From: Thiotrichales bacterium
Lineage (GTDB): Bacteria; Pseudomonadota; Gammaproteobacteria; Francisellales; CACEW01
Reading direction: 5' to 3'
Assembly: GCA_947478525.1 (NCBI GenBank)
Contig: CANJVU010000007.1
Span: 33,920 to 97,919 of the forward strand
Length of the DNA: 64,000 nucleotides
The position numbers and the translations under genes were made by a program. Positions within the stretch are counted from its first letter, which is position 1, and each line of letters opens with the position of its first letter. The notes below the pieces were generated by a model that was given only the letters and a program-made list of their open reading frames with translations, was not told the DNA's origin and made no database searches. This document shows, in pieces, positions 1-64,000 of this stretch.

Positions 1-242
1 TTGATACCAAACCTGAATTACAAATCGATTCTGATGCAGTGAAATGTAGCCACGGCGCTACCATTGGTCAACTCGATCAACAGGCATTATTTTATTTGCA
101 GTCGCGCGGCATTGCCGAAATGCGCGCCAAGCAAATGTTGACTGAAGGTTTTATGGTCGAGTGTTTGGAGCAGGTATTGCAACTCGAATTAAAACAATAC
201 TTAACCCAAGCAGTTTCTGCCCGGTTGCAGGAGGGCTTATGA
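1..242 (+). CDS. sufD: Fe-S cluster assembly protein SufD, C-terminal fragment (5' end upstream of window)
   Basis: Open frame from nt 3 reads DTKPELQIDSDAVKCSHGATIGQLDQQALFYLQSRGI, the conserved SufD C-terminal block. Its stop overlaps the sufS start (ATGA at 239-242). Confidence 0.85.
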   Translation, partial: DTKPELQIDSDAVKCSHGATIGQLDQQALFYLQSRGIAEMRAKQMLTEGFMVECLEQVLQLELKQYLTQAVSARLQEGL

Positions 243-1447
243 TTAACGTCCGTCACGATTTCCCCATTTTACAACAAACCTTTTACGGCAAACCTTTGGC
301 TTATCTGGACAATGGTGCCACCACGCAAAAACCACAAGTGGTGATTGATGCTGAAAAAAATTTTTACGAAATCAGCAATGCCAATGTGCATCGCGGTGTC
401 TATGTGTTAAGTGAGCAAGCAACGGCTGCCTACGAAGGCGCACGCAAAACGGTGCAGCAGTTTATCAACGCGCATTCTGAGAAAGAAATTATCTTTACCC
501 GCGGCACCACAGAATCCATTAATCTGGTGGCACAAAGCTTTGGTCGTACTTTTCTGAAAGCTGGTGATGAAGTTATTATCAGTGCCATGGAACACCATTC
601 CAATATCGTGCCCTGGCAAATGCTGCGTGAGCAAATTGGCATTGTATTAAAAGTCATTCCGATGAACTTGTCAGGCGAATTGTTATTGGATGAATATGAG
701 AAATTGCTGAGCCCAAAAACCAAAGTAGTGTCCATCGTGCATGTGTCTAATGCGTTAGGGACGGTCAATCCCATTAAAAAAATCATCGACCGGGCGCATC
801 AACAGGGTGCTGTGGTGCTGATTGATGCGGCGCAATCCATTGCACATATGCCCATCGACGTACAAGCTTTGGGTTGTGATTTCTTGGCATTTTCCAGTCA
901 TAAATTATATGGCCCGACGGGTGTTGGTGTGTTGTATGGTAAGCAAGCGCTGCTGGAGAAAATGCCACCGTGCCAAGGTGGCGGCGATATGATTAAAACC
1001 GTGTCGTTTGAAAAAACCACTTATGCCGATCTACCGATGAAATTCGAAGCCGGTACACCCAATATTGCGGGCGTGATTGGTTTGGGCGCAGCCATTAAAT
1101 ACCTTGAACAAATTGGCTTGGCGAAAATCGCTGAATACGAACATCAGTTACTACAATACGCCACGCAGTCTTTACAAACAGTGTCTGGGATTCGCTTGAT
1201 TGGCACCGCAGTCGATAAAGTGGGCGTGATTTCATTTATGCTCGAGGGTGTACATCCGCATGATATCGCCAGCATTTTGGATCAACAGGGCGTTGCGGTG
1301 CGCGCTGGTCACCATTGTGCAATGCCAGTGATGACTTTCTTTAAAGTACCGGCTACGGTGCGTGCGTCTTTGGCGGTGTATAACAATAGAGAAGATATTC
1401 AGCAATTGGTAAAAGGACTAATCGTGGTACAGGAGTTGTTTAAGTAA
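239..1447 (+). CDS. sufS: Cysteine desulfurase SufS (group II, PLP-dependent)
   Basis: MINVRHDFPILQQ..YLDNGATTQKP N-terminus, PLP-lysine context FSSHKLYGPTGVG and catalytic Cys context RAGHHCAMP. ATG 239 overlaps the sufD stop, so the ORF-track start at 161 is an upstream extension. Confidence 0.95.
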   Translation: MINVRHDFPILQQTFYGKPLAYLDNGATTQKPQVVIDAEKNFYEISNANVHRGVYVLSEQATAAYEGARKTVQQFINAHSEKEIIFTRGTTESINLVAQSFGRTFLKAGDEVIISAMEHHSNIVPWQMLREQIGIVLKVIPMNLSGELLLDEYEKLLSPKTKVVSIVHVSNALGTVNPIKKIIDRAHQQGAVVLIDAAQSIAHMPIDVQALGCDFLAFSSHKLYGPTGVGVLYGKQALLEKMPPCQGGGDMIKTVSFEKTTYADLPMKFEAGTPNIAGVIGLGAAIKYLEQIGLAKIAEYEHQLLQYATQSLQTVSGIRLIGTAVDKVGVISFMLEGVHPHDIASILDQQGVAVRAGHHCAMPVMTFFKVPATVRASLAVYNNREDIQQLVKGLIVVQELFK

Positions 1448-1899
1448 TGGATGATATTCGTGAACTGTATCAGCAAGTGATTATTGATCACGGCCGCAAC
1501 CCAAGAAATTTTGGTCACTTGGAAGGCTGTACCCATCGCAAAGACGGGTTTAATCCCTTATGCGGCGATAAACTGACGTTGTGTTTGAAGTTGCAAGGTG
1601 ATCTGATCGTCGAGGCAAAATTTGAAGGCGAAGGCTGCGCCATCTCCACGGCGTCTGCTTCATTGATGACGCAGGCGGTGAAAAGCCTAACCATTGCACA
1701 GGCAGAGGCCTTGTTTGCCGCATTTCAACACATGGCGGTGCAGGGGAACCCCTCGCCTGAAGTACTAGCGCAGCTGGGTAAATTAAGTGTGTTGCGTGGC
1801 GTTTGTGCCTTCCCCGCGCGCGTGAAATGCGCAACGCTGGCGTGGCATACTTTAGAGGCTGCATTGCGTGGCAATGCAGAACCAGTATCAACGGAGTAA
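1447..1899 (+). CDS. sufU: SufU-type (zinc-dependent) sulfur transfer/scaffold protein
   Basis: Collinear by eye with Bacillus SufU: LYQQVIIDHGRNPRNFG, NPLCGD, FEGEGCAISTASASLMTQ, FPARVKCATLAW. It has the SufU-type insertion before the third Cys and no LPPVK motif. TAATG overlap with sufS. Confidence 0.85.
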   Translation: MDDIRELYQQVIIDHGRNPRNFGHLEGCTHRKDGFNPLCGDKLTLCLKLQGDLIVEAKFEGEGCAISTASASLMTQAVKSLTIAQAEALFAAFQHMAVQGNPSPEVLAQLGKLSVLRGVCAFPARVKCATLAWHTLEAALRGNAEPVSTE

Positions 1900-1903
1900 T
1901 ATT

Positions 1904-2281
1904 ATGATCAGCAAATTCAGTCCTAACCAAATCACTCTCACCTTCACCGACGGTGCGATCAAGCACTTGCAAGGCAGTTTGAGCAAAGACCCAACCGCGT
2001 TAGGTGTGTTTATGGGCACTCGCAAAGCGGGGTGCTCAGGTTATGCGTATGTCACCGAATTATTGCACACGCCTAATGATGCCTTGATTAAAGCCCAGGC
2101 CAATACAGCCTTTGCGGTCTATATTGCCCCTGAAAGTGTTGGATATTTAAATGATTTAACGGTCGATGTTGAGCAAAAAACGCTAGGGCAGAAGACGTTG
2201 GTGTATCGTAATCCCAATGAGGCCGCGCGGTGTGGTTGCGGCGAAAGTTTTATGCCCAAAAATAAAGCTGTAAAAGAGTGA
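1904..2281 (+). CDS. sufA: HesB/IscA-family A-type Fe-S carrier
   Basis: About 125 aa with the family-typical C-terminal CGCGESF and an internal Cys (GCSGYAY). Sits in the suf operon. ATG 1904 preferred over the 1868 extension that overlaps sufU. Confidence 0.8.
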   Translation: MISKFSPNQITLTFTDGAIKHLQGSLSKDPTALGVFMGTRKAGCSGYAYVTELLHTPNDALIKAQANTAFAVYIAPESVGYLNDLTVDVEQKTLGQKTLVYRNPNEAARCGCGESFMPKNKAVKE

Positions 2282-2291
2282 GATAGTTAGC

Positions 2292-2840
2292 ATGAAAATG
2301 CAGGATATTGCTGTTGTTAAACGCGATGTGGAGTGTACTTTAGTCCCCCATGGGCAGAAGATAACATTGGTTCCTGGCACGGAAGTGCTGGTGACCCAGG
2401 CATTGGGTGGGAGCTTTACCTTAAATGTCAACGGAAATTTAGTGCGCCTCGATGGTAAAGACGCGGATGCCATCGGTAAAGAACCAATGAAATCGCCGCT
2501 CGATGGGGTGGTGACCAGTGGGGATAAAGTTGACGAAGACCTGCTGTGGGCGCAACTCAAAACTTGTTACGATCCAGAGATCCCTGTTAATATTGTCGAC
2601 TTGGGGTTGATCTACGATCTGACGGTAAGTCGCATGAAACAAGGCGATTATCACGTCGGTGTGCAGATGACCTTGACAGCGCCGGGCTGTGGTATGGGTC
2701 CGGTGTTGGCACAAGATGTCGAGCAGAAATTGCTGGTGGTGCCCAACGTTAAGCAGGTGGATGTGGTTGTGGTTTTTGATCCACCGTGGAACTCTGACAG
2801 GATGTCAGAGGTGGCGAAGCTTGAATTGGGAATGTTTTAA
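2292..2840 (+). CDS. sufT: SufT-like DUF59/MIP18-family Fe-S assembly protein
   Basis: 182 aa with the DUF59 core LKTCYDPEIPVNIVDLGLIYDL and the conserved Cys context TLTAPGCGMG. Last gene of the suf block. Confidence 0.75.
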   Translation: MKMQDIAVVKRDVECTLVPHGQKITLVPGTEVLVTQALGGSFTLNVNGNLVRLDGKDADAIGKEPMKSPLDGVVTSGDKVDEDLLWAQLKTCYDPEIPVNIVDLGLIYDLTVSRMKQGDYHVGVQMTLTAPGCGMGPVLAQDVEQKLLVVPNVKQVDVVVVFDPPWNSDRMSEVAKLELGMF

Positions 2841-2886
2841 CTTGCGCTGAAGAAAAAAATAACAATAAACAAGCGGAGATATATCG

Positions 2887-3189
2887 ATGAGTACCATTAC
2901 GGTTGAACAACGTATTTTCGATAATTACAGATGTACCGTGGCAACCCTGTTAGAGCAATATGCGGCTCAGGGCATGACTTCCAAACAAGTTGCTGAAAAG
3001 CTAGACTGTGGTGTAAGCAATGTGCGTCGCATCGCGCGTAAACACAGTATCAGCTTTAATCAACCCTCCGTTTCTCCAAAAATTTCTTACAGTAAAGAAT
3101 TTTTAGACAGAACCATCAATGCAACTAATCTGTTGTCGCGCGCGTGGAGTGATCGCTTTCTTTGTTCTGTTGGGTTAGAGACTGCATAA
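2887..3189 (+). CDS. Small hypothetical protein with putative helix-turn-helix
   Basis: 100-aa ORF. The segment GMTSKQVAEKLDCGVSNVRRIARKH resembles an HTH. No family recognised. Confidence 0.4.
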   Translation: MSTITVEQRIFDNYRCTVATLLEQYAAQGMTSKQVAEKLDCGVSNVRRIARKHSISFNQPSVSPKISYSKEFLDRTINATNLLSRAWSDRFLCSVGLETA

Positions 3190-3193
3190 CATC

Positions 3194-3667
3194 ATGTCGA
3201 TTGCGATTTACCCCGGCACGTTCGACCCTGTGACCAACGGTCATATTGATTTGATTGAACGTGCCAGTAAGCTGTTTGATCGTGTCGTGGTATCTATCGC
3301 AACCAATCAAAATAAAACCCCCTATTTCAGCACGGAGCAACGACTGGCTTTGTTAAGGCAAGTGTTGGCGCCTTATTCCAATGTCAGTGTGGCGGTGGTG
3401 CAAGGGTTGTTGGTCGATTTTGCCCAGCAGCAAAACGCCACCGTGATTTTGCGTGGTATTCGTACTTCCACGGACTTTGATTATGAGCTACAAATGGCCG
3501 GAATGAATCGTCAACTTAATGCAACGCTAGAAACCATCTTTATGGTTCCAGCGGAACAATTCAGTTTTGTTTCTTCCAACTTGGTACGCGAGATTGCCAG
3601 TCTGGGCGGGGATGTCAGCCGATTTGTGCCGCCAGCGGTGGTTGCTGCGATTATCGCTAAAAAATAA
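3194..3667 (+). CDS. coaD: Phosphopantetheine adenylyltransferase
   Basis: MSIAIYPGTFDPVTNGHIDLIERA with the T/HxGH nucleotidyltransferase motif, and a typical 157-aa length. Confidence 0.95.
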   Translation: MSIAIYPGTFDPVTNGHIDLIERASKLFDRVVVSIATNQNKTPYFSTEQRLALLRQVLAPYSNVSVAVVQGLLVDFAQQQNATVILRGIRTSTDFDYELQMAGMNRQLNATLETIFMVPAEQFSFVSSNLVREIASLGGDVSRFVPPAVVAAIIAKK

Positions 3668-3765
3668 GACATATTTGAGTGGTATGAAAAAACCACACAA
3701 TTTGCTTTAGCAATTTCAAAAAATATGCTATGATTCGTTCACTTTTAGAGCCATAGAGTGGGATC

Positions 3766-5190
3766 ATGAAAAAACAATTTTCCGTGTTACAAACTGCCAT
3801 TGCTATGTTCCTGATTATGGGGGCATCTTTGTATGGGTGTTTTATATTATTTTCAACACTGTCTTTATATCTGGTGCATCACCTCAATATGTCCGACAGT
3901 GATGCTGTCAGTATTAATGCGGCGTTTTCCGCTTTGCAATTTGCCTTTTCAATTTTAGGCGGCGAGTTTGGTGCGCGTTTTGGACACCGCCGTACGGCTT
4001 TTTTTGGTGGCATTGCACTGATTGCATCCATGTTATTGTTCTTAACACCCATCGGGCCTTTTATTACCCTATCGTTATTCATCATTGGGTTGGGCTGCTT
4101 TGTTCCCAACTGTATGATTTGTTTGGGACAGGTGTTTGAAGCGCATGATGCCAAGCGCAGTGCTGCCTATACCTTTATGTATCTGGGCATGAACGCTGGC
4201 GCCATGGCAGCGGTGATCATGGTGGGCTGGTTTATTCTGCATTGGGGTTGGCAGGTTGCGTTATCCATTGGCGCCGCTGGGTTTTTGGTGATGCTGTTGG
4301 TGTTTCTCTATTGCTATCAACGTCTGCCGTTTTTACCAGGTACGCAATGCGCCAAGCAAAATCAACAGCCGGCTGGTTTTTGCAAACCGCTCACCTTGTT
4401 GAGCGTGATGAGTATTGTAGGTATTCTGATTTTTATTCCGTTATTGCAACACTACACCGCCAGCGAATGGTTTATGGCCGTGCTGTGGCTGGGCACTTTA
4501 GGCTATATTATTGCTCGGTTGGTGCGGGAAGCTTCACCCAAGACTCGCAAGGCTATTGCCTATTTGATTTTACTGATGATTGTGGTGAGCTTGTTCTTTA
4601 TTCCCTATTATTTGGAAGTGACCGTGTTGCCGCTGTTTACCGACAGTTACATCAATACCACGGTGCTGGGCTATCCTATTCCATCGGTAACGTTTTTGGC
4701 GCTTAACCCGATTTTTAACTTGATCATCGGTGTGGTGATGTTGTTTTATGTCTGGCGTCGTCCACAGGCCAAAACCAGAAGCGATTGGCGGATCTATAGC
4801 GCCGTTACTTTCTCTGGGTTGGCGTTTTTATTATTGGCGCTGGTGATCATGATGACGCATCAAGCACAACTGCTGTCTGCTGCCTGGTTGCTGCCAGTCT
4901 ATGCCTTGTTATGTCTGGCGGAAATGCTTGCAGTACCCGCGCTGTATTCCATCGTCACCGAATTTGCCACCCCTGCGTTACAAGGCATTTTTATGGGCTT
5001 CGCGCAATTGGCCAGCGGCATGGGCGCGATTATTTGTGGCGCCATTTCTACGTCGATGATGGCTGGTAGTAAATCAGTGGCGCAATTGACCAGTATTCAG
5101 AACGGATTCTTGTGGAGTGGTATTATTATTACCATCATTGGATTGTTGCTATGGCTTTTCGCAAGACCCATTTATCGGTTGTTTCAATAA
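3766..5190 (+). CDS. POT/PTR2-family (MFS) proton-dependent oligopeptide transporter
   Basis: Multi-TM 474 aa. PTR2-like motifs GGEFGARFGHRRTAFFGG and AYTFMYLGMNAGAM. Confidence 0.7.
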   Translation: MKKQFSVLQTAIAMFLIMGASLYGCFILFSTLSLYLVHHLNMSDSDAVSINAAFSALQFAFSILGGEFGARFGHRRTAFFGGIALIASMLLFLTPIGPFITLSLFIIGLGCFVPNCMICLGQVFEAHDAKRSAAYTFMYLGMNAGAMAAVIMVGWFILHWGWQVALSIGAAGFLVMLLVFLYCYQRLPFLPGTQCAKQNQQPAGFCKPLTLLSVMSIVGILIFIPLLQHYTASEWFMAVLWLGTLGYIIARLVREASPKTRKAIAYLILLMIVVSLFFIPYYLEVTVLPLFTDSYINTTVLGYPIPSVTFLALNPIFNLIIGVVMLFYVWRRPQAKTRSDWRIYSAVTFSGLAFLLLALVIMMTHQAQLLSAAWLLPVYALLCLAEMLAVPALYSIVTEFATPALQGIFMGFAQLASGMGAIICGAISTSMMAGSKSVAQLTSIQNGFLWSGIIITIIGLLLWLFARPIYRLFQ

Positions 5191-5339
5191 AAAGATTGTA
5201 ATTTTATGTACATGTGTGCAATCGCTGTTCATGCATTTCACTATGTTGCGTGGCTCAGTAATCAATACGTATATAATCCCAATTGATCTTTCACCGCACT
5301 CTGTTATATTGAATATCAAGTCAAGCAACGGAACCCCTC

Positions 5340-6710
5340 ATGGCAGAACCCACCGCGATTGTGTTGAGTTGGAAAGACGTCAAAAAACAAGTGATTGAAC
5401 TCAACCCATTTATCGGCAACGAGATGGATCAAATCCCCGGCGTTGATGACTTCAAAGTATTGCGCGTGCGGTATCCTTACGGCATGGACATCGTTAAAGC
5501 CGGTAAATTCCACATCAACTTCGCCGGTCACTGCACCCCGTTTGATTCGCAAGTCACCCCCAAACACATCCGCGAGATGTTGGATTATTTTTGGTTGGGG
5601 ATTCCGTTTGGGATGGTTACGCGGAATACGGTTGAGTCGCATACTGAGCTACCATCACATGTTGTGCCATTCAGGCTACTAAAATCAGGTAATATTTTTT
5701 CGTTACTGACTGTTTTTGAAGATAGATCAAGATTGCATTATTTTACGCAATTGCACTATGTAAAATCGGGTTGCCGTTCGTTAACGATGTTGCCTCAGAT
5801 TGCAGATAAAGTTTATAGTGAACGCTTGACCCGAAAATATGGCGTACGTGAATATTTAAATCCCAAATTATTAGGTCGCCACTGGGAATTGTTTGTGGAA
5901 TTAGTAAACTCGCCACAATTTCAAACAGATTGGTATTGTGAGGTGCTGTATTTTTCAAAAGATTTTATTAAAGCGATTGAAAACATGAGTGGATTTAAAG
6001 AAAAATTATTATCAATTGCTTGGAGATTGGTGGCTTTTGATAGACATGGTTTTTCTTATGATATGATTTGGTCTTTGTTTGAAGAGGCCAATTTAGATTT
6101 GGCCACGCGTAATCATATTCGAGTGATTGAAACCGTCAAACATATTATTCGCATGGCGCTGTCAGAATATCCTCCGGGTTTTGTGCCTGCGACCTGCAAC
6201 AGTGCTGGACCAGTTTCGCAATTGATGGAAACCTTTGATCAAGTTTATCGCATGCGCTATTTTTATCCGATCATGATGCAACTGGCGAGTTATGATGGCA
6301 AGAATCCCCTGTATTACTCGTTGAACAAGCCCGCGTTTTTCCATGCCATCCCGGAGAATGCCGCGGTTACCGAAGGGGTGTTGGACACCTTGGGTATTAA
6401 ACAGGTGTTGGAATTGTTCAAAGAACAAGTGTTAAAAGATAAATTGCCGATTTCGTTGAAAGGCACGGCATTGTATGAAATGCTCGAAACCACCGAATTT
6501 GATTTTTACCACACCGGTGCCGAACCGGATCAATTGAAAACCGATGCGCCGCTGTTGATGGCAGAAGACCCACGGTTTATGCAAGCGGCGAACATGATCC
6601 AATACGACCGCGATACCCTGCGCACACCCGAGAAAGCAACGTTTTTTAACGGCTGCATCCGCATCCGGCCTAAGGGGTATGGTAAGAGCGAGGCAGCGCT
6701 GAGTAAATGA
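5340..6710 (+). CDS. Hypothetical protein (456 aa), no family recognised
   Basis: Long uninterrupted ORF with no convincing overlapping alternative. The central part (about 5640-6160) is visibly more AT-rich than the ends. Confidence 0.5.
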   Translation: MAEPTAIVLSWKDVKKQVIELNPFIGNEMDQIPGVDDFKVLRVRYPYGMDIVKAGKFHINFAGHCTPFDSQVTPKHIREMLDYFWLGIPFGMVTRNTVESHTELPSHVVPFRLLKSGNIFSLLTVFEDRSRLHYFTQLHYVKSGCRSLTMLPQIADKVYSERLTRKYGVREYLNPKLLGRHWELFVELVNSPQFQTDWYCEVLYFSKDFIKAIENMSGFKEKLLSIAWRLVAFDRHGFSYDMIWSLFEEANLDLATRNHIRVIETVKHIIRMALSEYPPGFVPATCNSAGPVSQLMETFDQVYRMRYFYPIMMQLASYDGKNPLYYSLNKPAFFHAIPENAAVTEGVLDTLGIKQVLELFKEQVLKDKLPISLKGTALYEMLETTEFDFYHTGAEPDQLKTDAPLLMAEDPRFMQAANMIQYDRDTLRTPEKATFFNGCIRIRPKGYGKSEAALSK

Positions 6711-6829
6711 AGAAGGTATAAGTTCTCTTTTTACTTAATGGATATTTATTTTTGATCAAAATGTGTTTATAATAACCAGGCAATAATTATTTTGTATCAT
6801 TAATGGTACATTTTGTCGGGAAGTGTGTT

Positions 6830-7180
6830 ATGATTGCGAAAATGCAAAAGTTAGAAGTGGTTTTTTTCAGGACAGAGCAGGGGAGTGAACCAGTGAGAGA
6901 GTGGTTGCAATCTTTGCCTAAGCCGGATCGTCAAATCATTGGTCAGAATATGATGACAGTGCAATATGGTTGGCCAGTCGGCATGCCATTGGTGCGTAGT
7001 TTGGGTCAGAGGCTTTGGGAAGTGCGATCCGTATTGCTGCGGGGGGTGGCAAGAATTATATTTTTGTTTGATAACGACTGTATGGTTCTGTTGCATGGGT
7101 TCATCAAGAAAACGCAAAGTACGCCATTACATGAATTGGCACTGGCAAAAAAGCGTAGCGTTATTTATATGACAAGTTAA
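6830..7180 (+). CDS. RelE/ParE-superfamily toxin, Gp49/HigB-like (DUF891 type)
   Basis: KLEVVFFRTEQGSEPVREWLQSLP...WEVRS...ARIIFLFDNDCMVLLHGFIKKTQSTP...AKKR matches the Gp49-like toxin pattern. Start ambiguous (6803, 6830 or 6842). Confidence 0.8.
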   Translation: MIAKMQKLEVVFFRTEQGSEPVREWLQSLPKPDRQIIGQNMMTVQYGWPVGMPLVRSLGQRLWEVRSVLLRGVARIIFLFDNDCMVLLHGFIKKTQSTPLHELALAKKRSVIYMTS

Positions 7181-7193
7181 ATGGAGATATTTT

Positions 7194-7478
7194 ATGAGCA
7201 ATAAACACAAGGGTTCTTCATTTGAATCTTTTTTGGAAGAAGAAGGTATTCTGGCTGAAACAGAAGCCATTGCAGTGAAACGAGTGATTGCATATCAGTT
7301 AGAACAAGAAATGAAACAATCCCATATTAGCAAAGTAGATTTGGCAGCAAAAATGTCAACCAGTCGTGCTGCATTGGCTCGGTTGCTCGACCCTGCAAAT
7401 ACCGCAGTAAGTTTGAAGACCTTGGTAAAACTAGGAAATGCTTTGGGTAAGCATTTAGTGGTATCGTTTCAACCTTGA
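7194..7478 (+). CDS. XRE-type HTH antitoxin (HigA-like partner)
   Basis: 94 aa immediately downstream of the Gp49-like toxin (toxin-first order typical of HigBA). HTH segment ISKVDLAAKMSTSRAALARLL. Confidence 0.75.
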   Translation: MSNKHKGSSFESFLEEEGILAETEAIAVKRVIAYQLEQEMKQSHISKVDLAAKMSTSRAALARLLDPANTAVSLKTLVKLGNALGKHLVVSFQP

Positions 7479-7785
7479 TTAAAAATCGAGTCGACTAAAC
7501 GATAAGGAGTTGCTGAGTATTACGTTTTATGGCAAAAAACGGCAAAAACAAAATCACAAAAAATCATTTAAAATCAATTAGATAAAGTGGTGTCGCCTGG
7601 GAAAATTGCCTGTAACTCTTTGAATTTTAGCCAATAAATAAATCTTAAATTATACTTGTAACAGGCTGGATTTTTGTGTCACCTTTCCATTACACTCTGT
7701 TTGCGGTACTGCTACACCGCATCGACTCCTCCTGAACGATGAAATATCTCCTCGAATAAAAACAATAATAAATGGAGAAATTACC

Positions 7786-7863
7786 ATGAATAGCCTGCTA
7801 CGCTTTCAAAATGATTCGTTAATATCAAACTCTTGTGCCATTGGTTTAATCGAGCAGTTTTAA
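7786..7863 (+). CDS. Possible 25-codon upstream ORF (MNSLLRFQNDSLISNSCAIGLIEQF)
   Basis: GGAG 7 nt upstream of ATG 7786. Its stop TAA (7861-7863) lies 1 nt before the ATG of the MoaD-like gene. No homology recognised and it could be non-coding leader. Confidence 0.2.
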   Translation: MNSLLRFQNDSLISNSCAIGLIEQF

Positions 7864-7864
7864 T

Positions 7865-8137
7865 ATGTTAGTTTTAACCCTCCCACCCCCAATCTCAACC
7901 CACCTGCAAGGGCTAAGCCGACTCGAATTAAAGGCTAATACCTTGCAGGCGATGGTGGGGGAGTTACGTGAGCAATACCCCAAGCTGTACGGGGTATTGT
8001 TTACCCCACAAGGCACACTCAATGGCTTTGTGAATATTTACCTCAACCAAACACGAGTATCAGATCAGTTACACACCGATCGAGTACTGAATGAAGGTGA
8101 TGTATTGGAAGTGCTGGTTTCCGTCTCCGGCGGTTGA
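7865..8137 (+). CDS. MoaD/ThiS/CysO-family ubiquitin-fold sulfur-carrier-like protein (C-terminal GG)
   Basis: 90 aa. The pattern LTLPPPISTHLQG..ELKANTLQAMVGELREQYP...GFVNIYLNQTRV...GDVLEVLVSVSGG* parallels CysO/MoaD-like proteins (..FVNIYVN..D..GD.V.ILPAV(A/S)GG*). Confidence 0.7.
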   Translation: MLVLTLPPPISTHLQGLSRLELKANTLQAMVGELREQYPKLYGVLFTPQGTLNGFVNIYLNQTRVSDQLHTDRVLNEGDVLEVLVSVSGG

Positions 8138-8230
8138 CAGTCTTGTGCAGTGGTTTGTCTTTATCAAAAACTGGGATGCCAGCATAAGTCGAAGTTGCAG
8201 ACGTTGAGGCAGATGCAGCGAGGGAATTAA

Positions 8231-8545
8231 TTATCGATACGCACTGTCATGATCGGTGTGCAGGGTCAGTAATCGCAAAAATGCATCCTGACGCATCGCA
8301 GTGGCGCGATATTTTTTAGAAAAGCGCAGAGAGTACAATCGCTGGCCTTGGTGGCCTTGTTTGGACAAGATGGCTTCCCAATGTAACCCCTTGTCTTGGT
8401 ACAACTGCACCCAGGTCATCTGGCTGATTTTTTTGAGGGTTTTTAACAATGCCACTTGTTCCTCAGATTGCAATCCAAAAAAATCATGCTGAAAGGAGGG
8501 GGTGTTTAAATCCAGTTTGATTAATTCCATCAGCATTTTGGTCAT
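8231..8545 (-). CDS. Putative RelE/ParE-superfamily toxin
   Basis: 104 aa. C-terminal LYSLRFSKKYRATAMRQDAFLRLLTLHTDHDSAY resembles RelE/ParE-fold toxins. ATGA overlap with the upstream small gene. Confidence 0.5.
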   Translation of the reverse strand: MTKMLMELIKLDLNTPSFQHDFFGLQSEEQVALLKTLKKISQMTWVQLYQDKGLHWEAILSKQGHQGQRLYSLRFSKKYRATAMRQDAFLRLLTLHTDHDSAYR

Positions 8546-8814
8546 ACGCGTTTGGTCTTGCTTTTAGATATCAGACTATCAAGCGCGGTCTCGTGTGGGG
8601 TATGTTGCTCAGCCCACGCTAATGCAGCATCCAGTTTGGCTTTGTGTTCTGCTTCCCACAACCATTTTTCCGATTCTGGAATAAATTGCCCAGCTTTAAT
8701 CACGCAGGTGTTTTCATCGGTTTGATCGATCATGACCGTTTTACCGGCCCAGGCTTTGCCCAATGACAATTGGCCATTAATACCGACCGCTTTAACTTGT
8801 TGGTGCAGGTTCAT
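8542..8814 (-). CDS. Putative AbrB/MazE/SpoVT-type antitoxin
   Basis: 90 aa. N-terminal VKAVGINGQLSLGKAWAGKTVMIDQ resembles a swapped-hairpin DNA-binding fold. Overlaps the downstream toxin-like gene by 4 nt. Confidence 0.5.
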   Translation of the reverse strand: MNLHQQVKAVGINGQLSLGKAWAGKTVMIDQTDENTCVIKAGQFIPESEKWLWEAEHKAKLDAALAWAEQHTPHETALDSLISKSKTKRV

Positions 8815-8950
8815 GATAGGTATTCTCCTGAATTTAGGATTTTAGGATAATGTAAATGTAGGAAATAGTCAATATAGTTATCGGTGATATCTGAGGCATT
8901 AAAGCAAATCTGGGTACTCGACCCCAATGGTGTGCGCGTTGAATTGGCGT

Positions 8951-9952
8951 TTATGCCGTAGTGTCATCGTCTGGTGCCGCATCTTGCATTAACACCAACG
9001 CCTCATGAATCAACCCAATCGACGCATTCGGCAAATGCGCATGGGTGCTCAAATGCCGCCGCCAGTGTTTGGCGCCGGGGCAGCTTTTGAATAGGTTGAG
9101 CATATGCCGCACGATGTGTTTGAGTGCAGCACCGTTCGCCATTTCGCGTTCGATATAGGGCAGCATGCGTTCAATGATTTGTTCACGGCTCTGGATGGGC
9201 ATATCGCCCCCAAAAATCGCCTGATCGGCCCCTGCCAACAAATACGAATCATGATACGCCGCACGGCCGATCATCACGGCATCGAGGTGTTGCAGATGGT
9301 GCTGCGTTTGTTCCAGCGTTTCAATACCGCCATTGATGCCAATATTCAGCGTAGGGAAGGCTTGTTTCAGCTGATAGGCGCGTTCATATTGCAGTGGCGG
9401 GACATCACGGTTCTCTTTCGGGCTTAAGCCTTTGAGCCAGCCTTTGCGGGCGTGAATGCAAACATGATCAACACCGGCTTGTTGTAATAAGGCGACAAAG
9501 GCGTGCAGCGCTTCGTCGCTGTCATTATCATCCACCCCTAGTCGAGTTTTCACGGTGACGGGAATCTTGACCGCGGTTTTCATGGCATGGACACAGTTTG
9601 CCACGAGTTGTGGATGGTTCATTAAACACAAACCAAACGCACCAGATTGCACGCGATCGCTGGGGCAGCCGACGTTGAGGTTGACTTCATCATAGCCATA
9701 ATCTTCAGCCATTTTGGCGCAAGTCGCTAAGTCGGTGGGGTCGCTGCCGCCCAATTGAATCGCGATGGGATGTTCAGCTGCATCAAATTGTAGAAAGCGA
9801 TTGCGATCGCCGTAAAGTAATGCACCGGTGGTGATCATTTCGGTGTACAGCAAGGTGTGTTGGCTGATCTGGCGCAAAAAATAACGACAATGCCGATCGG
9901 TCCAATCCATCATGGGGGCAACGGACAAACGGCGATCAATCGGTGCGTTCAA
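8951..9952 (-). CDS. dusA: tRNA-dihydrouridine(20/20a) synthase DusA
   Basis: RLSVAPMMDWTDRHCRYFLR...LYTEMITTGA...AIQLGGSDP...VNLNVGCPSDRVQSGAFGLCLM is collinear with E. coli DusA. The inferred start is TTG at 9952 (first in-frame ATG at 9913 would truncate the conserved SVAPM). Confidence 0.93.
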   Translation of the reverse strand: MNAPIDRRLSVAPMMDWTDRHCRYFLRQISQHTLLYTEMITTGALLYGDRNRFLQFDAAEHPIAIQLGGSDPTDLATCAKMAEDYGYDEVNLNVGCPSDRVQSGAFGLCLMNHPQLVANCVHAMKTAVKIPVTVKTRLGVDDNDSDEALHAFVALLQQAGVDHVCIHARKGWLKGLSPKENRDVPPLQYERAYQLKQAFPTLNIGINGGIETLEQTQHHLQHLDAVMIGRAAYHDSYLLAGADQAIFGGDMPIQSREQIIERMLPYIEREMANGAALKHIVRHMLNLFKSCPGAKHWRRHLSTHAHLPNASIGLIHEALVLMQDAAPDDDTTA

Positions 9953-9978
9953 AGAAGTTACTCGTGCGACTTAAAAAA

Positions 9979-10054
9979 TGGAGCGGGAAAAGAGACTCGA
10001 ACTCTCGACCCCAACCTTGGCAAGGTTGTGCTCTACCAACTGAGCTATTCCCGC
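9979..10054 (-). tRNA. tRNA-Gly (anticodon GCC), CCA encoded
   Basis: The reverse complement GCGGGAATAGCTCAGTTGGTAGAGCACAACCTTGCCAAGGTTGGGGTCGAGAGTTCGAGTCTCTTTTCCCGCTCCA folds as a cloverleaf with anticodon loop TTGCCAA. Near-identical to E. coli tRNA-Gly(GCC). Confidence 0.95.
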
Positions 10055-10096
10055 GTCTAAACTTGAACTGATGTGTTGGATGCATAAAGCGATGCA

Positions 10097-10124
10097 ATTT
10101 TAATGGATACCGCAATAATGTCAA
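10097..10124 (-). promoter_or_regulatory. Sigma70-type promoter for tRNA-Gly (TTGACA-16 nt-TAAAAT)
   Basis: The minus strand reads cTTGACAttattgcggtatccatTAAAATtgcatcgc, about 40 nt upstream of the tRNA 5' end. Confidence 0.45.
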
Positions 10125-10134
10125 GCTCGATTTA

Positions 10135-10485
10135 CTATTTTTTTATACCCACCTGTTTGGCCCATTGATTCCGCTTGTAAGCCCGGAGTGCAATGTAAAC
10201 CAAAGTAACGATCATGATCGCTGCGGTGAGTGACACTAGGGCGTAATAAACGATGTTTAGGGTATGAGAAGGGTGTTTGTATAGGTAGCTGCCAAACGCG
10301 CCATTTACAAACGCCAGAATAATCCAAATCAGTAGGAAGCCAGCGTAGCGTCGATAGTCATATAGCTTGCCTGCCTGCCAGTTCTGTACATCTTCTGGTT
10401 TAGTATTAGGGTAGTGTTCTGGGTTGATGCGTAGCGTCAAGATCCAGAACACGATGAGGACGATGCCGTAGATTGCAATAATCAT
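10135..10485 (-). CDS. Small integral membrane protein, hypothetical
   Basis: 116 aa with three hydrophobic segments. Its start codon shares one nucleotide (10485) with the stop codon of the upstream dsbG-like gene. Confidence 0.5.
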   Translation of the reverse strand: MIIAIYGIVLIVFWILTLRINPEHYPNTKPEDVQNWQAGKLYDYRRYAGFLLIWIILAFVNGAFGSYLYKHPSHTLNIVYYALVSLTAAIMIVTLVYIALRAYKRNQWAKQVGIKK

Positions 10486-11315
10486 CAGAATTGATTACTG
10501 ACGCTGTTGATAAACGTATCCAACGGCGCGCCTGGTTGTGGCATACCGGCTTGAATCTGCATGTTGCCGGCGCTGTCTTTGTAGAAGAACGTTGGCGTTT
10601 GCATGATTTTGTTGCTGGTGGCAAATTGCATGTTGGTGTCTAATTTCGTGGTTGCAATCGGCGCTTGTGCATCTAGCGGGACAATACCACCCTCTTCGGT
10701 TTGTTCGTTAAAGCTGTTTTCATTACTCAATAACGCTTGTAATGGGTCGTTAGCGTTGAGAATGGCCAGTGCTTTGGCTTTGCTGTCTGGTTTGATAATA
10801 CCAACAACAATCCAGCGTACCGCCAATTGACCGCTTTGAATCTTAGGTTCCAATGCTACAAAGCCTTGGTGGCAGAAGATGCAGTTGGGGTCAATTACCG
10901 CGTACAGTTTGTGTGGCGCAGAATCTTGGCCTTGTTGAATCCAGGAAGTTTGTGCAATGGTTTGATAGGCAGTTGATGCCGCTTTAGGTTGCACGTATTG
11001 ATAATAATTTTTTTGTGCCAAGTTTTGACCAGTGATATCCATTAGGTTGCCATCGATTAAATATTGGCCTTGGCCGTCAGTATATAGCAATCCACGTTTG
11101 TCAGAGGCAGGGTTTGTGGTAATGACAAAACCTTGGATAGAAGGGTTAACAACAAAGTGTTTTAATACGGTGACTTTGCCTTGCGATACTTTGTTGATAA
11201 GCGCTTCAGCTTGGGTCGCATTGGGTTGATTTTGTTGGCGCATAATGCCAAAAGTGACCAATGCTGCAACGATCGCGCAAAGTACAGCGATCCAGATGGT
11301 GTGAATGATTTTCAT
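10485..11315 (-). CDS. DsbC/DsbG-family periplasmic thiol:disulfide interchange protein
   Basis: Signal/anchor N-terminus and a thioredoxin-fold CxxC (DPNCIFCHQ) in the C-terminal half. Size (276 aa) and layout fit DsbG/DsbC. Confidence 0.75.
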   Translation of the reverse strand: MKIIHTIWIAVLCAIVAALVTFGIMRQQNQPNATQAEALINKVSQGKVTVLKHFVVNPSIQGFVITTNPASDKRGLLYTDGQGQYLIDGNLMDITGQNLAQKNYYQYVQPKAASTAYQTIAQTSWIQQGQDSAPHKLYAVIDPNCIFCHQGFVALEPKIQSGQLAVRWIVVGIIKPDSKAKALAILNANDPLQALLSNENSFNEQTEEGGIVPLDAQAPIATTKLDTNMQFATSNKIMQTPTFFYKDSAGNMQIQAGMPQPGAPLDTFINSVSNQF

Positions 11316-11352
11316 AATGCTACTCCTTTAGAAGTTCGATAAAGCCAATCTT

Positions 11353-11380
11353 ACAAAAAAGCCCGCAAGGTGCGGGCTTT
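11353..11380 (-). terminator. Rho-independent terminator downstream of the mip-like gene
   Basis: GCCCGCA-agg-TGCGGGC stem-loop (11361-11377), followed on the minus strand by TTTTTTGT. Confidence 0.7.
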
Positions 11381-11398
11381 AATATTTAGTCCACTACC

Positions 11399-12130
11399 TT
11401 ATTTAGTAGAGGTTGCTGCAGCAGTGCTGGTGGCTGCAGGTACAATGCTGATCAGTTGTACTTTGAAGGTCAATGCTTGGTTTGGACCAATTTCTGGGGG
11501 AGCAAATTTACCATATGCTAACGCAGGGGAAATGTACAACATCCAGGTTGAGCCCACTGGCATGGTTTCTAAGGCTTTGGTCCAGCCTGGGATCACTTGG
11601 CTTACACCAAAAGTGACTGGTTTTCCGCGTTTGAATGAGCTGTCAAATACGGTACCGTTGATCAACGTACCTTCGTAGTTCACTTGTACTTGGTCGTTAG
11701 CAGTAGGTACTGCACCTTTGCCTGCGGTCAATACTTTGTAGTACAAACCGTCGGTGATTTTTACTACGCCTTCTTGCGCCGCAATTTTTGTCAAATAAGC
11801 ATTGGAGGCGGTTAAGTTATCGGTCGCTGCTTGATCTTGTTTGGCTTGCATTTGTTGCATCATTTGTTTTTGGAAATTTTGCAAAGCCGCTTGCATATCA
11901 GCAGGAGCGATTGCTGGCGTGGTGCCATTTAATGCCGCTTCCATACCGGCTTCCAATTGCATAGGAACAACTGCGATGCCTTGTTTTTTGAAGTCAGCGC
12001 CAACGTTATAACCCATGGAATAGCTTACTTTATCCATCTGAGTGGATGGCGCTGGAGTGCCTGCAAAGCTTACACTTGCAATCGCCATGCCAACAGCCAG
12101 AGTGATACCGGTCAAAAGAGTATGTTTCAT
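11399..12130 (-). CDS. mip: Mip/FkpA-type FKBP peptidyl-prolyl cis-trans isomerase (periplasmic/surface)
   Basis: Signal peptide plus an N-terminal dimerisation region (DKVSYSMGYNVGADFKKQGI). C-terminal FKBP domain VNYEGTLINGTVFDSS...GKPVTFGVSQVIPGWTKALETMPVGSTW..YISPALAYG is collinear with Legionella Mip. Confidence 0.85.
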   Translation of the reverse strand: MKHTLLTGITLAVGMAIASVSFAGTPAPSTQMDKVSYSMGYNVGADFKKQGIAVVPMQLEAGMEAALNGTTPAIAPADMQAALQNFQKQMMQQMQAKQDQAATDNLTASNAYLTKIAAQEGVVKITDGLYYKVLTAGKGAVPTANDQVQVNYEGTLINGTVFDSSFKRGKPVTFGVSQVIPGWTKALETMPVGSTWMLYISPALAYGKFAPPEIGPNQALTFKVQLISIVPAATSTAAATSTK

Positions 12131-12220
12131 CAGTATTTCCTTTTTTGGTTGATTAATCTAAACAGCTGTAGGAATATAGATTCTTCTTTGCTTAATGTCA
12201 ACATAGGAGCTTATTTTTTT

Positions 12221-12991
12221 ATGCGAGTGATGTCATTCAATGCTAACGGCATTCGCGCGGCGGCCCGCAAAGGATTTTTCGAATGGTTTTTGCAACAGAA
12301 CGTTGATGTGTTGTGTGTACAGGAAACCAAAGCCCAAGAACATCAGCTGAATGAGCCCGCATTTGTGATGGCGGGTTATCATCGGTTTTTCTTTGATGCT
12401 GAAAAACCGGGCTACAGCGGTGTAGCTATTTATTGTCGCCAGCAACCAACTAAGGTAAGTACCGGTTTAGGTTGGGCCTGTTCTGATACCGAAGGGCGTT
12501 ATATTCAAGCTGATTTTGGCAACTTAAGCATTGCCTCACTTTACTTGCCATCGGGTTCCAGTGGTGAGCATCGTCAGGCATTTAAATTTGAATTTATGGA
12601 ACGTTACGCACCGATCTTGCGGAAACAAATTGCCGATGGTCGTGATTATATTATTTGTGGTGATTGGAATATTGTACACAAAGAGGTCGATATTAAGAAC
12701 TTTAAAAGCAACCAGCAAACTTCAGGTTGTTTACCCGAAGAGCGTGCCTGGCTCGATAAGCTATTCATTGATATTGGCTGGATTGATGCGTTTCGGTTGC
12801 TCAATCACCAAGCCGAACAATACACTTGGTGGTCACAGCGCGGCCAGGCGCGTGCCAAAAATGTTGGGTGGCGGATTGATTATCAGATGATTTCGTCAGG
12901 GTTGAAAGATCGCGTTAAGTCAGTACAAATTTTCAAAGACCCCGTTTTCTCAGATCATGCGCCGCTATTGGTTGAATATGGGTTGTTTTGA
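12221..12991 (+). CDS. xthA: Exodeoxyribonuclease III
   Basis: MRVMSFNANGIRAA...VLCVQETK...SDHAPLLVEY are the hallmark EEP nuclease motifs. AGGAG lies 11 nt upstream of ATG 12221. The ORF-track start at 11957 is an extension antisense to mip. Confidence 0.9.
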   Translation: MRVMSFNANGIRAAARKGFFEWFLQQNVDVLCVQETKAQEHQLNEPAFVMAGYHRFFFDAEKPGYSGVAIYCRQQPTKVSTGLGWACSDTEGRYIQADFGNLSIASLYLPSGSSGEHRQAFKFEFMERYAPILRKQIADGRDYIICGDWNIVHKEVDIKNFKSNQQTSGCLPEERAWLDKLFIDIGWIDAFRLLNHQAEQYTWWSQRGQARAKNVGWRIDYQMISSGLKDRVKSVQIFKDPVFSDHAPLLVEYGLF

Positions 12992-13126
12992 GTGGGTAAC
13001 TGTAGGAATAATAAATTTTTAATATATTGATTTAATTAAATATTTTTATATTTTAAGGCGCGCTTAGTGGTTTTTTAGCAGATAAATTGCTACACTGATC
13101 AAAGAATTCAAACAACGAGCTTTAAT

Positions 13127-14308
13127 ATGCAACAGGTTCATGTTCCCGTGGTGATTATCGGTGCAGGCATTGCGGGTTTATGGGTGTTGAATCGCTTACG
13201 TCAAAAAGGCGTGCAGGCGATTTTGCTGGAGCGTACTGGTATTGGCGGTACCCAGACCATGGCCTCGCAGGGGATTATCCACGGTGGTGCTAAGTACGTG
13301 TTGAGTGGTAAATTAACCCAAGCAGCCGATAGCGTGGCGCAAATGACCGAAGTATGGGCGCAGTGTTTGCAGGGCAATGGTGAGATTGATCTACGTGCCG
13401 TCAGGGCCTTATCGGAGCATCATTATTTATGGTCGCTGAGTCGCTTGACCGGCGGCATTAAAAGTTTTATTTCGGCCAAAGTATTAAACAGTAATACCAA
13501 CGTGTTGAAAGCGGAGCAATATCCACCGTTGCTACGTGCGCCTGGATTTACGGGTAGCATCTGTGAGTTACAGGAAACGGTATTGGATGTCCCCAGTTTG
13601 GTGCGCACCTTGGCTATGCCACATCTGAATTATATCTGGCAAGCCGATGCCAGCAGCGAATATCATTATGATACAAATGGTGCGTTGCTATCGATTACGC
13701 TGCGTGCGGGTGATCAAGCCTGCGCGTTAACTGCAGATCATTATGTGTTGACGGCAGGGGAGGGAAATGAAAGTATTCTATCTGCCACCGGCAAAGCGGT
13801 GCCAAAAATGCAACGCCGACCTTTGCAAATGGTGTGGCTCAAGTTTCCCGATCATCGTGCGGATGGTTCATTATTTTTGCACTGTATTACTTCGGGGATG
13901 GTACCGCGGCTGACCATTACCACACATACCGATATTGCTGGAAAAACGGTGTGGTATTTGGGCGGGGGGTTGGCGGAATCTGGCACACAGCGCAGTGCGC
14001 AGCAGCAAATTCAATTTGCCAAGCAAGAATTGGCCGCGTTATTACCCTGGGTAAATCTCGCCGATGTTGAATGGGGTACGTTGATGATTGACCGTGCTGA
14101 GCAGGATAATGGTGGTAAACGACCTGCATACCCTGGCGTAAAAAGGCTTCACACTATGTTGATCTGTTGGCCGACCAAGTTAACGCTGGCGCCCGCCATG
14201 GCCAAAGAGGTATTAAATCACTTACAAGGCGTGTCAAATTTGGTACAACGCCCATTACCAGTATGGCCAACACCGGTTTTTGCTAAACCAGTATGGGAGC
14301 AGCGATGA
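13127..14308 (+). CDS. FAD-dependent oxidoreductase (GlpD/DAO-like family)
   Basis: N-terminal dinucleotide fold VVIIGAGIAGLWVLNRL, followed by SQGIIHGGAKY typical of the glycerol-3-phosphate dehydrogenase-like FAD family. Confidence 0.7.
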   Translation: MQQVHVPVVIIGAGIAGLWVLNRLRQKGVQAILLERTGIGGTQTMASQGIIHGGAKYVLSGKLTQAADSVAQMTEVWAQCLQGNGEIDLRAVRALSEHHYLWSLSRLTGGIKSFISAKVLNSNTNVLKAEQYPPLLRAPGFTGSICELQETVLDVPSLVRTLAMPHLNYIWQADASSEYHYDTNGALLSITLRAGDQACALTADHYVLTAGEGNESILSATGKAVPKMQRRPLQMVWLKFPDHRADGSLFLHCITSGMVPRLTITTHTDIAGKTVWYLGGGLAESGTQRSAQQQIQFAKQELAALLPWVNLADVEWGTLMIDRAEQDNGGKRPAYPGVKRLHTMLICWPTKLTLAPAMAKEVLNHLQGVSNLVQRPLPVWPTPVFAKPVWEQR

Positions 14309-15102
14309 TACCTAAAAAATTATTGGGACAAACCAATCTGAATGTTTCGGTAATGGGCATTGGTACCGTTAAGTTTGGGCGTACCGAGGGGATGAAATAC
14401 CTCACTCGCTATGAATTGCCCAGCGATCAGACCATCCAGGACTTATTGGCGTATGCTAAAGTTCACGGCGTCAATTTAATCGATACTGCACCTGCTTATG
14501 GCAGCAGTGAGACTCGCTTGGGTAAGGCCTTGAAAGGCCAGCGGCAAGACTGGGTGATTGTGTCAAAAGCGGGTGAAGAATTTGTCAATGGTAAGTCAAT
14601 TTATGATTTTTCCGCAAAGCATTTTGAATACAGTATCCAGCGCAGTTTGCGGGAATTACAGACCGATTATATCGATGTCTTGTTGGTGCATTCCGATGGT
14701 AATGATATGCATCATATTCAACACGATAAGGTGTTTGAAACGCTGGCGAAGTTCAAAAAACAAGGGTTGATTCGAGCCTATGGGATGTCGACCAAAACCC
14801 TAAAGGGCGGCATGAATGCGGTGCTGAATGCGGATGTGGTGATGGTGACTTATAACCCGGCCATGACCGAAGAAAAAACAGTGATTGATTTCGCTTATCA
14901 ACAAAACAAAGGTGTGTTGGTGAAAAAAGCTTTTGCCAGCGGCCATCTTAATCGAATGGAAGTGGCTAATCCGATAGAGGCGGCAGTGAGTTTTGTGTTG
15001 GGGCACCCTGGAGTGTCAAGTCTTATTACCGGAACCATTGATCCCAAGCACTTGGCGGAAAATATTCACGCGGTGGAAAATTTCTGTGGCATAGTTGCTT
15101 AA
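14305..15102 (+). CDS. Aldo/keto reductase family oxidoreductase
   Basis: GIGTVKFGR...NLIDTAPAYGSSE..LGKAL...DVLLVHSDG are typical AKR motifs. ATGA overlap with the upstream oxidoreductase. Confidence 0.85.
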   Translation: MIPKKLLGQTNLNVSVMGIGTVKFGRTEGMKYLTRYELPSDQTIQDLLAYAKVHGVNLIDTAPAYGSSETRLGKALKGQRQDWVIVSKAGEEFVNGKSIYDFSAKHFEYSIQRSLRELQTDYIDVLLVHSDGNDMHHIQHDKVFETLAKFKKQGLIRAYGMSTKTLKGGMNAVLNADVVMVTYNPAMTEEKTVIDFAYQQNKGVLVKKAFASGHLNRMEVANPIEAAVSFVLGHPGVSSLITGTIDPKHLAENIHAVENFCGIVA

Positions 15103-15118
15103 AAACGCTGAATTTATA

Positions 15119-15148
15119 TTGACATAAAGTTAAAGTATCTTGTATAAT
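15119..15148 (+). promoter_or_regulatory. Consensus sigma70 promoter (TTGACA-18 nt-TATAAT)
   Basis: TTGACA at 15119-15124 and TATAAT at 15143-15148, both perfect hexamers. They sit 40 nt upstream of ATG 15188, which follows GAGGGGG. This argues against the ORF-track start at 15140. Confidence 0.5.
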
Positions 15149-15187
15149 TCTCCCGATTTTTTTATATTTAAAATGAGGGGGAATAAC

Positions 15188-16672
<1,485 letters not shown>

Positions 16673-16688
16673 GTGGTTCCTGGGAAAG

Positions 16689-16913
16689 TTATTTTTTCAA
16701 AATCACAAAAATAATTTCTCCCTTTTTTTGTTCGGTACTCAAGACCGCATGACCATTGATGCGGCACCAGGTGGGAATGTCTTGCAGCGTGCCAGGGTCG
16801 GTGCAGGTGACGGTGAGTTGGTCGCCGATGGGTAATTTGTTTAAGGTGTTTTGCACGCGAATCACTGGCATCGGGCACAGCAGGCGTTTGGCGTCTAAGA
16901 TATGCTCACTCAT
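16689..16913 (-). CDS. TusA/SirA-family sulfur carrier protein
   Basis: About 75 aa with the family-defining LDAKRLLCPMPVIRV (CPxP) motif. ATG 16913 overlaps the stop of the upstream PP-loop gene (ATGA). Confidence 0.8.
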   Translation of the reverse strand: MSEHILDAKRLLCPMPVIRVQNTLNKLPIGDQLTVTCTDPGTLQDIPTWCRINGHAVLSTEQKKGEIIFVILKK

Positions 16914-17953
16914 ACGTGCCAACTTTCAAGGATTTCTTCCGCTTTAAAAGGGGTGACGGGCAATAGATAAGCGATACCATCAGGTTGTATCAGTTGAATG
17001 TTCGCTTTGTCGGCATCTCTGCCTTGGGTGTAGCGTGCCAGGATGCGGGCGGCCAGTTCTCGGTCTTCCGGATTTAATTTTCCATCGACCAATGCGAGCG
17101 GACCAGGATGTGAAACGCAGGACAAATGGGTAAATTGTGATTTATAGCCAGACATAAAGTTATTTTCGCCTTCCTCCCGGCCGATGATCAATTTAAAATG
17201 TGGCCGTGGACGAATATGGCGGCCGAGTTTGAGCAGCATGATGTCGTCGAGTTCGTATTTTCTTTCACCCCGGGCATCCCATAAGTCCTGTAATTTTTTG
17301 GAATATTCGGGGTTGGTGAGAAAGCAGCAGCCACCCGCGGGTTGAGCGTATTCGTCAATGCCATATTCTTTGGCCAGTGCCATTTGTGGTTTTCGACTGC
17401 GGCCGCTGAATTTGAAGAGTTTTTCACGGTCAATCCAGCCTTCGCGTTCGGGTAGCGTAGGGGGCAAAAATTGCCCGCACAAGGGGCGCACGATCAGATC
17501 AAGCGCGCCGGATTCTTTGGCGACGATAGGCATTTTGTTGGCGCTTTGTGACATCGGTCGTTGGCCAATCACTTCGCCGGTGATGATAAAGTCAAAGCCG
17601 TTTTGTTCCATCCACTGTTTGGCATGGCGCACCATAAAAATTTTGCAATCGAGGCAAGGGTTTAGGTTGCTGCCATAGCCGTGCTTAGGGTTGATTACAG
17701 TGTCTTTGTATTCTTCGACAATGTCGATGATGTGTAATTTAATGCCTAATTGTTCCGCTACCCATAAGGCATTGTTCCGTTTCGGTTTCGCGCGTTCCTG
17801 TTTGCGAATGGCGTGGGTATGGCCTTCAACACAAAACCCAGTGTAGAAGTTAATGCCTTCGACGTGGATGCCTTGTTCCATAATGGCTTTGGTGGCCAGC
17901 ATCGAATCCAGCCCGCCAGAAATCAAGGAAACTGCTTTGCGTTGTTGTGTCAT
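16910..17953 (-). CDS. PP-loop ATP pyrophosphatase, ThiI/MnmA-like predicted tRNA sulfurtransferase lacking THUMP and rhodanese domains
   Basis: N-terminal PP-loop AVSLISGGLDS and a ThiI-like core ITGEVIGQRPMSQS..RPLCG. Cys clusters NPCLDCK and GGCCFLT. 347 aa. Confidence 0.65.
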   Translation of the reverse strand: MTQQRKAVSLISGGLDSMLATKAIMEQGIHVEGINFYTGFCVEGHTHAIRKQERAKPKRNNALWVAEQLGIKLHIIDIVEEYKDTVINPKHGYGSNLNPCLDCKIFMVRHAKQWMEQNGFDFIITGEVIGQRPMSQSANKMPIVAKESGALDLIVRPLCGQFLPPTLPEREGWIDREKLFKFSGRSRKPQMALAKEYGIDEYAQPAGGCCFLTNPEYSKKLQDLWDARGERKYELDDIMLLKLGRHIRPRPHFKLIIGREEGENNFMSGYKSQFTHLSCVSHPGPLALVDGKLNPEDRELAARILARYTQGRDADKANIQLIQPDGIAYLLPVTPFKAEEILESWHV

Positions 17954-18073
17954 AACCTGCTGCTGATGATCTATAAAGTGAAAGGAATTATATCAAAAAA
18001 GGTGCCATAAGGACAGTTTGACAAAGTACAGGGCATCCTCTACTCTGAAAGCCATAATTTTTGGAGCAGCCCA

Positions 18074-18709
18074 ATGTCCAGTCCTTATCGTTATATTTTC
18101 TATACTTTACCCTTGGTGGTGATAGCGGTAGGGGTTTCCATGTTGTGGGTTGATCGTCCGCTGGCGATTTGGATGTCGAGTATTTATCATCCCCTTGAGT
18201 ATGGTGCCTTTAATCATCACATTGCCAGTTTGTTGACACAACTGACTTATTGTTTGATGCTGGTTTGTTTTTTATGGTATTTTCTGTTGCGATTGAATCA
18301 CCGCAAAGGCCATTTTGCTCAGGCATTGTGGTTGTTCAATGAGTCAATCGCGTTTGTGTATTTTATTAAAATGACCCTGCAGTTTGCTTTTGGACGCTAT
18401 ATTCCGAGGTATCCAGAAAAATCAACGTTGCTGTTTGTGCATAATCCCCATTTGTATGGATTTCATTGGTTTCACCTGGGAAGTTTCCCGTCGGGGCACA
18501 TGGCATTGTTGGTTGCGGGGCTAACGGCAATTTGCTTGTATTATCGGCAATTTTTAATTCCCAGTATGGTCTTAACGCTAATGTTGGTCATGGCGTTGTT
18601 ACTGTTGAATTATCACTTTCTGAGTGATGTTATTGCGGGAGCATATGTGGGGTTTACCGTCACCATGGCTTTGTACTATCTAACGACATTGGAAAAGCAG
18701 GGGGAGTAA
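18074..18709 (+). CDS. PAP2-family membrane phosphatase
   Basis: Multi-TM protein with PAP2 motifs KMTLQFAFGRYIPRYP (Kx6RP-like), SFPSGH and LSDVIAG. Confidence 0.7.
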   Translation: MSSPYRYIFYTLPLVVIAVGVSMLWVDRPLAIWMSSIYHPLEYGAFNHHIASLLTQLTYCLMLVCFLWYFLLRLNHRKGHFAQALWLFNESIAFVYFIKMTLQFAFGRYIPRYPEKSTLLFVHNPHLYGFHWFHLGSFPSGHMALLVAGLTAICLYYRQFLIPSMVLTLMLVMALLLLNYHFLSDVIAGAYVGFTVTMALYYLTTLEKQGE

Positions 18710-18710
18710 C

Positions 18711-20480
18711 ATGAAGCAATCGATACTGGGTATGCTATGGGTATTTGGTATGCTCCTGGCAGCAGTGGGGTATGCTGATGCTAATGTCAATATCTTGCAG
18801 CAGTTGCAGTATGGTAATAGTAATTCGTTAGCCGGTAATGGCCAGGCGGTTATTCCTGCAGGCCAGGCATTTACGCTGACACCTCAAATCAATGGTCATC
18901 AGGTGATTTTGACCTGGCAAATCTATGGTGGTTATTACCTATATCAAAAACAATTTCAATTTCAGTTAGAAAATGCACCAGATGCGACGATTGGCTCAAT
19001 TGATTTTCCTCAGGCGGTGATTAAACAAGATCCTTATTTTGGTGAGCAAAAGATTTATTTGCACAATTTGCAACTGGTGGTGCCAATTCTGGGAGATGTT
19101 CCCTCGGGTGCTCAATTGCAAGTGCGTTATCAAGGCTGCTCTGGCAGTTTATGCTATCCGCCGCAAACGACCCCGATTCAGTTGCCTTTAGGTATGGGTC
19201 AAACCGTGGGGCAGACCGAACGTGTGCAGCAGCTGTTGAACCATCAGCACCCATTTTTGGTGTTATGGCTCTTGTTTGGGTTGGGGATTTTATTGACTTT
19301 TACGCCTTGTGTGTTGCCGATGATTCCTATTTTATCGAGCATTATTGTTGGGCAGGGGGCGCGTTCTAGCCTACGCAGGGCAACGGGCTTGTCGTTGAGT
19401 TATATTCTGGGGATGGCCATTACCTATGCTATTTTTGGACTGATCATTGCGCGCATTGGCGCCAGTGTTGAAGGATTTTTACAGCAAGCGTGGGTGCTAT
19501 CGGTCGCTGCAATGTTGATGGTGTTGTTGGCGCTGTCGCTATTTGGGGTGTATCGCCTACAGGTGCCGGTGGCTCTTCAGGCTAAAGTGGCAAAACTCTA
19601 TCCAGACCATCGCCGAACTACCTATGTAAACGTCTTTGTGATGGGTATGTTAGCGACCTTAATTGTATCGCCGTGTACCAGCGCACCGTTGGTGGGTGTA
19701 TTGGGGTATGTTGCCCAGACAGGTAATATGGCGTTAGGTGCGCTGGCCTTGTTTTGTTTGGCCCTGGGGATGGGTTTACCGTTGTTGATTGTTGGAATGG
19801 GGGCCGGGCGCTGGGTACCAAAAGCGGGCATATGGATGGTCAAAGTGCAGCGCTTTTTAGGTGTGGTGATGCTGGGTGTGGCCGTCTGGTTGTTGAGCCG
19901 ATTCTTGCCGGTCACTGTCACGGCCATATTATATGCGCTGTTACTGATGATTTATCCCATTACCTGGGGTACTTATCGTTTTGCCACTACTAAGTCGCAG
20001 CAATTGGCCAAAATCAGTGGTATTCTGGTGACGATCTATGGTTTTGCGTTGTTTATAAACGGTCTGACTGGCTGTAGTAACTATTGGCAACCCCTAAGTT
20101 TTATTCATTGGCGCCATCAATCGTCAACAGCGCATGCTGACTTTATTGGTGTGAATAATCTGGCTGCGCTACAAGAGCAATTAACCATTGCGCAGCAACA
20201 GCATCAACCAGTGTTGGTTGACTTTTACGCTAACTGGTGTGTGGAATGCCATAAAATGGATGCGGAAGTGTTTTCGGATGATCAAGTCGAACAAGCATTG
20301 TCTTCATATCGATTGTTGCGCGTGGATGTTACTAACAATGACGCGGATGCGCAGGCATTACTGCATCACTTTGATGTATTGGGTATGCCAACCTTGCTGA
20401 TTTATGGTGCCAAAGGCCAAAAAACCCAGCGTGTGTCTGGGTTTGTAGGTGTTTCGCAGTTGCTTTCTAATTTGCAATAA
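18711..20480 (+). CDS. dsbD: Thiol:disulfide interchange protein DsbD (protein-disulfide reductase)
   Basis: Three-domain layout: a periplasmic N-domain (YQGCSGSLCYPP), a central multi-TM domain (FTPCVLPMIP, VSPCTSAPL) and a C-terminal thioredoxin domain (FYANWCVECHKMD). Confidence 0.9.
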   Translation: MKQSILGMLWVFGMLLAAVGYADANVNILQQLQYGNSNSLAGNGQAVIPAGQAFTLTPQINGHQVILTWQIYGGYYLYQKQFQFQLENAPDATIGSIDFPQAVIKQDPYFGEQKIYLHNLQLVVPILGDVPSGAQLQVRYQGCSGSLCYPPQTTPIQLPLGMGQTVGQTERVQQLLNHQHPFLVLWLLFGLGILLTFTPCVLPMIPILSSIIVGQGARSSLRRATGLSLSYILGMAITYAIFGLIIARIGASVEGFLQQAWVLSVAAMLMVLLALSLFGVYRLQVPVALQAKVAKLYPDHRRTTYVNVFVMGMLATLIVSPCTSAPLVGVLGYVAQTGNMALGALALFCLALGMGLPLLIVGMGAGRWVPKAGIWMVKVQRFLGVVMLGVAVWLLSRFLPVTVTAILYALLLMIYPITWGTYRFATTKSQQLAKISGILVTIYGFALFINGLTGCSNYWQPLSFIHWRHQSSTAHADFIGVNNLAALQEQLTIAQQQHQPVLVDFYANWCVECHKMDAEVFSDDQVEQALSSYRLLRVDVTNNDADAQALLHHFDVLGMPTLLIYGAKGQKTQRVSGFVGVSQLLSNLQ

Positions 20481-20489
20481 ACGCGTATT

Positions 20490-21308
20490 TTAGGGGTATA
20501 ATATCGCGTTGGTAGTTGCATTGCCGGTGCGGGAGTTGGTGAGAGAATCCAAAATACCTTTGGTTGGCATTGCGCTGTTATCAAAAATGTTTAGTTGATC
20601 TCTTAGGGAGAAGGTAATCCGCGGATTATTTTTGCCCTTGGTCCCTAATGAAGCCATAAGCTGAGTGATCATTAATATAATTTCTTCTGGAGCCTGAAGG
20701 TGATAGCTTTGTCGCACTTCAGGAGCGCTGGCTCTGGTTGCCGCATGATGCAGCATTAATGTGTTATGAGTAAATTGAGCAGTTTCTTCTGCTTTGGCAG
20801 AGGTTGCAGGTGTGACAATCGGTGCAACGTAGGTGACAATGCTATTATCGGCTTCTGCTTTTGTTGAAACAAAGGCGGTGGCGTGTTCACCTTTAGATAC
20901 AATCATTCCTTGTGCGCCACTACCTGTTATAACTGGGGTAACCTGATATCCTGCCTTAATAAAAGCGTCAGTAACGACTTGTATTATTTGTATAATGGCA
21001 GTTTCAATGCTTTTTGTAGCGGTTAATGATGGCTGTACCGTGGCATTGGGTGTTGTGAATGCGCTATGATCGCTTGTGTTATAAGTAACAGCAACTTTTT
21101 TTGCAAGTTCAGCATCTGCTTGGTTGTAGGCTTCTATTTCCGCAAGCCATTGTGCGTAAAATTCTTTTCCAGTGCCCCTTTTTTCATGGTATTCCGCCAG
21201 GGCACTGTTAATATTGCCGTTATACATGCTTAATAGTTTTGCCGCATGTACAGCGGAAAGTCCGGTTTCTTGAGCCAGTTGTTCAATTTTTTGCTGTTCT
21301 GTTTGCAT
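20490..21308 (-). CDS. Hypothetical protein with N-terminal UBA/TS-N-like helical domain
   Basis: IEQLAQETGLSAVHAAKLLSMYNGNINSALAEYHEKRG aligns by eye with the EF-Ts N-terminal (TS-N/UBA-like) pattern. The rest is Thr/Ala-rich with no recognised family. ATG 21308 follows AGGTGG. Confidence 0.5.
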   Translation of the reverse strand: MQTEQQKIEQLAQETGLSAVHAAKLLSMYNGNINSALAEYHEKRGTGKEFYAQWLAEIEAYNQADAELAKKVAVTYNTSDHSAFTTPNATVQPSLTATKSIETAIIQIIQVVTDAFIKAGYQVTPVITGSGAQGMIVSKGEHATAFVSTKAEADNSIVTYVAPIVTPATSAKAEETAQFTHNTLMLHHAATRASAPEVRQSYHLQAPEEIILMITQLMASLGTKGKNNPRITFSLRDQLNIFDNSAMPTKGILDSLTNSRTGNATTNAILYP

Positions 21309-21448
21309 GGTGCCCACCTGAATTTAGTTGTAAATTCCCATAATTATATGAATTTTTTTGCGGTGTCAATAGGGTAATGTCATCTTTATTTGTGTTTTTT
21401 GAAAGCGAATATTTCCGTTACGGCGCGTAGCTATTTCTGTTATCATAA

Positions 21449-23157
<1,709 letters not shown>

Positions 23158-23180
23158 AGACAAAAAAGGGAGGATGTGAT

Positions 23181-23408
23181 ATGGATATTAGAGAGCACGC
23201 CCATTATTTGATTGATACATTACCTGAGCCGATGGTTGTTGAAATGGTGGGTTTTGGTGAGCTTTTAGAAAAAAAATGTCGAATTGAAAAAAAACCAAAA
23301 AAGAAAGCGCTGACATTTGAAGATTTTTTTGGATGTTTAGCGGATTCACCCAATTTTAAAGGTGATCCAGTAAAAATTCAAAGGAAACTCAGAAGTGAAT
23401 GGCGTTAA
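23181..23408 (+). CDS. Putative VapB-type antitoxin
   Basis: 75 aa immediately upstream of the PIN-domain gene and overlapping it by 14 nt. The C-terminal [26 protein letters not shown] resembles short antitoxins paired with PIN toxins. Confidence 0.5.
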   Translation: MDIREHAHYLIDTLPEPMVVEMVGFGELLEKKCRIEKKPKKKALTFEDFFGCLADSPNFKGDPVKIQRKLRSEWR

Positions 23409-23760
23409 ATATTTATTGGATAGCAATATCATTATTGGTCTCGTGAAAGCTAATCCTAGCGCAATAGCGATGATTCAAAATTTAGAATTGTGTCATTGTG
23501 CGTATGCTTCAATAACCCGTATGGAATTATTGGGATTTTTTGGAATTACAAAAGAAGAAAAAAGTAATATCGCACAATTGTTGGATAAGATGATTTCCAT
23601 AGAGCTAAGTCGAATTGTTGAAGAAGAGGTCATTATATTAAGGCAACAGCAGAAAATGAAATTGCCTGATGCCATTATATTAGCGACTGCTCAAGTGTTT
23701 CAGTTGGGATTAATCACGTTAGATAAGAAGCTTGAAAAAATTAGTAAGGAGCAATTATGA
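23395..23760 (+). CDS. vapC: PIN-domain ribonuclease toxin VapC
   Basis: [16 protein letters not shown] (first acidic residue), ITRMELL (Glu) and [10 protein letters not shown] (Asp) match the PIN pattern. 121 aa, GTG start. Confidence 0.8.
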
Positions 23761-24593
23761 AATTATGCGGATTTGAAGTCGGCTTAGACAAGCCATTATT
23801 CCTGATTGCAGGACCTTGTGTGATTGAAAGCGAGCAATTGGCGCTGGATACCGCGGGATATTTGAAAGAAGTCGCTGCAAAATTAGGTGTGCCGTTTATT
23901 TACAAATCGTCGTTTGACAAGGCCAACCGCTCATCGTCGAAAAGCTTTCGTGGCCTGGGTGTGGATAAAGGCTTAGAGATTTTAGCGAAAGTTAAAAAAC
24001 AAATCGGTGTGCCCGTTTTAACCGATGTGCATGAAGATACCGATATGGACCAAGTTGCGGCAGTGGTCGATGTGTTGCAAACGCCCGCGTTTTTGTGTCG
24101 TCAAACCAATTTTATCCAAATGGTGGCGCGTGCGGGTAAAGCAGTGAATATTAAGAAGGGCCAATTTCTGGCGCCGTGGGACATGAAAAACGTGGTTGAT
24201 AAAGCCAAAGAAGTCGGCAACCAGCAGATCATGGTCTGCGAACGCGGCGTGTCGTTTGGTTATAATAATTTGGTGTCGGATATGCGCTCATTATCCGCGA
24301 TGCGCGATACCCACTGCCCTGTTGTTTATGATGCCACGCATTCCGTTCAATTGCCGGGTGGTCAAGGTGCCTGCTCCGGTGGGCAACGCGAGTTTATTCC
24401 GGTGTTGGCGCGAGCAGCGGTAGCCGCGGGAATTTCGGGTATTTTTATGGAAACCCATCCCGATCCTTCAAAAGCCTTGAGCGATGGCCCTAATGCCTGG
24501 CCGTTGCATTTGATGAGCGAGTTGTTGGAAATGCTCGTGGCGATTGATCGTCAGGTGAAATCAAAGCCGTGGATTGAGCAGAAGGTGGGTTAA
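23757..24593 (+). CDS. kdsA: 3-deoxy-8-phosphooctulonate synthase (KDO8P synthase)
   Basis: [12 protein letters not shown]...[15 protein letters not shown]...VLTDVHE...FLCRQT...[15 protein letters not shown] overlap with the vapC stop, and its SD (AAGGAG) lies inside vapC. Confidence 0.95.
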
Positions 24594-24600
24594 AGATTTT

Positions 24601-24694
24601 GTCGTCCTGTGATTGGCGAAGCCAAGCCACAGGATCCAGCTAGACTAAAGAAAGTCACTGGATCCTGATGAACGCTGCGCGTTATCAGGACGAC
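24601..24694. repeat. 94-nt nested inverted-repeat element (outer 9-bp stem enclosing three hairpins)
   Basis: Outer stem GTCGTCCTG (24601-09) / CAGGACGAC (24686-94). Hairpins: TTGGC-gaa-GCCAA (24613-25), CAGGATCCAG (24630-39) / CTGGATCCTG (24658-67), and AACGC-tgc-GCGTT (24671-83). Confidence 0.6.
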
Positions 24695-24725
24695 GATTTG
24701 TTAATGAGTCTCGCGGTTATTTACC

Positions 24726-25763
24726 TTAATTCACATACTTCTGCCACACCGGCACCACGCGATTGAGGTAGTTCATAAACTTCCACATGCCAACACTGGC
24801 TTCAACATTGCCAAACGTGTCGACGGTGGTTTCGGGAAAGGCAATACCGCAACCAAATAACCCCGGTGCGATAATGCCCGATTTATCGTTATGTGAATAG
24901 GTTAGTAAGCCTTCGGTCGGAATATGGCGGCGATTAAAGCCAATGGCTTGTATCGCTGTGGTGCATTGCGGTAAATAGGCTTTAACGTTGTCATCATTTG
25001 ACCAGACGCGCAAGAGGTTCTTTGGCATATTGCCATCAATATGTTCCCGTGCCCATTTTGCAGTTTCGCCTTTCAGGCCGGTATTGTCGAACAAAATCCA
25101 GTTGTCCATATACACCGCATAACGTAAGGCGTCGCGGTAAAAATTGATCACTTGTTTGGCGCCCAGCTCCAGTAAGGAGCGAATCACAATAATCGCTGAG
25201 TGCGAAGCGCCAAATACGGCGATGGTATCGCTGCTATCTACCCATTTGGCGAGGCGGTTTTTGTCCATAGCGTCCAGCATGGGGATCACGGGTACAGCAG
25301 AATCCATCACCCTGGGTTCTGAGCCCAGCGCCAGCACCACATTTTTGCTTTCAATATTGCCTTGTTGCAAGGTCAGCTGCCAATGCCGATCTTGCATTTT
25401 CATTTTGAGAACCATAGCAGTGATGGGGTTCACTTGCGCTTTTAGCTGTTCTGTTACCCATAGTAGTGGATCTGCAGCATAGGTGAGCAAGCAGGTTTTT
25501 TGTGGGTCAAGGCTGTGCAATTCAAAGGGTGTTGGACATTGATTATAGCGAAATGATTTACAGGCGTTGAGAAATTGGATAAACAAATCGACTTTGGTGT
25601 TACTCGACACATTGCGCCACAGTCGACCCAGATCCCCCGCTTTAAATTCGGGATCAATCCAGGCGATTTCTTTCGGGTTGACGCCGTTGTCGATTAATTT
25701 TCCCAAGGCTGCAATGCCGGCTGGTCCTGCGCCAATAACGGCCCATTGGTAGCGATTCGTCAC
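24726..25763 (-). CDS. FAD/NAD(P)-binding oxidoreductase (two-dinucleotide-binding-domain flavoprotein)
   Basis: N-terminal WAVIGAGPAGIAALGKL and a second nucleotide-binding segment IAVFGASHSAIIVIRSL. Specific family not recognised. Confidence 0.6.
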   Translation of the reverse strand: MTNRYQWAVIGAGPAGIAALGKLIDNGVNPKEIAWIDPEFKAGDLGRLWRNVSSNTKVDLFIQFLNACKSFRYNQCPTPFELHSLDPQKTCLLTYAADPLLWVTEQLKAQVNPITAMVLKMKMQDRHWQLTLQQGNIESKNVVLALGSEPRVMDSAVPVIPMLDAMDKNRLAKWVDSSDTIAVFGASHSAIIVIRSLLELGAKQVINFYRDALRYAVYMDNWILFDNTGLKGETAKWAREHIDGNMPKNLLRVWSNDDNVKAYLPQCTTAIQAIGFNRRHIPTEGLLTYSHNDKSGIIAPGLFGCGIAFPETTVDTFGNVEASVGMWKFMNYLNRVVPVWQKYVN

Positions 25764-25940
25764 AGTGGTTTTCCTTTTGTTTTGTCATTCTTAGTGTAGT
25801 GCGTTGTTGAGGGTGTGAATAGATTAATCTTCTGAATGATATGTTAATTTTTTTTGAACAACATGTCTTGAATTACTTAATATTGTGAACAATTTATTTG
25901 GGTTACACTATATGGTATTAAAATACTGCGGGAGAGCATT

Positions 25941-26933
25941 ATGTTTCGAAATCAATTAGCAAAGTGGATGGGGAGTTATCCCACGCCAGCTGCAGGATTG
26001 GCGTTGGGGTTGAGCGGCATGATGGTCGATTGGAGTTTGATGGTGGAAGGAGGCCATCGAATCGAAGCAGTGGGTGGGGTAATCGCGATACTGTTGTTAT
26101 TGCCGTTGATCGGTAAATATCTGCTACAGCCCAAGCGCTTGCATGATGATCTGTCGCACGTGGTAATTGGCAGTGTGGTGCCAACCTTTGCGATGGCTTT
26201 GATGGTGATTAGTGGAATTTTGACCCACTGGTTTTCGGGCGCAGCAGAGTTACTGTGGACGGTTGCGGTTGGGTTGCATTTTATTTTCTTCAGTGTGTTT
26301 TTTTACCACCGCGCCAAATCTTTTCAGTTGCATCATATGGTGCCAAGTTGGTTTGTGCCCCCCATCGGAATTGTCGTGGCTGCTGTGTATGTGCCGCACG
26401 TGCCTTGGTGTATCACGGTGGCGCAAATATTGGTGCTGTTAGGATTGATTGCCTATGTGATTTTGTTGCCCGTAATGTTGTATCGCTTGGTATTGCATGA
26501 CACCATTGAAATGGGTGCGCGACCCACCATTGCAATTATGGCAGCCCCTGCCAGTCTCACCTTGGCTGGATATTTAACGGCGGTGCCACATCCGTATCAT
26601 TTCTTGGTGTTGGTCTTGTTGGGCGTTGCGTTTTTAATGACGCTGATGATTTATCTGATGCTGCTGCATTTGCTGCGCCTACCCTTTTCGCCGGGTTTTG
26701 CCGCGTATACCTTTCCGTTGGTAATCAGTGCTACGGCGACCTATAAGGTGGGGTTGTGGGCGGAGCGGGTTTATCCGGCGCTGTTGCCTTGGCATGAAAT
26801 CTTAACGGCTTCGATGTTTCAACTGGTTATATCAACCGCGGTGATTGCCTATGTGTTTATTCGTTATATGATGTTTTTGCGTAAAAATTGGCTTACCGCT
26901 GTTGCGGTTCGAACTGCCGACAGTGTTCAATAA
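25941..26933 (+). CDS. TDT-family (TehA/Mae1/SLAC1-like) anion/dicarboxylate transporter
   Basis: About 10 TM segments. PTPAAGLALGLSGM and the SHVVIGSVVPTFAMALMVIS segments parallel E. coli TehA. Confidence 0.65.
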   Translation: MFRNQLAKWMGSYPTPAAGLALGLSGMMVDWSLMVEGGHRIEAVGGVIAILLLLPLIGKYLLQPKRLHDDLSHVVIGSVVPTFAMALMVISGILTHWFSGAAELLWTVAVGLHFIFFSVFFYHRAKSFQLHHMVPSWFVPPIGIVVAAVYVPHVPWCITVAQILVLLGLIAYVILLPVMLYRLVLHDTIEMGARPTIAIMAAPASLTLAGYLTAVPHPYHFLVLVLLGVAFLMTLMIYLMLLHLLRLPFSPGFAAYTFPLVISATATYKVGLWAERVYPALLPWHEILTASMFQLVISTAVIAYVFIRYMMFLRKNWLTAVAVRTADSVQ

Positions 26934-27786
26934 ATTTGCTTAACAGGGGGTCGAGGTGCTTATCTTGGTGCCACACCAAATAAAGGTCGCGTTGACTAGC
27001 TATATCAGTATTCAGAGTGGCTAGTTGTTGGTTGGCAACGCGATCGGCGATGCTCAGTTGAGATAAATAGCCGATTCCAATGCCCGCCATGACACTCTGG
27101 ACTAGGCATTCGCTAGAATTAAGTTCCAGGGCCACGTCGCATGCTGTGAGCACGCTGCGAATGCGTTGTTCAAATAAGTGCCGCATGCCAGAGCCGGCTT
27201 CGCGTACTACCCATACATTTTTGCTTAATGCATCGAGCGAGACGCGTTTTTTTTGAGCAAGGGGGTGGTTTGGCGCTGCTGCCACGCTTAAGTGATCTTG
27301 CCGCCAGACTTCCCAGTGCAAATGGCTGCGATCTGGAATCTGTTCGACCAATCCGATATCCACTCTAAAATGATCCAGCGCATCAAAAATATTGTTGGAG
27401 TTGCCCATGGTGATGGTTTGATGCAGGTGTTGCGTTTGGTGGCGAAAATTGGCAAGCAATCGGGGCAGTAAATAATTGCCAATGGTGTTGCTGACGCCAA
27501 TCCGCAGTTGGCCAGTGAGCCGTTGTTTTAGATTGGTCAGGGATTGAATATCGCGATAACGGCGTAGTAATTCATCCGCATATGGCAGGAGTTTTTCACC
27601 AAAGCGGTTGATGATCAGGCGTTGTTTGTTTCGATCAAACAACGGTTGGTTAAATTGACTTTCTAGTTCGGCCAACGCCATGCTTGCCGCAGAGCGACTG
27701 AGGTGCAGCTGCTCGGCTGCTTTAGTTAATGAGCTGTGTTGGGCGATGGTAACGAATAACTGTAATTGGCGTAAGGTGATGTGCAT
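26893..27786 (-). CDS. LysR-family transcriptional regulator
   Basis: MHITLRQLQLFVTIAQHSSLTKAAEQLHLSRSAASMALAELE is a canonical LysR HTH, followed by a substrate-binding domain. ATG 27786 preferred over 27804. The 3' end overlaps the TDT gene by 41 nt. Confidence 0.9.
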   Translation of the reverse strand: MHITLRQLQLFVTIAQHSSLTKAAEQLHLSRSAASMALAELESQFNQPLFDRNKQRLIINRFGEKLLPYADELLRRYRDIQSLTNLKQRLTGQLRIGVSNTIGNYLLPRLLANFRHQTQHLHQTITMGNSNNIFDALDHFRVDIGLVEQIPDRSHLHWEVWRQDHLSVAAAPNHPLAQKKRVSLDALSKNVWVVREAGSGMRHLFEQRIRSVLTACDVALELNSSECLVQSVMAGIGIGYLSQLSIADRVANQQLATLNTDIASQRDLYLVWHQDKHLDPLLSKFIEHCRQFEPQQR

Positions 27787-27914
27787 AGGCGCCTCCTTGG
27801 TCATTTTTTCAGAATACTCTTTTCGTTATAGGCAAGCAACCGCGTAGATCATGTCACTTTATTTCTGCCTCACTGACGTGGTATCATTCTCGCATTGAAA
27901 TTAACAAGCAATGA

Positions 27915-29491
<1,577 letters not shown>

Positions 29492-29498
29492 GAGTAGC

Positions 29499-30242
29499 AT
29501 GCATATTATCGTAACCAATGATGACGGCATTTTTGCCCCTGGTATTATTTGTTTGGCGGAAGCATTATCAAAAATTGCCAAAGTCACGGTGATTGCACCC
29601 GACCAAAATAAAAGTGGTGTCAGCAGTGCCATCAGTTTGGAAACACCATTGCGGGTTTTTGAAAAAGCACCGGGTTGGTTTCAGGTGAATGGTACGCCAG
29701 CAGATTGCATTAAATTGGCGTTGAGTGGTTTTATCAGCGAAGAGCCAACAATGGTGGTTTCGGGTATCAATTCCTCTGCCAATTTGGGCGATGATGTGAT
29801 TTATTCTGGTACCGTCGGTGGTGCCATTGAAGGCCGGTTTTTAGGGCTGCCTTCGATTGCAGTGTCGTGTGTGGGCAAGTCCAATTATCATTTTGAAACT
29901 GCGGCGCATGTTGTGGTGGAGTTAGTTAAACGGCTGCATCATAAACCGTTAGAAAGCGGATTAATTTTAAATGTAAATGTGCCCAATGTGCCGTTAATTG
30001 AATTAAAAGGCATTCAAGTCACCCGTCAAGGAGAGCGTGAATTTGCCGAGCCGCTAAAACCAACGCAAGATGGACATGGTCGTCAAATTTATTGGTTGGG
30101 TGGTGTGGGGCGCTCTAAAGATGATGTGGAAGGCACCGATTTTCATGCGGTACTCAATGGTTATGCCGCGGTTACGCCGATGCAAATTGATATGACCGCG
30201 CATCGCAAAATCACTATGGTACAAAAATGGTTGACCGACTAA
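29499..30242 (+). CDS. surE: 5'/3'-nucleotidase SurE
   Basis: MHIIVTNDDGIFAPGI...SGINSSANLGDDVIYSGTVGGAIEG. Confidence 0.95.
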   Translation: MHIIVTNDDGIFAPGIICLAEALSKIAKVTVIAPDQNKSGVSSAISLETPLRVFEKAPGWFQVNGTPADCIKLALSGFISEEPTMVVSGINSSANLGDDVIYSGTVGGAIEGRFLGLPSIAVSCVGKSNYHFETAAHVVVELVKRLHHKPLESGLILNVNVPNVPLIELKGIQVTRQGEREFAEPLKPTQDGHGRQIYWLGGVGRSKDDVEGTDFHAVLNGYAAVTPMQIDMTAHRKITMVQKWLTD

Positions 30243-30796
30243 AGCAATTATCATGGCAAACAAGTCTTGTTGCTGCGATGGTGATGACCTTAGTGGCTTG
30301 TACACAACTCGTTCCTGCGCCGATTGTATCATTGGCCAATGTAACCCCTGCATTATCGAAACCTATATTATCCAATGCCATGAAAACACCGGTATTGCCT
30401 GTAGCCAATAAAAATCAACCTCGCACGGTCGATGGTGTGCAATGGCAATGGCCTGTTCCTATGCCAGCCTCTTATCAAAACGCGGGTAGCTCAGGAATAG
30501 ACATTGCCGGTAGTCTGGGTGAGACTTTTCGCGCTGCGGCTTCAGGTACTGTGATGTACGTTGGCCCTGGTGTGCAAGGCTATGGCGATATGATCATGAT
30601 TCAGCAAAACGATGATTATTTGACGGTGTATGCCAATGTGGGGAAAGCACTGGTGAATCAGGGAGACACAGTGACCCTGGGGCAAAAGATTGCATTGTTG
30701 GGAAAATCGCCGGATAATAAGACGCAGTTACATTTTGAAATTCGGAAAGAGGGTGCGCCGGTGGATCCGTTGACCCTGTTGCCCAGGATGCCCTAG
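30227..30796 (+). CDS. M23-family peptidase / NlpD-like lipoprotein (short form, no LysM seen)
   Basis: Lipobox-like LVACTQ, and M23 domain motifs GIDIAG..G..FRAAASGTVMYVG...YGDMIMIQQNDDYLTVYAN...QLHFEIRKEGAPVDP. Confidence 0.8.
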   Translation: MVDRLKQLSWQTSLVAAMVMTLVACTQLVPAPIVSLANVTPALSKPILSNAMKTPVLPVANKNQPRTVDGVQWQWPVPMPASYQNAGSSGIDIAGSLGETFRAAASGTVMYVGPGVQGYGDMIMIQQNDDYLTVYANVGKALVNQGDTVTLGQKIALLGKSPDNKTQLHFEIRKEGAPVDPLTLLPRMP

Positions 30797-30811
30797 AAAG
30801 GAGATTTATCA

Positions 30812-31072
30812 ATGCCAGAAATATCAAGATTCTTAGGGATTATCATTTACATGTACTTTAATGAGCATAATCCTCCTCATTTTCATGTTAAGTATAATGA
30901 TTTCACTGCAATTATTGAGATAGATAACTTTGCGGTTTTAGCGGGAGTTCTTCCTGGTAAAGTGTTAAGCTTGGTTATTGAGTGGGCGTCAGCTCATCAA
31001 AGTGATTTGTTGAATAATTGGAAAACCCTACAAAAAACAGGTGATTTTCATAAAATTGAACCATTGGTTTAG
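30812..31072 (+). CDS. DUF4160-family small protein
   Basis: MPEISRFLGIIIYMYFNEHNPPHFHVKYNDF is the characteristic DUF4160 N-terminus. Confidence 0.8.
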   Translation: MPEISRFLGIIIYMYFNEHNPPHFHVKYNDFTAIIEIDNFAVLAGVLPGKVLSLVIEWASAHQSDLLNNWKTLQKTGDFHKIEPLV

Positions 31073-31081
31073 GAGAGTGCT

Positions 31082-31369
31082 ATGTTATCTGTCACGCATG
31101 CACAATATATGCAGCCTAAAACGCTAAAAGTTACTTTTAATAATCATGAGGAATACCTGATTGATTTTTCTGATACGATTAAGAAAGACCATCGTCAGAT
31201 TTGGCAGCAGCTAGCAGATGATAATTTATTTAAAAAATTTAGTATTGATCATGATACGGTATGTTGGGATAACGGATTGGATGTGGCGCCTGAATATCTT
31301 TATTTTTTGGCGAACAAAAATAATCCGGTTTTAAAAAAACAGTTTATCGCATGGGGTTATCAGTCATGA
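31082..31369 (+). CDS. DUF2442-family small protein
   Basis: 95 aa. TLKVTFNNHEEYLIDFS...VCWDNGLDVAPEYLY fits the DUF2442 pattern, the usual partner of DUF4160. Confidence 0.7.
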   Translation: MLSVTHAQYMQPKTLKVTFNNHEEYLIDFSDTIKKDHRQIWQQLADDNLFKKFSIDHDTVCWDNGLDVAPEYLYFLANKNNPVLKKQFIAWGYQS

Positions 31370-32235
31370 CAAAACCTATCCGCAAAGCCATTTTCCCCGT
31401 CGCTGGTTTAGGCACGCGTTTTTTGCCGGTGACCAAAGCCAGTCCCAAAGAAATGTTACCGATTGTTGATAAACCCTTAATTCAATATGCCGTAGAAGAA
31501 GCGATTGCTGCAGGAATTAATGAATTAATTTTTGTGACCAGTGGCGCTAAACGGGCGATTGAAGATCATTTTGATAAAAACTACGAATTAGAGCAGCAGT
31601 TGATTCAAAAGCAAAAATTTGATTTGTTGGCCGAAGTCGAAAGCATTTTGCCTAAACACGTCAGTTGTGTTTATATCCGCCAATCAGAAGCATTGGGCTT
31701 GGGGCATGCCGTGCTGTGCGCCAAGAATTTGATTGGCGACGAATCCTTTGCCATTCTGCTTGCTGATGACTTGATTTCAAGCTCGGGTAAATTGTGCCTG
31801 GAGCAAATGGTAGAAATTTATCACCAAAAAGATGCGGGGGTGTTGGCGGTACAAACCGTCAAACCTTCTGAAACCAAACAGTATGGTATTGTTGAAATCG
31901 ATGCTGAACAGAACGTTAAAAATATTGTTGAAAAACCCGATCCTGACCAGGCACCGTCTAATTTGGCAGTGGTGGGACGTTATATTTTACCCAGCGAAAT
32001 TTTTGAGCACTTGGAAAATGTGCGTGCGGGTGCCGGTGGTGAGATTCAATTGACCGATGGTATTGCGTCACTCATCAAAAAACACAAAGTGGTGACCCAT
32101 GTGTTTACCGGTACGCGTTATGATTGTGGGAGTAAGTTGGGGTATTTGAAAGCCAATGTGGAATATGGGTTGAAACACCCCGAAGTCGCGGCGGCGTTTA
32201 AAGAGTACTTGGCGAAGCGGGTGGAAACAAAATGA
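31366..32235 (+). CDS. galU: UTP--glucose-1-phosphate uridylyltransferase
   Basis: IRKAIFPVAGLGTRFLPVTKASPKEMLPIVDKPLIQY...VGRYIL. ATG 31366 overlaps the DUF2442 stop (ATGA). Confidence 0.95.
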   Translation: MTKPIRKAIFPVAGLGTRFLPVTKASPKEMLPIVDKPLIQYAVEEAIAAGINELIFVTSGAKRAIEDHFDKNYELEQQLIQKQKFDLLAEVESILPKHVSCVYIRQSEALGLGHAVLCAKNLIGDESFAILLADDLISSSGKLCLEQMVEIYHQKDAGVLAVQTVKPSETKQYGIVEIDAEQNVKNIVEKPDPDQAPSNLAVVGRYILPSEIFEHLENVRAGAGGEIQLTDGIASLIKKHKVVTHVFTGTRYDCGSKLGYLKANVEYGLKHPEVAAAFKEYLAKRVETK

Positions 32236-33815
32236 GTCAAACCATAGCAAAAAAATTACCCATCGGTGTGCAGGATTTTACCATCTTGCGCACAGAGGGT
32301 TTTGTCTATGTGGATAAAACAGAACTGCTGCATCGTTTAATTACCCAAAATCGAGTGTATTTTCTCTCACGCCCGCGTCGTTTTGGGAAATCCCTTTTAA
32401 TTTCAACATTAGAAGCGATTTTTCAAGGCAAAAAAGAATTGTTTAAAGACCTGTGGATTGAAAAATCTGGTTATGATTGGAAGCCGCATCCCGTGATTCG
32501 GATTGATATGTCGGAGACCGTGCGTACGAGTCCAGAATTACTGGCTGAATCGTTGATTAAGTTGTTAAAAAGAATAGCGTCAACCCATCAGCTTGAGTTA
32601 GGCAATTCTCTGAGCCCGGGTGACGCTTTTAGTATGCTGATCACTTTGCTTGCAGAAAGAGGCCATAAAGTGGTTGTGCTGATCGACGAATATGATAAAC
32701 CCATTATCGACAACATCAGCAACCCAGAGTTGGCGCTGAAGATGCGTGATATTCTGAGGCCTTTCTACGGCATTTTAAAAGCCCAGGATGGCAATTTAAG
32801 GTTTATCCTGTTGACGGGGGTAACCAAATTTTCAAAAGCGTCGGTGTTTTCAGAGCTAAATAATTTACAGGATTTAACCTTAACGGACCAGTATTCGCAC
32901 CTGTTAGGATATACGCAAACGGAATTAGAAACGGTTTTTGCCGACAGAATTGTGCAATTGGCTGAAAAATATAAACACACGATCACAGAGGAATTGGATA
33001 ACATAAAGCAATGGTACAATGGTTACCACTTTTCCGCAGAAGGGCAAAGTGTCTATAACCCGTTCTCTACCCTGCTATTGTTAGAACAGCAGACGTATAT
33101 GAACCATTGGTTTGCGACGGCAACACCGAAATTTTTAATTGATCTGTTAGAAACACGTCATTATGCACCAGAAACCATCGAAGGCGCAGAAATTAACTTT
33201 GATGGCTTTGGCAGTTATGATATTGAGCGTTTGGAATTATTGCCATTACTTTATCAAACGGGTTATTTGACGATTAAATCTTACGATCCCCGTTTTAGAA
33301 CTTACCTTTTGGGATACCCGAATCTGGAAGTAGAACAGTCGTTTAAAGAGGCTGTGCTTAATCGTTTAGCAGAAGTGGCACCGGAGCAGCGTACGCAACT
33401 AATTTTAAATCTCATCAGATCATTAGAAAAGAAAGATTACACTTGGTTTTTTGAGGTGCTAAAAACCTTTTTCGCCCGTCTTCCTTATGAGTTACATCAG
33501 CCCACGGAAGCCTATTATCACAGCATTTTTTATCTGATTTTCCATTTGCTGGGCTATCCGATTGGCGCAGAAGTGCACACCAACCTGGGGCGAATTGATG
33601 CCGTGATTGAATTGCCCGACCAAATATTGATTTTTGAGTTTAAGCTCAATCAGTCCGCAGAGGTTGCGCTTAAACAAATCCATGATAAGCAATATTATGC
33701 GCCCTATGTTAATATGGGCAAAGCAATGGTGCTGTTTGGGGTGGAGTTCAGCACGGAGCTGCGCAATGTGAAAGCGTGGCGGGTGGAAGCGCTGAAAAAA
33801 GGTGAAAGCGTATGA
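32232..33815 (+). CDS. AAA-ATPase_like + PD-(D/E)XK (PDDEXK_9, ex-DUF1703) family protein, copy 1
   Basis: N-terminus LPIGVQDFTILRTEGFVYVDKT...YFLSRPRRFGKS (Walker A-like) and VVVLIDEYDKP (Walker B-like). C-terminus GRIDAVIEL..ILIFEFK (D..E.K nuclease-like). Confidence 0.8.
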   Translation: MSQTIAKKLPIGVQDFTILRTEGFVYVDKTELLHRLITQNRVYFLSRPRRFGKSLLISTLEAIFQGKKELFKDLWIEKSGYDWKPHPVIRIDMSETVRTSPELLAESLIKLLKRIASTHQLELGNSLSPGDAFSMLITLLAERGHKVVVLIDEYDKPIIDNISNPELALKMRDILRPFYGILKAQDGNLRFILLTGVTKFSKASVFSELNNLQDLTLTDQYSHLLGYTQTELETVFADRIVQLAEKYKHTITEELDNIKQWYNGYHFSAEGQSVYNPFSTLLLLEQQTYMNHWFATATPKFLIDLLETRHYAPETIEGAEINFDGFGSYDIERLELLPLLYQTGYLTIKSYDPRFRTYLLGYPNLEVEQSFKEAVLNRLAEVAPEQRTQLILNLIRSLEKKDYTWFFEVLKTFFARLPYELHQPTEAYYHSIFYLIFHLLGYPIGAEVHTNLGRIDAVIELPDQILIFEFKLNQSAEVALKQIHDKQYYAPYVNMGKAMVLFGVEFSTELRNVKAWRVEALKKGESV

Positions 33816-34105
33816 TGTTGACAAATTATGAGTTTTTGCAAAAACTTCAATCTGAGCCTTGTGTAAACCAGTTGATTTTATTTGGATCTCGCGCACGAGG
33901 GGATGCGCGTGAACGCTCTGATATTGATTTGGCAATTGATTGCCCCTCTGCAACGGGGATGGATTGGCGTAGGCTAAAAGACGTTATCGACGATGCGGAT
34001 ACTTTGTTGAAAATAGATGCGGTGCGTTATGATGCGTTATCTGAAAAAAGTCAGTTAAAACATAGCATTAATGAAGAAGGGGTGGTGCTTTATGTCAAAA
34101 AGTAA
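33812..34105 (+). CDS. Minimal nucleotidyltransferase (MNT/MntA-type antitoxin)
   Basis: LILFGSRARGDARERSDIDLAID is the GS(x)9-10 D.D pol-beta NTase signature. 97 aa. ATGA overlap with the upstream gene. Confidence 0.8.
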   Translation: MMLTNYEFLQKLQSEPCVNQLILFGSRARGDARERSDIDLAIDCPSATGMDWRRLKDVIDDADTLLKIDAVRYDALSEKSQLKHSINEEGVVLYVKK

Positions 34106-34493
34106 AATTAACCTTACTTCTGCTCAGTTAAAAAAAGCATTGGTTGCATTGAAACAGATGGTCGATAAGCCAATGCAAGAAGATCGTAGTAACATTGATG
34201 CGTGTATTCAGCGTTTTGAATTTTCGGTAGAGTTATTTTGGAAATTTTTGAAGAGAGTTTTAGAAGACCGTGGTGTTGAAGTGACTTATCCCAAAGATGT
34301 GGTCCGTACGGCATTTTCGGGAAAGTTGATTGATGATGAGGCCATCTGGTTGAATATGTTGGATGATCGTAACTTAACATCACACGCCTATGATGAAACG
34401 TTGGCAGATCAAATTTTCGATCATATTCCGCAGTATTATGAAGTGATGTGGCAAACGCTTTTGAGGCTTGCTGAGCGGGTGGAAACAAAATGA
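34092..34493 (+). CDS. HI0074-family nucleotidyltransferase substrate-binding protein (HEPN/HepT-type toxin)
   Basis: About 133 aa helical protein, QRFEFSVELFWKFLKRVL...RNLTSHAYDE (Rx4-6H HEPN-like motif). Overlaps the MNT gene by 14 nt. Its last codons ERVETK* are identical in DNA to the galU tail. Confidence 0.75.
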   Translation: MSKSKINLTSAQLKKALVALKQMVDKPMQEDRSNIDACIQRFEFSVELFWKFLKRVLEDRGVEVTYPKDVVRTAFSGKLIDDEAIWLNMLDDRNLTSHAYDETLADQIFDHIPQYYEVMWQTLLRLAERVETK

Positions 34494-36064
34494 GTCAAAC
34501 CATAGCGAAAAAATTACCCATCGGTGTGCAGGATTTTACCATCTTACGCACAGAGGGTTTTGTCTATGTGGATAAAACAGAACTGCTGCATCGTTTAATT
34601 ACCCAAAATCGAGTGTATTTTCTCTCACGCCCGCGTCGTTTTGGAAAATCCCTTTTAATTTCAACATTAGAAGCGATTTTTCAAGGTAAAAAAGAGTTGT
34701 TTAAAGACCTGTGGATTGAAAAAACGGGTTATGATTGGAAGCCGCATCCCGTGATTCGGATTGATATGTCGGAGACCGTGCGTACGAGTCCAGAATTACT
34801 GGCTGAATCGTTGATCAAGTTGTTAAAAAGAATAGCGTCAACCCATCAGCTTGAGTTAGGCAATTCGCTGAGCCCAGGTGACGCTTTTAGTATGCTGATC
34901 ACTTTGCTTGCAGAAAGAGGCCATAAAGTGGTTGTGTTGATCGATGAATACGACAAGCCGATTATCGACAACATCAGTGATATTAAATTGGCTTTAAAAA
35001 TACGCGATGTATTGCGCACCTTTTATGGAATTTTAAAAGCACAAGATGGTAACTTAAAATTTATTTTATTGACGGGGGTGAGTAAATTCTCAAAAGCGTC
35101 GGTGTTTTCGGAGTTGAATAATTTACAAGATTTGACGCTAGATACCAACAGTGCAACTTTACTGGGGTATACTCAAACAGAATTAGAAGCAGTATTCAAC
35201 CCCTGGATTCAGCAGCTTGCAGTAAGAGATGATCATAGTCTTACCGAAGAGCTGGCAAAGATAAAGCGGTGGTACAATGGCTATCAGTTTTCTTCAAAGT
35301 CGGAGCGAGTTTATAATCCTTTTTCAACGCTATTATTATTTCAACAACAAGAATATCGAGTGCATTGGTTTGAAACCGCAACGCCGAAATTTTTAATGGA
35401 TATATTGGAAAAAAGCACCTATCTTCCTGAGGAACTCAATCATTTTGAGGCAGGAGAAACAGCCTTTGGCACCTATGATATCGAGCGATTGGAATTGCTG
35501 CCACTATTGTATCAGACAGGTTATTTGACGATTACAGGTTTTGATAAGGAACTACGCGCTTATACGTTGGGTTATCCCAATCTTGAGGTGGAGCAATCTT
35601 TCACGGAAGCCATTTTATCTCGATGGTCAGGCACAAGAAGGGGTTTGCAGGAACAGACCAATCTAAATATGGCAAGAGCCATACGTGATGGCAATTACAG
35701 TGAGTTTTTCAAAGAACTAAAAAGTTTTTTAGCCAGTATCCCTTATGATCTTCATCAGCCGAGTGAGGGCTATTATCACAGCATTTTTTATCTGATTTTC
35801 CATTTGTTGGGTTATCGTATTGGCGCGGAAGTGCACACCAACCTGGGGCGAATTGATGCCGTGATTGAATTGCCCGACCAAATATTGATTTTTGAGTTTA
35901 AGCTCAATCAGTCCGCAGAGGTTGCACTTAAACAAATCCATGATAAGCAATATTATGCGCCCTATGTTAATATGGGCAAAGCAATAGTGCTGTTTGGTGT
36001 GGAGTTCAGCACGGAGTTGCGGAATGTGAAAGCGTGGCGGGTGGAAGCACCCAAAGGAATTTAA
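34490..36064 (+). CDS. AAA-ATPase_like + PD-(D/E)XK (PDDEXK_9) family protein, copy 2 (mosaic paralog of copy 1)
   Basis: Same motifs as copy 1. The first ~160 and last ~90 codons are near-identical to copy 1, while the central part is strongly diverged at constant length. Confidence 0.8.
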   Translation: MSQTIAKKLPIGVQDFTILRTEGFVYVDKTELLHRLITQNRVYFLSRPRRFGKSLLISTLEAIFQGKKELFKDLWIEKTGYDWKPHPVIRIDMSETVRTSPELLAESLIKLLKRIASTHQLELGNSLSPGDAFSMLITLLAERGHKVVVLIDEYDKPIIDNISDIKLALKIRDVLRTFYGILKAQDGNLKFILLTGVSKFSKASVFSELNNLQDLTLDTNSATLLGYTQTELEAVFNPWIQQLAVRDDHSLTEELAKIKRWYNGYQFSSKSERVYNPFSTLLLFQQQEYRVHWFETATPKFLMDILEKSTYLPEELNHFEAGETAFGTYDIERLELLPLLYQTGYLTITGFDKELRAYTLGYPNLEVEQSFTEAILSRWSGTRRGLQEQTNLNMARAIRDGNYSEFFKELKSFLASIPYDLHQPSEGYYHSIFYLIFHLLGYRIGAEVHTNLGRIDAVIELPDQILIFEFKLNQSAEVALKQIHDKQYYAPYVNMGKAIVLFGVEFSTELRNVKAWRVEAPKGI

Positions 36065-37146
36065 TGAAAGTAGTCAATGTAACCAAAACTTACTTACCCG
36101 ATATTAAAAAATACATTCAATATGTTGAGCGTATTTATGAAACGGGGTGGGTGACCAATGCTGGAGCGTGTGTACAAGAGCTAACAAAAAGACTTGAACA
36201 GTATTTGGGTGTCAAGAACCTGGTGCTGGTGAGCAACGCCACGCTAGGCCTTCAGTTAGCGTATAAAGCGTTAGAGTTATCCGGTGAGGTGATCACTACG
36301 CCCTTTAGTTTTGTTGCAACCACCAGTTCGTTGGTTTGGGAAAAACTAACCCCTCGGTTTGTAGATATCGATCCTACTTCTTTTTGTATCAATCCAGCCC
36401 TGATCGAATCAGCGATTACCCCAAAAACCTCTGCGATTCTGCCCGTGCACGTCTATGGCAATGTCTGTGAAGTTGAAAAAATAGAGGCCATTGCCAAGAA
36501 ACACAAATTGAAAGTTGTTTATGACGCTGCTCACGCTTTTGGGGTGAATTATAAAGGTGCAAGTGTGTTAAATCATGGCGACATATCGATATTAAGCTTT
36601 CACGCCACCAAGTTATTTCACACCGTCGAAGGCGGTGCCTTGATTATTAAAGACGATGCCGTTTACGAAAAAGTTAAAAGATTAATGAACTTTGGTCTTA
36701 ATGGCCCCGTTGAAATTGTCAGCGAAGGGATTAACACTAAGATGAGTGAGTTCCATGCGGCGATGGGGTTGTGTGTGTTGGATGATATGGCAGAGATCTT
36801 GCAGAAACGTCAAGAGGTTGATCGCTACTACCGTGAACACCTGCCTGATCAATTGCACTTATTAGAAGTGAATCCATCGGCTACACCAAATTATGCTTAT
36901 TTTCCAGTGGTATTTGACAGTGAAAGCCAGTTATTGAAGGTAGAGGCAGTGTTAAAAGCAAATAATATTGTCCCGCGTCGATATTTCTATCCTTCACTTA
37001 ACACCGTGCCTTATGTAGAATATCAACCAATGCCAGTGAGTGAAGATATTGCGGCTAGGGTATTGTGTTTGCCGATGTATGCAGGATTAGAGGCTGCATC
37101 ATTTGAAAAAATAGTCGATATGATTGGACAAGTGATCAACACATGA
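36064..37146 (+). CDS. DegT/DnrJ/EryC1/StrS-family sugar aminotransferase (PLP-dependent)
   Basis: TKTYLPD...GWVTNAG..VQELTKRLEQYLGVKN, VITTPFSFVATTS, and the PLP-lysine context ILSFHATKLFHTVEGGA. ATG 36064 overlaps the stop of the upstream gene (TAATG). Confidence 0.85.
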   Translation: MKVVNVTKTYLPDIKKYIQYVERIYETGWVTNAGACVQELTKRLEQYLGVKNLVLVSNATLGLQLAYKALELSGEVITTPFSFVATTSSLVWEKLTPRFVDIDPTSFCINPALIESAITPKTSAILPVHVYGNVCEVEKIEAIAKKHKLKVVYDAAHAFGVNYKGASVLNHGDISILSFHATKLFHTVEGGALIIKDDAVYEKVKRLMNFGLNGPVEIVSEGINTKMSEFHAAMGLCVLDDMAEILQKRQEVDRYYREHLPDQLHLLEVNPSATPNYAYFPVVFDSESQLLKVEAVLKANNIVPRRYFYPSLNTVPYVEYQPMPVSEDIAARVLCLPMYAGLEAASFEKIVDMIGQVINT

Positions 37147-37832
37147 AAATAGCCATTATGCAGCCTTACCTTTTCCCTTACTTAGGCTATTTCCAGCTGC
37201 TTTCAGCGATTGACACTTTTGTGATCTATGATGACGTCAATTATATTAACAAGGGCTATATCAATCGAAATTCTATCGTCGTCAACGGTCAGGTACTCAA
37301 GTTTACGCTGGAATTAATCGGTGCAAGTCAGAACAAATTAATCAATGATATTCAGGTTGGCAACAATGTTGCAAAAATTCTCAAAACTATTGGACTTGCT
37401 TATAAGAAAGCGCCTTGTTTTGCACAAGCTTTTCCAATGATTACAGAAATTTTGTTGAATACAGAGAAAAATTTGGCACGATTTATTGGTGCCTCACTAC
37501 AGGTGTTGGCAAACTATTTGGGAATAAGCACCCATTTTCTTTATTCAAGCGAGATAGATAAAAACCCTAACTTACGTGGGCAAGATAAAATTATTGCCAT
37601 TTGTGAAACACTACAGGCGGACACTTATCTTAATCCGATTGGTGGCGTGGAGCTTTATGATAAAACGCTATTTGCGCAGCATCAGATACAGTTGTTTTTT
37701 TTAAAAGGGCAGTTGCCTTCATATAGACAATTCACGACAGACTTTATTCCCGCACTTTCTATTATCGATGTTTTGATGTTTAATGATCCAGAGCAAGTAG
37801 TGCAGATGTTAGCGCAATACCAATTGATATAG
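37143..37832 (+). CDS. WbqC-family protein (polysaccharide-cluster protein of unknown mechanism)
   Basis: MKIAIMQPYLFPYLGYFQLLSAIDTFVIYDDVNY is the typical WbqC-like N-terminus. Confidence 0.75.
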   Translation: MKIAIMQPYLFPYLGYFQLLSAIDTFVIYDDVNYINKGYINRNSIVVNGQVLKFTLELIGASQNKLINDIQVGNNVAKILKTIGLAYKKAPCFAQAFPMITEILLNTEKNLARFIGASLQVLANYLGISTHFLYSSEIDKNPNLRGQDKIIAICETLQADTYLNPIGGVELYDKTLFAQHQIQLFFLKGQLPSYRQFTTDFIPALSIIDVLMFNDPEQVVQMLAQYQLI

Positions 37833-37837
37833 TAAGG

Positions 37838-38503
37838 ATGTCTATGGCAAAAGTAGTGATATTTGGAGTGGGGCAAATTGCAGAAATTGCTCATTTCTAC
37901 TTAACGCACGACAGCGAACATGAAGTGGTTGCTTTTACGGTTGATCGCGAATTTTTAAAGGAAGCTCAGTTTGCTGGGCTACCTGTAGTACCTTTTGAGG
38001 AAGTGAGAGCACTCTATCCTCCCGAGCAGTATAAAATGTTGGTTCCGATTAGCTATCGTAAGGTGAATCAGTTGCGCGCTGAAAAATATCAACAAGCGAA
38101 GCAGAAGGGTTATGCTTTTATTACGTACATAAGCTCAAAAGCAGTATATTATGGTACGCCAGTAGGGGAGAATTGCTTTATTTTTGAGAGTAATGTGATT
38201 CAGCCGTTTACCAAAATAGGCGATAATTGTATTCTCTGGAGTGGCAATCATATCGGTCACCATTCTGTTATTGAAAACCATTGTTTTATCGCATCTCATG
38301 TGGTGATTTCTGGCAAAGTAGTGGTGGGGGAATATACCTTTATTGGGGTAAATGCCACAGTGGCAGATAATTTGACCATTGGCGCAAGCAATGTGATTGG
38401 TGCCAATGCCGTTATTATGAAAAGCACTGAACCCAAAGCGGTTTTTCCCGTAGCTCAAACGGAGCAATCCGCAGTGCCCAGTGACAAGTTACGGAGATTT
38501 TAG
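37838..38503 (+). CDS. NeuD/PglD-family hexapeptide-repeat sugar N-/O-acyltransferase
   Basis: Rossmann-like N-domain VVIFGVGQIAEIAHFYL plus left-handed beta-helix repeats (IGDNCILWSGNHIGHHSVIENHCFIASHVVISG..). Confidence 0.8.
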   Translation: MSMAKVVIFGVGQIAEIAHFYLTHDSEHEVVAFTVDREFLKEAQFAGLPVVPFEEVRALYPPEQYKMLVPISYRKVNQLRAEKYQQAKQKGYAFITYISSKAVYYGTPVGENCFIFESNVIQPFTKIGDNCILWSGNHIGHHSVIENHCFIASHVVISGKVVVGEYTFIGVNATVADNLTIGASNVIGANAVIMKSTEPKAVFPVAQTEQSAVPSDKLRRF

Positions 38504-39157
38504 ATGGATTATCTTAAAATTGTAAATCATTATGAGAAATGCTTTGAGCAACATGGAGACTCTCCCAAAGGTGTCGACTGGACTAGAGAGGATCAGGTGG
38601 ATACTCGCTATCAGGTTATGTTAGAGTTAATTCAGTACCGTGAAAAAAGTGCTAACGTTAATCAACCCGTGGATTTATTGGATTATGGTTGTGGTTTATC
38701 GCATTTGTATGAGTATATTAAGAAGCATAAACTAAATCGTCTGAGTTACTCGGGGTTAGAAATTTCTCCTACTTTTTATGAGGCATCAAAGGTAAAATAT
38801 CCTAAAAATCACTATTATTTGCTAGATATTTTATCTCAAGTGGACGAGAAAAAATTGGATCGTACCTTTGATTATATTGTGATGAATGGGGTGTTTACCG
38901 AAAAGCGTGAGCTAAGCCATGAGCAAATGTTCGATTATTTCAAGCAAGTAATGCGCAAAGTTTATCCTTTAGCTAATAAAGGTATTGCATTTAACCTGAT
39001 GTCAAAACAAGTTGATTGGGAAAAGGAATTTTTATTCCATGTGCCACTTGACGATCTGGCGTTTTTCTTGACCAAAGAATTAACCAGGGATTTTGTGATC
39101 CGTAATGATTATGGTTTGTATGAGTATACGGTTTATGTTTATAAAAATGAAAAATAA
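38504..39157 (+). CDS. Class I SAM-dependent methyltransferase
   Basis: Motif I LLDYGCGLS and a post-I acidic residue (GLEIS). 217 aa. Confidence 0.7.
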   Translation: MDYLKIVNHYEKCFEQHGDSPKGVDWTREDQVDTRYQVMLELIQYREKSANVNQPVDLLDYGCGLSHLYEYIKKHKLNRLSYSGLEISPTFYEASKVKYPKNHYYLLDILSQVDEKKLDRTFDYIVMNGVFTEKRELSHEQMFDYFKQVMRKVYPLANKGIAFNLMSKQVDWEKEFLFHVPLDDLAFFLTKELTRDFVIRNDYGLYEYTVYVYKNEK

Positions 39158-39178
39158 AACTTAATAATGGAGCAAAAA

Positions 39179-39604
39179 ATGTCAAAATTTATTGATTTAG
39201 CAGAATTGGTTTCACAAGAGAGAATTGATTTTGCAAATGAAGCTGCTGGCCATGTTAAGATACTTAATAAAGCGCAGAAAGTTGGAGAAGCTGAGACCTT
39301 TGTTCCTGATTATGTACAAAATGTTATAGAGTGGCGATTGGATGATTTTATTGCACAGTATGAGCTATCGGTTCCAAATTACATTAAAATAGATGTCGAT
39401 GGTGCAGAATTAAACGTCATTGAAGGGCTTGAAAAAACGTTGAAGAATAGCAAGTTAAAGTCAATTTTTATTGAATTACATGAAGACAGTGAAGATACAC
39501 CACTGATTCGAAATAAATTAAAGTTGTTAGGATTTACGGAGAAATCAAGGCACCAGGTTCAGCACTATACCAATCTAACCAACTATGTTTTTGCAAAGTC
39601 ATGA
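39179..39604 (+). CDS. FkbM-family methyltransferase-like protein, C-terminal half only (possibly truncated or remnant)
   Basis: VPNYIKIDVDGAELNVIEGLEKTL matches the FkbM signature (..KIDVEGAE..VL.G). No N-terminal SAM-binding GxG motif is present in this 141-145-aa ORF. Confidence 0.5.
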   Translation: MSKFIDLAELVSQERIDFANEAAGHVKILNKAQKVGEAETFVPDYVQNVIEWRLDDFIAQYELSVPNYIKIDVDGAELNVIEGLEKTLKNSKLKSIFIELHEDSEDTPLIRNKLKLLGFTEKSRHQVQHYTNLTNYVFAKS

Positions 39605-40542
39605 TGTGCTGGCGAAAAAAGGGGCTTGTTTTTTCTTCTGAAGGAGATCATGAGTGGAATCAAAGCTACGCTTCCGTTCCTACGCCCGATTTGATTGGCG
39701 AGAATCGACTTAGAATTTATTACGCTGCGCGCGATACCAAAAACAGAACCCATATTTCCTTTATTGAAGTAGAGGCTACTGACCCTTCTAATATTCTTTA
39801 CACTCATGATAAGCCAGTGATTTCACCAGGTACGCCGGGCATGTTTGATGACTGTGGCGCGATGCCCTCGATGTTGGTCAATCATGGTAAAGAAAAATGG
39901 CTTTATTATATTGGCTGGAATGTGCGCAATACCATTGCCTATCATAACTCGATTGGATTGGCGATTAGCAAAGATGGTGGTGTGACCTTTGAAAAATTTT
40001 CAGAAGGACCTTTGTTTGATCGCTCTTACTCCGAACCTTATTTTTCAGCAGCGCCTTATATTTTGATTGAAAAAGGCCTCTGGCGTATGTGGTATCTGTC
40101 AAATACCAAATGGGTAGAGTTCAATGGCAAAATGGAGCCGTTTTATCATATCAAATATGCCGAATCTCAGGATGGCATCAATTGGAAGCGCGAAGGGAAG
40201 GTTGCCATTGATTACCGTGACAGTAACGAGTGCGGTATTGTTAGAGCCTGTGTGTTAAAAGATAAAGCGCTCTATAAAATGTGGTACTCGTATCGCAATT
40301 TGCAAAATTATCGAGACAATAAAAATAATAGTTACCGCATTGGCTATGCAGAATCTCGCGATGGTATTGACTGGGTTAGGATGGATGAACAAGCGGGTAT
40401 TGATATCAGCGCTACTGGCTGGGATAGCGAGATGATCGAATATCCTTACGTTTATGACTATGCAGACCGACGTTATATGCTTTACAATGGCAACACATTT
40501 GGCAAAACCGGTTTTGGATATGCGGTGTTACAACAGGAGTAA
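39601..40542 (+). CDS. Beta-propeller glycoside-hydrolase-like protein (GH32/43/130-clan-like fold, predicted)
   Basis: Repeated blade-like units: RIYYAARD, GLAISKDGGVTFEK, WRMWYLS, IKYAESQDGINWKREG, YKMWYSY, IGYAESRDGIDWVR. No precise family assigned. Confidence 0.45.
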   Translation: MMCWRKKGLVFSSEGDHEWNQSYASVPTPDLIGENRLRIYYAARDTKNRTHISFIEVEATDPSNILYTHDKPVISPGTPGMFDDCGAMPSMLVNHGKEKWLYYIGWNVRNTIAYHNSIGLAISKDGGVTFEKFSEGPLFDRSYSEPYFSAAPYILIEKGLWRMWYLSNTKWVEFNGKMEPFYHIKYAESQDGINWKREGKVAIDYRDSNECGIVRACVLKDKALYKMWYSYRNLQNYRDNKNNSYRIGYAESRDGIDWVRMDEQAGIDISATGWDSEMIEYPYVYDYADRRYMLYNGNTFGKTGFGYAVLQQE

Positions 40543-40545
40543 CCG

Positions 40546-41328
40546 ATGACAGTCGCGCAACAGTATGATCAACAGGGCTATTATATTGCCAAAGGATTGT
40601 TGGCAACCAAAAACGTAGAAGCCACACTTGGGGATTTGAAAAAAACCTTTGATGACCAGCTTATTTTTCTTAAGCTTGCTCCACAAAAAACCATTCATGA
40701 ATCCATGCGGCTGTTACATAAGCATGATCTGGAGCGCTATAAAAAAACCGTAGGGGCATTGTGGCGCAAAATGAGCATCTACAATTTGTTGCATGATGTG
40801 AAAATCCAACAGTTTGTTCATGATCATTTTCATTGGAAAGACATTATTATGCCAGGCGGGCAGGTGGTATTGATTATGTCTGACAGTCTTAAAATTCCTA
40901 ATGGATATTTTGGTTTTGCACCGCATCAAGATTATCCTTCGGTGCAGGGTAGTTTAGATGGTATGGTGGTTTGGGTGCCATTGGTGGATGTGGATCGTAA
41001 CCGCTTTCCAATGGAGATTATTCCTGGTAGCCATAAAAAAGGTATTTTACCGTCCATTGAAAGTGATACAGCGGCGTGGGTCATTAAACCGGAAGCTTAT
41101 CGTGAACAAGAGTTTATCCCAGTTGAGTGTGAGGTAGGGGATGTCGTGTTTATGTCGAATTTTTTGGTGCATCGCAGTTCAGTGAAGGGTGATGATCGAT
41201 TAAGAGTAGCACTGAGTACTCGGTATGATAATGCTGATGAACCAATTTTTGTGGAACGTACTTATCCAACTGCGTATTTGCGCAGTGTACATCGAGCGTT
41301 GATGAAAGATGTTAAGCTGCTAACGTAA
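40546..41328 (+). CDS. Phytanoyl-CoA dioxygenase (PhyH)-family Fe(II)/2-oxoglutarate-dependent oxygenase
   Basis: N-terminus YDQQGYYIAKGLL, HxD facial-triad context FAPHQDYP, distal His in FLVHRSS and Arg in RVALSTRY. Confidence 0.7.
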   Translation: MTVAQQYDQQGYYIAKGLLATKNVEATLGDLKKTFDDQLIFLKLAPQKTIHESMRLLHKHDLERYKKTVGALWRKMSIYNLLHDVKIQQFVHDHFHWKDIIMPGGQVVLIMSDSLKIPNGYFGFAPHQDYPSVQGSLDGMVVWVPLVDVDRNRFPMEIIPGSHKKGILPSIESDTAAWVIKPEAYREQEFIPVECEVGDVVFMSNFLVHRSSVKGDDRLRVALSTRYDNADEPIFVERTYPTAYLRSVHRALMKDVKLLT

Positions 41329-41354
41329 CTGACGAGTGAAACCAAAAGAGTTTT

Positions 41355-42854
41355 ATGAGCCTTAAAAAAAATACCGTTACGAATTATGTTGGTCAGTTTT
41401 ATCTGATTGGTATCGGTATTGTCGTTCTGCCGCTTTATTTGCATTACTTGGGTGCGGCTGCATTTGGGTTAATTGGATTGTTTGCCATGCTGCAAGCTTG
41501 GCTTAAAATATTGGATATGGGCTTAACGCCAACGCTGTCGCGTCAAGTCGCGTATGCCAGAGGTAAAAATACTGATTTTCTAGAATTGTTGAAATTACTT
41601 CGGAGCTTGGAGTTGATTTTCTTATCCACGGGTGTGTTGGTTGCGCTTATCATTGTCTTTGCTTCCAGTTGGATTGCACATTCTTGGTTAAAAGTTGATG
41701 GGTTACCTTATCATACCGTATCCGTTTGTATTGCATTAATGGGGGTAATGTTTGGATTGCGGTGGTTTTCCGATTTGTATAATTCGGGTATTCAAGGGTT
41801 AGAGCAACAAGCTTGGTTGAATATGGTAAATATGGGAATAGCAACGCTTCAATATGGTGGCGGGCTGATTATTTTAAAATGGGTGACGCACAACCCAATA
41901 GTTTTTTTTGAATATCAAGTGGGCATCTCAGCACTTTTTCTATTGATTCTTGGTGCCAAGTTCTATCGCTTTTTCCCGGTGGATTGTAAGGTAGGTCTTG
42001 ATATATCATGGTCGGCAATTAAGAAGGTATTATCTTTTTCTGGGTCACTTTCATATTTGGTGGTGATCTGGATTGTAGTAACGCAATTTGGACAATTATT
42101 ATTATCCCATATTCTACCCCTATCAGAGTATGGTTATTTCTCGTTAATCACCTCATTGGCTGGAGGTGTGATGCAACTGGCTAATCCTTTAGGACAGGCA
42201 ATTTTGCCTAGAATGACGCGGTTGCTTTCGCAGGGAGATGAACAAGGCATGTTAGCGCTGTATCGAGGCGCTACGCAGTTTATGTGTGTCATAATGTTTT
42301 CCACGGTCGGAATTGTGGCGCTTTTTCCTGGACAATTGCTGTTTGCTTGGACAGGTAATTCTATGGTTGCTGAATGGGGTGCGCGAATATTATTTTGGTA
42401 TATTTTAGGAAATGGTATTTTGTCTGTTCTCGCCTTTCAGTATTATTTGCAATTTGCACATGGTAAATTAGGGTTGCATGTTATTCTCAACACGATTGTG
42501 GTTTTGGTTTTTATCCCCACGGTATCTTTTGCTGCTTATCATTTTGGTGCTTATGGTACTGCGTTGACTTGGTTTGGTGTGCAGGCCATAAGTTTCTTGC
42601 TTTGTCCGTTAATCGTACATCGCGTTTTTGCTCCAGGCATACATATTTCTTGGGTTTTTAAAGATATCCTTCCCATCTTTATTACCACTGTGGTGTTATT
42701 TTTCGTGCTAATGCAAATACCTATACCTTTTGATGACTTTAACAGAATGGAAATTTTTATTGCATTAGCTGTTCTGGGGTTATTGGTGTTATTGGTGAAT
42801 GGGTTGGTGTCTAGTCGGTGTCGTCAGGTGTTTCTTAAAATGATTTACTGTTAA
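41355..42854 (+). CDS. wzx: Wzx-type oligosaccharide flippase (MOP/PST family)
   Basis: 499 aa with about 12-14 TM segments. N-terminus KNTVTNYVGQFYLIGIGIVVLPLYLHYLG is typical of polysaccharide biosynthesis (PST) proteins. Confidence 0.75.
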   Translation: MSLKKNTVTNYVGQFYLIGIGIVVLPLYLHYLGAAAFGLIGLFAMLQAWLKILDMGLTPTLSRQVAYARGKNTDFLELLKLLRSLELIFLSTGVLVALIIVFASSWIAHSWLKVDGLPYHTVSVCIALMGVMFGLRWFSDLYNSGIQGLEQQAWLNMVNMGIATLQYGGGLIILKWVTHNPIVFFEYQVGISALFLLILGAKFYRFFPVDCKVGLDISWSAIKKVLSFSGSLSYLVVIWIVVTQFGQLLLSHILPLSEYGYFSLITSLAGGVMQLANPLGQAILPRMTRLLSQGDEQGMLALYRGATQFMCVIMFSTVGIVALFPGQLLFAWTGNSMVAEWGARILFWYILGNGILSVLAFQYYLQFAHGKLGLHVILNTIVVLVFIPTVSFAAYHFGAYGTALTWFGVQAISFLLCPLIVHRVFAPGIHISWVFKDILPIFITTVVLFFVLMQIPIPFDDFNRMEIFIALAVLGLLVLLVNGLVSSRCRQVFLKMIYC

Positions 42855-42912
42855 AAGATGATGTTGTAATGCTATACTTCCCAGTAGTGAGTTAGGTTTT
42901 TAAGGATTTTTT

Positions 42913-43683
42913 ATGCTTTCGTTGGTGAAAAAAGTAATGAAAAGGGTGATTCCCACTTCTCAGCATGCGCGAGTTGCCTTTTTTATGCGCGGAATTGGTT
43001 CGTATTGTTATCACGGAAATCGTTTTGTTTGTCCATGCTGTAAAAGAAGGTTTCGCGAACTTTTACCTTATCGTGATCTTGTTTTGAATGCCGTTTGTCC
43101 TCGCTGTGATTCACATGCGAGACATCGTTTGATGTGGTTATATCTCATCGATAAGAAAAAAATTATGGAGCGGCAAATCAAATTATTGCATTTTGCTCCA
43201 GAACCTATGCTAGGAAAGTTTCTCTGTGCATTGCCTAATATTGAATATCTCAGTGCTGATTTGGATTCGCCTTTAGCTATGATCAAAATGGATATTACCG
43301 ATATTCCTTACCCAGCAGAATCGTTTGATGCAATTCTTTGTTCTCATGTGTTGGAACATGTTCCTGATGATCGTAAGGCAATGTCCGAAATGCTAAGAGT
43401 ATTAAAGCCAGGTGGGTGGGCGATTTTACAGGTACCTATCGCCTACGATCGGAAGCAGACTTTTGAAGATTCCACTATTGTTAGTCCAGAAGATCGTCTT
43501 AAATTTTATGGACAAGAGGATCATGTACGCTTTTATGGACTAGATTACGCAGAGCGTTTAAGAGCAGTAGGGTTTGAGGTCAATGTGGATGGGTATGTGA
43601 GAGAATTAGATTCTATTTTGAGCAAAAAATATGCGTTAAATTTGCAGGAAGATATTTATTTGTGCTCGAAACCGGTTCGTTAA
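42913..43683 (+). CDS. Class I SAM-dependent methyltransferase with N-terminal Cys4 zinc-ribbon
   Basis: CPCC...CPRC pairs, then a methyltransferase type-11-like core (FDAILCSHVLEHVPDD, LKPGGWAIL). Confidence 0.8.
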   Translation: MLSLVKKVMKRVIPTSQHARVAFFMRGIGSYCYHGNRFVCPCCKRRFRELLPYRDLVLNAVCPRCDSHARHRLMWLYLIDKKKIMERQIKLLHFAPEPMLGKFLCALPNIEYLSADLDSPLAMIKMDITDIPYPAESFDAILCSHVLEHVPDDRKAMSEMLRVLKPGGWAILQVPIAYDRKQTFEDSTIVSPEDRLKFYGQEDHVRFYGLDYAERLRAVGFEVNVDGYVRELDSILSKKYALNLQEDIYLCSKPVR

Positions 43684-43698
43684 AGGTTAAATTAAAAA

Positions 43699-44742
43699 AT
43701 GCAAACCCAAACAGAATTAGAAATCCGCAAAAATTGGATTTATTCAGAGCCTCCACTGGTCAGTGTGGTTTGTGTTACTTATAATCAAGAATCTTATATC
43801 GAGGATGCCATAAGAGGGTTTTTAATACAAGAAACCGACTTTCCTTTTGAAATCATTATTCATGATGATGCCTCGACTGATGGCACCACCGCGATCGTAA
43901 AAGAATATGCTGAAAGATATCCCAATCTGATTAGACCTGTTTTGCAACAAGAAAACCAATTTTCACAACCAGGTAAAAATGTTATTCTCATTGCGGTATC
44001 CTATACGAGAGGTCAATATATTGCGCTTTGTGAGGGAGATGATTATTGGATGGACTCTAAAAAACTGCACAAGCAAATGGCAACCATGCAGCAATATCCA
44101 GAGTGTCGATTGAGCTTTCATCCTGCCTTAAAAGTAGATATGCAGAACCATAAAAAAACCATTATGGATCGACATGCGAAACATAATAAAGTATTCAATG
44201 TGGGCGATATTATAAAAAAGAGTGGAGGTTATTGTCCAACGGCTTCATTAATTTTTAAAAAAGAAGTTTTTAATTCAATTCCTAACTGGTTTTATCAAGT
44301 AACCATTGGTGATTATTTTTTACAGATTTTGGGAGCGCTAAAAGGAGGAGCGCTATATATTGATGAAGTGATGTCAGTTTATAGGGTTAATGCTCAAGAA
44401 TCTTGGAGCGTAAGAAAAATAAATCCTATATTTTTAATGAATCAATATATTAGAATTTTAGATTCGCTTGATAGTGCGGATCGTTTTATGAATTATATTT
44501 GTCGCAGACAATTTAATATTGCAAAAAGAATTACATTATGGAGAATGAGTCAAAATACAAATTTTTCGGCGGAAAAAAGAAGGGAAACATTTCGGCTGAT
44601 TAAAAATAAATTGGGTGTAAAAGAGAAAATTTTATGGCTTTTGGTATACCAATATCCATGTTTTTCAAGAATGCTTGGTAGGGTAAGGGGTAAAACAAAG
44701 GTGTTACAGTGTTTTTTATTTAACTACAAGGTTGCCAAGTAG
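43699..44742 (+). CDS. Family 2 glycosyltransferase
   Basis: VSVVCVTYNQESYIEDAIRGFLIQ..FEIIIHDDASTDGT and a DxD-like EGDDYW. Confidence 0.9.
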   Translation: MQTQTELEIRKNWIYSEPPLVSVVCVTYNQESYIEDAIRGFLIQETDFPFEIIIHDDASTDGTTAIVKEYAERYPNLIRPVLQQENQFSQPGKNVILIAVSYTRGQYIALCEGDDYWMDSKKLHKQMATMQQYPECRLSFHPALKVDMQNHKKTIMDRHAKHNKVFNVGDIIKKSGGYCPTASLIFKKEVFNSIPNWFYQVTIGDYFLQILGALKGGALYIDEVMSVYRVNAQESWSVRKINPIFLMNQYIRILDSLDSADRFMNYICRRQFNIAKRITLWRMSQNTNFSAEKRRETFRLIKNKLGVKEKILWLLVYQYPCFSRMLGRVRGKTKVLQCFLFNYKVAK

Positions 44743-46014
44743 ATGCAGAAAATAAGTTTTAAAATGAGCGCGATGGGTGTGTTGGCATCAATTTTTATTT
44801 TCTTAATGTTGTTTGCGCCCTATCAATTACAGCCTGTTAAAGCAGTTTTTTTGATTTTTATTTTTATCCTAGTTTGTTCAAAAATAGCTTCTGAAAGGTC
44901 TGTTTTTCTCTGTCCTCAAATTGGCTTTTTGCTTCTTATGTGCATGGCGGTTGGATTTTTTTCTTTTGCAAGGGGATTATATTTTGGTGCGCCAGGCGCG
45001 ATGCGTTCAGAAACAGTCATGCTGCTTTGGCCTTTTGTTTTTACGATATTAATTTCTGCTATTAGAACGGTAGATCATCTTGTTTTGATATCAAAAATTA
45101 TTGTTATATCGACATTGCTTACTTGTTTTTTTATTGGGGTTTTTTTGCTGCAGAGCATGGCGTTTGTACCGCATGTAATACCTGACTTTATGGGGAAATT
45201 AAATTTTGCTAACTATAATGGCTATGTTCAAGTAGTTATTCCACAGGTTTTTACTCTTGTTTGCGTAACACCTTTTATAATCAGCTTGTTGATGTGCAAG
45301 CGTGAGGGAAGTTTTTTGAGTAAAAAAAATATTGGTTTTGTTTTGTTTTTTTGTATTTTGTGCGCACTACTTTCAGGTCGAAGAGCATTGTTAGTAATTT
45401 TACCCGCAGCTTATATTTGGATTGTTTTTGTAGGCGCGTTATTTGAAAAAGAAAGAGCTTACCTTTTGAAGCGAGCACTTTTTTTGATTATTATCTTGCT
45501 ATGTGTTACGCTAATTGCCCCTAAGCTTTTTTCCATTTTCAATGTAACGGGAGCTAACACTTTTAATTATGCTTTGACGAGCTTTAATTTTACTGACAAT
45601 GCTTCTAATCAGATACGTGTGACTGAGTTTTATCCGCTTTTGGAAGGTTGGCTACAACACCCATTTTTAGGGAGTGGTCAGGGGGCGGCTTTGACGACGA
45701 TAACCAGAAGTGCTACGCAACCATGGGACTATGAGCTTTTTTATATGCAATTATTGTTTCAAATGGGATTGTTAGGGTTTCTAACCTATGCCATTGCTAT
45801 TTTATGGTTATTTAAAAAATCATTTGAGATTCTTAAAAAAACCAATAATGCCATTTTTAAAAATATCACATTAGCAGGCATGACGAGTCTTTTTTTCTTT
45901 TTGATTGCTAATTTGGGAGACCCTTATTTTGGGATATTTGATGCAAATTGGGTATTGTTTTTTCAAGTTGCTGTTGTCAATCTTTGGGTCATAAAGGAAA
46001 AGGAACTTTCATAA
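44743..46014 (+). CDS. wzy: O-antigen polymerase/ligase-family membrane protein (Wzy-like)
   Basis: 423 aa with more than 10 TM segments. A large late loop is followed by YELFYMQLLFQMGLLGF, resembling the Wzy_C/O-antigen ligase region. Sits in a wzx-containing cluster. Confidence 0.6.
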   Translation: MQKISFKMSAMGVLASIFIFLMLFAPYQLQPVKAVFLIFIFILVCSKIASERSVFLCPQIGFLLLMCMAVGFFSFARGLYFGAPGAMRSETVMLLWPFVFTILISAIRTVDHLVLISKIIVISTLLTCFFIGVFLLQSMAFVPHVIPDFMGKLNFANYNGYVQVVIPQVFTLVCVTPFIISLLMCKREGSFLSKKNIGFVLFFCILCALLSGRRALLVILPAAYIWIVFVGALFEKERAYLLKRALFLIIILLCVTLIAPKLFSIFNVTGANTFNYALTSFNFTDNASNQIRVTEFYPLLEGWLQHPFLGSGQGAALTTITRSATQPWDYELFYMQLLFQMGLLGFLTYAIAILWLFKKSFEILKKTNNAIFKNITLAGMTSLFFFLIANLGDPYFGIFDANWVLFFQVAVVNLWVIKEKELS

Positions 46015-46026
46015 ATGACGGTAAGG

Positions 46027-46902
46027 TCATTTTGCTAGAAATCCACGAATCAGATTTTTATAATACATCCCGGTATTAGGTAAAAATAAAGCTTTTATGA
46101 GCACTCGAGGAATATAGATGCACAACGCATAACACCCAACTAAAAATGAGATGCGTCTTTGTAGCATTAACCGTTTTACATTTCGCGCATAATAATAGCA
46201 TCGGAAGGGGTTCATGCAGGTTATCTGATAGCGCCCTCCTAAAATTGGCTGCACCTCTCCTACCCGATGCGCCATGGTCGCAAGCGCAGACTTATACACC
46301 GAGTACCCTTTTTTATATGCGCGATGACACCATTCTGTATCTATGAGATCAATAAAGAGATCTTCGTCCATCAGGCCAATGTTTTTTAATGTGGCAATTG
46401 AAAGTAAAGATCCCGATGAAATCAGCATTTTCTTTTTGGTGTGTCGAAATACAAAATTGCTTTTATTTTTCTTATTGGTGCGATCATCGATATAGGATGG
46501 ACCCACCGCAGCAATGGTCGGGTCTATTTGAGAAATTTCATCAAACGTTCGAATGAGTTTTTCAATAAGTTCACTAGGGATCGTACTGTCTTGATCAAAG
46601 ATGGCGACAAAATTGCAGTTTAATTCCATTGCTCTTTTGATTCCAACATTGTGAGCAGCACCTAGTCCAATGTTTTGCGGGAAGTGATAATACGCATCTT
46701 CTGGTGAAAACAGTTCTGCCAATTCAGTTTGGTGTGAATTCGGGCTATTATCAACCACTACCAAAGCAGAATATTGTTTTTTTAATTGCTGTATTAAGTT
46801 ACGCGTGGCATCAATATGGGGGTGATGCAAAACAATAACGCTAAGCACTGTTGTGATCATAACGTTGCTAGCACTCGTATAAAAAAGATAATGTGCTATC
46901 AT
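46027..46902 (-). CDS. Family 2 glycosyltransferase (WbbL/rhamnosyltransferase-like); only minus-strand gene of the cluster
   Basis: LSVIVLHHP...LVVVDNSPNS...NIGLGAAHNVGIKRA...FDQDS. Start ambiguous (46902 or ATG 46860). Confidence 0.8.
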   Translation of the reverse strand: MIAHYLFYTSASNVMITTVLSVIVLHHPHIDATRNLIQQLKKQYSALVVVDNSPNSHQTELAELFSPEDAYYHFPQNIGLGAAHNVGIKRAMELNCNFVAIFDQDSTIPSELIEKLIRTFDEISQIDPTIAAVGPSYIDDRTNKKNKSNFVFRHTKKKMLISSGSLLSIATLKNIGLMDEDLFIDLIDTEWCHRAYKKGYSVYKSALATMAHRVGEVQPILGGRYQITCMNPFRCYYYARNVKRLMLQRRISFLVGCYALCIYIPRVLIKALFLPNTGMYYKNLIRGFLAK

Positions 46903-46936
46903 AACGGAGGACGATCAATAATCCAAGGGGTTTTCA

Positions 46937-47785
46937 GTGGGCAGTAATAGCGCAAAGTTAATGCTGATTTGTATGATTTATAACAACCATCGAGAAGTTG
47001 CAGATTTTGTGCAAATGCTCTCAAAGCTGTCGAAATTTGAAGACACAGTGATTACGCTTGTTGAAAATAGTGCACAGGCTGATCCTACTTTTGAGGAAAG
47101 TATAAGAGCATATGCAAATGTTGTTGTATATTACCCTGGAAAAAATTTAGGCTATTTTGGCGGTGCTCAGTTTGCTCTTGAGTCGTACAAAAAAAATCAG
47201 CCACTGTCTGAATATGTGATTATTTCGAATTCGGATATTAACATCGAAGATCAATTTTTCTTTGAAAAAATATTGTCGTTAAAGCTTTCGAATGACGTTG
47301 CTGTTATTGCTCCCTCTATTATATCTATGCTAACCAATGAAGATCAAAATCCAGGCCTTGAAAAACGACCAGCTTCCCTAAAAATACACTTCTTAGCATG
47401 GGTCTCTGCTTGCCCACGGCTTTTTTTCTTATATGGCCTATTAAATTCCTGGAAATGCCAATTAAAAGGCTATGTTCAAAATTCAAAGAAATTTTTTAAA
47501 TCTTCGGCACGACCTATATATTTGCCTTTTGGTGCGTTTATTATTTTTAGAAAGCGGTATTTTGATAGGGGGCTAAACTATAAAACCGGTTTTTTCTTAT
47601 ACCAGGAAGAACTTTTTGTTGCTGAAGAGAGTAGGTTGGCAGGCTTGATAATACAGTACGAGCCAAGTTTAAGAGTGTTTCACGCTGAACATTCCGTGAC
47701 AGGTATTCTTCCTACGAAAAAGAAAGCGAATTTATTTCATGAATCGATGAAATTCTGTTACTTAAAGTATTTCAAGGGAAAATAG
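46937..47785 (+). CDS. Glycosyltransferase-like protein (GT2-like fold, weak call)
   Basis: LICMIYNNHREV, PGKNLGYFGGAQ, SNSDI and FGAFIIFRKRYF...FFLYQEELFVAEE resemble the WbbL-type GT2 layout. GTG 46937 follows AAGGGG. Confidence 0.5.
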   Translation: MGSNSAKLMLICMIYNNHREVADFVQMLSKLSKFEDTVITLVENSAQADPTFEESIRAYANVVVYYPGKNLGYFGGAQFALESYKKNQPLSEYVIISNSDINIEDQFFFEKILSLKLSNDVAVIAPSIISMLTNEDQNPGLEKRPASLKIHFLAWVSACPRLFFLYGLLNSWKCQLKGYVQNSKKFFKSSARPIYLPFGAFIIFRKRYFDRGLNYKTGFFLYQEELFVAEESRLAGLIIQYEPSLRVFHAEHSVTGILPTKKKANLFHESMKFCYLKYFKGK

Positions 47786-47787
47786 CA

Positions 47788-49779
47788 ATGTGTGGTATTG
47801 TTGGTCTTAGCGGTCAATTTTCTCGAGAGCTGTTGCCGCAAATGTTGCAATTAATCCGTCATCGTGGTCCCGATGATCATGGTTCAATAGCGCTTCAGCA
47901 TCAAAATATCAATACTCAACTGGGTCAGCAACGGTTGTCGATTATTGACTTGTCTGCCAATGGCCATCAACCCATGAGCGTGAGGTGTGCCTGTTGCCAG
48001 CCAACAGCAGATGAACATCAAAAAATCTGGTTAGTATTCAATGGCGAAATTTATAACCATTTAACCTTGCGTGAAAACCTATTAGCGAAAGGACATACTT
48101 TTTTTTCGCATACCGATTCAGAGGTGTTGATTCATCTTTACGCAGAATATGGCGTAGAGATGCTCAGTCAACTGCGCGGTATTTATAGTTTTGCGATCTA
48201 TGATGGCCGTGCCAGTGGTCAAAAATCAGGAGTGTGTCCAGGCGATTTATGGGTGGTGCGAGACGAGTTGGGGGTGAAGCCACTTTATTATACTCAAACT
48301 ACTGAAGGATTTTTATTTGCTTCCGAATTGAAAGCGCTATTAGCGTGTCCTTCCGTTTCTCGTGAATTAGATATTGGTGCATTGGATTATTATCTTACTT
48401 ACTTATGGTGCCCCTCACCGCAGACAGCTTTAAAACAGGTCAAAAAATTGGAAGCTGGTTACGCCTTATTGGTCAGAGATGGTAAGATTACCAAACACTG
48501 GCAGTATTATGATATTCCTTATGGCAAAAAACCCTTATTAACCGGTAGCTTTGCAGAGATTGCCGAAGAGGTTGCCAGTCGAGTCAAAGCATCGGTAGAG
48601 CGGCAATTGATTGCAGATGTGCCCATTGGCGCTTTCCTATCAGGTGGTCTTGATTCCAGTTCTATTGTGGCATTTATGCGACAACTACAACCAGAACGTC
48701 CAGTTGAATGCTATACGATTGAAACCATCGGTCATCAAGAAGGGTTTGCGGATGACTTACCTTACGCTCAGCGGGTCGTAAAACATCTAGGCGTTCCTTT
48801 GCATGTGGTGCAGGCTGAACCGCAGATGATTAACCAGTTGAGCCGCATGTTGTATCACATGGACGAACCACAGGCCGACCCAGCACCGATTAATGCGTTA
48901 TTGATTTCTGAGTTAGCGCAGCAACAAGGGTTAAAAGTGTTGATGTCAGGTGCAGGAGGTGATGATATTTTCAGTGGGTATCGACGTCATCAAGCATTGC
49001 ATTTGCAACGTTATTGGCAATGGTTGCCGCAAGTGGCGAAGAAACAATTGGCTGGTGTGGCAAGAGCGGCAATGTCAGGTCGTGGTTTTGGTGCTGGCCA
49101 TCCGATATTACGTCGAGCAGCAAAATTATTGGCTTACTGTGATAAGGGTGGCAATGAGTCCATTGCTCATTTTTTTGAATGGAATACTTCTACGATTAGG
49201 CATTCGTTGTATCGCCCTGGCATCCGCGCTCAGTTGAGTGAGGGAAATCCTTTATTGGCGGCGTTACAGAATATTCCCGATAACGTAGATGATCTCAACA
49301 AGATGCTTTATTTGGACAGTAAATTTTTCTTAACTGATCATAACTTGAATTATACCGATAAAATGTCGATGGCCGTGGGTATCGAAGTGCGGGTTCCATT
49401 GCTGGATCTCGATTTAGTCAATTTTGCCACGCGTATTCCCCCTGCTATGAAACAAAAAGGAAATATAGGAAAAGCAATTTTTAAAAAAGCGATGGAACCT
49501 TACTTGCCTCACAATATTATTTATCGGCCTAAAACTGGATTTGGTGCACCGTTGCGGCAATGGTTGAAAGGACCGCTCAAGCCAATACTTGCTGAGCTGC
49601 TGTCGGAGACATCTTTACAGCGTCGTGGCTTGTATGAACCTGCAGCGGTAAAACGTTTAATTAACTTGGATCAACAGGGTAGAGCTGATGGGTCGTACAC
49701 CATTTTTTCGCTGCTGTGTATAGAGCTATGGTGTCGTCAGTTTGTCGATGTTACAATACCCACCATTATTGATTTGTGA
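47788..49779 (+). CDS. Asparagine synthase (glutamine-hydrolysing)-family amidotransferase
   Basis: N-terminal nucleophile MCGIVGL, GATase II domain (FNGEIYNH, SDSEV) and synthetase PP-loop FLSGGLDSS. 663 aa. Confidence 0.9.
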   Translation: MCGIVGLSGQFSRELLPQMLQLIRHRGPDDHGSIALQHQNINTQLGQQRLSIIDLSANGHQPMSVRCACCQPTADEHQKIWLVFNGEIYNHLTLRENLLAKGHTFFSHTDSEVLIHLYAEYGVEMLSQLRGIYSFAIYDGRASGQKSGVCPGDLWVVRDELGVKPLYYTQTTEGFLFASELKALLACPSVSRELDIGALDYYLTYLWCPSPQTALKQVKKLEAGYALLVRDGKITKHWQYYDIPYGKKPLLTGSFAEIAEEVASRVKASVERQLIADVPIGAFLSGGLDSSSIVAFMRQLQPERPVECYTIETIGHQEGFADDLPYAQRVVKHLGVPLHVVQAEPQMINQLSRMLYHMDEPQADPAPINALLISELAQQQGLKVLMSGAGGDDIFSGYRRHQALHLQRYWQWLPQVAKKQLAGVARAAMSGRGFGAGHPILRRAAKLLAYCDKGGNESIAHFFEWNTSTIRHSLYRPGIRAQLSEGNPLLAALQNIPDNVDDLNKMLYLDSKFFLTDHNLNYTDKMSMAVGIEVRVPLLDLDLVNFATRIPPAMKQKGNIGKAIFKKAMEPYLPHNIIYRPKTGFGAPLRQWLKGPLKPILAELLSETSLQRRGLYEPAAVKRLINLDQQGRADGSYTIFSLLCIELWCRQFVDVTIPTIIDL

Positions 49780-51296
49780 GTTTTAACATGCAAAGAATGC
49801 TGCGATTATGGCGTTTTAAAAAGGCTGAGATTGTCCATTTTTTTGAGAATACTTTTATTGTTTACTCAAGAGCGAATAAAGTTTTTTGTGAATCAGATGG
49901 TAAGAAAATATTGTTCAAGCTACCGCTTCCCATATTGCTGTCTGTCCTGAGTAAATTTAGGTTGATGCGTAGAATGCTGCGTCTTGATAAAATGAATGTA
50001 GTCGTTTCCCTAGATAAGCATTTTTTGGTGATTATTTACCATTACAAAGTTTATAAATTCTGTTTGCAAAAGCAAACGCTTACCCCCACTTTATTTCTTA
50101 AAAATTGCCGTAATGTTCTGCATCAATCGATTTTGGTACAAGAAGATCGTATAGTCTTTGGTGAATATGTGGCTAATAAAGAGCGAGTGTCGGTGCCGGT
50201 TTGGCAGTCAGTAGATCGGGGTGAAACCTGGCAGAATATATACACCTTTCCAGCGAAAACCGTTAAGCATGTTCATGGAGTATATCAAGACCCAATTTCG
50301 AACAATATTTTTATTACTACCGGAGATTTTCAAAATGAAAGTTATCTTTTTGAATTTAATTCCTCATTTCAGTTGCTTAATCAGTTTGGGGATGGCTCGC
50401 AGCTGTATCGCACGGTAGGGTTGTTTTTTACTGTAGATTATCTTTATTGGATTATGGATAGCCAGCTAGAAACTTCTTACTTAATTAAATTTGATCGTAA
50501 AACCAAAAAAATTGAGCAGCTTAGAGATTTTCCAGGCCCAGTGTGGTATGTGAAAACATTATCAGATGGAACGTATTTGGCAGCGACTACGCGAGAAATA
50601 GGGAAAGGGGTTAAAACCAATTGCGCCCATCTTTTTGTTTCAAAAGATCTTGAGCAATGGGAGGATGTATTACAGTTGGAGCATGATGGATTGCCCATCC
50701 GTTTTTTTAAATCTGGCATTATTGGTTTTGCAGAAGGCAGACAGAGCAGTAAAAAGTTTTTTATTTTTGGTGAAGCATTGAAGAATTGTGATGGTAGGGT
50801 ATACCTTTGTTGTTTAGAAGGGTTGGAAAATGAGGATAAAAAAGCACTGAATCATCTGATATTGGAGTATGTTAGTAACAGAGCGGTTGCTGTGCCATCG
50901 CGGTTATTGCCACCGCTGTTCTCTCCCCCTAAAGGCAAGTTTTGCGAATTTTCGGAAACAGATTTTTACCAACTGTGCGCGCATTGCCTGGCATCAGAAG
51001 CGCTGGAGGGGCCTCTTTGGGAATGGCTTGAAAAAATCAGAAATTTTTTAGAGAGTAATATATTCAGAATTCATGCTATTATGGAGAAGCGCTTTCTGAT
51101 AGAGCAAGTTTCAAAACGTAGATTGTTATTAGAGTGGTTTACTGCTTTGATGTTTTTGGCTTCCTCGAAATATAGAGATGATGCTTATACAAATATTTTC
51201 TTGAAATTAGCAAAAATGGTTAATAAGCCTGATTTTTTAGCGCCATCGCTACAGGTGGGTTATCAAGCTTTTATCAATAACATTGGGAAAAAATGA
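49776..51296 (+). CDS. Hypothetical protein with an Asp-box (BNR)-like motif, possible beta-propeller N-domain plus helical C-domain
   Basis: WQSVDRGETWQNI fits the SxDxGxTW Asp-box, and a weaker second box is VSKDLEQWEDV. No family recognised. GTGA overlap with the upstream gene. Confidence 0.4.
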   Translation: MSFNMQRMLRLWRFKKAEIVHFFENTFIVYSRANKVFCESDGKKILFKLPLPILLSVLSKFRLMRRMLRLDKMNVVVSLDKHFLVIIYHYKVYKFCLQKQTLTPTLFLKNCRNVLHQSILVQEDRIVFGEYVANKERVSVPVWQSVDRGETWQNIYTFPAKTVKHVHGVYQDPISNNIFITTGDFQNESYLFEFNSSFQLLNQFGDGSQLYRTVGLFFTVDYLYWIMDSQLETSYLIKFDRKTKKIEQLRDFPGPVWYVKTLSDGTYLAATTREIGKGVKTNCAHLFVSKDLEQWEDVLQLEHDGLPIRFFKSGIIGFAEGRQSSKKFFIFGEALKNCDGRVYLCCLEGLENEDKKALNHLILEYVSNRAVAVPSRLLPPLFSPPKGKFCEFSETDFYQLCAHCLASEALEGPLWEWLEKIRNFLESNIFRIHAIMEKRFLIEQVSKRRLLLEWFTALMFLASSKYRDDAYTNIFLKLAKMVNKPDFLAPSLQVGYQAFINNIGKK

Positions 51297-52108
51297 TGGA
51301 TAAGCCGGTCGCCGTTTTCTCTCCCAACCCTTATAGCATGTTTTCAATTGCCACTCTAGAGTTATTGATTCGTAGTGGGGTTCCAGTAGAAACAATTTTT
51401 GTAAGGAGTTTGTTTAACCCCAAAAGATTTATACAAGAATACCGGCAAAATGGTTATCGTTTTTTGAGGAAAATTTATCGAAAACTGATCCTTCGTTCCA
51501 GTGGATTAAAAACGGTGTCTACGGATGATATGACGATCATGAGAATGATGCAGCAAGAAAATATAAAAGGAAAAAATTTATGGGTGCTTGCTCAACAGTA
51601 TAATATTCGCATTATCTCCGTTGCAGACTACGCTGATGCTAAAGTAGAGCAGTCATTAAAGACTGACCCTGTGGCCTGTGTGGTTTTTACGGGGGGAGGT
51701 ATTGTACCGGAAAAAGTGATTGAAGCATCTGGTCTGGGGGTGATCAACTGTCACATGGGTATTTTACCCTATTATCGGGGAATGGATGTAGTGGAATGGC
51801 CTTTGTTAGAGAAAAAATTTGAATTGATTGGTATGACTACACATTTGATGGTTAAATCTATTGATATGGGTCCGATTATTGAAACGGTTTTAGTGGATGG
51901 TAAACGTTTTCAACATATTGCACAGCTTAGAAATTTTTTAGAGAGTCAAATGCCATTAATACTGGTGAGAGCAACAAGAAATCTCCTTAATAATACGGCA
52001 GCTTTGAAACCGCAGCGCGTTTCTGACGGGCGTCTTTATTTTAAAATGGATTCTCATCTTCTGGCTATCGCAGAAAAAAATTTAAAAAACTATTATCATG
52101 AAACTTAG
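51293..52108 (+). CDS. Formyltransferase-fold protein (Fmt/PurN N-terminal-domain-like)
   Basis: VINCHMGILPYYRGMDVVEW parallels the (N.H.SLLP..RG) formyltransferase motif, and the downstream IGMTTHLMVKSIDMGPII parallels the catalytic Asp region. Confidence 0.55.
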   Translation: MMDKPVAVFSPNPYSMFSIATLELLIRSGVPVETIFVRSLFNPKRFIQEYRQNGYRFLRKIYRKLILRSSGLKTVSTDDMTIMRMMQQENIKGKNLWVLAQQYNIRIISVADYADAKVEQSLKTDPVACVVFTGGGIVPEKVIEASGLGVINCHMGILPYYRGMDVVEWPLLEKKFELIGMTTHLMVKSIDMGPIIETVLVDGKRFQHIAQLRNFLESQMPLILVRATRNLLNNTAALKPQRVSDGRLYFKMDSHLLAIAEKNLKNYYHET

Positions 52109-52130
52109 TAATTAACAAAGGTAGTGATCC

Positions 52131-54293
52131 ATGAAACAAATTCTTCAACAATTGAACACTGGAAAAATAGAGATACTGGAGATCCCCTGCTCAAAACCGT
52201 CCGCTGGTCAGCTGTTAATACAAAGTAAATGTTCGCTGATTTCTGCGGGTACTGAGCGTATGTTGCTCAATTTTGGCAAAGCAGGCTTGATTGGCAAGAT
52301 CAAACAACAGCCTGATAAAGTGAAACAGGTCTTGGAGAAAGTGAAAACCGATGGATTGTTCACTACGATAGAAGCGGTAAAATCCAAACTGGATCAGCCA
52401 ATTCCACTGGGATATTGCAATGTTGGCCGAGTGTTGGAAGTTGGTTCAAGTGTAGAAGGGTTTATGATTGGCGATCGGGTGTTGTCTAATGGTGCGCATG
52501 CGGAGTTGGTGCGTGTGCCAAAAAATTTGTGTGTTAAGATTCCCGATTCAGTTGCTGATGAATCTGCGGTGTTCGGGGTGCTTGGTGCCATTGGGTTACA
52601 AGGTATTCGCTTGGCACAACCAACTCTCGGTGAAAGTGTTGTTGTATTGGGTCTTGGGTTAATTGGATTACTGACGGTTCAGTTACTGCAAGCGCAAGGT
52701 TGCCGAATTTTGGGTGCAGATTTTGATCCAGCTAAACTGGCATTGGCGAAACAATATGGTGCGGAAACAGTGGACTTATCGCAGGGTGAAGATGTTCTTG
52801 CGCGGGCGCTGGCATTTTCACGAGGTCATGGGGTGGACGTGGTTTTAATTACCGCGTCGACTAAAAGCAGCGATCCTGTGCATCAGGCTGCTTTGATGTG
52901 CCGTAAACGCGGTAGAATTGTATTGGTTGGTGTGACGGGTCTTGAATTATCACGGGAAGATTTTTTCAAGAAAGAATTAAGTTTTCAGGTTTCTTGCTCT
53001 TATGGCCCTGGGCGGTATGACCCAGAGTATGAAGACAAAGGACATGATTATCCGATTGGTTTTGTGCGCTGGACTGAACAACGTAATATTGAGGCTGTAC
53101 TGGATATGATGGCAGCATGTCGCATCGACGTGCAATCATTAATTAGTCATCGATTTTCGATTGATCAAGCAGAACAGGCATATCAAGCGCTTGATTCTGA
53201 TCCAAGTGTGTTAGGAATTGTTTTAAACTACCCACAAGTCATTGCAATGGAGAAACAGGTTTTATTATCTACTCCTGCTTTTATAAAGCGTTCAGGTGCA
53301 GCTCCAGTGGCAGCATTTATTGGTGCTGGTAATTACGCCAGCCGGATGTTGATTCCAGCATTTAAAAAAGCCGGTATTCATTTGCATAGCATAGTTTCAG
53401 GTCAAGGTGTCAGCGCAGTAGTGCATGGTAAAAAAAATGGTTTTGAAATAGCTACAACGGATTACGAGACGGTGCTGCAAAATTCAGTTATTAATACTGT
53501 GGTTATTGCTACGCGCCCTAATCAACATGCACAACAAACCATTCAGGCGCTTAAAGCAGGTAAACATGTGTTTGTAGAAAAGCCGTTGGCCATTCATGAA
53601 GGAGAACTACAGCAAATCAGCACGGTTTATCAAGAGACGGCACAACAATTCCCAGGGCAAAAATTGATGGTGGGATTTAATCGTCGTTTTTCACCACAGG
53701 TTCGAAAAATCAAACAACTCCTCAATACAGTAAAAACACCTAAATATCTTGTTATGATGGTGAATGCAGGCTTTATGCCAGATGATAATTGGACGCATGA
53801 CCCACAAATAGGAGGGGGGCGTTTTATTAGCGAAGGCTGTCATTTTATTGATTTGTTGCGTTTTTTGGTAGGAGCAACGATTACAGATACACAAATATCA
53901 GCCATGTCACCTGAAACTAGTATAGTGCCCAAAAATCAAAACATTACTGTTACCCTTAAATTTGCCGATGGCTCGCTTGGTACTGTTCATTATTTTGCTA
54001 ATAGCCATAAACGAGTATCTAAAGAGCGCTTAGAAATTTCGGCTGCAGGAAAAGTGTTGCAACTCGATAATTTTAGAAAATTGGTTGGTTATGGCTGGAC
54101 TGGGTTCGGTAAATCTGGGTTTAGTAAAATGTCGTTATGGAAACAAGACAAAGGTCAATCGCAAGCGGTGAAAGCATTTGTTGATGCCATTCAAAATGGT
54201 ACTGATTCCCCCATCGTTTTTGAGGAGTTGTTTGAGGTGTCAAATGTTTGTCTTGAGTTAAATCAACGTTTGATGCAGAGTGGCAAATCATAG
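52131..54293 (+). CDS. Bi-domain oxidoreductase (MDR/alcohol-dehydrogenase-like N-domain + Gfo/Idh/MocA C-domain)
   Basis: The N-half has an MDR pattern (GYCNVGRVLEVG, GLGLIGLL). The C-half has a Gfo/Idh/MocA Rossmann AFIGAGNYASRMLIPA and KHVFVEKPLA. Confidence 0.8.
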   Translation: MKQILQQLNTGKIEILEIPCSKPSAGQLLIQSKCSLISAGTERMLLNFGKAGLIGKIKQQPDKVKQVLEKVKTDGLFTTIEAVKSKLDQPIPLGYCNVGRVLEVGSSVEGFMIGDRVLSNGAHAELVRVPKNLCVKIPDSVADESAVFGVLGAIGLQGIRLAQPTLGESVVVLGLGLIGLLTVQLLQAQGCRILGADFDPAKLALAKQYGAETVDLSQGEDVLARALAFSRGHGVDVVLITASTKSSDPVHQAALMCRKRGRIVLVGVTGLELSREDFFKKELSFQVSCSYGPGRYDPEYEDKGHDYPIGFVRWTEQRNIEAVLDMMAACRIDVQSLISHRFSIDQAEQAYQALDSDPSVLGIVLNYPQVIAMEKQVLLSTPAFIKRSGAAPVAAFIGAGNYASRMLIPAFKKAGIHLHSIVSGQGVSAVVHGKKNGFEIATTDYETVLQNSVINTVVIATRPNQHAQQTIQALKAGKHVFVEKPLAIHEGELQQISTVYQETAQQFPGQKLMVGFNRRFSPQVRKIKQLLNTVKTPKYLVMMVNAGFMPDDNWTHDPQIGGGRFISEGCHFIDLLRFLVGATITDTQISAMSPETSIVPKNQNITVTLKFADGSLGTVHYFANSHKRVSKERLEISAAGKVLQLDNFRKLVGYGWTGFGKSGFSKMSLWKQDKGQSQAVKAFVDAIQNGTDSPIVFEELFEVSNVCLELNQRLMQSGKS

Positions 54294-54308
54294 CTTAAGA
54301 GAGAAACC

Positions 54309-55502
54309 ATGAAGAAAATTTGTGTCATAGGATTGGGTTATATTGGGTTGCCCACTGCATCATTATTGGCTACCAAAGGATTTGATGTATTGGGTGTGGA
54401 TATTCGTGCTGATGTAGTAGAAAAACTCAATCGCGGTGAAATTCACATTGTTGAACCAGGGTTAGATGTTCTGGTGAAGTCTGCCGTGCATTCCGGTAAT
54501 TTTAAGGCCAGTCCCAAACCGGCATTGGCAGATATTTTTATTTTAGCAGTACCCACGCCATTTCATGAAGACAAAACGCCTGATATTACCTATGTCGAAG
54601 CAGCAACGCGCAGCATTGCACCGTTTTTGGCAGAAGGTAATTTGGTGATTCTGGAGTCGACTTCGCCAGTTGGAACGACGGCACATATACAAAAAATTAT
54701 TTCTACAATGCGACCGGAATTAAAAAATATTTACTATGCACATTGCCCTGAGCGGGTGATTCCAGGAAAGGTATTGCAAGAGTTGATTGAAAATGATCGA
54801 GTGGTCGGTGGGGTAGATGCAGAATCTACCGAAAAAACCGTAGCATTTTATCGTGGCTTTGTTGCGGGCAAAGTTTTGGCTACCGATGCCAAAACCGCTG
54901 AAATGTGTAAACTCACTGAAAATGCCTTTCGCGATGTGAATATCGCCTTTGCTAATGAGTTATCATTGATTTGCGACAAGCTCAATATCAACGTCTGGGA
55001 GTTAATTCGTTTAGCGAACCATCATCCGCGGGTTAAAATTTTACAACCTGGTCCTGGTGTCGGCGGGCATTGTATTGCGGTAGATCCTTGGTTTATTGTG
55101 GCCTCGGCGCCAGAGGTATCACCATTGTTGCGCACCGCGCGTCAGGTGAATGATGGTAAGCCGGAATGGGTGATTGCCAAAGTGACGGCAGCAGCAGCTA
55201 AATTTAAAAACCCTGTCATTGCCTGTTTGGGCGTGGCATTTAAAGCAGATATTGACGACTTGCGTGAGTCACCGTCATTAATGATTGCCGAGCGATTACG
55301 CGATGCTAATATTGGCCAAGTATTGGTATGTGAACCCAATGTAAATCAATTGAAGGGATTTGAATTGGTGGATCTTGAAACCGCGATTTTACGTGCGGAT
55401 ATTCTGGTGATCTTGGTGGATCATCAGCCATTTAAAATCTTGGAAAAACAACAGGTTAGGGGCAAGGTGGTAATTGATACCAAAGGGATTATTCGGCCAT
55501 GA
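54309..55502 (+). CDS. wecC: UDP-N-acetyl-D-mannosamine dehydrogenase
   Basis: Collinear by eye with E. coli WecC: ICVIGLGYIGLPTA, NRGEIHIVEP, AVPTPF, AEMCKLTENAFRDVNIAFANELSLIC, QPGPGVGGHCIAVDPWF. Adjacent to wecB. Confidence 0.88.
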   Translation: MKKICVIGLGYIGLPTASLLATKGFDVLGVDIRADVVEKLNRGEIHIVEPGLDVLVKSAVHSGNFKASPKPALADIFILAVPTPFHEDKTPDITYVEAATRSIAPFLAEGNLVILESTSPVGTTAHIQKIISTMRPELKNIYYAHCPERVIPGKVLQELIENDRVVGGVDAESTEKTVAFYRGFVAGKVLATDAKTAEMCKLTENAFRDVNIAFANELSLICDKLNINVWELIRLANHHPRVKILQPGPGVGGHCIAVDPWFIVASAPEVSPLLRTARQVNDGKPEWVIAKVTAAAAKFKNPVIACLGVAFKADIDDLRESPSLMIAERLRDANIGQVLVCEPNVNQLKGFELVDLETAILRADILVILVDHQPFKILEKQQVRGKVVIDTKGIIRP

Positions 55503-56629
55503 TAAAAGTTTTGTCAATCGTAGGCACCCGCCCTGAAATCATTAAAATGGCGCCGGTGATTCAGCAGTTGCAAAAAACGTCTAGCATCGTCTCGCAAGTA
55601 TGCACAACCTCGCAACACCGCACGATGCAAGATCAAATGATGCAGTTATTTGGGTTGAAAGCAGATTACGATTTGGATGTAATGAAACCTAATCAGGATT
55701 TGTTTTATCTCACCAGTGAAATGTTGGTGCGGTTACAAAGTGTATTGCAGCAAGCTAAGCCAGATTTGGTGTTGGTGCAAGGCGATACCACCACCAGTTT
55801 TGTTGGTGCTTTAGCTGCATTTTATTGCCAGATTCCTGTAGGGCATGTCGAAGCGGGGCTGCGTACGCATAATTTACTGGCACCATTTCCGGAAGAAGCC
55901 AATCGCCAGTTGACTGGCCGCTTAGTCACGATGCATTTTGCACCGACGGAAACCTCCAAGCGTCATTTATTACAGGAAGGCGTTGCTGAAAATCGTATTT
56001 GGGTGACCGGTAATACCGTGATTGATGCACTATTATGGATGCGTCAGCATTTGAATCTCAATCGAATTAAAGCGGCTTTGCCAGGCAATATCTTGCAACT
56101 GATTGAGCAACAAAAACCGTATGTGTTAATTACCGGCCATCGCCGTGAAAATTTTGGTGAAGGCTTTTTGTCCATTTGTCGAGCGATTCAAATTTTGGCA
56201 ACTCGTTATCCAAAATGGAATTTTGTCTATCCCGTGCATTTAAATCCCAATGTGCGTAAACCAGTTTTTGATTTGTTGGCAGGGTATGCCAATATTCATT
56301 TGATAGAACCAGTCGACTATGAACCGTTTGTGCATTTAATGGATCATTGCAAAATTGTATTGACCGATTCAGGTGGGGTGCAAGAAGAAGCGCCATCACT
56401 GGGTAAGCCGGTATTGGTGATGCGTGAAGTCACTGAGCGTCCGGAAGGGATTGAAGCGGGCACTGCTAAATTAGTAGGTACTGCAGAGGCTACGTTGATT
56501 GCCGCAGTGTCTGAGTTGATTGATGATCCACTGGCGTATCAACGCATGGCCAATGCGGTGAATCCTTATGGCGATGGTACCGCAGCACAGCAGATTGTGA
56601 ATCATATTACTGGCCACTTGTTGTTATGA
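55499..56629 (+). CDS. wecB: UDP-N-acetylglucosamine 2-epimerase (non-hydrolysing)
   Basis: KVLSIVGTRPEIIKMAPV...VLVQGDTTT...HVEAGLRT...PFPEEANR...TDSGGVQEEAPSLGKPVLVMR. Confidence 0.95.
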   Translation: MIKVLSIVGTRPEIIKMAPVIQQLQKTSSIVSQVCTTSQHRTMQDQMMQLFGLKADYDLDVMKPNQDLFYLTSEMLVRLQSVLQQAKPDLVLVQGDTTTSFVGALAAFYCQIPVGHVEAGLRTHNLLAPFPEEANRQLTGRLVTMHFAPTETSKRHLLQEGVAENRIWVTGNTVIDALLWMRQHLNLNRIKAALPGNILQLIEQQKPYVLITGHRRENFGEGFLSICRAIQILATRYPKWNFVYPVHLNPNVRKPVFDLLAGYANIHLIEPVDYEPFVHLMDHCKIVLTDSGGVQEEAPSLGKPVLVMREVTERPEGIEAGTAKLVGTAEATLIAAVSELIDDPLAYQRMANAVNPYGDGTAAQQIVNHITGHLLL

Positions 56630-58512
56630 AATATCATCGACGCCTAGATCAACTGCATACGTTATTTCGATTGAGTATGGTCAATATTCTACGTGTTGCG
56701 ATCTATCGATTAAAAATGAAGTTTAGATATTATCAATTTCGTTTGCCGATTAAGGCTTGGCGATTGCAGATGCGCGATTGTTTTTCCTCAGCATCTTCTG
56801 TTGAGTTAGCAAGTTCATCTTCTGCTGAGCAATTTGTGGAAAATGTTAATCGTATCATGGCGGGTGAGTGGTGTTTTTATTTTTATCATTGGTTTAAAAG
56901 CGACGCACTTCCTTCATGGACCTGGTGTCCGTTTGCTCAAAAACAATGGTCAGCGACTCAAGCGCATTGGTCAAGGTTATCGTTTTTTGCAAAACCAGGG
57001 GAGGATATAAAAAATATCTGGGAACTATCGCGGTTTTATTGGGCACCGCAATTGGCGTTGGCGTACCGTTTAACCGGTCAATCAGAATATCAAATACGAC
57101 TGAATCAATTGATCGAACATTGGTGTGTTGTAAATACTCCACAGAAGGGGTATCAGTGGTTATGTGCGCAAGAAACCGCCATTCGATTAATTAATTTTCT
57201 ATTGGCAGATCATTTGATTCATGTTGATAAGACGCCGCCTTCATTGGTTGCCGTTGAGTTTGTTGAAACCCACGTCAGACGGATTTTATTGACCATGTCC
57301 TATGCAATTGCACAAGACAATAATCATGCCACCAGTGAAGCAGCAGCACTCTATATTGCAGGTGCTTGGTTATCATCACATAATCCTTCTTCTTTACTTG
57401 GCAGGCGGGCGCTATTAAAAGGAACGTATTGGCTAGAAAATCGAGTGCAACGGTTAATTGCACAGGATGGAACGTTTTCTCAATATTCGGTTACCTATCA
57501 TCGACTTTTGGTGGATACGTTATCGCTATGTGTTTGGGCGCGGTGTAGGCAAGAATTGCCAGAGTTCTCGGTAATATTTTATCAACGCTATCGCGCTGCT
57601 TTTGAATGGTTGAGAAACTTGGTGGATCCTGTATCAGGAGACGCCCCCAATCTGGGTGCTAATGATGGTGCATTGCTCTTCAAATTAGACGGTGGTGATT
57701 ATCGAAATTTTCGTCCTAGCTTGCAATTGGCTTCTGTACTGTTAGACCAGAAAAAATTATATCAAGCAGGTCCCTGGGATTTACCTTTGACTGCATTGGG
57801 AATAGCCTATGAATCATTGCCCATTGCGGTGAGCATAATAGCTTCTGTAGCGTTTGCTGATGGTGGGTTTGTTAAATTACAGCATGCCAATCATTGGGCA
57901 TTACTGCGTTATCCCCAGTTTCGTTTTCGCCCTGGCCATGCTGATGCTTTTCATGTTGATTTATGGATGGATGGTCGCAACGTTTTGCAAGATGTGGGCA
58001 GTTATAGTTATAACCCTGTTGGTTCTAGTGGACTTGAGTTTAAAGGAGTGGCTGCACACAATACCATTCAATTCGATGATCATGAACAAATGCCCGTATT
58101 ATCTCGGTTTTTATGGGGGGCTTGGTTGAAAAGTAACGTATTGCATCCTTTGAAAGATTCAAAAGAATTAATGTCTTGGTGTGGGAAATATCAGGACTAT
58201 CAGGGTGCGCAACATCAGCGTGAAATACGCCAAACCGCAAACGGCTATTGCATTAAGGATTGTGTATCTGGCTATCAACAGCAAGCAGTGCTGCGTTGGC
58301 ATGTCTGCTCAGGAGATTGGTTGCCAGAGGAAGATGGTTGGCGATTGGGTAAAGTTAAGTTGTTGATTTATGTCGGTGGTAAAATAGCACTGCCCGTATT
58401 GCGCGAATCCTGGCATTCTTTATACTATCAGCAGAAACAATTAAGGCCAGTGTTTGAAGTATCATTACCTGCATCGGAAGCAGTAGTGAAAACATTGATT
58501 GAGTTGGAGTAA
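56626..58512 (+). CDS. Heparinase II/III-family (alginate-lyase-fold) protein
   Basis: IWELSRFYWAPQLALAY...QWLCAQETAIRLINF (alpha/alpha toroid part), and C-terminal HADAFHVDLWMDG...AHNTIQFD typical of heparinase II/III-like proteins. Confidence 0.75.
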   Translation: MKYHRRLDQLHTLFRLSMVNILRVAIYRLKMKFRYYQFRLPIKAWRLQMRDCFSSASSVELASSSSAEQFVENVNRIMAGEWCFYFYHWFKSDALPSWTWCPFAQKQWSATQAHWSRLSFFAKPGEDIKNIWELSRFYWAPQLALAYRLTGQSEYQIRLNQLIEHWCVVNTPQKGYQWLCAQETAIRLINFLLADHLIHVDKTPPSLVAVEFVETHVRRILLTMSYAIAQDNNHATSEAAALYIAGAWLSSHNPSSLLGRRALLKGTYWLENRVQRLIAQDGTFSQYSVTYHRLLVDTLSLCVWARCRQELPEFSVIFYQRYRAAFEWLRNLVDPVSGDAPNLGANDGALLFKLDGGDYRNFRPSLQLASVLLDQKKLYQAGPWDLPLTALGIAYESLPIAVSIIASVAFADGGFVKLQHANHWALLRYPQFRFRPGHADAFHVDLWMDGRNVLQDVGSYSYNPVGSSGLEFKGVAAHNTIQFDDHEQMPVLSRFLWGAWLKSNVLHPLKDSKELMSWCGKYQDYQGAQHQREIRQTANGYCIKDCVSGYQQQAVLRWHVCSGDWLPEEDGWRLGKVKLLIYVGGKIALPVLRESWHSLYYQQKQLRPVFEVSLPASEAVVKTLIELE

Positions 58513-58516
58513 ACCA

Positions 58517-59770
58517 TTGCGCGTTTTATATATACATCAATACTTCACCACTGCTCAAGGGGCAGGGGGGACGCGTTCTTATGAATTTGCCAAGGCGCTG
58601 ATTGCACGTGGACATTCGGTAACGATGTTGTGTGGTTCGGCGCAACGTGGCGTTACAGGGCTCACGCAGCCTTTTTCAAAAGACAAGCGTCAAGGCCTGG
58701 TCGAAGGGATTGAGGTCATAGAAATTGATTTGGCTTACTCTAACTATGATGGCTTTTTTAAACGTGCCCTGAAATTCATGAAGTTTATTTATAAAACTTT
58801 GCAGATTGTTTTGACGGGAAAATATGATTTACTCTATGCCACTTCTACGCCTTTAACCGTTGCTATTCCTGGTATTTTTGCCAAAATTTTTCGCCGTAAG
58901 CCATTTGTGTTAGAAATACGCGACTTATGGCCAGAACTCCCAAAGGCTATGGGGGTAGTGAAGAATCCTTTGGTGTTGAGTGGGCTAGGGTTATTGGAGC
59001 GGATGGCCTATCGTTTTGCCGATGTAGGTGTTGGTCTTTCTCCCGGAATTTGTGAAGGGATGGCTCGATTTGGTACTTTACCAAAAGATAAAATCACCTT
59101 AATCCCTAATGGCTGTGATATCGAAATTTTCCAAAAAAATGAGCCCATGGATGAGGGTAATATTCCACTCTTGTTAAGAGAATTGCTCGCTACAAAATTT
59201 ACCGTTGTTTTTTGTGGTGCACATGGCTTGGCCAATGGGTTGGATGCAGCGTTAGACGCTGCTGCGCGATTACAAAAACAGGGTTTGCATCATATCGCGT
59301 TGATTTTTATTGGAGATGGGAAAAGTAAGCCACAACTAATGGAGCGAGTCAAAAAAGAAGCATTAACCAATAGTTATTTTTTTGATCCTATTGCTAAAAC
59401 TGCTTTGAGTTGGGTATTGCAAAGAGCTGGTATTGGGATGATGCTGTTAAAAAATATTCCTGCCTTTTATTACGGGACTTCGCCCAATAAATTTTTTGAT
59501 TATATTGCCAGTGGCTTGCCGGTATTGAATAATTATCCGGGCTGGGTAGCAGAGTTAATTGCGGAAACTCAATGCGGTATTGTAGTGCCACCTGATGCAT
59601 CTGAGGCATTTGCCAATGCTTTGATTGATTTTTCAAAGTTAAGTAAAACGCAATGGCAAGTGTTTTCGCATCGTGCTTTACAGTTGGCAAAAGAGAGATT
59701 CAATCGGGAAGCTTTATCGGCAAAATTTGTAATGGTGTGTGAGCAGGTTTATGATCAAAAGAATCGTTGA
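58517..59770 (+). CDS. Family 4 glycosyltransferase (WbuB-like)
   Basis: (L/M)[22 protein letters not shown] is the WbuB-type N-terminus. Inferred TTG start at 58517, 7 nt after GGAG. GT4 C-domain with E..G(.)VVPP. Confidence 0.85.
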
Positions 59771-60353
59771 TTTATTGTTGGCGACTTTTTTGCTGATTAT
59801 ACTTAGCTGGTTATTGCTGATTGTTTATATTTTAGTGGTTTGTTTTTTAGGAACGCCAGGGCTATTTCACCAGCAGAGGCCTGGGCTGCACGAGAAAATC
59901 TTTACCGTTTATAAATTTCGTACTATGAATGACAAACGAGATGAGGCTGGTGATTTACTGCCAGACCATATTCGATTAACCAAGTTTGGTCAGTTTCTTC
60001 GTAAAGCCAGTTTAGATGAGTTGCCCCAACTATTTAATGTATTAAAAGGCGATATGAGTTTTATTGGCCCTCGCCCTCTGTTAATCGAATACTTGCCATT
60101 GTATAATGCCCATCAGAAGCATCGTCATAAAGTTCGGCCAGGGATTACTGGGTGGGCGCAAGTGAATGGTCGAAATGCCATTTCTTGGGACGAAAAGTTT
60201 AGACTGGATGTCTGGTATGTTGACCATCAATCGTTTTGGCTGGATATGAAAATCTTTTGGTTGACGGCTAAAAAAGTGTTTAAGCGAGAAGGAATTAGCC
60301 AGGCTGGACAAGCGACGATCGAAAGGTTTTATGGTGATAAAAAGGAGTTGTGA
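59751..60353 (+). CDS. Small monotopic undecaprenyl-phosphate sugar phosphotransferase (PglC/WbaP-C-terminal type)
   Basis: [17 protein letters not shown]...FHQQRPG...VYKFRTM...[24 protein letters not shown]...[10 protein letters not shown]. Confidence 0.9.
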
Positions 60354-60577
60354 TGAATCGAGCGGACGTATTGCTGTTACTGGATGAATTACTGGAGGTT
60401 AATCCAGGTACTTTAATAGGAAATGAGTCCATCCAAGAGTGGGATTCTATTGCCATTATTGGCTTAATCGCATTGGCAGATGAACATTTCGATAAGCGAA
60501 TTTCTGTGAGCCAGTTACAGAATGTTAACACCGTTGATGATGTTATCAAGCTATTGTTAAGTAAATATGAAAAATAA
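60353..60577 (+). CDS. Acyl carrier protein-like (dedicated, cluster-encoded)
   Basis: About 74 aa four-helix-type sequence with the candidate phosphopantetheine site EWDSIAIIGL. AAGGAG lies 5 nt upstream of ATG 60353. Confidence 0.7.
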   Translation: MNRADVLLLLDELLEVNPGTLIGNESIQEWDSIAIIGLIALADEHFDKRISVSQLQNVNTVDDVIKLLLSKYEK

Positions 60578-61328
60578 TTTTGTTAGTTTACAGGGTAAAA
60601 CAATTCTAGTCACCGGTGCATCTGATGGCATTGGCCGAGCGAGTGCTGCGTTGTTTGCTCAACTGGGTGCCAAAGTGATTTTGGTTGCGCGCAATGAAGA
60701 AAAGTTAAAAGAGGTTTATCGGTCTTTAGTGGGTACAAGTCATGTAATTGCGCCTTTTGATCTGAAAAATTTAGAAGAAATTCCTGTCTTTTTAACTCGT
60801 CTTGCTGGCGAACATGGGTTGCTGCATGGCCTGCTGCATGCCGCGGGGATTCATCTAGTGCGACCGTTGAAATTGATTACCCCACAGAATTTAGAAGATA
60901 TTTTTAAAGTGAATGTCAGTGCTGCTATCATGCTTGCCAAAGGGTTTCGCCAAAAAACCGTCTCACAACGTCCTGCCAGCCTGGTGTTCATTTCATCGGT
61001 GGTTGCCTTGGTGGGGCAGGCCGCTATTTCACCCTATGCAATGACCAAAGGAGCAATTATGGCCGCGGCAAAATCGTTGGCAATAGAATTAGCACCGGAA
61101 CAGATTCGTGTCAATTCAATTTTACCAGGCGTGGTTATGACCGCCATGACGGAATCGTTATTTGCCAAAATGGGCGAAGAGCAGGTGATGGCGATCAAAA
61201 AGATGCATCCTCTCGGTTTTGGTGAGCCGATTGACGTTGCTAATATGGTAGCGTTCTTATTATCAGATGCTGCCAGATGGATTACGGGTACGGATATGAT
61301 GGTGGATGGCGGCTATACCGCGATTTGA
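60567..61328 (+). CDS. SDR-family oxidoreductase (FabG / 3-oxoacyl-ACP reductase-like)
   Basis: ILVTGASDGIGRA (TGxxxGIG), the S...YxxxK context SPYAMTKGA, and PG motif ILPGVV. Confidence 0.88.
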   Translation: MKNNFVSLQGKTILVTGASDGIGRASAALFAQLGAKVILVARNEEKLKEVYRSLVGTSHVIAPFDLKNLEEIPVFLTRLAGEHGLLHGLLHAAGIHLVRPLKLITPQNLEDIFKVNVSAAIMLAKGFRQKTVSQRPASLVFISSVVALVGQAAISPYAMTKGAIMAAAKSLAIELAPEQIRVNSILPGVVMTAMTESLFAKMGEEQVMAIKKMHPLGFGEPIDVANMVAFLLSDAARWITGTDMMVDGGYTAI

Positions 61329-61336
61329 GAGAGAAT

Positions 61337-61945
61337 ATGAAAAAAGAATTAATTATTGTTGGTGCGAGTGATTTTGGCAAAGAAATTGGTGCCTGGTTGC
61401 CTGGAGTATTGGGTGTTGATCATTTTGAATTTAAGGGTTTTTTAGACGATAATATTGCCTGCAGTGATTTTGGAGCTATCAAAGGTTTTCTCCCACAAGA
61501 AAAGCATGTTTTTGTTTGTGCAATTAATCACCCTAAGTCGCGAGAAGGGGTTATTCATCAGTTAAGACAAAAGGGAGCGATTTTTATTAATTTGATTCAT
61601 TCTTCGGCTGTTATTTGTAGTGATTTATTGCCGGATAATGCATTGATTGTGGCACCTTATGTTTTTATATCAAGAAACGTCAAGCTAGGTGTCGGCGTGG
61701 TTTTAAATATTGCCAGTTCAATTGGCCATGATGCGGTGCTCGATGATTTTGTGACTACCTGTCCTCATGGTGTTGTTAGTGGTTTTTCTAAACTGGGAAA
61801 ACGCGTTTTTATGGGTTCGCATGCCTGTGTTATTCCACATAAAACGGTTGGAGATGATGCCATTATTGGGGCTGGCAGTGCAGTGATGCGTAATGTTCCG
61901 CCTGCAACCACTGTAGTAGGTGTGCCCGCAAAAAGGTTAATATAA
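61337..61945 (+). CDS. PglD/NeuD-family hexapeptide-repeat N-acyltransferase
   Basis: LIIVGASDFGKEI N-domain, then LbH repeats with SSIGHDAVLDD (the His position matches the PglD catalytic His). ATG 61337 preferred over the 61277 extension. Confidence 0.8.
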   Translation: MKKELIIVGASDFGKEIGAWLPGVLGVDHFEFKGFLDDNIACSDFGAIKGFLPQEKHVFVCAINHPKSREGVIHQLRQKGAIFINLIHSSAVICSDLLPDNALIVAPYVFISRNVKLGVGVVLNIASSIGHDAVLDDFVTTCPHGVVSGFSKLGKRVFMGSHACVIPHKTVGDDAIIGAGSAVMRNVPPATTVVGVPAKRLI

Positions 61946-62952
61946 TGCAAAAAGCTTTGATTGGCGCGATAGAATATTACCTACCTCAATCGACTTTAAC
62001 GAATGACGTTTTGGCTGTCCAATTTCCGGAGTTTTCCGCTGAGAAGATTTTCGCGAAAACCGGCATCAAGCAACGTCATATTTCCGCTGCTGATGAATGT
62101 TCTTCAGATATGGCCGTTCAAGCAGCACAAAAATTATTTGCCAGTGGTGTGATTCAACCAGAGCAAATTGATTTTCTATTGTTTTGTACCCAAACACCAG
62201 ATTACCTGCTACCCACCAGCGCCTGCGTGATCCAGGATCGACTGGGCTTGCGATTGTCCGTGGGTGCACTGGATTTTAATCTGGGATGTTCGGGATTTAT
62301 TTATGGATTATCGTTGGCAAAAGGGTTAATTGAATCCGGTCAGGCCATGAATGTATTATTATTAACCGCTGACACCTATACCAAATTGATTGAACCGACT
62401 GATAAATCGGTTAAAACTATTTTTGGTGATGGTGCTGCGGCAACGTTGATAACGGGTGTTGATTATGAAAAAGAATTGATTGCACCGGTTGCTTACGGTA
62501 CCGATGGTCGTGGTGCAGAAAACCTTTGTACATTGGGTCGTGGCATGCGTCATGGTAACAGCGACGCCGACCCTTATTTGCGAATGAAAGGCCCCAAAAT
62601 ATTTGAATTTACTTTAGACGTTGTGCCAGGGGTGATTGAACAAGCGTTGGTAAAAGCAAAAACAACTTTTGGTGAAATTGAACTTTTTGTCTTTCATCAG
62701 GCCAATGCTTATATGCTGGAGCATCTGCGTAAAAAATTGAATATTCCTCAGGAAAAATTCTGGGTGGCGATGGATTTTTGTGGCAATACTGTTTCCTCAA
62801 CCATTCCGATTGCGTTGAAAGAAGCGCAAAAAACCGGTATGTTGGTGGGTAAGAAAAAAGTCATGTTGGTCGGGTTTGGAGTCGGGTATTCCTGGGCCGC
62901 AGCAGTGGTTGATTTAGATAATTTTGGGAGTTCAGTCAATGAATGTGGTTAA
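61945..62952 (+). CDS. KAS III (FabH)-like 3-oxoacyl-ACP synthase
   Basis: Cys-His-Asn triad contexts DFNLGCSGFIY, FVFHQAN and CGNTVSSTIP. 335 aa. Confidence 0.85.
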   Translation: MQKALIGAIEYYLPQSTLTNDVLAVQFPEFSAEKIFAKTGIKQRHISAADECSSDMAVQAAQKLFASGVIQPEQIDFLLFCTQTPDYLLPTSACVIQDRLGLRLSVGALDFNLGCSGFIYGLSLAKGLIESGQAMNVLLLTADTYTKLIEPTDKSVKTIFGDGAAATLITGVDYEKELIAPVAYGTDGRGAENLCTLGRGMRHGNSDADPYLRMKGPKIFEFTLDVVPGVIEQALVKAKTTFGEIELFVFHQANAYMLEHLRKKLNIPQEKFWVAMDFCGNTVSSTIPIALKEAQKTGMLVGKKKVMLVGFGVGYSWAAAVVDLDNFGSSVNECG

Positions 62953-64000
62953 TGATCTAGCCAAATGGCCTGTTTATGGTACCGATGAAATCGATGCAGT
63001 AGTAAACGTTTTAAAGTCAGGTAAAGTTAACTACTGGACTGGTTCAGAGTGTAAATTATTTGAAAAAGAATATGCGGAGTCGATTGGTTGTCAATATGCC
63101 GTGTCTTTAATGAATGGCACAGTAGCGCTGGAGCTGGCATTAATTGCCCTGGATATTAAAGCGGGTGATGAGGTGATTACACCCAGCCGCACGTTTATGG
63201 CATCGACCAGTTGTATTATTGCCAGAGGCGCGATACCAGTATTTGCAGAAGTGGATCGTGTTTCACAAAACGTAACCGCTGCAACCATTGAGGCGGCGAT
63301 TACGCCTAGAACCAAAGCAGTAATTGTGGTGCATCATGCCGGTTGGCCGTGTGAGATGGATAAAATCATGGAACTGGCGAAGCGTCGCAATCTTTATGTG
63401 ATTGAAGACTGTGCACAAGCGCATGGTGCCATGTACAAAGGCAAAGCGGTGGGCAGTTGGGGGCATGTGGCGGCATTTTCATTTTGTCAGGATAAAATCA
63501 TTACAACGGGTGGAGAGGGTGGGTTATTGACCACCAATGATAAAACTTTTTGGGAACGTGCCTGGTCCTACAAGGATCATGGCAAAGATTATGATACCGT
63601 GTTTCATAAACAACATCCGCCTGGTTTCCGTTGGATTCACGCATCGTTTGGCAGCAACTGGCGTATGACTGAGATGCAGGCGGCGATTGGTCGACTTCAA
63701 TTGCGCAAACTCCCCGAATGGACTCATATCCGTACGCGTTGTGCGCAGGCATTTAATGAAGCGTTTGCTAAGATTGCCGCATTACGCATAACACCTGTTC
63801 CGCCAGAGGTGGTGCACGCCCATTATCGTTATTATATGTTTGTGCGATCTGATGAGCTCAAACCAGATTGGAATCGAGACCGTATTATGCAGGAGATCAA
63901 CAAGCGCGGAGTAATTTGCTTGTCGGGAGGATGTCCAGAGGTCTATCTTGAAAAATCTTTTGATCACACGCCTTATCGTCCTGCGCAACGCTTTCCAATA
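62939..64000 (+). CDS. DegT/PglE-type sugar aminotransferase, 3' end beyond window
   Basis: Not in the ORF track because it runs off the end. My translation is MNVVNDLAKWPVYGTDEIDAVVNVLKSGKVNYWTG...VITPSRTFMAST...IEDCAQAHGA...FSFCQDKIITTGGEGG (PLP Lys), open to nt 64000. Confidence 0.88.
   Translation, partial: MNVVNDLAKWPVYGTDEIDAVVNVLKSGKVNYWTGSECKLFEKEYAESIGCQYAVSLMNGTVALELALIALDIKAGDEVITPSRTFMASTSCIIARGAIPVFAEVDRVSQNVTAATIEAAITPRTKAVIVVHHAGWPCEMDKIMELAKRRNLYVIEDCAQAHGAMYKGKAVGSWGHVAAFSFCQDKIITTGGEGGLLTTNDKTFWERAWSYKDHGKDYDTVFHKQHPPGFRWIHASFGSNWRMTEMQAAIGRLQLRKLPEWTHIRTRCAQAFNEAFAKIAALRITPVPPEVVHAHYRYYMFVRSDELKPDWNRDRIMQEINKRGVICLSGGCPEVYLEKSFDHTPYRPAQRFPI

Follow-up and report, generated by a model that had tools for sequence, protein, structure and literature searches.

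A one-KASIII acyl carrier protein cassette with a predicted role in bacillosamine acylation at the end of a Wzx/Wzy-type polysaccharide locus

The gene block and its sugar enzymes

The window analysed here is a 64,000-nt stretch of DNA from an uncultured Thiotrichales bacterium, and the block described below closes a Wzx/Wzy-type polysaccharide locus at its 3' end. [quoted passage not shown] They are preceded by a GT4 glycosyltransferase gene (58517..59770, plus strand; 417-423 aa; matches to Glyco_trans_4_4, Glyco_trans_1_4 and Glycos_transf_1). Overlaps of 20 nt (GT4/PGT), 1 nt (PGT/ACP), 11 nt (ACP/SDR), 1 nt (acyltransferase/KASIII) and 14 nt (KASIII/DegT) were observed. The description of all the genes as tightly overlapping therefore holds for every junction but one, as the SDR and acyltransferase genes are separated by 8 nt. 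Three further data sets yielded the same sequence on assembly, and an identical metagenome scaffold (L001, 128 kb) extends past the window end.

The PGT (59751..60353, plus strand; 200 aa; Bac_transf 215.7 bits) matched the solved Campylobacter PglC, the N,N'-diacetylbacillosaminyl-1-phosphate transferase of C. concisus (8g1n), over its full length with 262 bits, and it carries the Asp89-Glu90 dyad inside SLDELP. It is the initiating transferase. Once the first sugar is lipid-linked, the GT4 enzyme probably attaches the second one to it; in Flavobacterium psychrophilum, a WbuB-like GT4 occupies the equivalent slot before wfpB.

The DegT aminotransferase (62939..64000, plus strand; DegT_DnrJ_EryC1 301.7 bits) is cut by the window end, with 354 of its 398 aa inside. 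When the full-length copy on L001 was compared with characterised enzymes, it scored 490 bits against Pcryo_0638 (7l7x) and only 98 bits against the C. jejuni PglE type. Its CQDK motif holds Gln184 and Lys186. Pcryo_0638 of Psychrobacter cryohalolentis, the closest characterised relative, was shown biochemically to make UDP-2-acetamido-4-amino-2,4,6-trideoxy-D-glucose (PMC8040287), and homology argues strongly for the same substrate and product here, that is, for a UDP-4-keto-6-deoxy-GlcNAc C4 aminotransferase of Pcryo_0638/PglE function. The one directly checkable prediction of the earlier reading was that a PglF/CapD-type dehydratase would follow shortly after nt 64000, and such a gene was found outside the window, 220 nt past the aminotransferase on L001 (12412-14244), encoding a 610-aa protein that scored 334 bits against PglF of C. 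jejuni (5bju). With these matches to Pcryo_0638, PglF and PglC, the homology evidence for a bacillosamine-type sugar, as had been suggested, is strong.

The acyl module

The 74-aa ACP (60353..60577, plus strand) exceeded the PP-binding cutoff marginally (21.4 against 20.8 bits) and carries a WDS motif in which Ser32 is the predicted phosphopantetheine attachment site. When a profile of 16 cassette ACPs (profile A1) was searched against the PDB, it matched acyl carrier proteins only (best match 1vku, E-value 1.6e-5, full length), and Ser32 was invariant among the 16 members. The marginal domain call is thereby made stronger, and the earlier description of an ACP-like protein with a WDS site is upheld.

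The classical SDR (60567..61328, plus strand; 253 aa; adh_short_C2 169 bits) contains TGASDGIG at residues 16-23, Y157xxxK161 and the complete tetrad Asn116/Ser144/Tyr157/Lys161. Arg42, which follows strand beta-2, is a signature of the NADPH type, and the ACP-binding Arg129 of E. coli FabG has a conserved counterpart. The TGxxxGIG and YxxxK motifs behind the earlier FabG-like label are thus present, but the label is a loose one, as the protein fell below the cutoff of every FabG equivalog model. It is predicted to be the 3-oxoacyl-ACP reductase of the module.

The acyltransferase (61337..61945, plus strand; 202 aa) is a left-handed beta-helix N-acyltransferase of the PglD/NeuD/VioB family. 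It scored 148 bits with TIGR03570 (NeuD/PglB/VioB), under the cutoff of 160.8, and 95 bits with C. jejuni PglD; residues 3-201 match VioB, WeeI and PglB-ATD, and only about 50 bits were obtained with Pcryo_0637. His131 aligns with C. jejuni PglD His125, which we take to be the catalytic base. All homologues of at least 41 % identity that were looked up lie in ACP cassettes, and the nearest stand-alone one, a VioB-like protein of Vibrio chagasii, is 38 % identical. In gammaproteobacterial loci the gene is embedded between those for the SDR and KASIII. In Legionella geestiana it stays with the ACP, KASIII and SDR, while PGT, DegT and PglF homologues are all absent from the 16.6 kb examined, which links the acyltransferase with the ACP module and not with the sugar genes.

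The KASIII (61945..62952, plus strand; 335 aa), of the type here called KAS-B, scored 282 bits with NF006829 (cutoff 249) and 348 bits with the B. pseudomallei KASIII 3gwa. The Cys/His/Asn triad reported earlier is intact (Cys115/His251/Asn281), and the protein is predicted to be the initiating condensing enzyme. At positions of E. coli FabH, Trp32 is replaced by Lys, Arg249 by Tyr and Phe87 by Leu; position 87 is Leu in every KAS-B and in every KAS-A, the second KASIII of related loci. In FabH we take Trp32 to stack on the CoA adenine, Arg249 to dock ACP and Phe87 to limit primer size. The primer choice of KAS-B is not readable from sequence.

Related cassettes and known systems

The ACP/KASIII/SDR/acyltransferase cassette was found in 15 distinct loci of Legionella, Thiotrichales, other Gammaproteobacteria and Flavobacteriia, usually flanked by PGT, DegT and PglF genes. 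Two KASIII genes are present in 13 of these loci; the window and one other locus have one, KAS-B in both cases, and KAS-B is the only KASIII type retained in single-KASIII modules. KAS-B-type modules showing no KAS-A were L008, L033, L034, L037, L044, L020 and L022, of which L034, L037 and L044 are short contigs (1.4-1.5 kb) where a KAS-A may lie past the ends. Their recurrence supports KAS-B as a self-sufficient initiator. Two KASIII are present in each of the closest relatives of the window (L010, L011 and L006), whose KAS-B is 71-77 % identical, so its single-KASIII state is a derived loss; no KAS-A remnant is left in the block. In L033, a gene for a FabD-type transacylase lies directly before the ACP gene, which fits malonyl-ACP extension.

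The most similar described system is wfpC-G of F. psychrophilum (two KASIII, ACP, reductase and PglD homologue), located beside pglE/pglF (Cisar et al. 2019, PMC6519341). It was assigned to 3,5-dihydroxyhexanoyl on QuiNAc4N; the group is chemically proven, the gene assignment is genomic inference only, and ACP was the predicted acyl donor of the PglD homologue, with UDP-QuiNAc4N as acceptor (PMC6519341). A 2026 FlavoTyper preprint still treats the assignment as attribution. In V. cholerae O100, too, QuiNAc4N carries 3,5-dihydroxyhexanoyl (PMC12024518). In kind, the parts of wfpB-wfpG with pglE/pglF match those of the window: besides KASIII, they include a PglC-like PGT of 200 aa, an ACP of 76 aa, a PglD homologue and an SDR of the ketoreductase type. 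In Flavobacteriia loci arranged in this way, KAS-B is 49-53 % and the SDR 38-42 % identical to the window protein; for the flavobacterial-type acyltransferases of L015-L019, through which as proxies for WfpG the Wfp comparison was made, the figure is only 24-29 %. The genes are ordered differently, and two KASIII (333 and 350 aa) are present in F. psychrophilum whereas the window has KAS-B alone, which would mean one extension fewer.

With the C. jejuni pgl system (PglF, PglE, PglD and PglC) the window shares both its sugar logic and its gene neighbourhood. In contrast to the window, that locus contains no ACP, KASIII or SDR, its PglD uses acetyl-CoA and its product is an N-linked heptasaccharide instead of a Wzx/Wzy polymer. 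Pcryo_0637 of P. cryohalolentis is likewise an acetyl-CoA-dependent acetyltransferase (PMC8040287). In Acinetobacter baumannii, qhbC/qhbB/gdr make D-QuiNAc4N with (S)-3-hydroxybutanoyl, the sugar predicted here, by means of a dedicated acyltransferase in place of the acetyltransferase qhbA (PMC9676051). That system lacks ACP, KASIII and reductase genes, and general metabolism presumably supplies its donor as a CoA thioester. The principle of dedicated-ACP sugar acylation also operates elsewhere, in NodF/NodE/NodA, LpxD and Vibrio cholerae O1 RfbK-O: a sugar amine receives a special acyl group by means of an ACP and condensing enzyme specific to the pathway, or of a left-handed beta-helix enzyme that depends on acyl-ACP. 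These differ from the window in enzyme families, acceptors and chain lengths.

Predicted product and alternatives

We consider it rather probable that the block both synthesises and mounts the sugar that starts the repeat unit, and that this sugar is a bacillosamine N4-acylated with a group, predicted to be 3-hydroxybutanoyl, that is built on the dedicated ACP. The PglF-type dehydratase and Pcryo_0638-type aminotransferase, by strong homology to characterised enzymes, would convert UDP-GlcNAc to UDP-2-acetamido-4-amino-2,4,6-trideoxy-D-glucose. KAS-B would condense acetyl-CoA with malonyl-ACP to acetoacetyl-ACP, and the SDR would reduce this to 3-hydroxybutanoyl-ACP, a product suggested by the parts list and by the lack of a dehydratase or enoyl reductase for the acyl chain. 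For malonyl loading and phosphopantetheinylation, the module would rely on the housekeeping FabD and AcpS. Synteny suggests that the PglD-family enzyme then transfers 3-hydroxybutanoyl from ACP to the C4 amine, after which the PglC-type transferase would pass the sugar phosphate to undecaprenyl phosphate for extension by the adjacent GT4. In two-KASIII relatives, a further C2 unit added by KAS-A would lead to 3,5-dihydroxyhexanoyl, the group known from V. cholerae O100 and F. psychrophilum. The earlier proposal of an ACP-derived acyl group on the sugar gains support from the synteny in 15 loci and from the published reading of wfpC-G (PMC6519341). The window carries a one-KASIII variant of the cassette, with 3-hydroxybutanoyl-bacillosamine as its predicted product; a two-KASIII version was already known from the fish pathogen F. 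psychrophilum.

All parts and catalytic residues are intact, in favour of this reading. Against it, the acyltransferase has the size of CoA-dependent PglD and no extra ACP-docking domain, neither FabD nor a phosphopantetheinyl transferase is encoded in the block (ORFs and domain matches), and the FabH residues Trp32, Arg249 and Phe87 are changed. The two KASIII in all of the window's closest relatives also speak against it. To our knowledge, no PglD/NeuD family member has been shown to use acyl-ACP. Because A. baumannii makes its sugar without an ACP module, the ACP is also not required for such a product. It is unlikely, though worth weighing, that the machinery and acceptor are as proposed and KAS-B takes propionyl, branched or longer acyl-CoA, or acts twice, giving a different short or medium 3-hydroxyacyl-bacillosamine. 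The Leu at position 87, which restricts the primer pocket in FabH, and the plasticity of the cassette, which in some relatives includes Rieske oxygenases, a second SDR or an MBL-fold hydrolase, would allow this; however, the sole chemically anchored relative uses acetate units, and its C6 chain with hydroxyls at C3 and C5 from two KASIII and one reductase fits an acetyl starter and one C2 extension per KASIII.

That the PglD-like enzyme is an ordinary acetyl-CoA acetyltransferase making diNAcBac, with the ACP, SDR and KASIII serving another acceptor or transferase, appears quite improbable. Its length and catalytic His are those of CoA-dependent PglD, ACP and KAS-B pairs are present in other polysaccharide loci that lack this acyltransferase clade (L020), and an MBOAT acyltransferase adjoins the L. 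geestiana cassette. However, the gene sits within the module in gammaproteobacteria and remains there when the sugar genes are absent, the homologues of at least 41 % identity that were looked up are all cassette-linked against 38 % for the nearest stand-alone one, and a second PglD-type acyltransferase adjoining another DegT (36034-38503) is already available in the window for ordinary acylation. We would be surprised if the chemistry ran on CoA thioesters, with KAS-B as an acetoacetyl-CoA synthase-like enzyme or transacylase, the SDR forming 3-hydroxybutanoyl-CoA for the acyltransferase, as QhbC presumably uses, and the ACP as an accessory. Such a route would agree with the ACP-free Acinetobacter pathway and with the loss of the docking-linked Arg249, and KASIII homologues acting on CoA substrates exist (NphT7). 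It agrees poorly with the small ACP, which of all partners accompanies KAS-B most constantly in different phyla, the FabD-type transacylase of L033 and the retained FabG Arg129 equivalent. Very little credence is given to a crippled remnant of a two-KASIII system that lost KAS-A, makes no usable acyl group and is decaying. The closest relatives all have KAS-A, some with a Rieske oxygenase as well, and the related locus L017 is visibly degraded; the window, in contrast, has intact ORFs, conserved catalytic residues, compact translational-coupling junctions and no KAS-A remnant, its sequence was recovered identically in the other data sets, and single-KAS-B modules are found independently elsewhere (L008, L033 and others).

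The gene block and its predicted sugar

The gene block at the 3' end of the window was confirmed, as all six genes named in the sequence-only reading were found on the + strand where it had placed them. The block consists of a PglC-type phosphoglycosyl transferase (PGT; 59751-60353; 200 aa; Bac_transf 215.7 bits), an acyl carrier protein (ACP; 60353-60577; 74 aa; PP-binding 21.4 bits; WDS with Ser32), a classical SDR (60567-61328; 253 aa; adh_short_C2 169 bits), a NeuD/PglB/VioB-type acyltransferase (61337-61945; 202 aa; TIGR03570 148 bits), a KASIII (61945-62952; 335 aa; NF006829 282 bits) and a DegT aminotransferase cut by the window end (62939-64000; 354 of 398 aa; DegT_DnrJ_EryC1 301.7 bits). 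The genes had been described as all tightly overlapping. Four junctions are indeed overlaps (1, 11, 1 and 14 nt), but the fifth is an 8-nt spacer. The GT4 gene upstream overlaps the PGT gene by 20 nt. No phosphopantetheinyl transferase is encoded within the block.

The PGT matches PF02397 with 215.7 bits over residues 7-182 of a 204-aa reading from a GTG start (3-178 in the 200-aa numbering). Its N-terminus is hydrophobic, its length of about 200 aa and its domain are those of a PglC-type enzyme, and the catalytic dyad Asp89-Glu90 sits in the motif SLDELP. When compared with PglC of C. concisus (8g1n), the solved Campylobacter diNAcBac-phosphate transferase, it scored 262 bits over residues 2-195. 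The PGT thus resembles a bacillosamine-specific PglC closely, and is predicted to use a bacillosamine-type sugar.

The aminotransferase matches Pcryo_0638 (PDB 7l7x) with 490 bits over residues 7-386. Kinetics and structure have shown that Pcryo_0638 converts UDP-4-keto-6-deoxy-GlcNAc to UDP-2-acetamido-4-amino-2,4,6-trideoxy-D-glucose (PMC8040287). Lys186 and Gln184, both in a CQDK motif, correspond to the PLP lysine and the glutamine contacting the 2-acetamido group, which were published as Lys185 and Gln183 in Pcryo_0638 (PMC8040287).

A PglF-like dehydratase had been predicted just beyond nt 64000. By exact-protein look-up, the locus was recovered from a 128-kb ENA metagenome scaffold (L001) and two short Logan contigs. 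On L001 the full-length 398-aa aminotransferase is followed, after a 220-nt spacer, by a 610-aa dehydratase (L001 12412-14244, outside the window; CoA_binding_3 and Polysacc_synt_2 domains; T410-D411-K412 motif) that scored 334 bits against C. jejuni PglF (5bju), and the predicted gene is therefore present. Convergent genes come after it, so the polysaccharide locus ends there. With 490 bits to Pcryo_0638, 334 bits to PglF and 262 bits to PglC, the bacillosamine skeleton of the sugar is well supported by homology.

The ACP, SDR, KASIII and acyltransferase

The ACP, KASIII, SDR and PglD-type acyltransferase are referred to here as the cassette. The match of the window ACP to PF00550 is marginal (21.4 bits against a cutoff of 20.8). 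Since a word-indexed protein search with the 74-aa ACP returned four proteins, the ACP family was assembled from locus DNA instead. Eleven of the 16 cassette ACPs match PF00550 (best E-value 8e-11), and a profile built from all 16 matched solely ACPs in the PDB (best 1vku, E-value 1.6e-5). Ser32 is invariant among the 16 and aligns with the serine of the DS(L/I) motif; it is the predicted phosphopantetheine site.

The SDR had been called FabG-like. Its cofactor motif (TGASDGIG) and YxxxK motif are present, and the tetrad Asn116, Ser144, Tyr157 and Lys161 is kept, but the cutoffs of all FabG equivalog models were missed (149.1 bits against 297.75 for TIGR01830, and every FabG NF model below cutoff). 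The top model, a glucose 1-dehydrogenase subfamily, was likewise below its cutoff. Arg42 follows strand beta-2, and the equivalent of FabG Arg129 is conserved. On motifs and model scores the enzyme is a classical SDR and not a FabG orthologue. The C6 acyl group in V. cholerae O100 is 3S,5S (PMC12024518) and the Acinetobacter C4 acyl group on QuiNAc4N is S (PMC9676051); if the SDR follows the chemistry of the C6 systems, an S product would be expected. Were an S configuration required, this could, speculatively, account for the use of a dedicated reductase other than FabG.

In the case of the KASIII, NF006829 scored above its cutoff (281.9 against 249) and TIGR00747 (fabH) below (257.4 against 292.1), and the window enzyme is on that account classed as a KASIII that is not the housekeeping FabH orthologue. 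The intact triad that had been claimed for it is present: Cys115, His251 and Asn281 align with C112, H244 and N274 of E. coli FabH, in a reference sequence that was checked by these three positions. A non-condensing acyltransferase was considered and ruled out by the intact Cys-His-Asn triad. The best solved relative is 3gwa (348 bits). Where E. coli FabH has Phe87 and Trp32, the window enzyme has Leu and Lys.

The acyltransferase scored below the cutoffs of TIGR03570 (148.2 bits against 160.8) and PglD_N (18.8 against 23.4), and is thus placed as a divergent member of the NeuD/PglB/VioB (PglD) family. It matches PglD with 95 bits over residues 39-201, and residues 3-201 match VioB, WeeI and PglB-ATD. 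His131 aligns with His125 of PglD, which we take to be the catalytic base. The genomic context argues for acyl-ACP as its donor. Homologues of at least 41 % identity were cassette-linked in every look-up; a Vibrio chagasii homologue of 38 % identity is a stand-alone VioB-like enzyme beside rmlBADC. In Legionella geestiana (L004) the acyltransferase stays with ACP, KASIII and SDR, and no PGT, DegT or PglF homologue was found within the 16.6 kb examined. No enzymology of an acyl-ACP-dependent PglD-family enzyme was found in the literature searched.

The cassette and its variants in related loci

Related loci came from the neighbourhoods of acyltransferase homologues, from a KASIII genome scan and from a metagenome scan centred on the ACP, for which a narrow ACP alignment was used; all were mapped by BLAST. 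The genome scan rests on exact peptide words and returned 10 loci, all MAGs; there was no cultured one-KASIII carrier with known chemistry among them. The complete cassette was found in 15 distinct loci, the window included. Its hosts are Legionella geestiana and Legionella or Legionellaceae MAGs, a Thiotrichales MAG, other Gammaproteobacteria including Halioglobus, and, in Flavobacteriia, Nonlabens, Aequorivita and one Flavobacteriales MAG. The usual flanks are a PglC-like PGT, DegT and a PglF-like dehydratase, and the nearest relatives of the window locus are Thiotrichales and Legionella MAGs.

Two KASIII genes are present in 13 of the 15 loci, and two types were distinguished. KAS-A (about 350 aa; in L011 at 2270-3346) lies between ACP and SDR, is 34-41 % identical to the window KASIII and has 4efi as its best solved relative. 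KAS-B (about 330 aa) is 49-77 % identical, with 3gwa as best solved relative. The catalytic triad is conserved in both. A complete cassette with a single KASIII was seen only in the window and L008, in each case with KAS-B. We assigned the initiating role to KAS-B and the second extension to KAS-A, because KAS-B is constantly paired with the ACP and is the type that single-KASIII modules retain.

The loci closest to the window in KAS-B identity (L010, 77 %; L011, 73 %; L006, 71 %) all have two KASIII genes, and the KAS-B of L008 is equidistant from all others (about 50-56 %). Because of this, the single-KASIII state is concluded to have arisen more than once. The window locus seems to have lost KAS-A cleanly, as no remnant of it was found. 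A recent pseudogenising deletion was ruled out by the clean ACP/SDR junction and the intact ORFs. The ACP-centred scan gave four KAS-B-type modules with no detectable KAS-A (L033, L034, L037 and L044). The contigs of L034, L037 and L044 span only 1.4-1.5 kb, and for these three the absence is incomplete evidence.

Several variants were also observed. L033 (4321-8663) encodes a 218-aa protein, a FabD-type transacylase (Acyl_transf_1, 99 bits) immediately 5' of the ACP, the ACP, an SDR, a metallo-beta-lactamase-fold hydrolase and KAS-B, after which come DegT, a dehydratase and a PGT. By its gene content this locus would bring its own enzyme for malonyl loading and, possibly, a step of thioesterase type. 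In polysaccharide loci of Acidobacteria and Deltaproteobacteria (L020 6770-8017 and L022 6031-7978), a KAS-B-like protein, 59-60 % identical to that of the window, is paired with a small ACP without an SDR, and one of the pairs adjoins a 247-aa hexapeptide acyltransferase. A Nonlabens MAG (L017 6134-9575) has a PGT, an acyltransferase, a second-PGT-like fragment and KAS-B with no ACP or SDR, and appears to carry a degraded or rearranged cassette.

Several two-KASIII cassettes have a Rieske/ring-hydroxylating-type oxygenase between SDR and acyltransferase (L006 6919-8004, L010 6257-7396, L012 4763-5869, L014 6181-7317 and L027 2744-3826). It suggests that the acyl chain is oxidised further there, to a product absent from the literature searched. 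In Legionella geestiana (CP041713, about 1.353-1.370 Mb; L004 3114-9590) the order is ACP, KAS-A, SDR, acyltransferase and KAS-B, beside an 868-aa MBOAT protein. As a cultured two-KASIII carrier, it is a candidate organism for the chemistry, and an N-(3,5-dihydroxyhexanoyl) amino sugar is predicted for its LPS.

Predicted acyl group and polysaccharide context

In the proposed route, PglF and the aminotransferase would form UDP-Bac2Ac4N, a step that rests on strong homology. On the dedicated ACP, KAS-B would condense acetyl-CoA and malonyl-ACP, and reduction of the 3-oxo group would fall to the SDR. The predicted end point is 3-hydroxybutanoyl-ACP, since the block has no dehydratase, enoyl reductase or second KASIII to carry the chain further. 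From synteny, the embedded acyltransferase would pass the acyl group to the C4 amine of UDP-Bac2Ac4N, and the PGT would begin the repeat unit on undecaprenyl phosphate.

For the related loci together, we see about an even chance that the cassette acts as a mini-synthase, modular and widespread, through which bacillosamine-type sugars acquire diverse N-acyl groups. KAS-B, ACP and SDR alone may give 3-hydroxybutanoyl, and the addition of KAS-A, as a KASIII accepting a 3-hydroxyacyl primer, may give 3,5-dihydroxyhexanoyl. A Rieske oxygenase or second SDR may add further decorated acyl groups, and the embedded acyltransferases may be the first PglD/NeuD-family enzymes known to use acyl-ACP and not acyl-CoA.

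Among the epitopes of O-antigens and capsules, the N-acyl groups of bacillosamine-type sugars are dominant. The acyl (R) group of F. psychrophilum contributes independently to O-antigen antigenicity (FlavoTyper preprint), and antigenicity in V. cholerae O100 requires the (R)-3-hydroxybutanoyl group carried by the adjacent Fuc4N (PMC12024518). Should the acyl group be predictable from gene content, one KASIII would indicate C4, two C6, and a Rieske oxygenase an oxidised chain. Surface-glycan chemistry could then be read from genomes of uncultured bacteria and Legionella. The cassette would also define, within the PglD/NeuD acyltransferases, a branch dependent on acyl-ACP, as well as an elongating KASIII of an unusual kind.

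The single direct precedent in the literature searched is the wfp gene set of F. psychrophilum, which encodes a 200-aa PglC-like PGT (wfpB), a 333-aa KASIII (wfpC), a 76-aa ACP (wfpD), a 350-aa KASIII (wfpE), a reductase (wfpF) and a PglD homologue (wfpG), together with pglE and pglF (PMC6519341). According to the proposal made there, these genes account for the synthesis and transfer of the 3,5-dihydroxyhexanoyl group on D-Qui2NAc4NR, a sugar whose structure is chemically established (PMC6519341). A 2026 preprint (FlavoTyper) still treats the role of Wfp as an attribution, and describes another ACP and KASIII gene set in F. psychrophilum. The block resembles the Wfp module in having an ACP, a ketoreductase and a PglD homologue adjoining counterparts of the PglC-like PGT, pglE and pglF; at sequence level the comparison was with flavobacterial proxies (L016, L018 and L019). 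Unlike the Wfp module with its two different KASIII enzymes, the window has one, of KAS-B type. Because of this single KASIII and the lack of any KAS-A remnant, the block is classed as a variant with one KASIII and another predicted product, and not as a member of the two-KASIII Wfp type.

The idea that the acyl group is derived from an ACP is backed by comparative genomics (15 loci) and by the independent published proposal (PMC6519341), and the interpretation of the block as ACP-fed and N-acylating a bacillosamine is supported, with donor and chain length as predictions. ACP-fed acylation as a concept is not new, having been put forward for F. psychrophilum in 2019. New points are how widely the cassette occurs, Legionella included, its modular variation and the predicted division of labour between KAS-A and KAS-B. 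In Acinetobacter, QuiNAc4N(3-hydroxybutanoyl) is made with qhbC, qhbB and gdr only (PMC9676051); as no ACP is involved there, such sugars would be reached in at least two ways, the ACP route being one. A review of E. coli O-antigens and the 2013 Acinetobacter papers mention 3-hydroxybutanoyl sugars with no ACP or KASIII genes. Literature searches on 3-hydroxybutanoyl groups, ACP and 3-oxoacyl genes in O-antigen clusters found nothing directly relevant, and a Yersinia ruckeri match was rejected as it concerns the citrate-lyase ACP.

The 31-64 kb part of the window is one Wzx/Wzy-type polysaccharide locus. It starts with an RmlA-like nucleotidyltransferase, a second amino-sugar set and a PhyH-family dioxygenase, followed by Wzx (41355), a methyltransferase, a GT2, Wzy (44743), a GT2 on the minus strand, an AsnB-like amidotransferase and a formyltransferase-like protein. 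The 3' part comprises, in order, a 720-aa ADH/GFO fusion, WecC, WecB, a heparinase II/III-like protein, the GT4 and the block. The second amino-sugar module (36034-39157, +) encodes DegT, a WbqC-like protein, a 221-aa PglD-type hexapeptide acyltransferase, 28 % identical to the block acyltransferase, and a methyltransferase. Two distinct N-acylated amino sugars are probably part of the polymer.

Tandem paralogues of 527 and 524 aa (32232-33815 and 34490-36064, +; 80 % identical) lie inside the locus, each with a predicted AAA-ATPase and a PD-(D/E)XK nuclease domain (PDDEXK_9). Their N-terminal ~170 and C-terminal ~100 residues are almost identical and the middle has diverged. Two stretches (39601-41328 and 49776-52108, +) encode proteins of 313 and 506 aa with no Pfam match, together with the PhyH-family dioxygenase (260 aa) and the formyltransferase-like protein (271 aa, weak Formyl_trans_N). 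The heparinase II/III-like protein (about 625 aa) and/or the ADH/GFO fusion (about 720 aa) also adjoin the cassette in distant taxa (window 52131-58512; L004 1-2348; L010 3-1217; L016 3-3524; L018 1571-3448), with both found in L004 and L016 and the heparinase-like protein in L010 and L018. This recurrence suggests a larger conserved sugar-modifying block.
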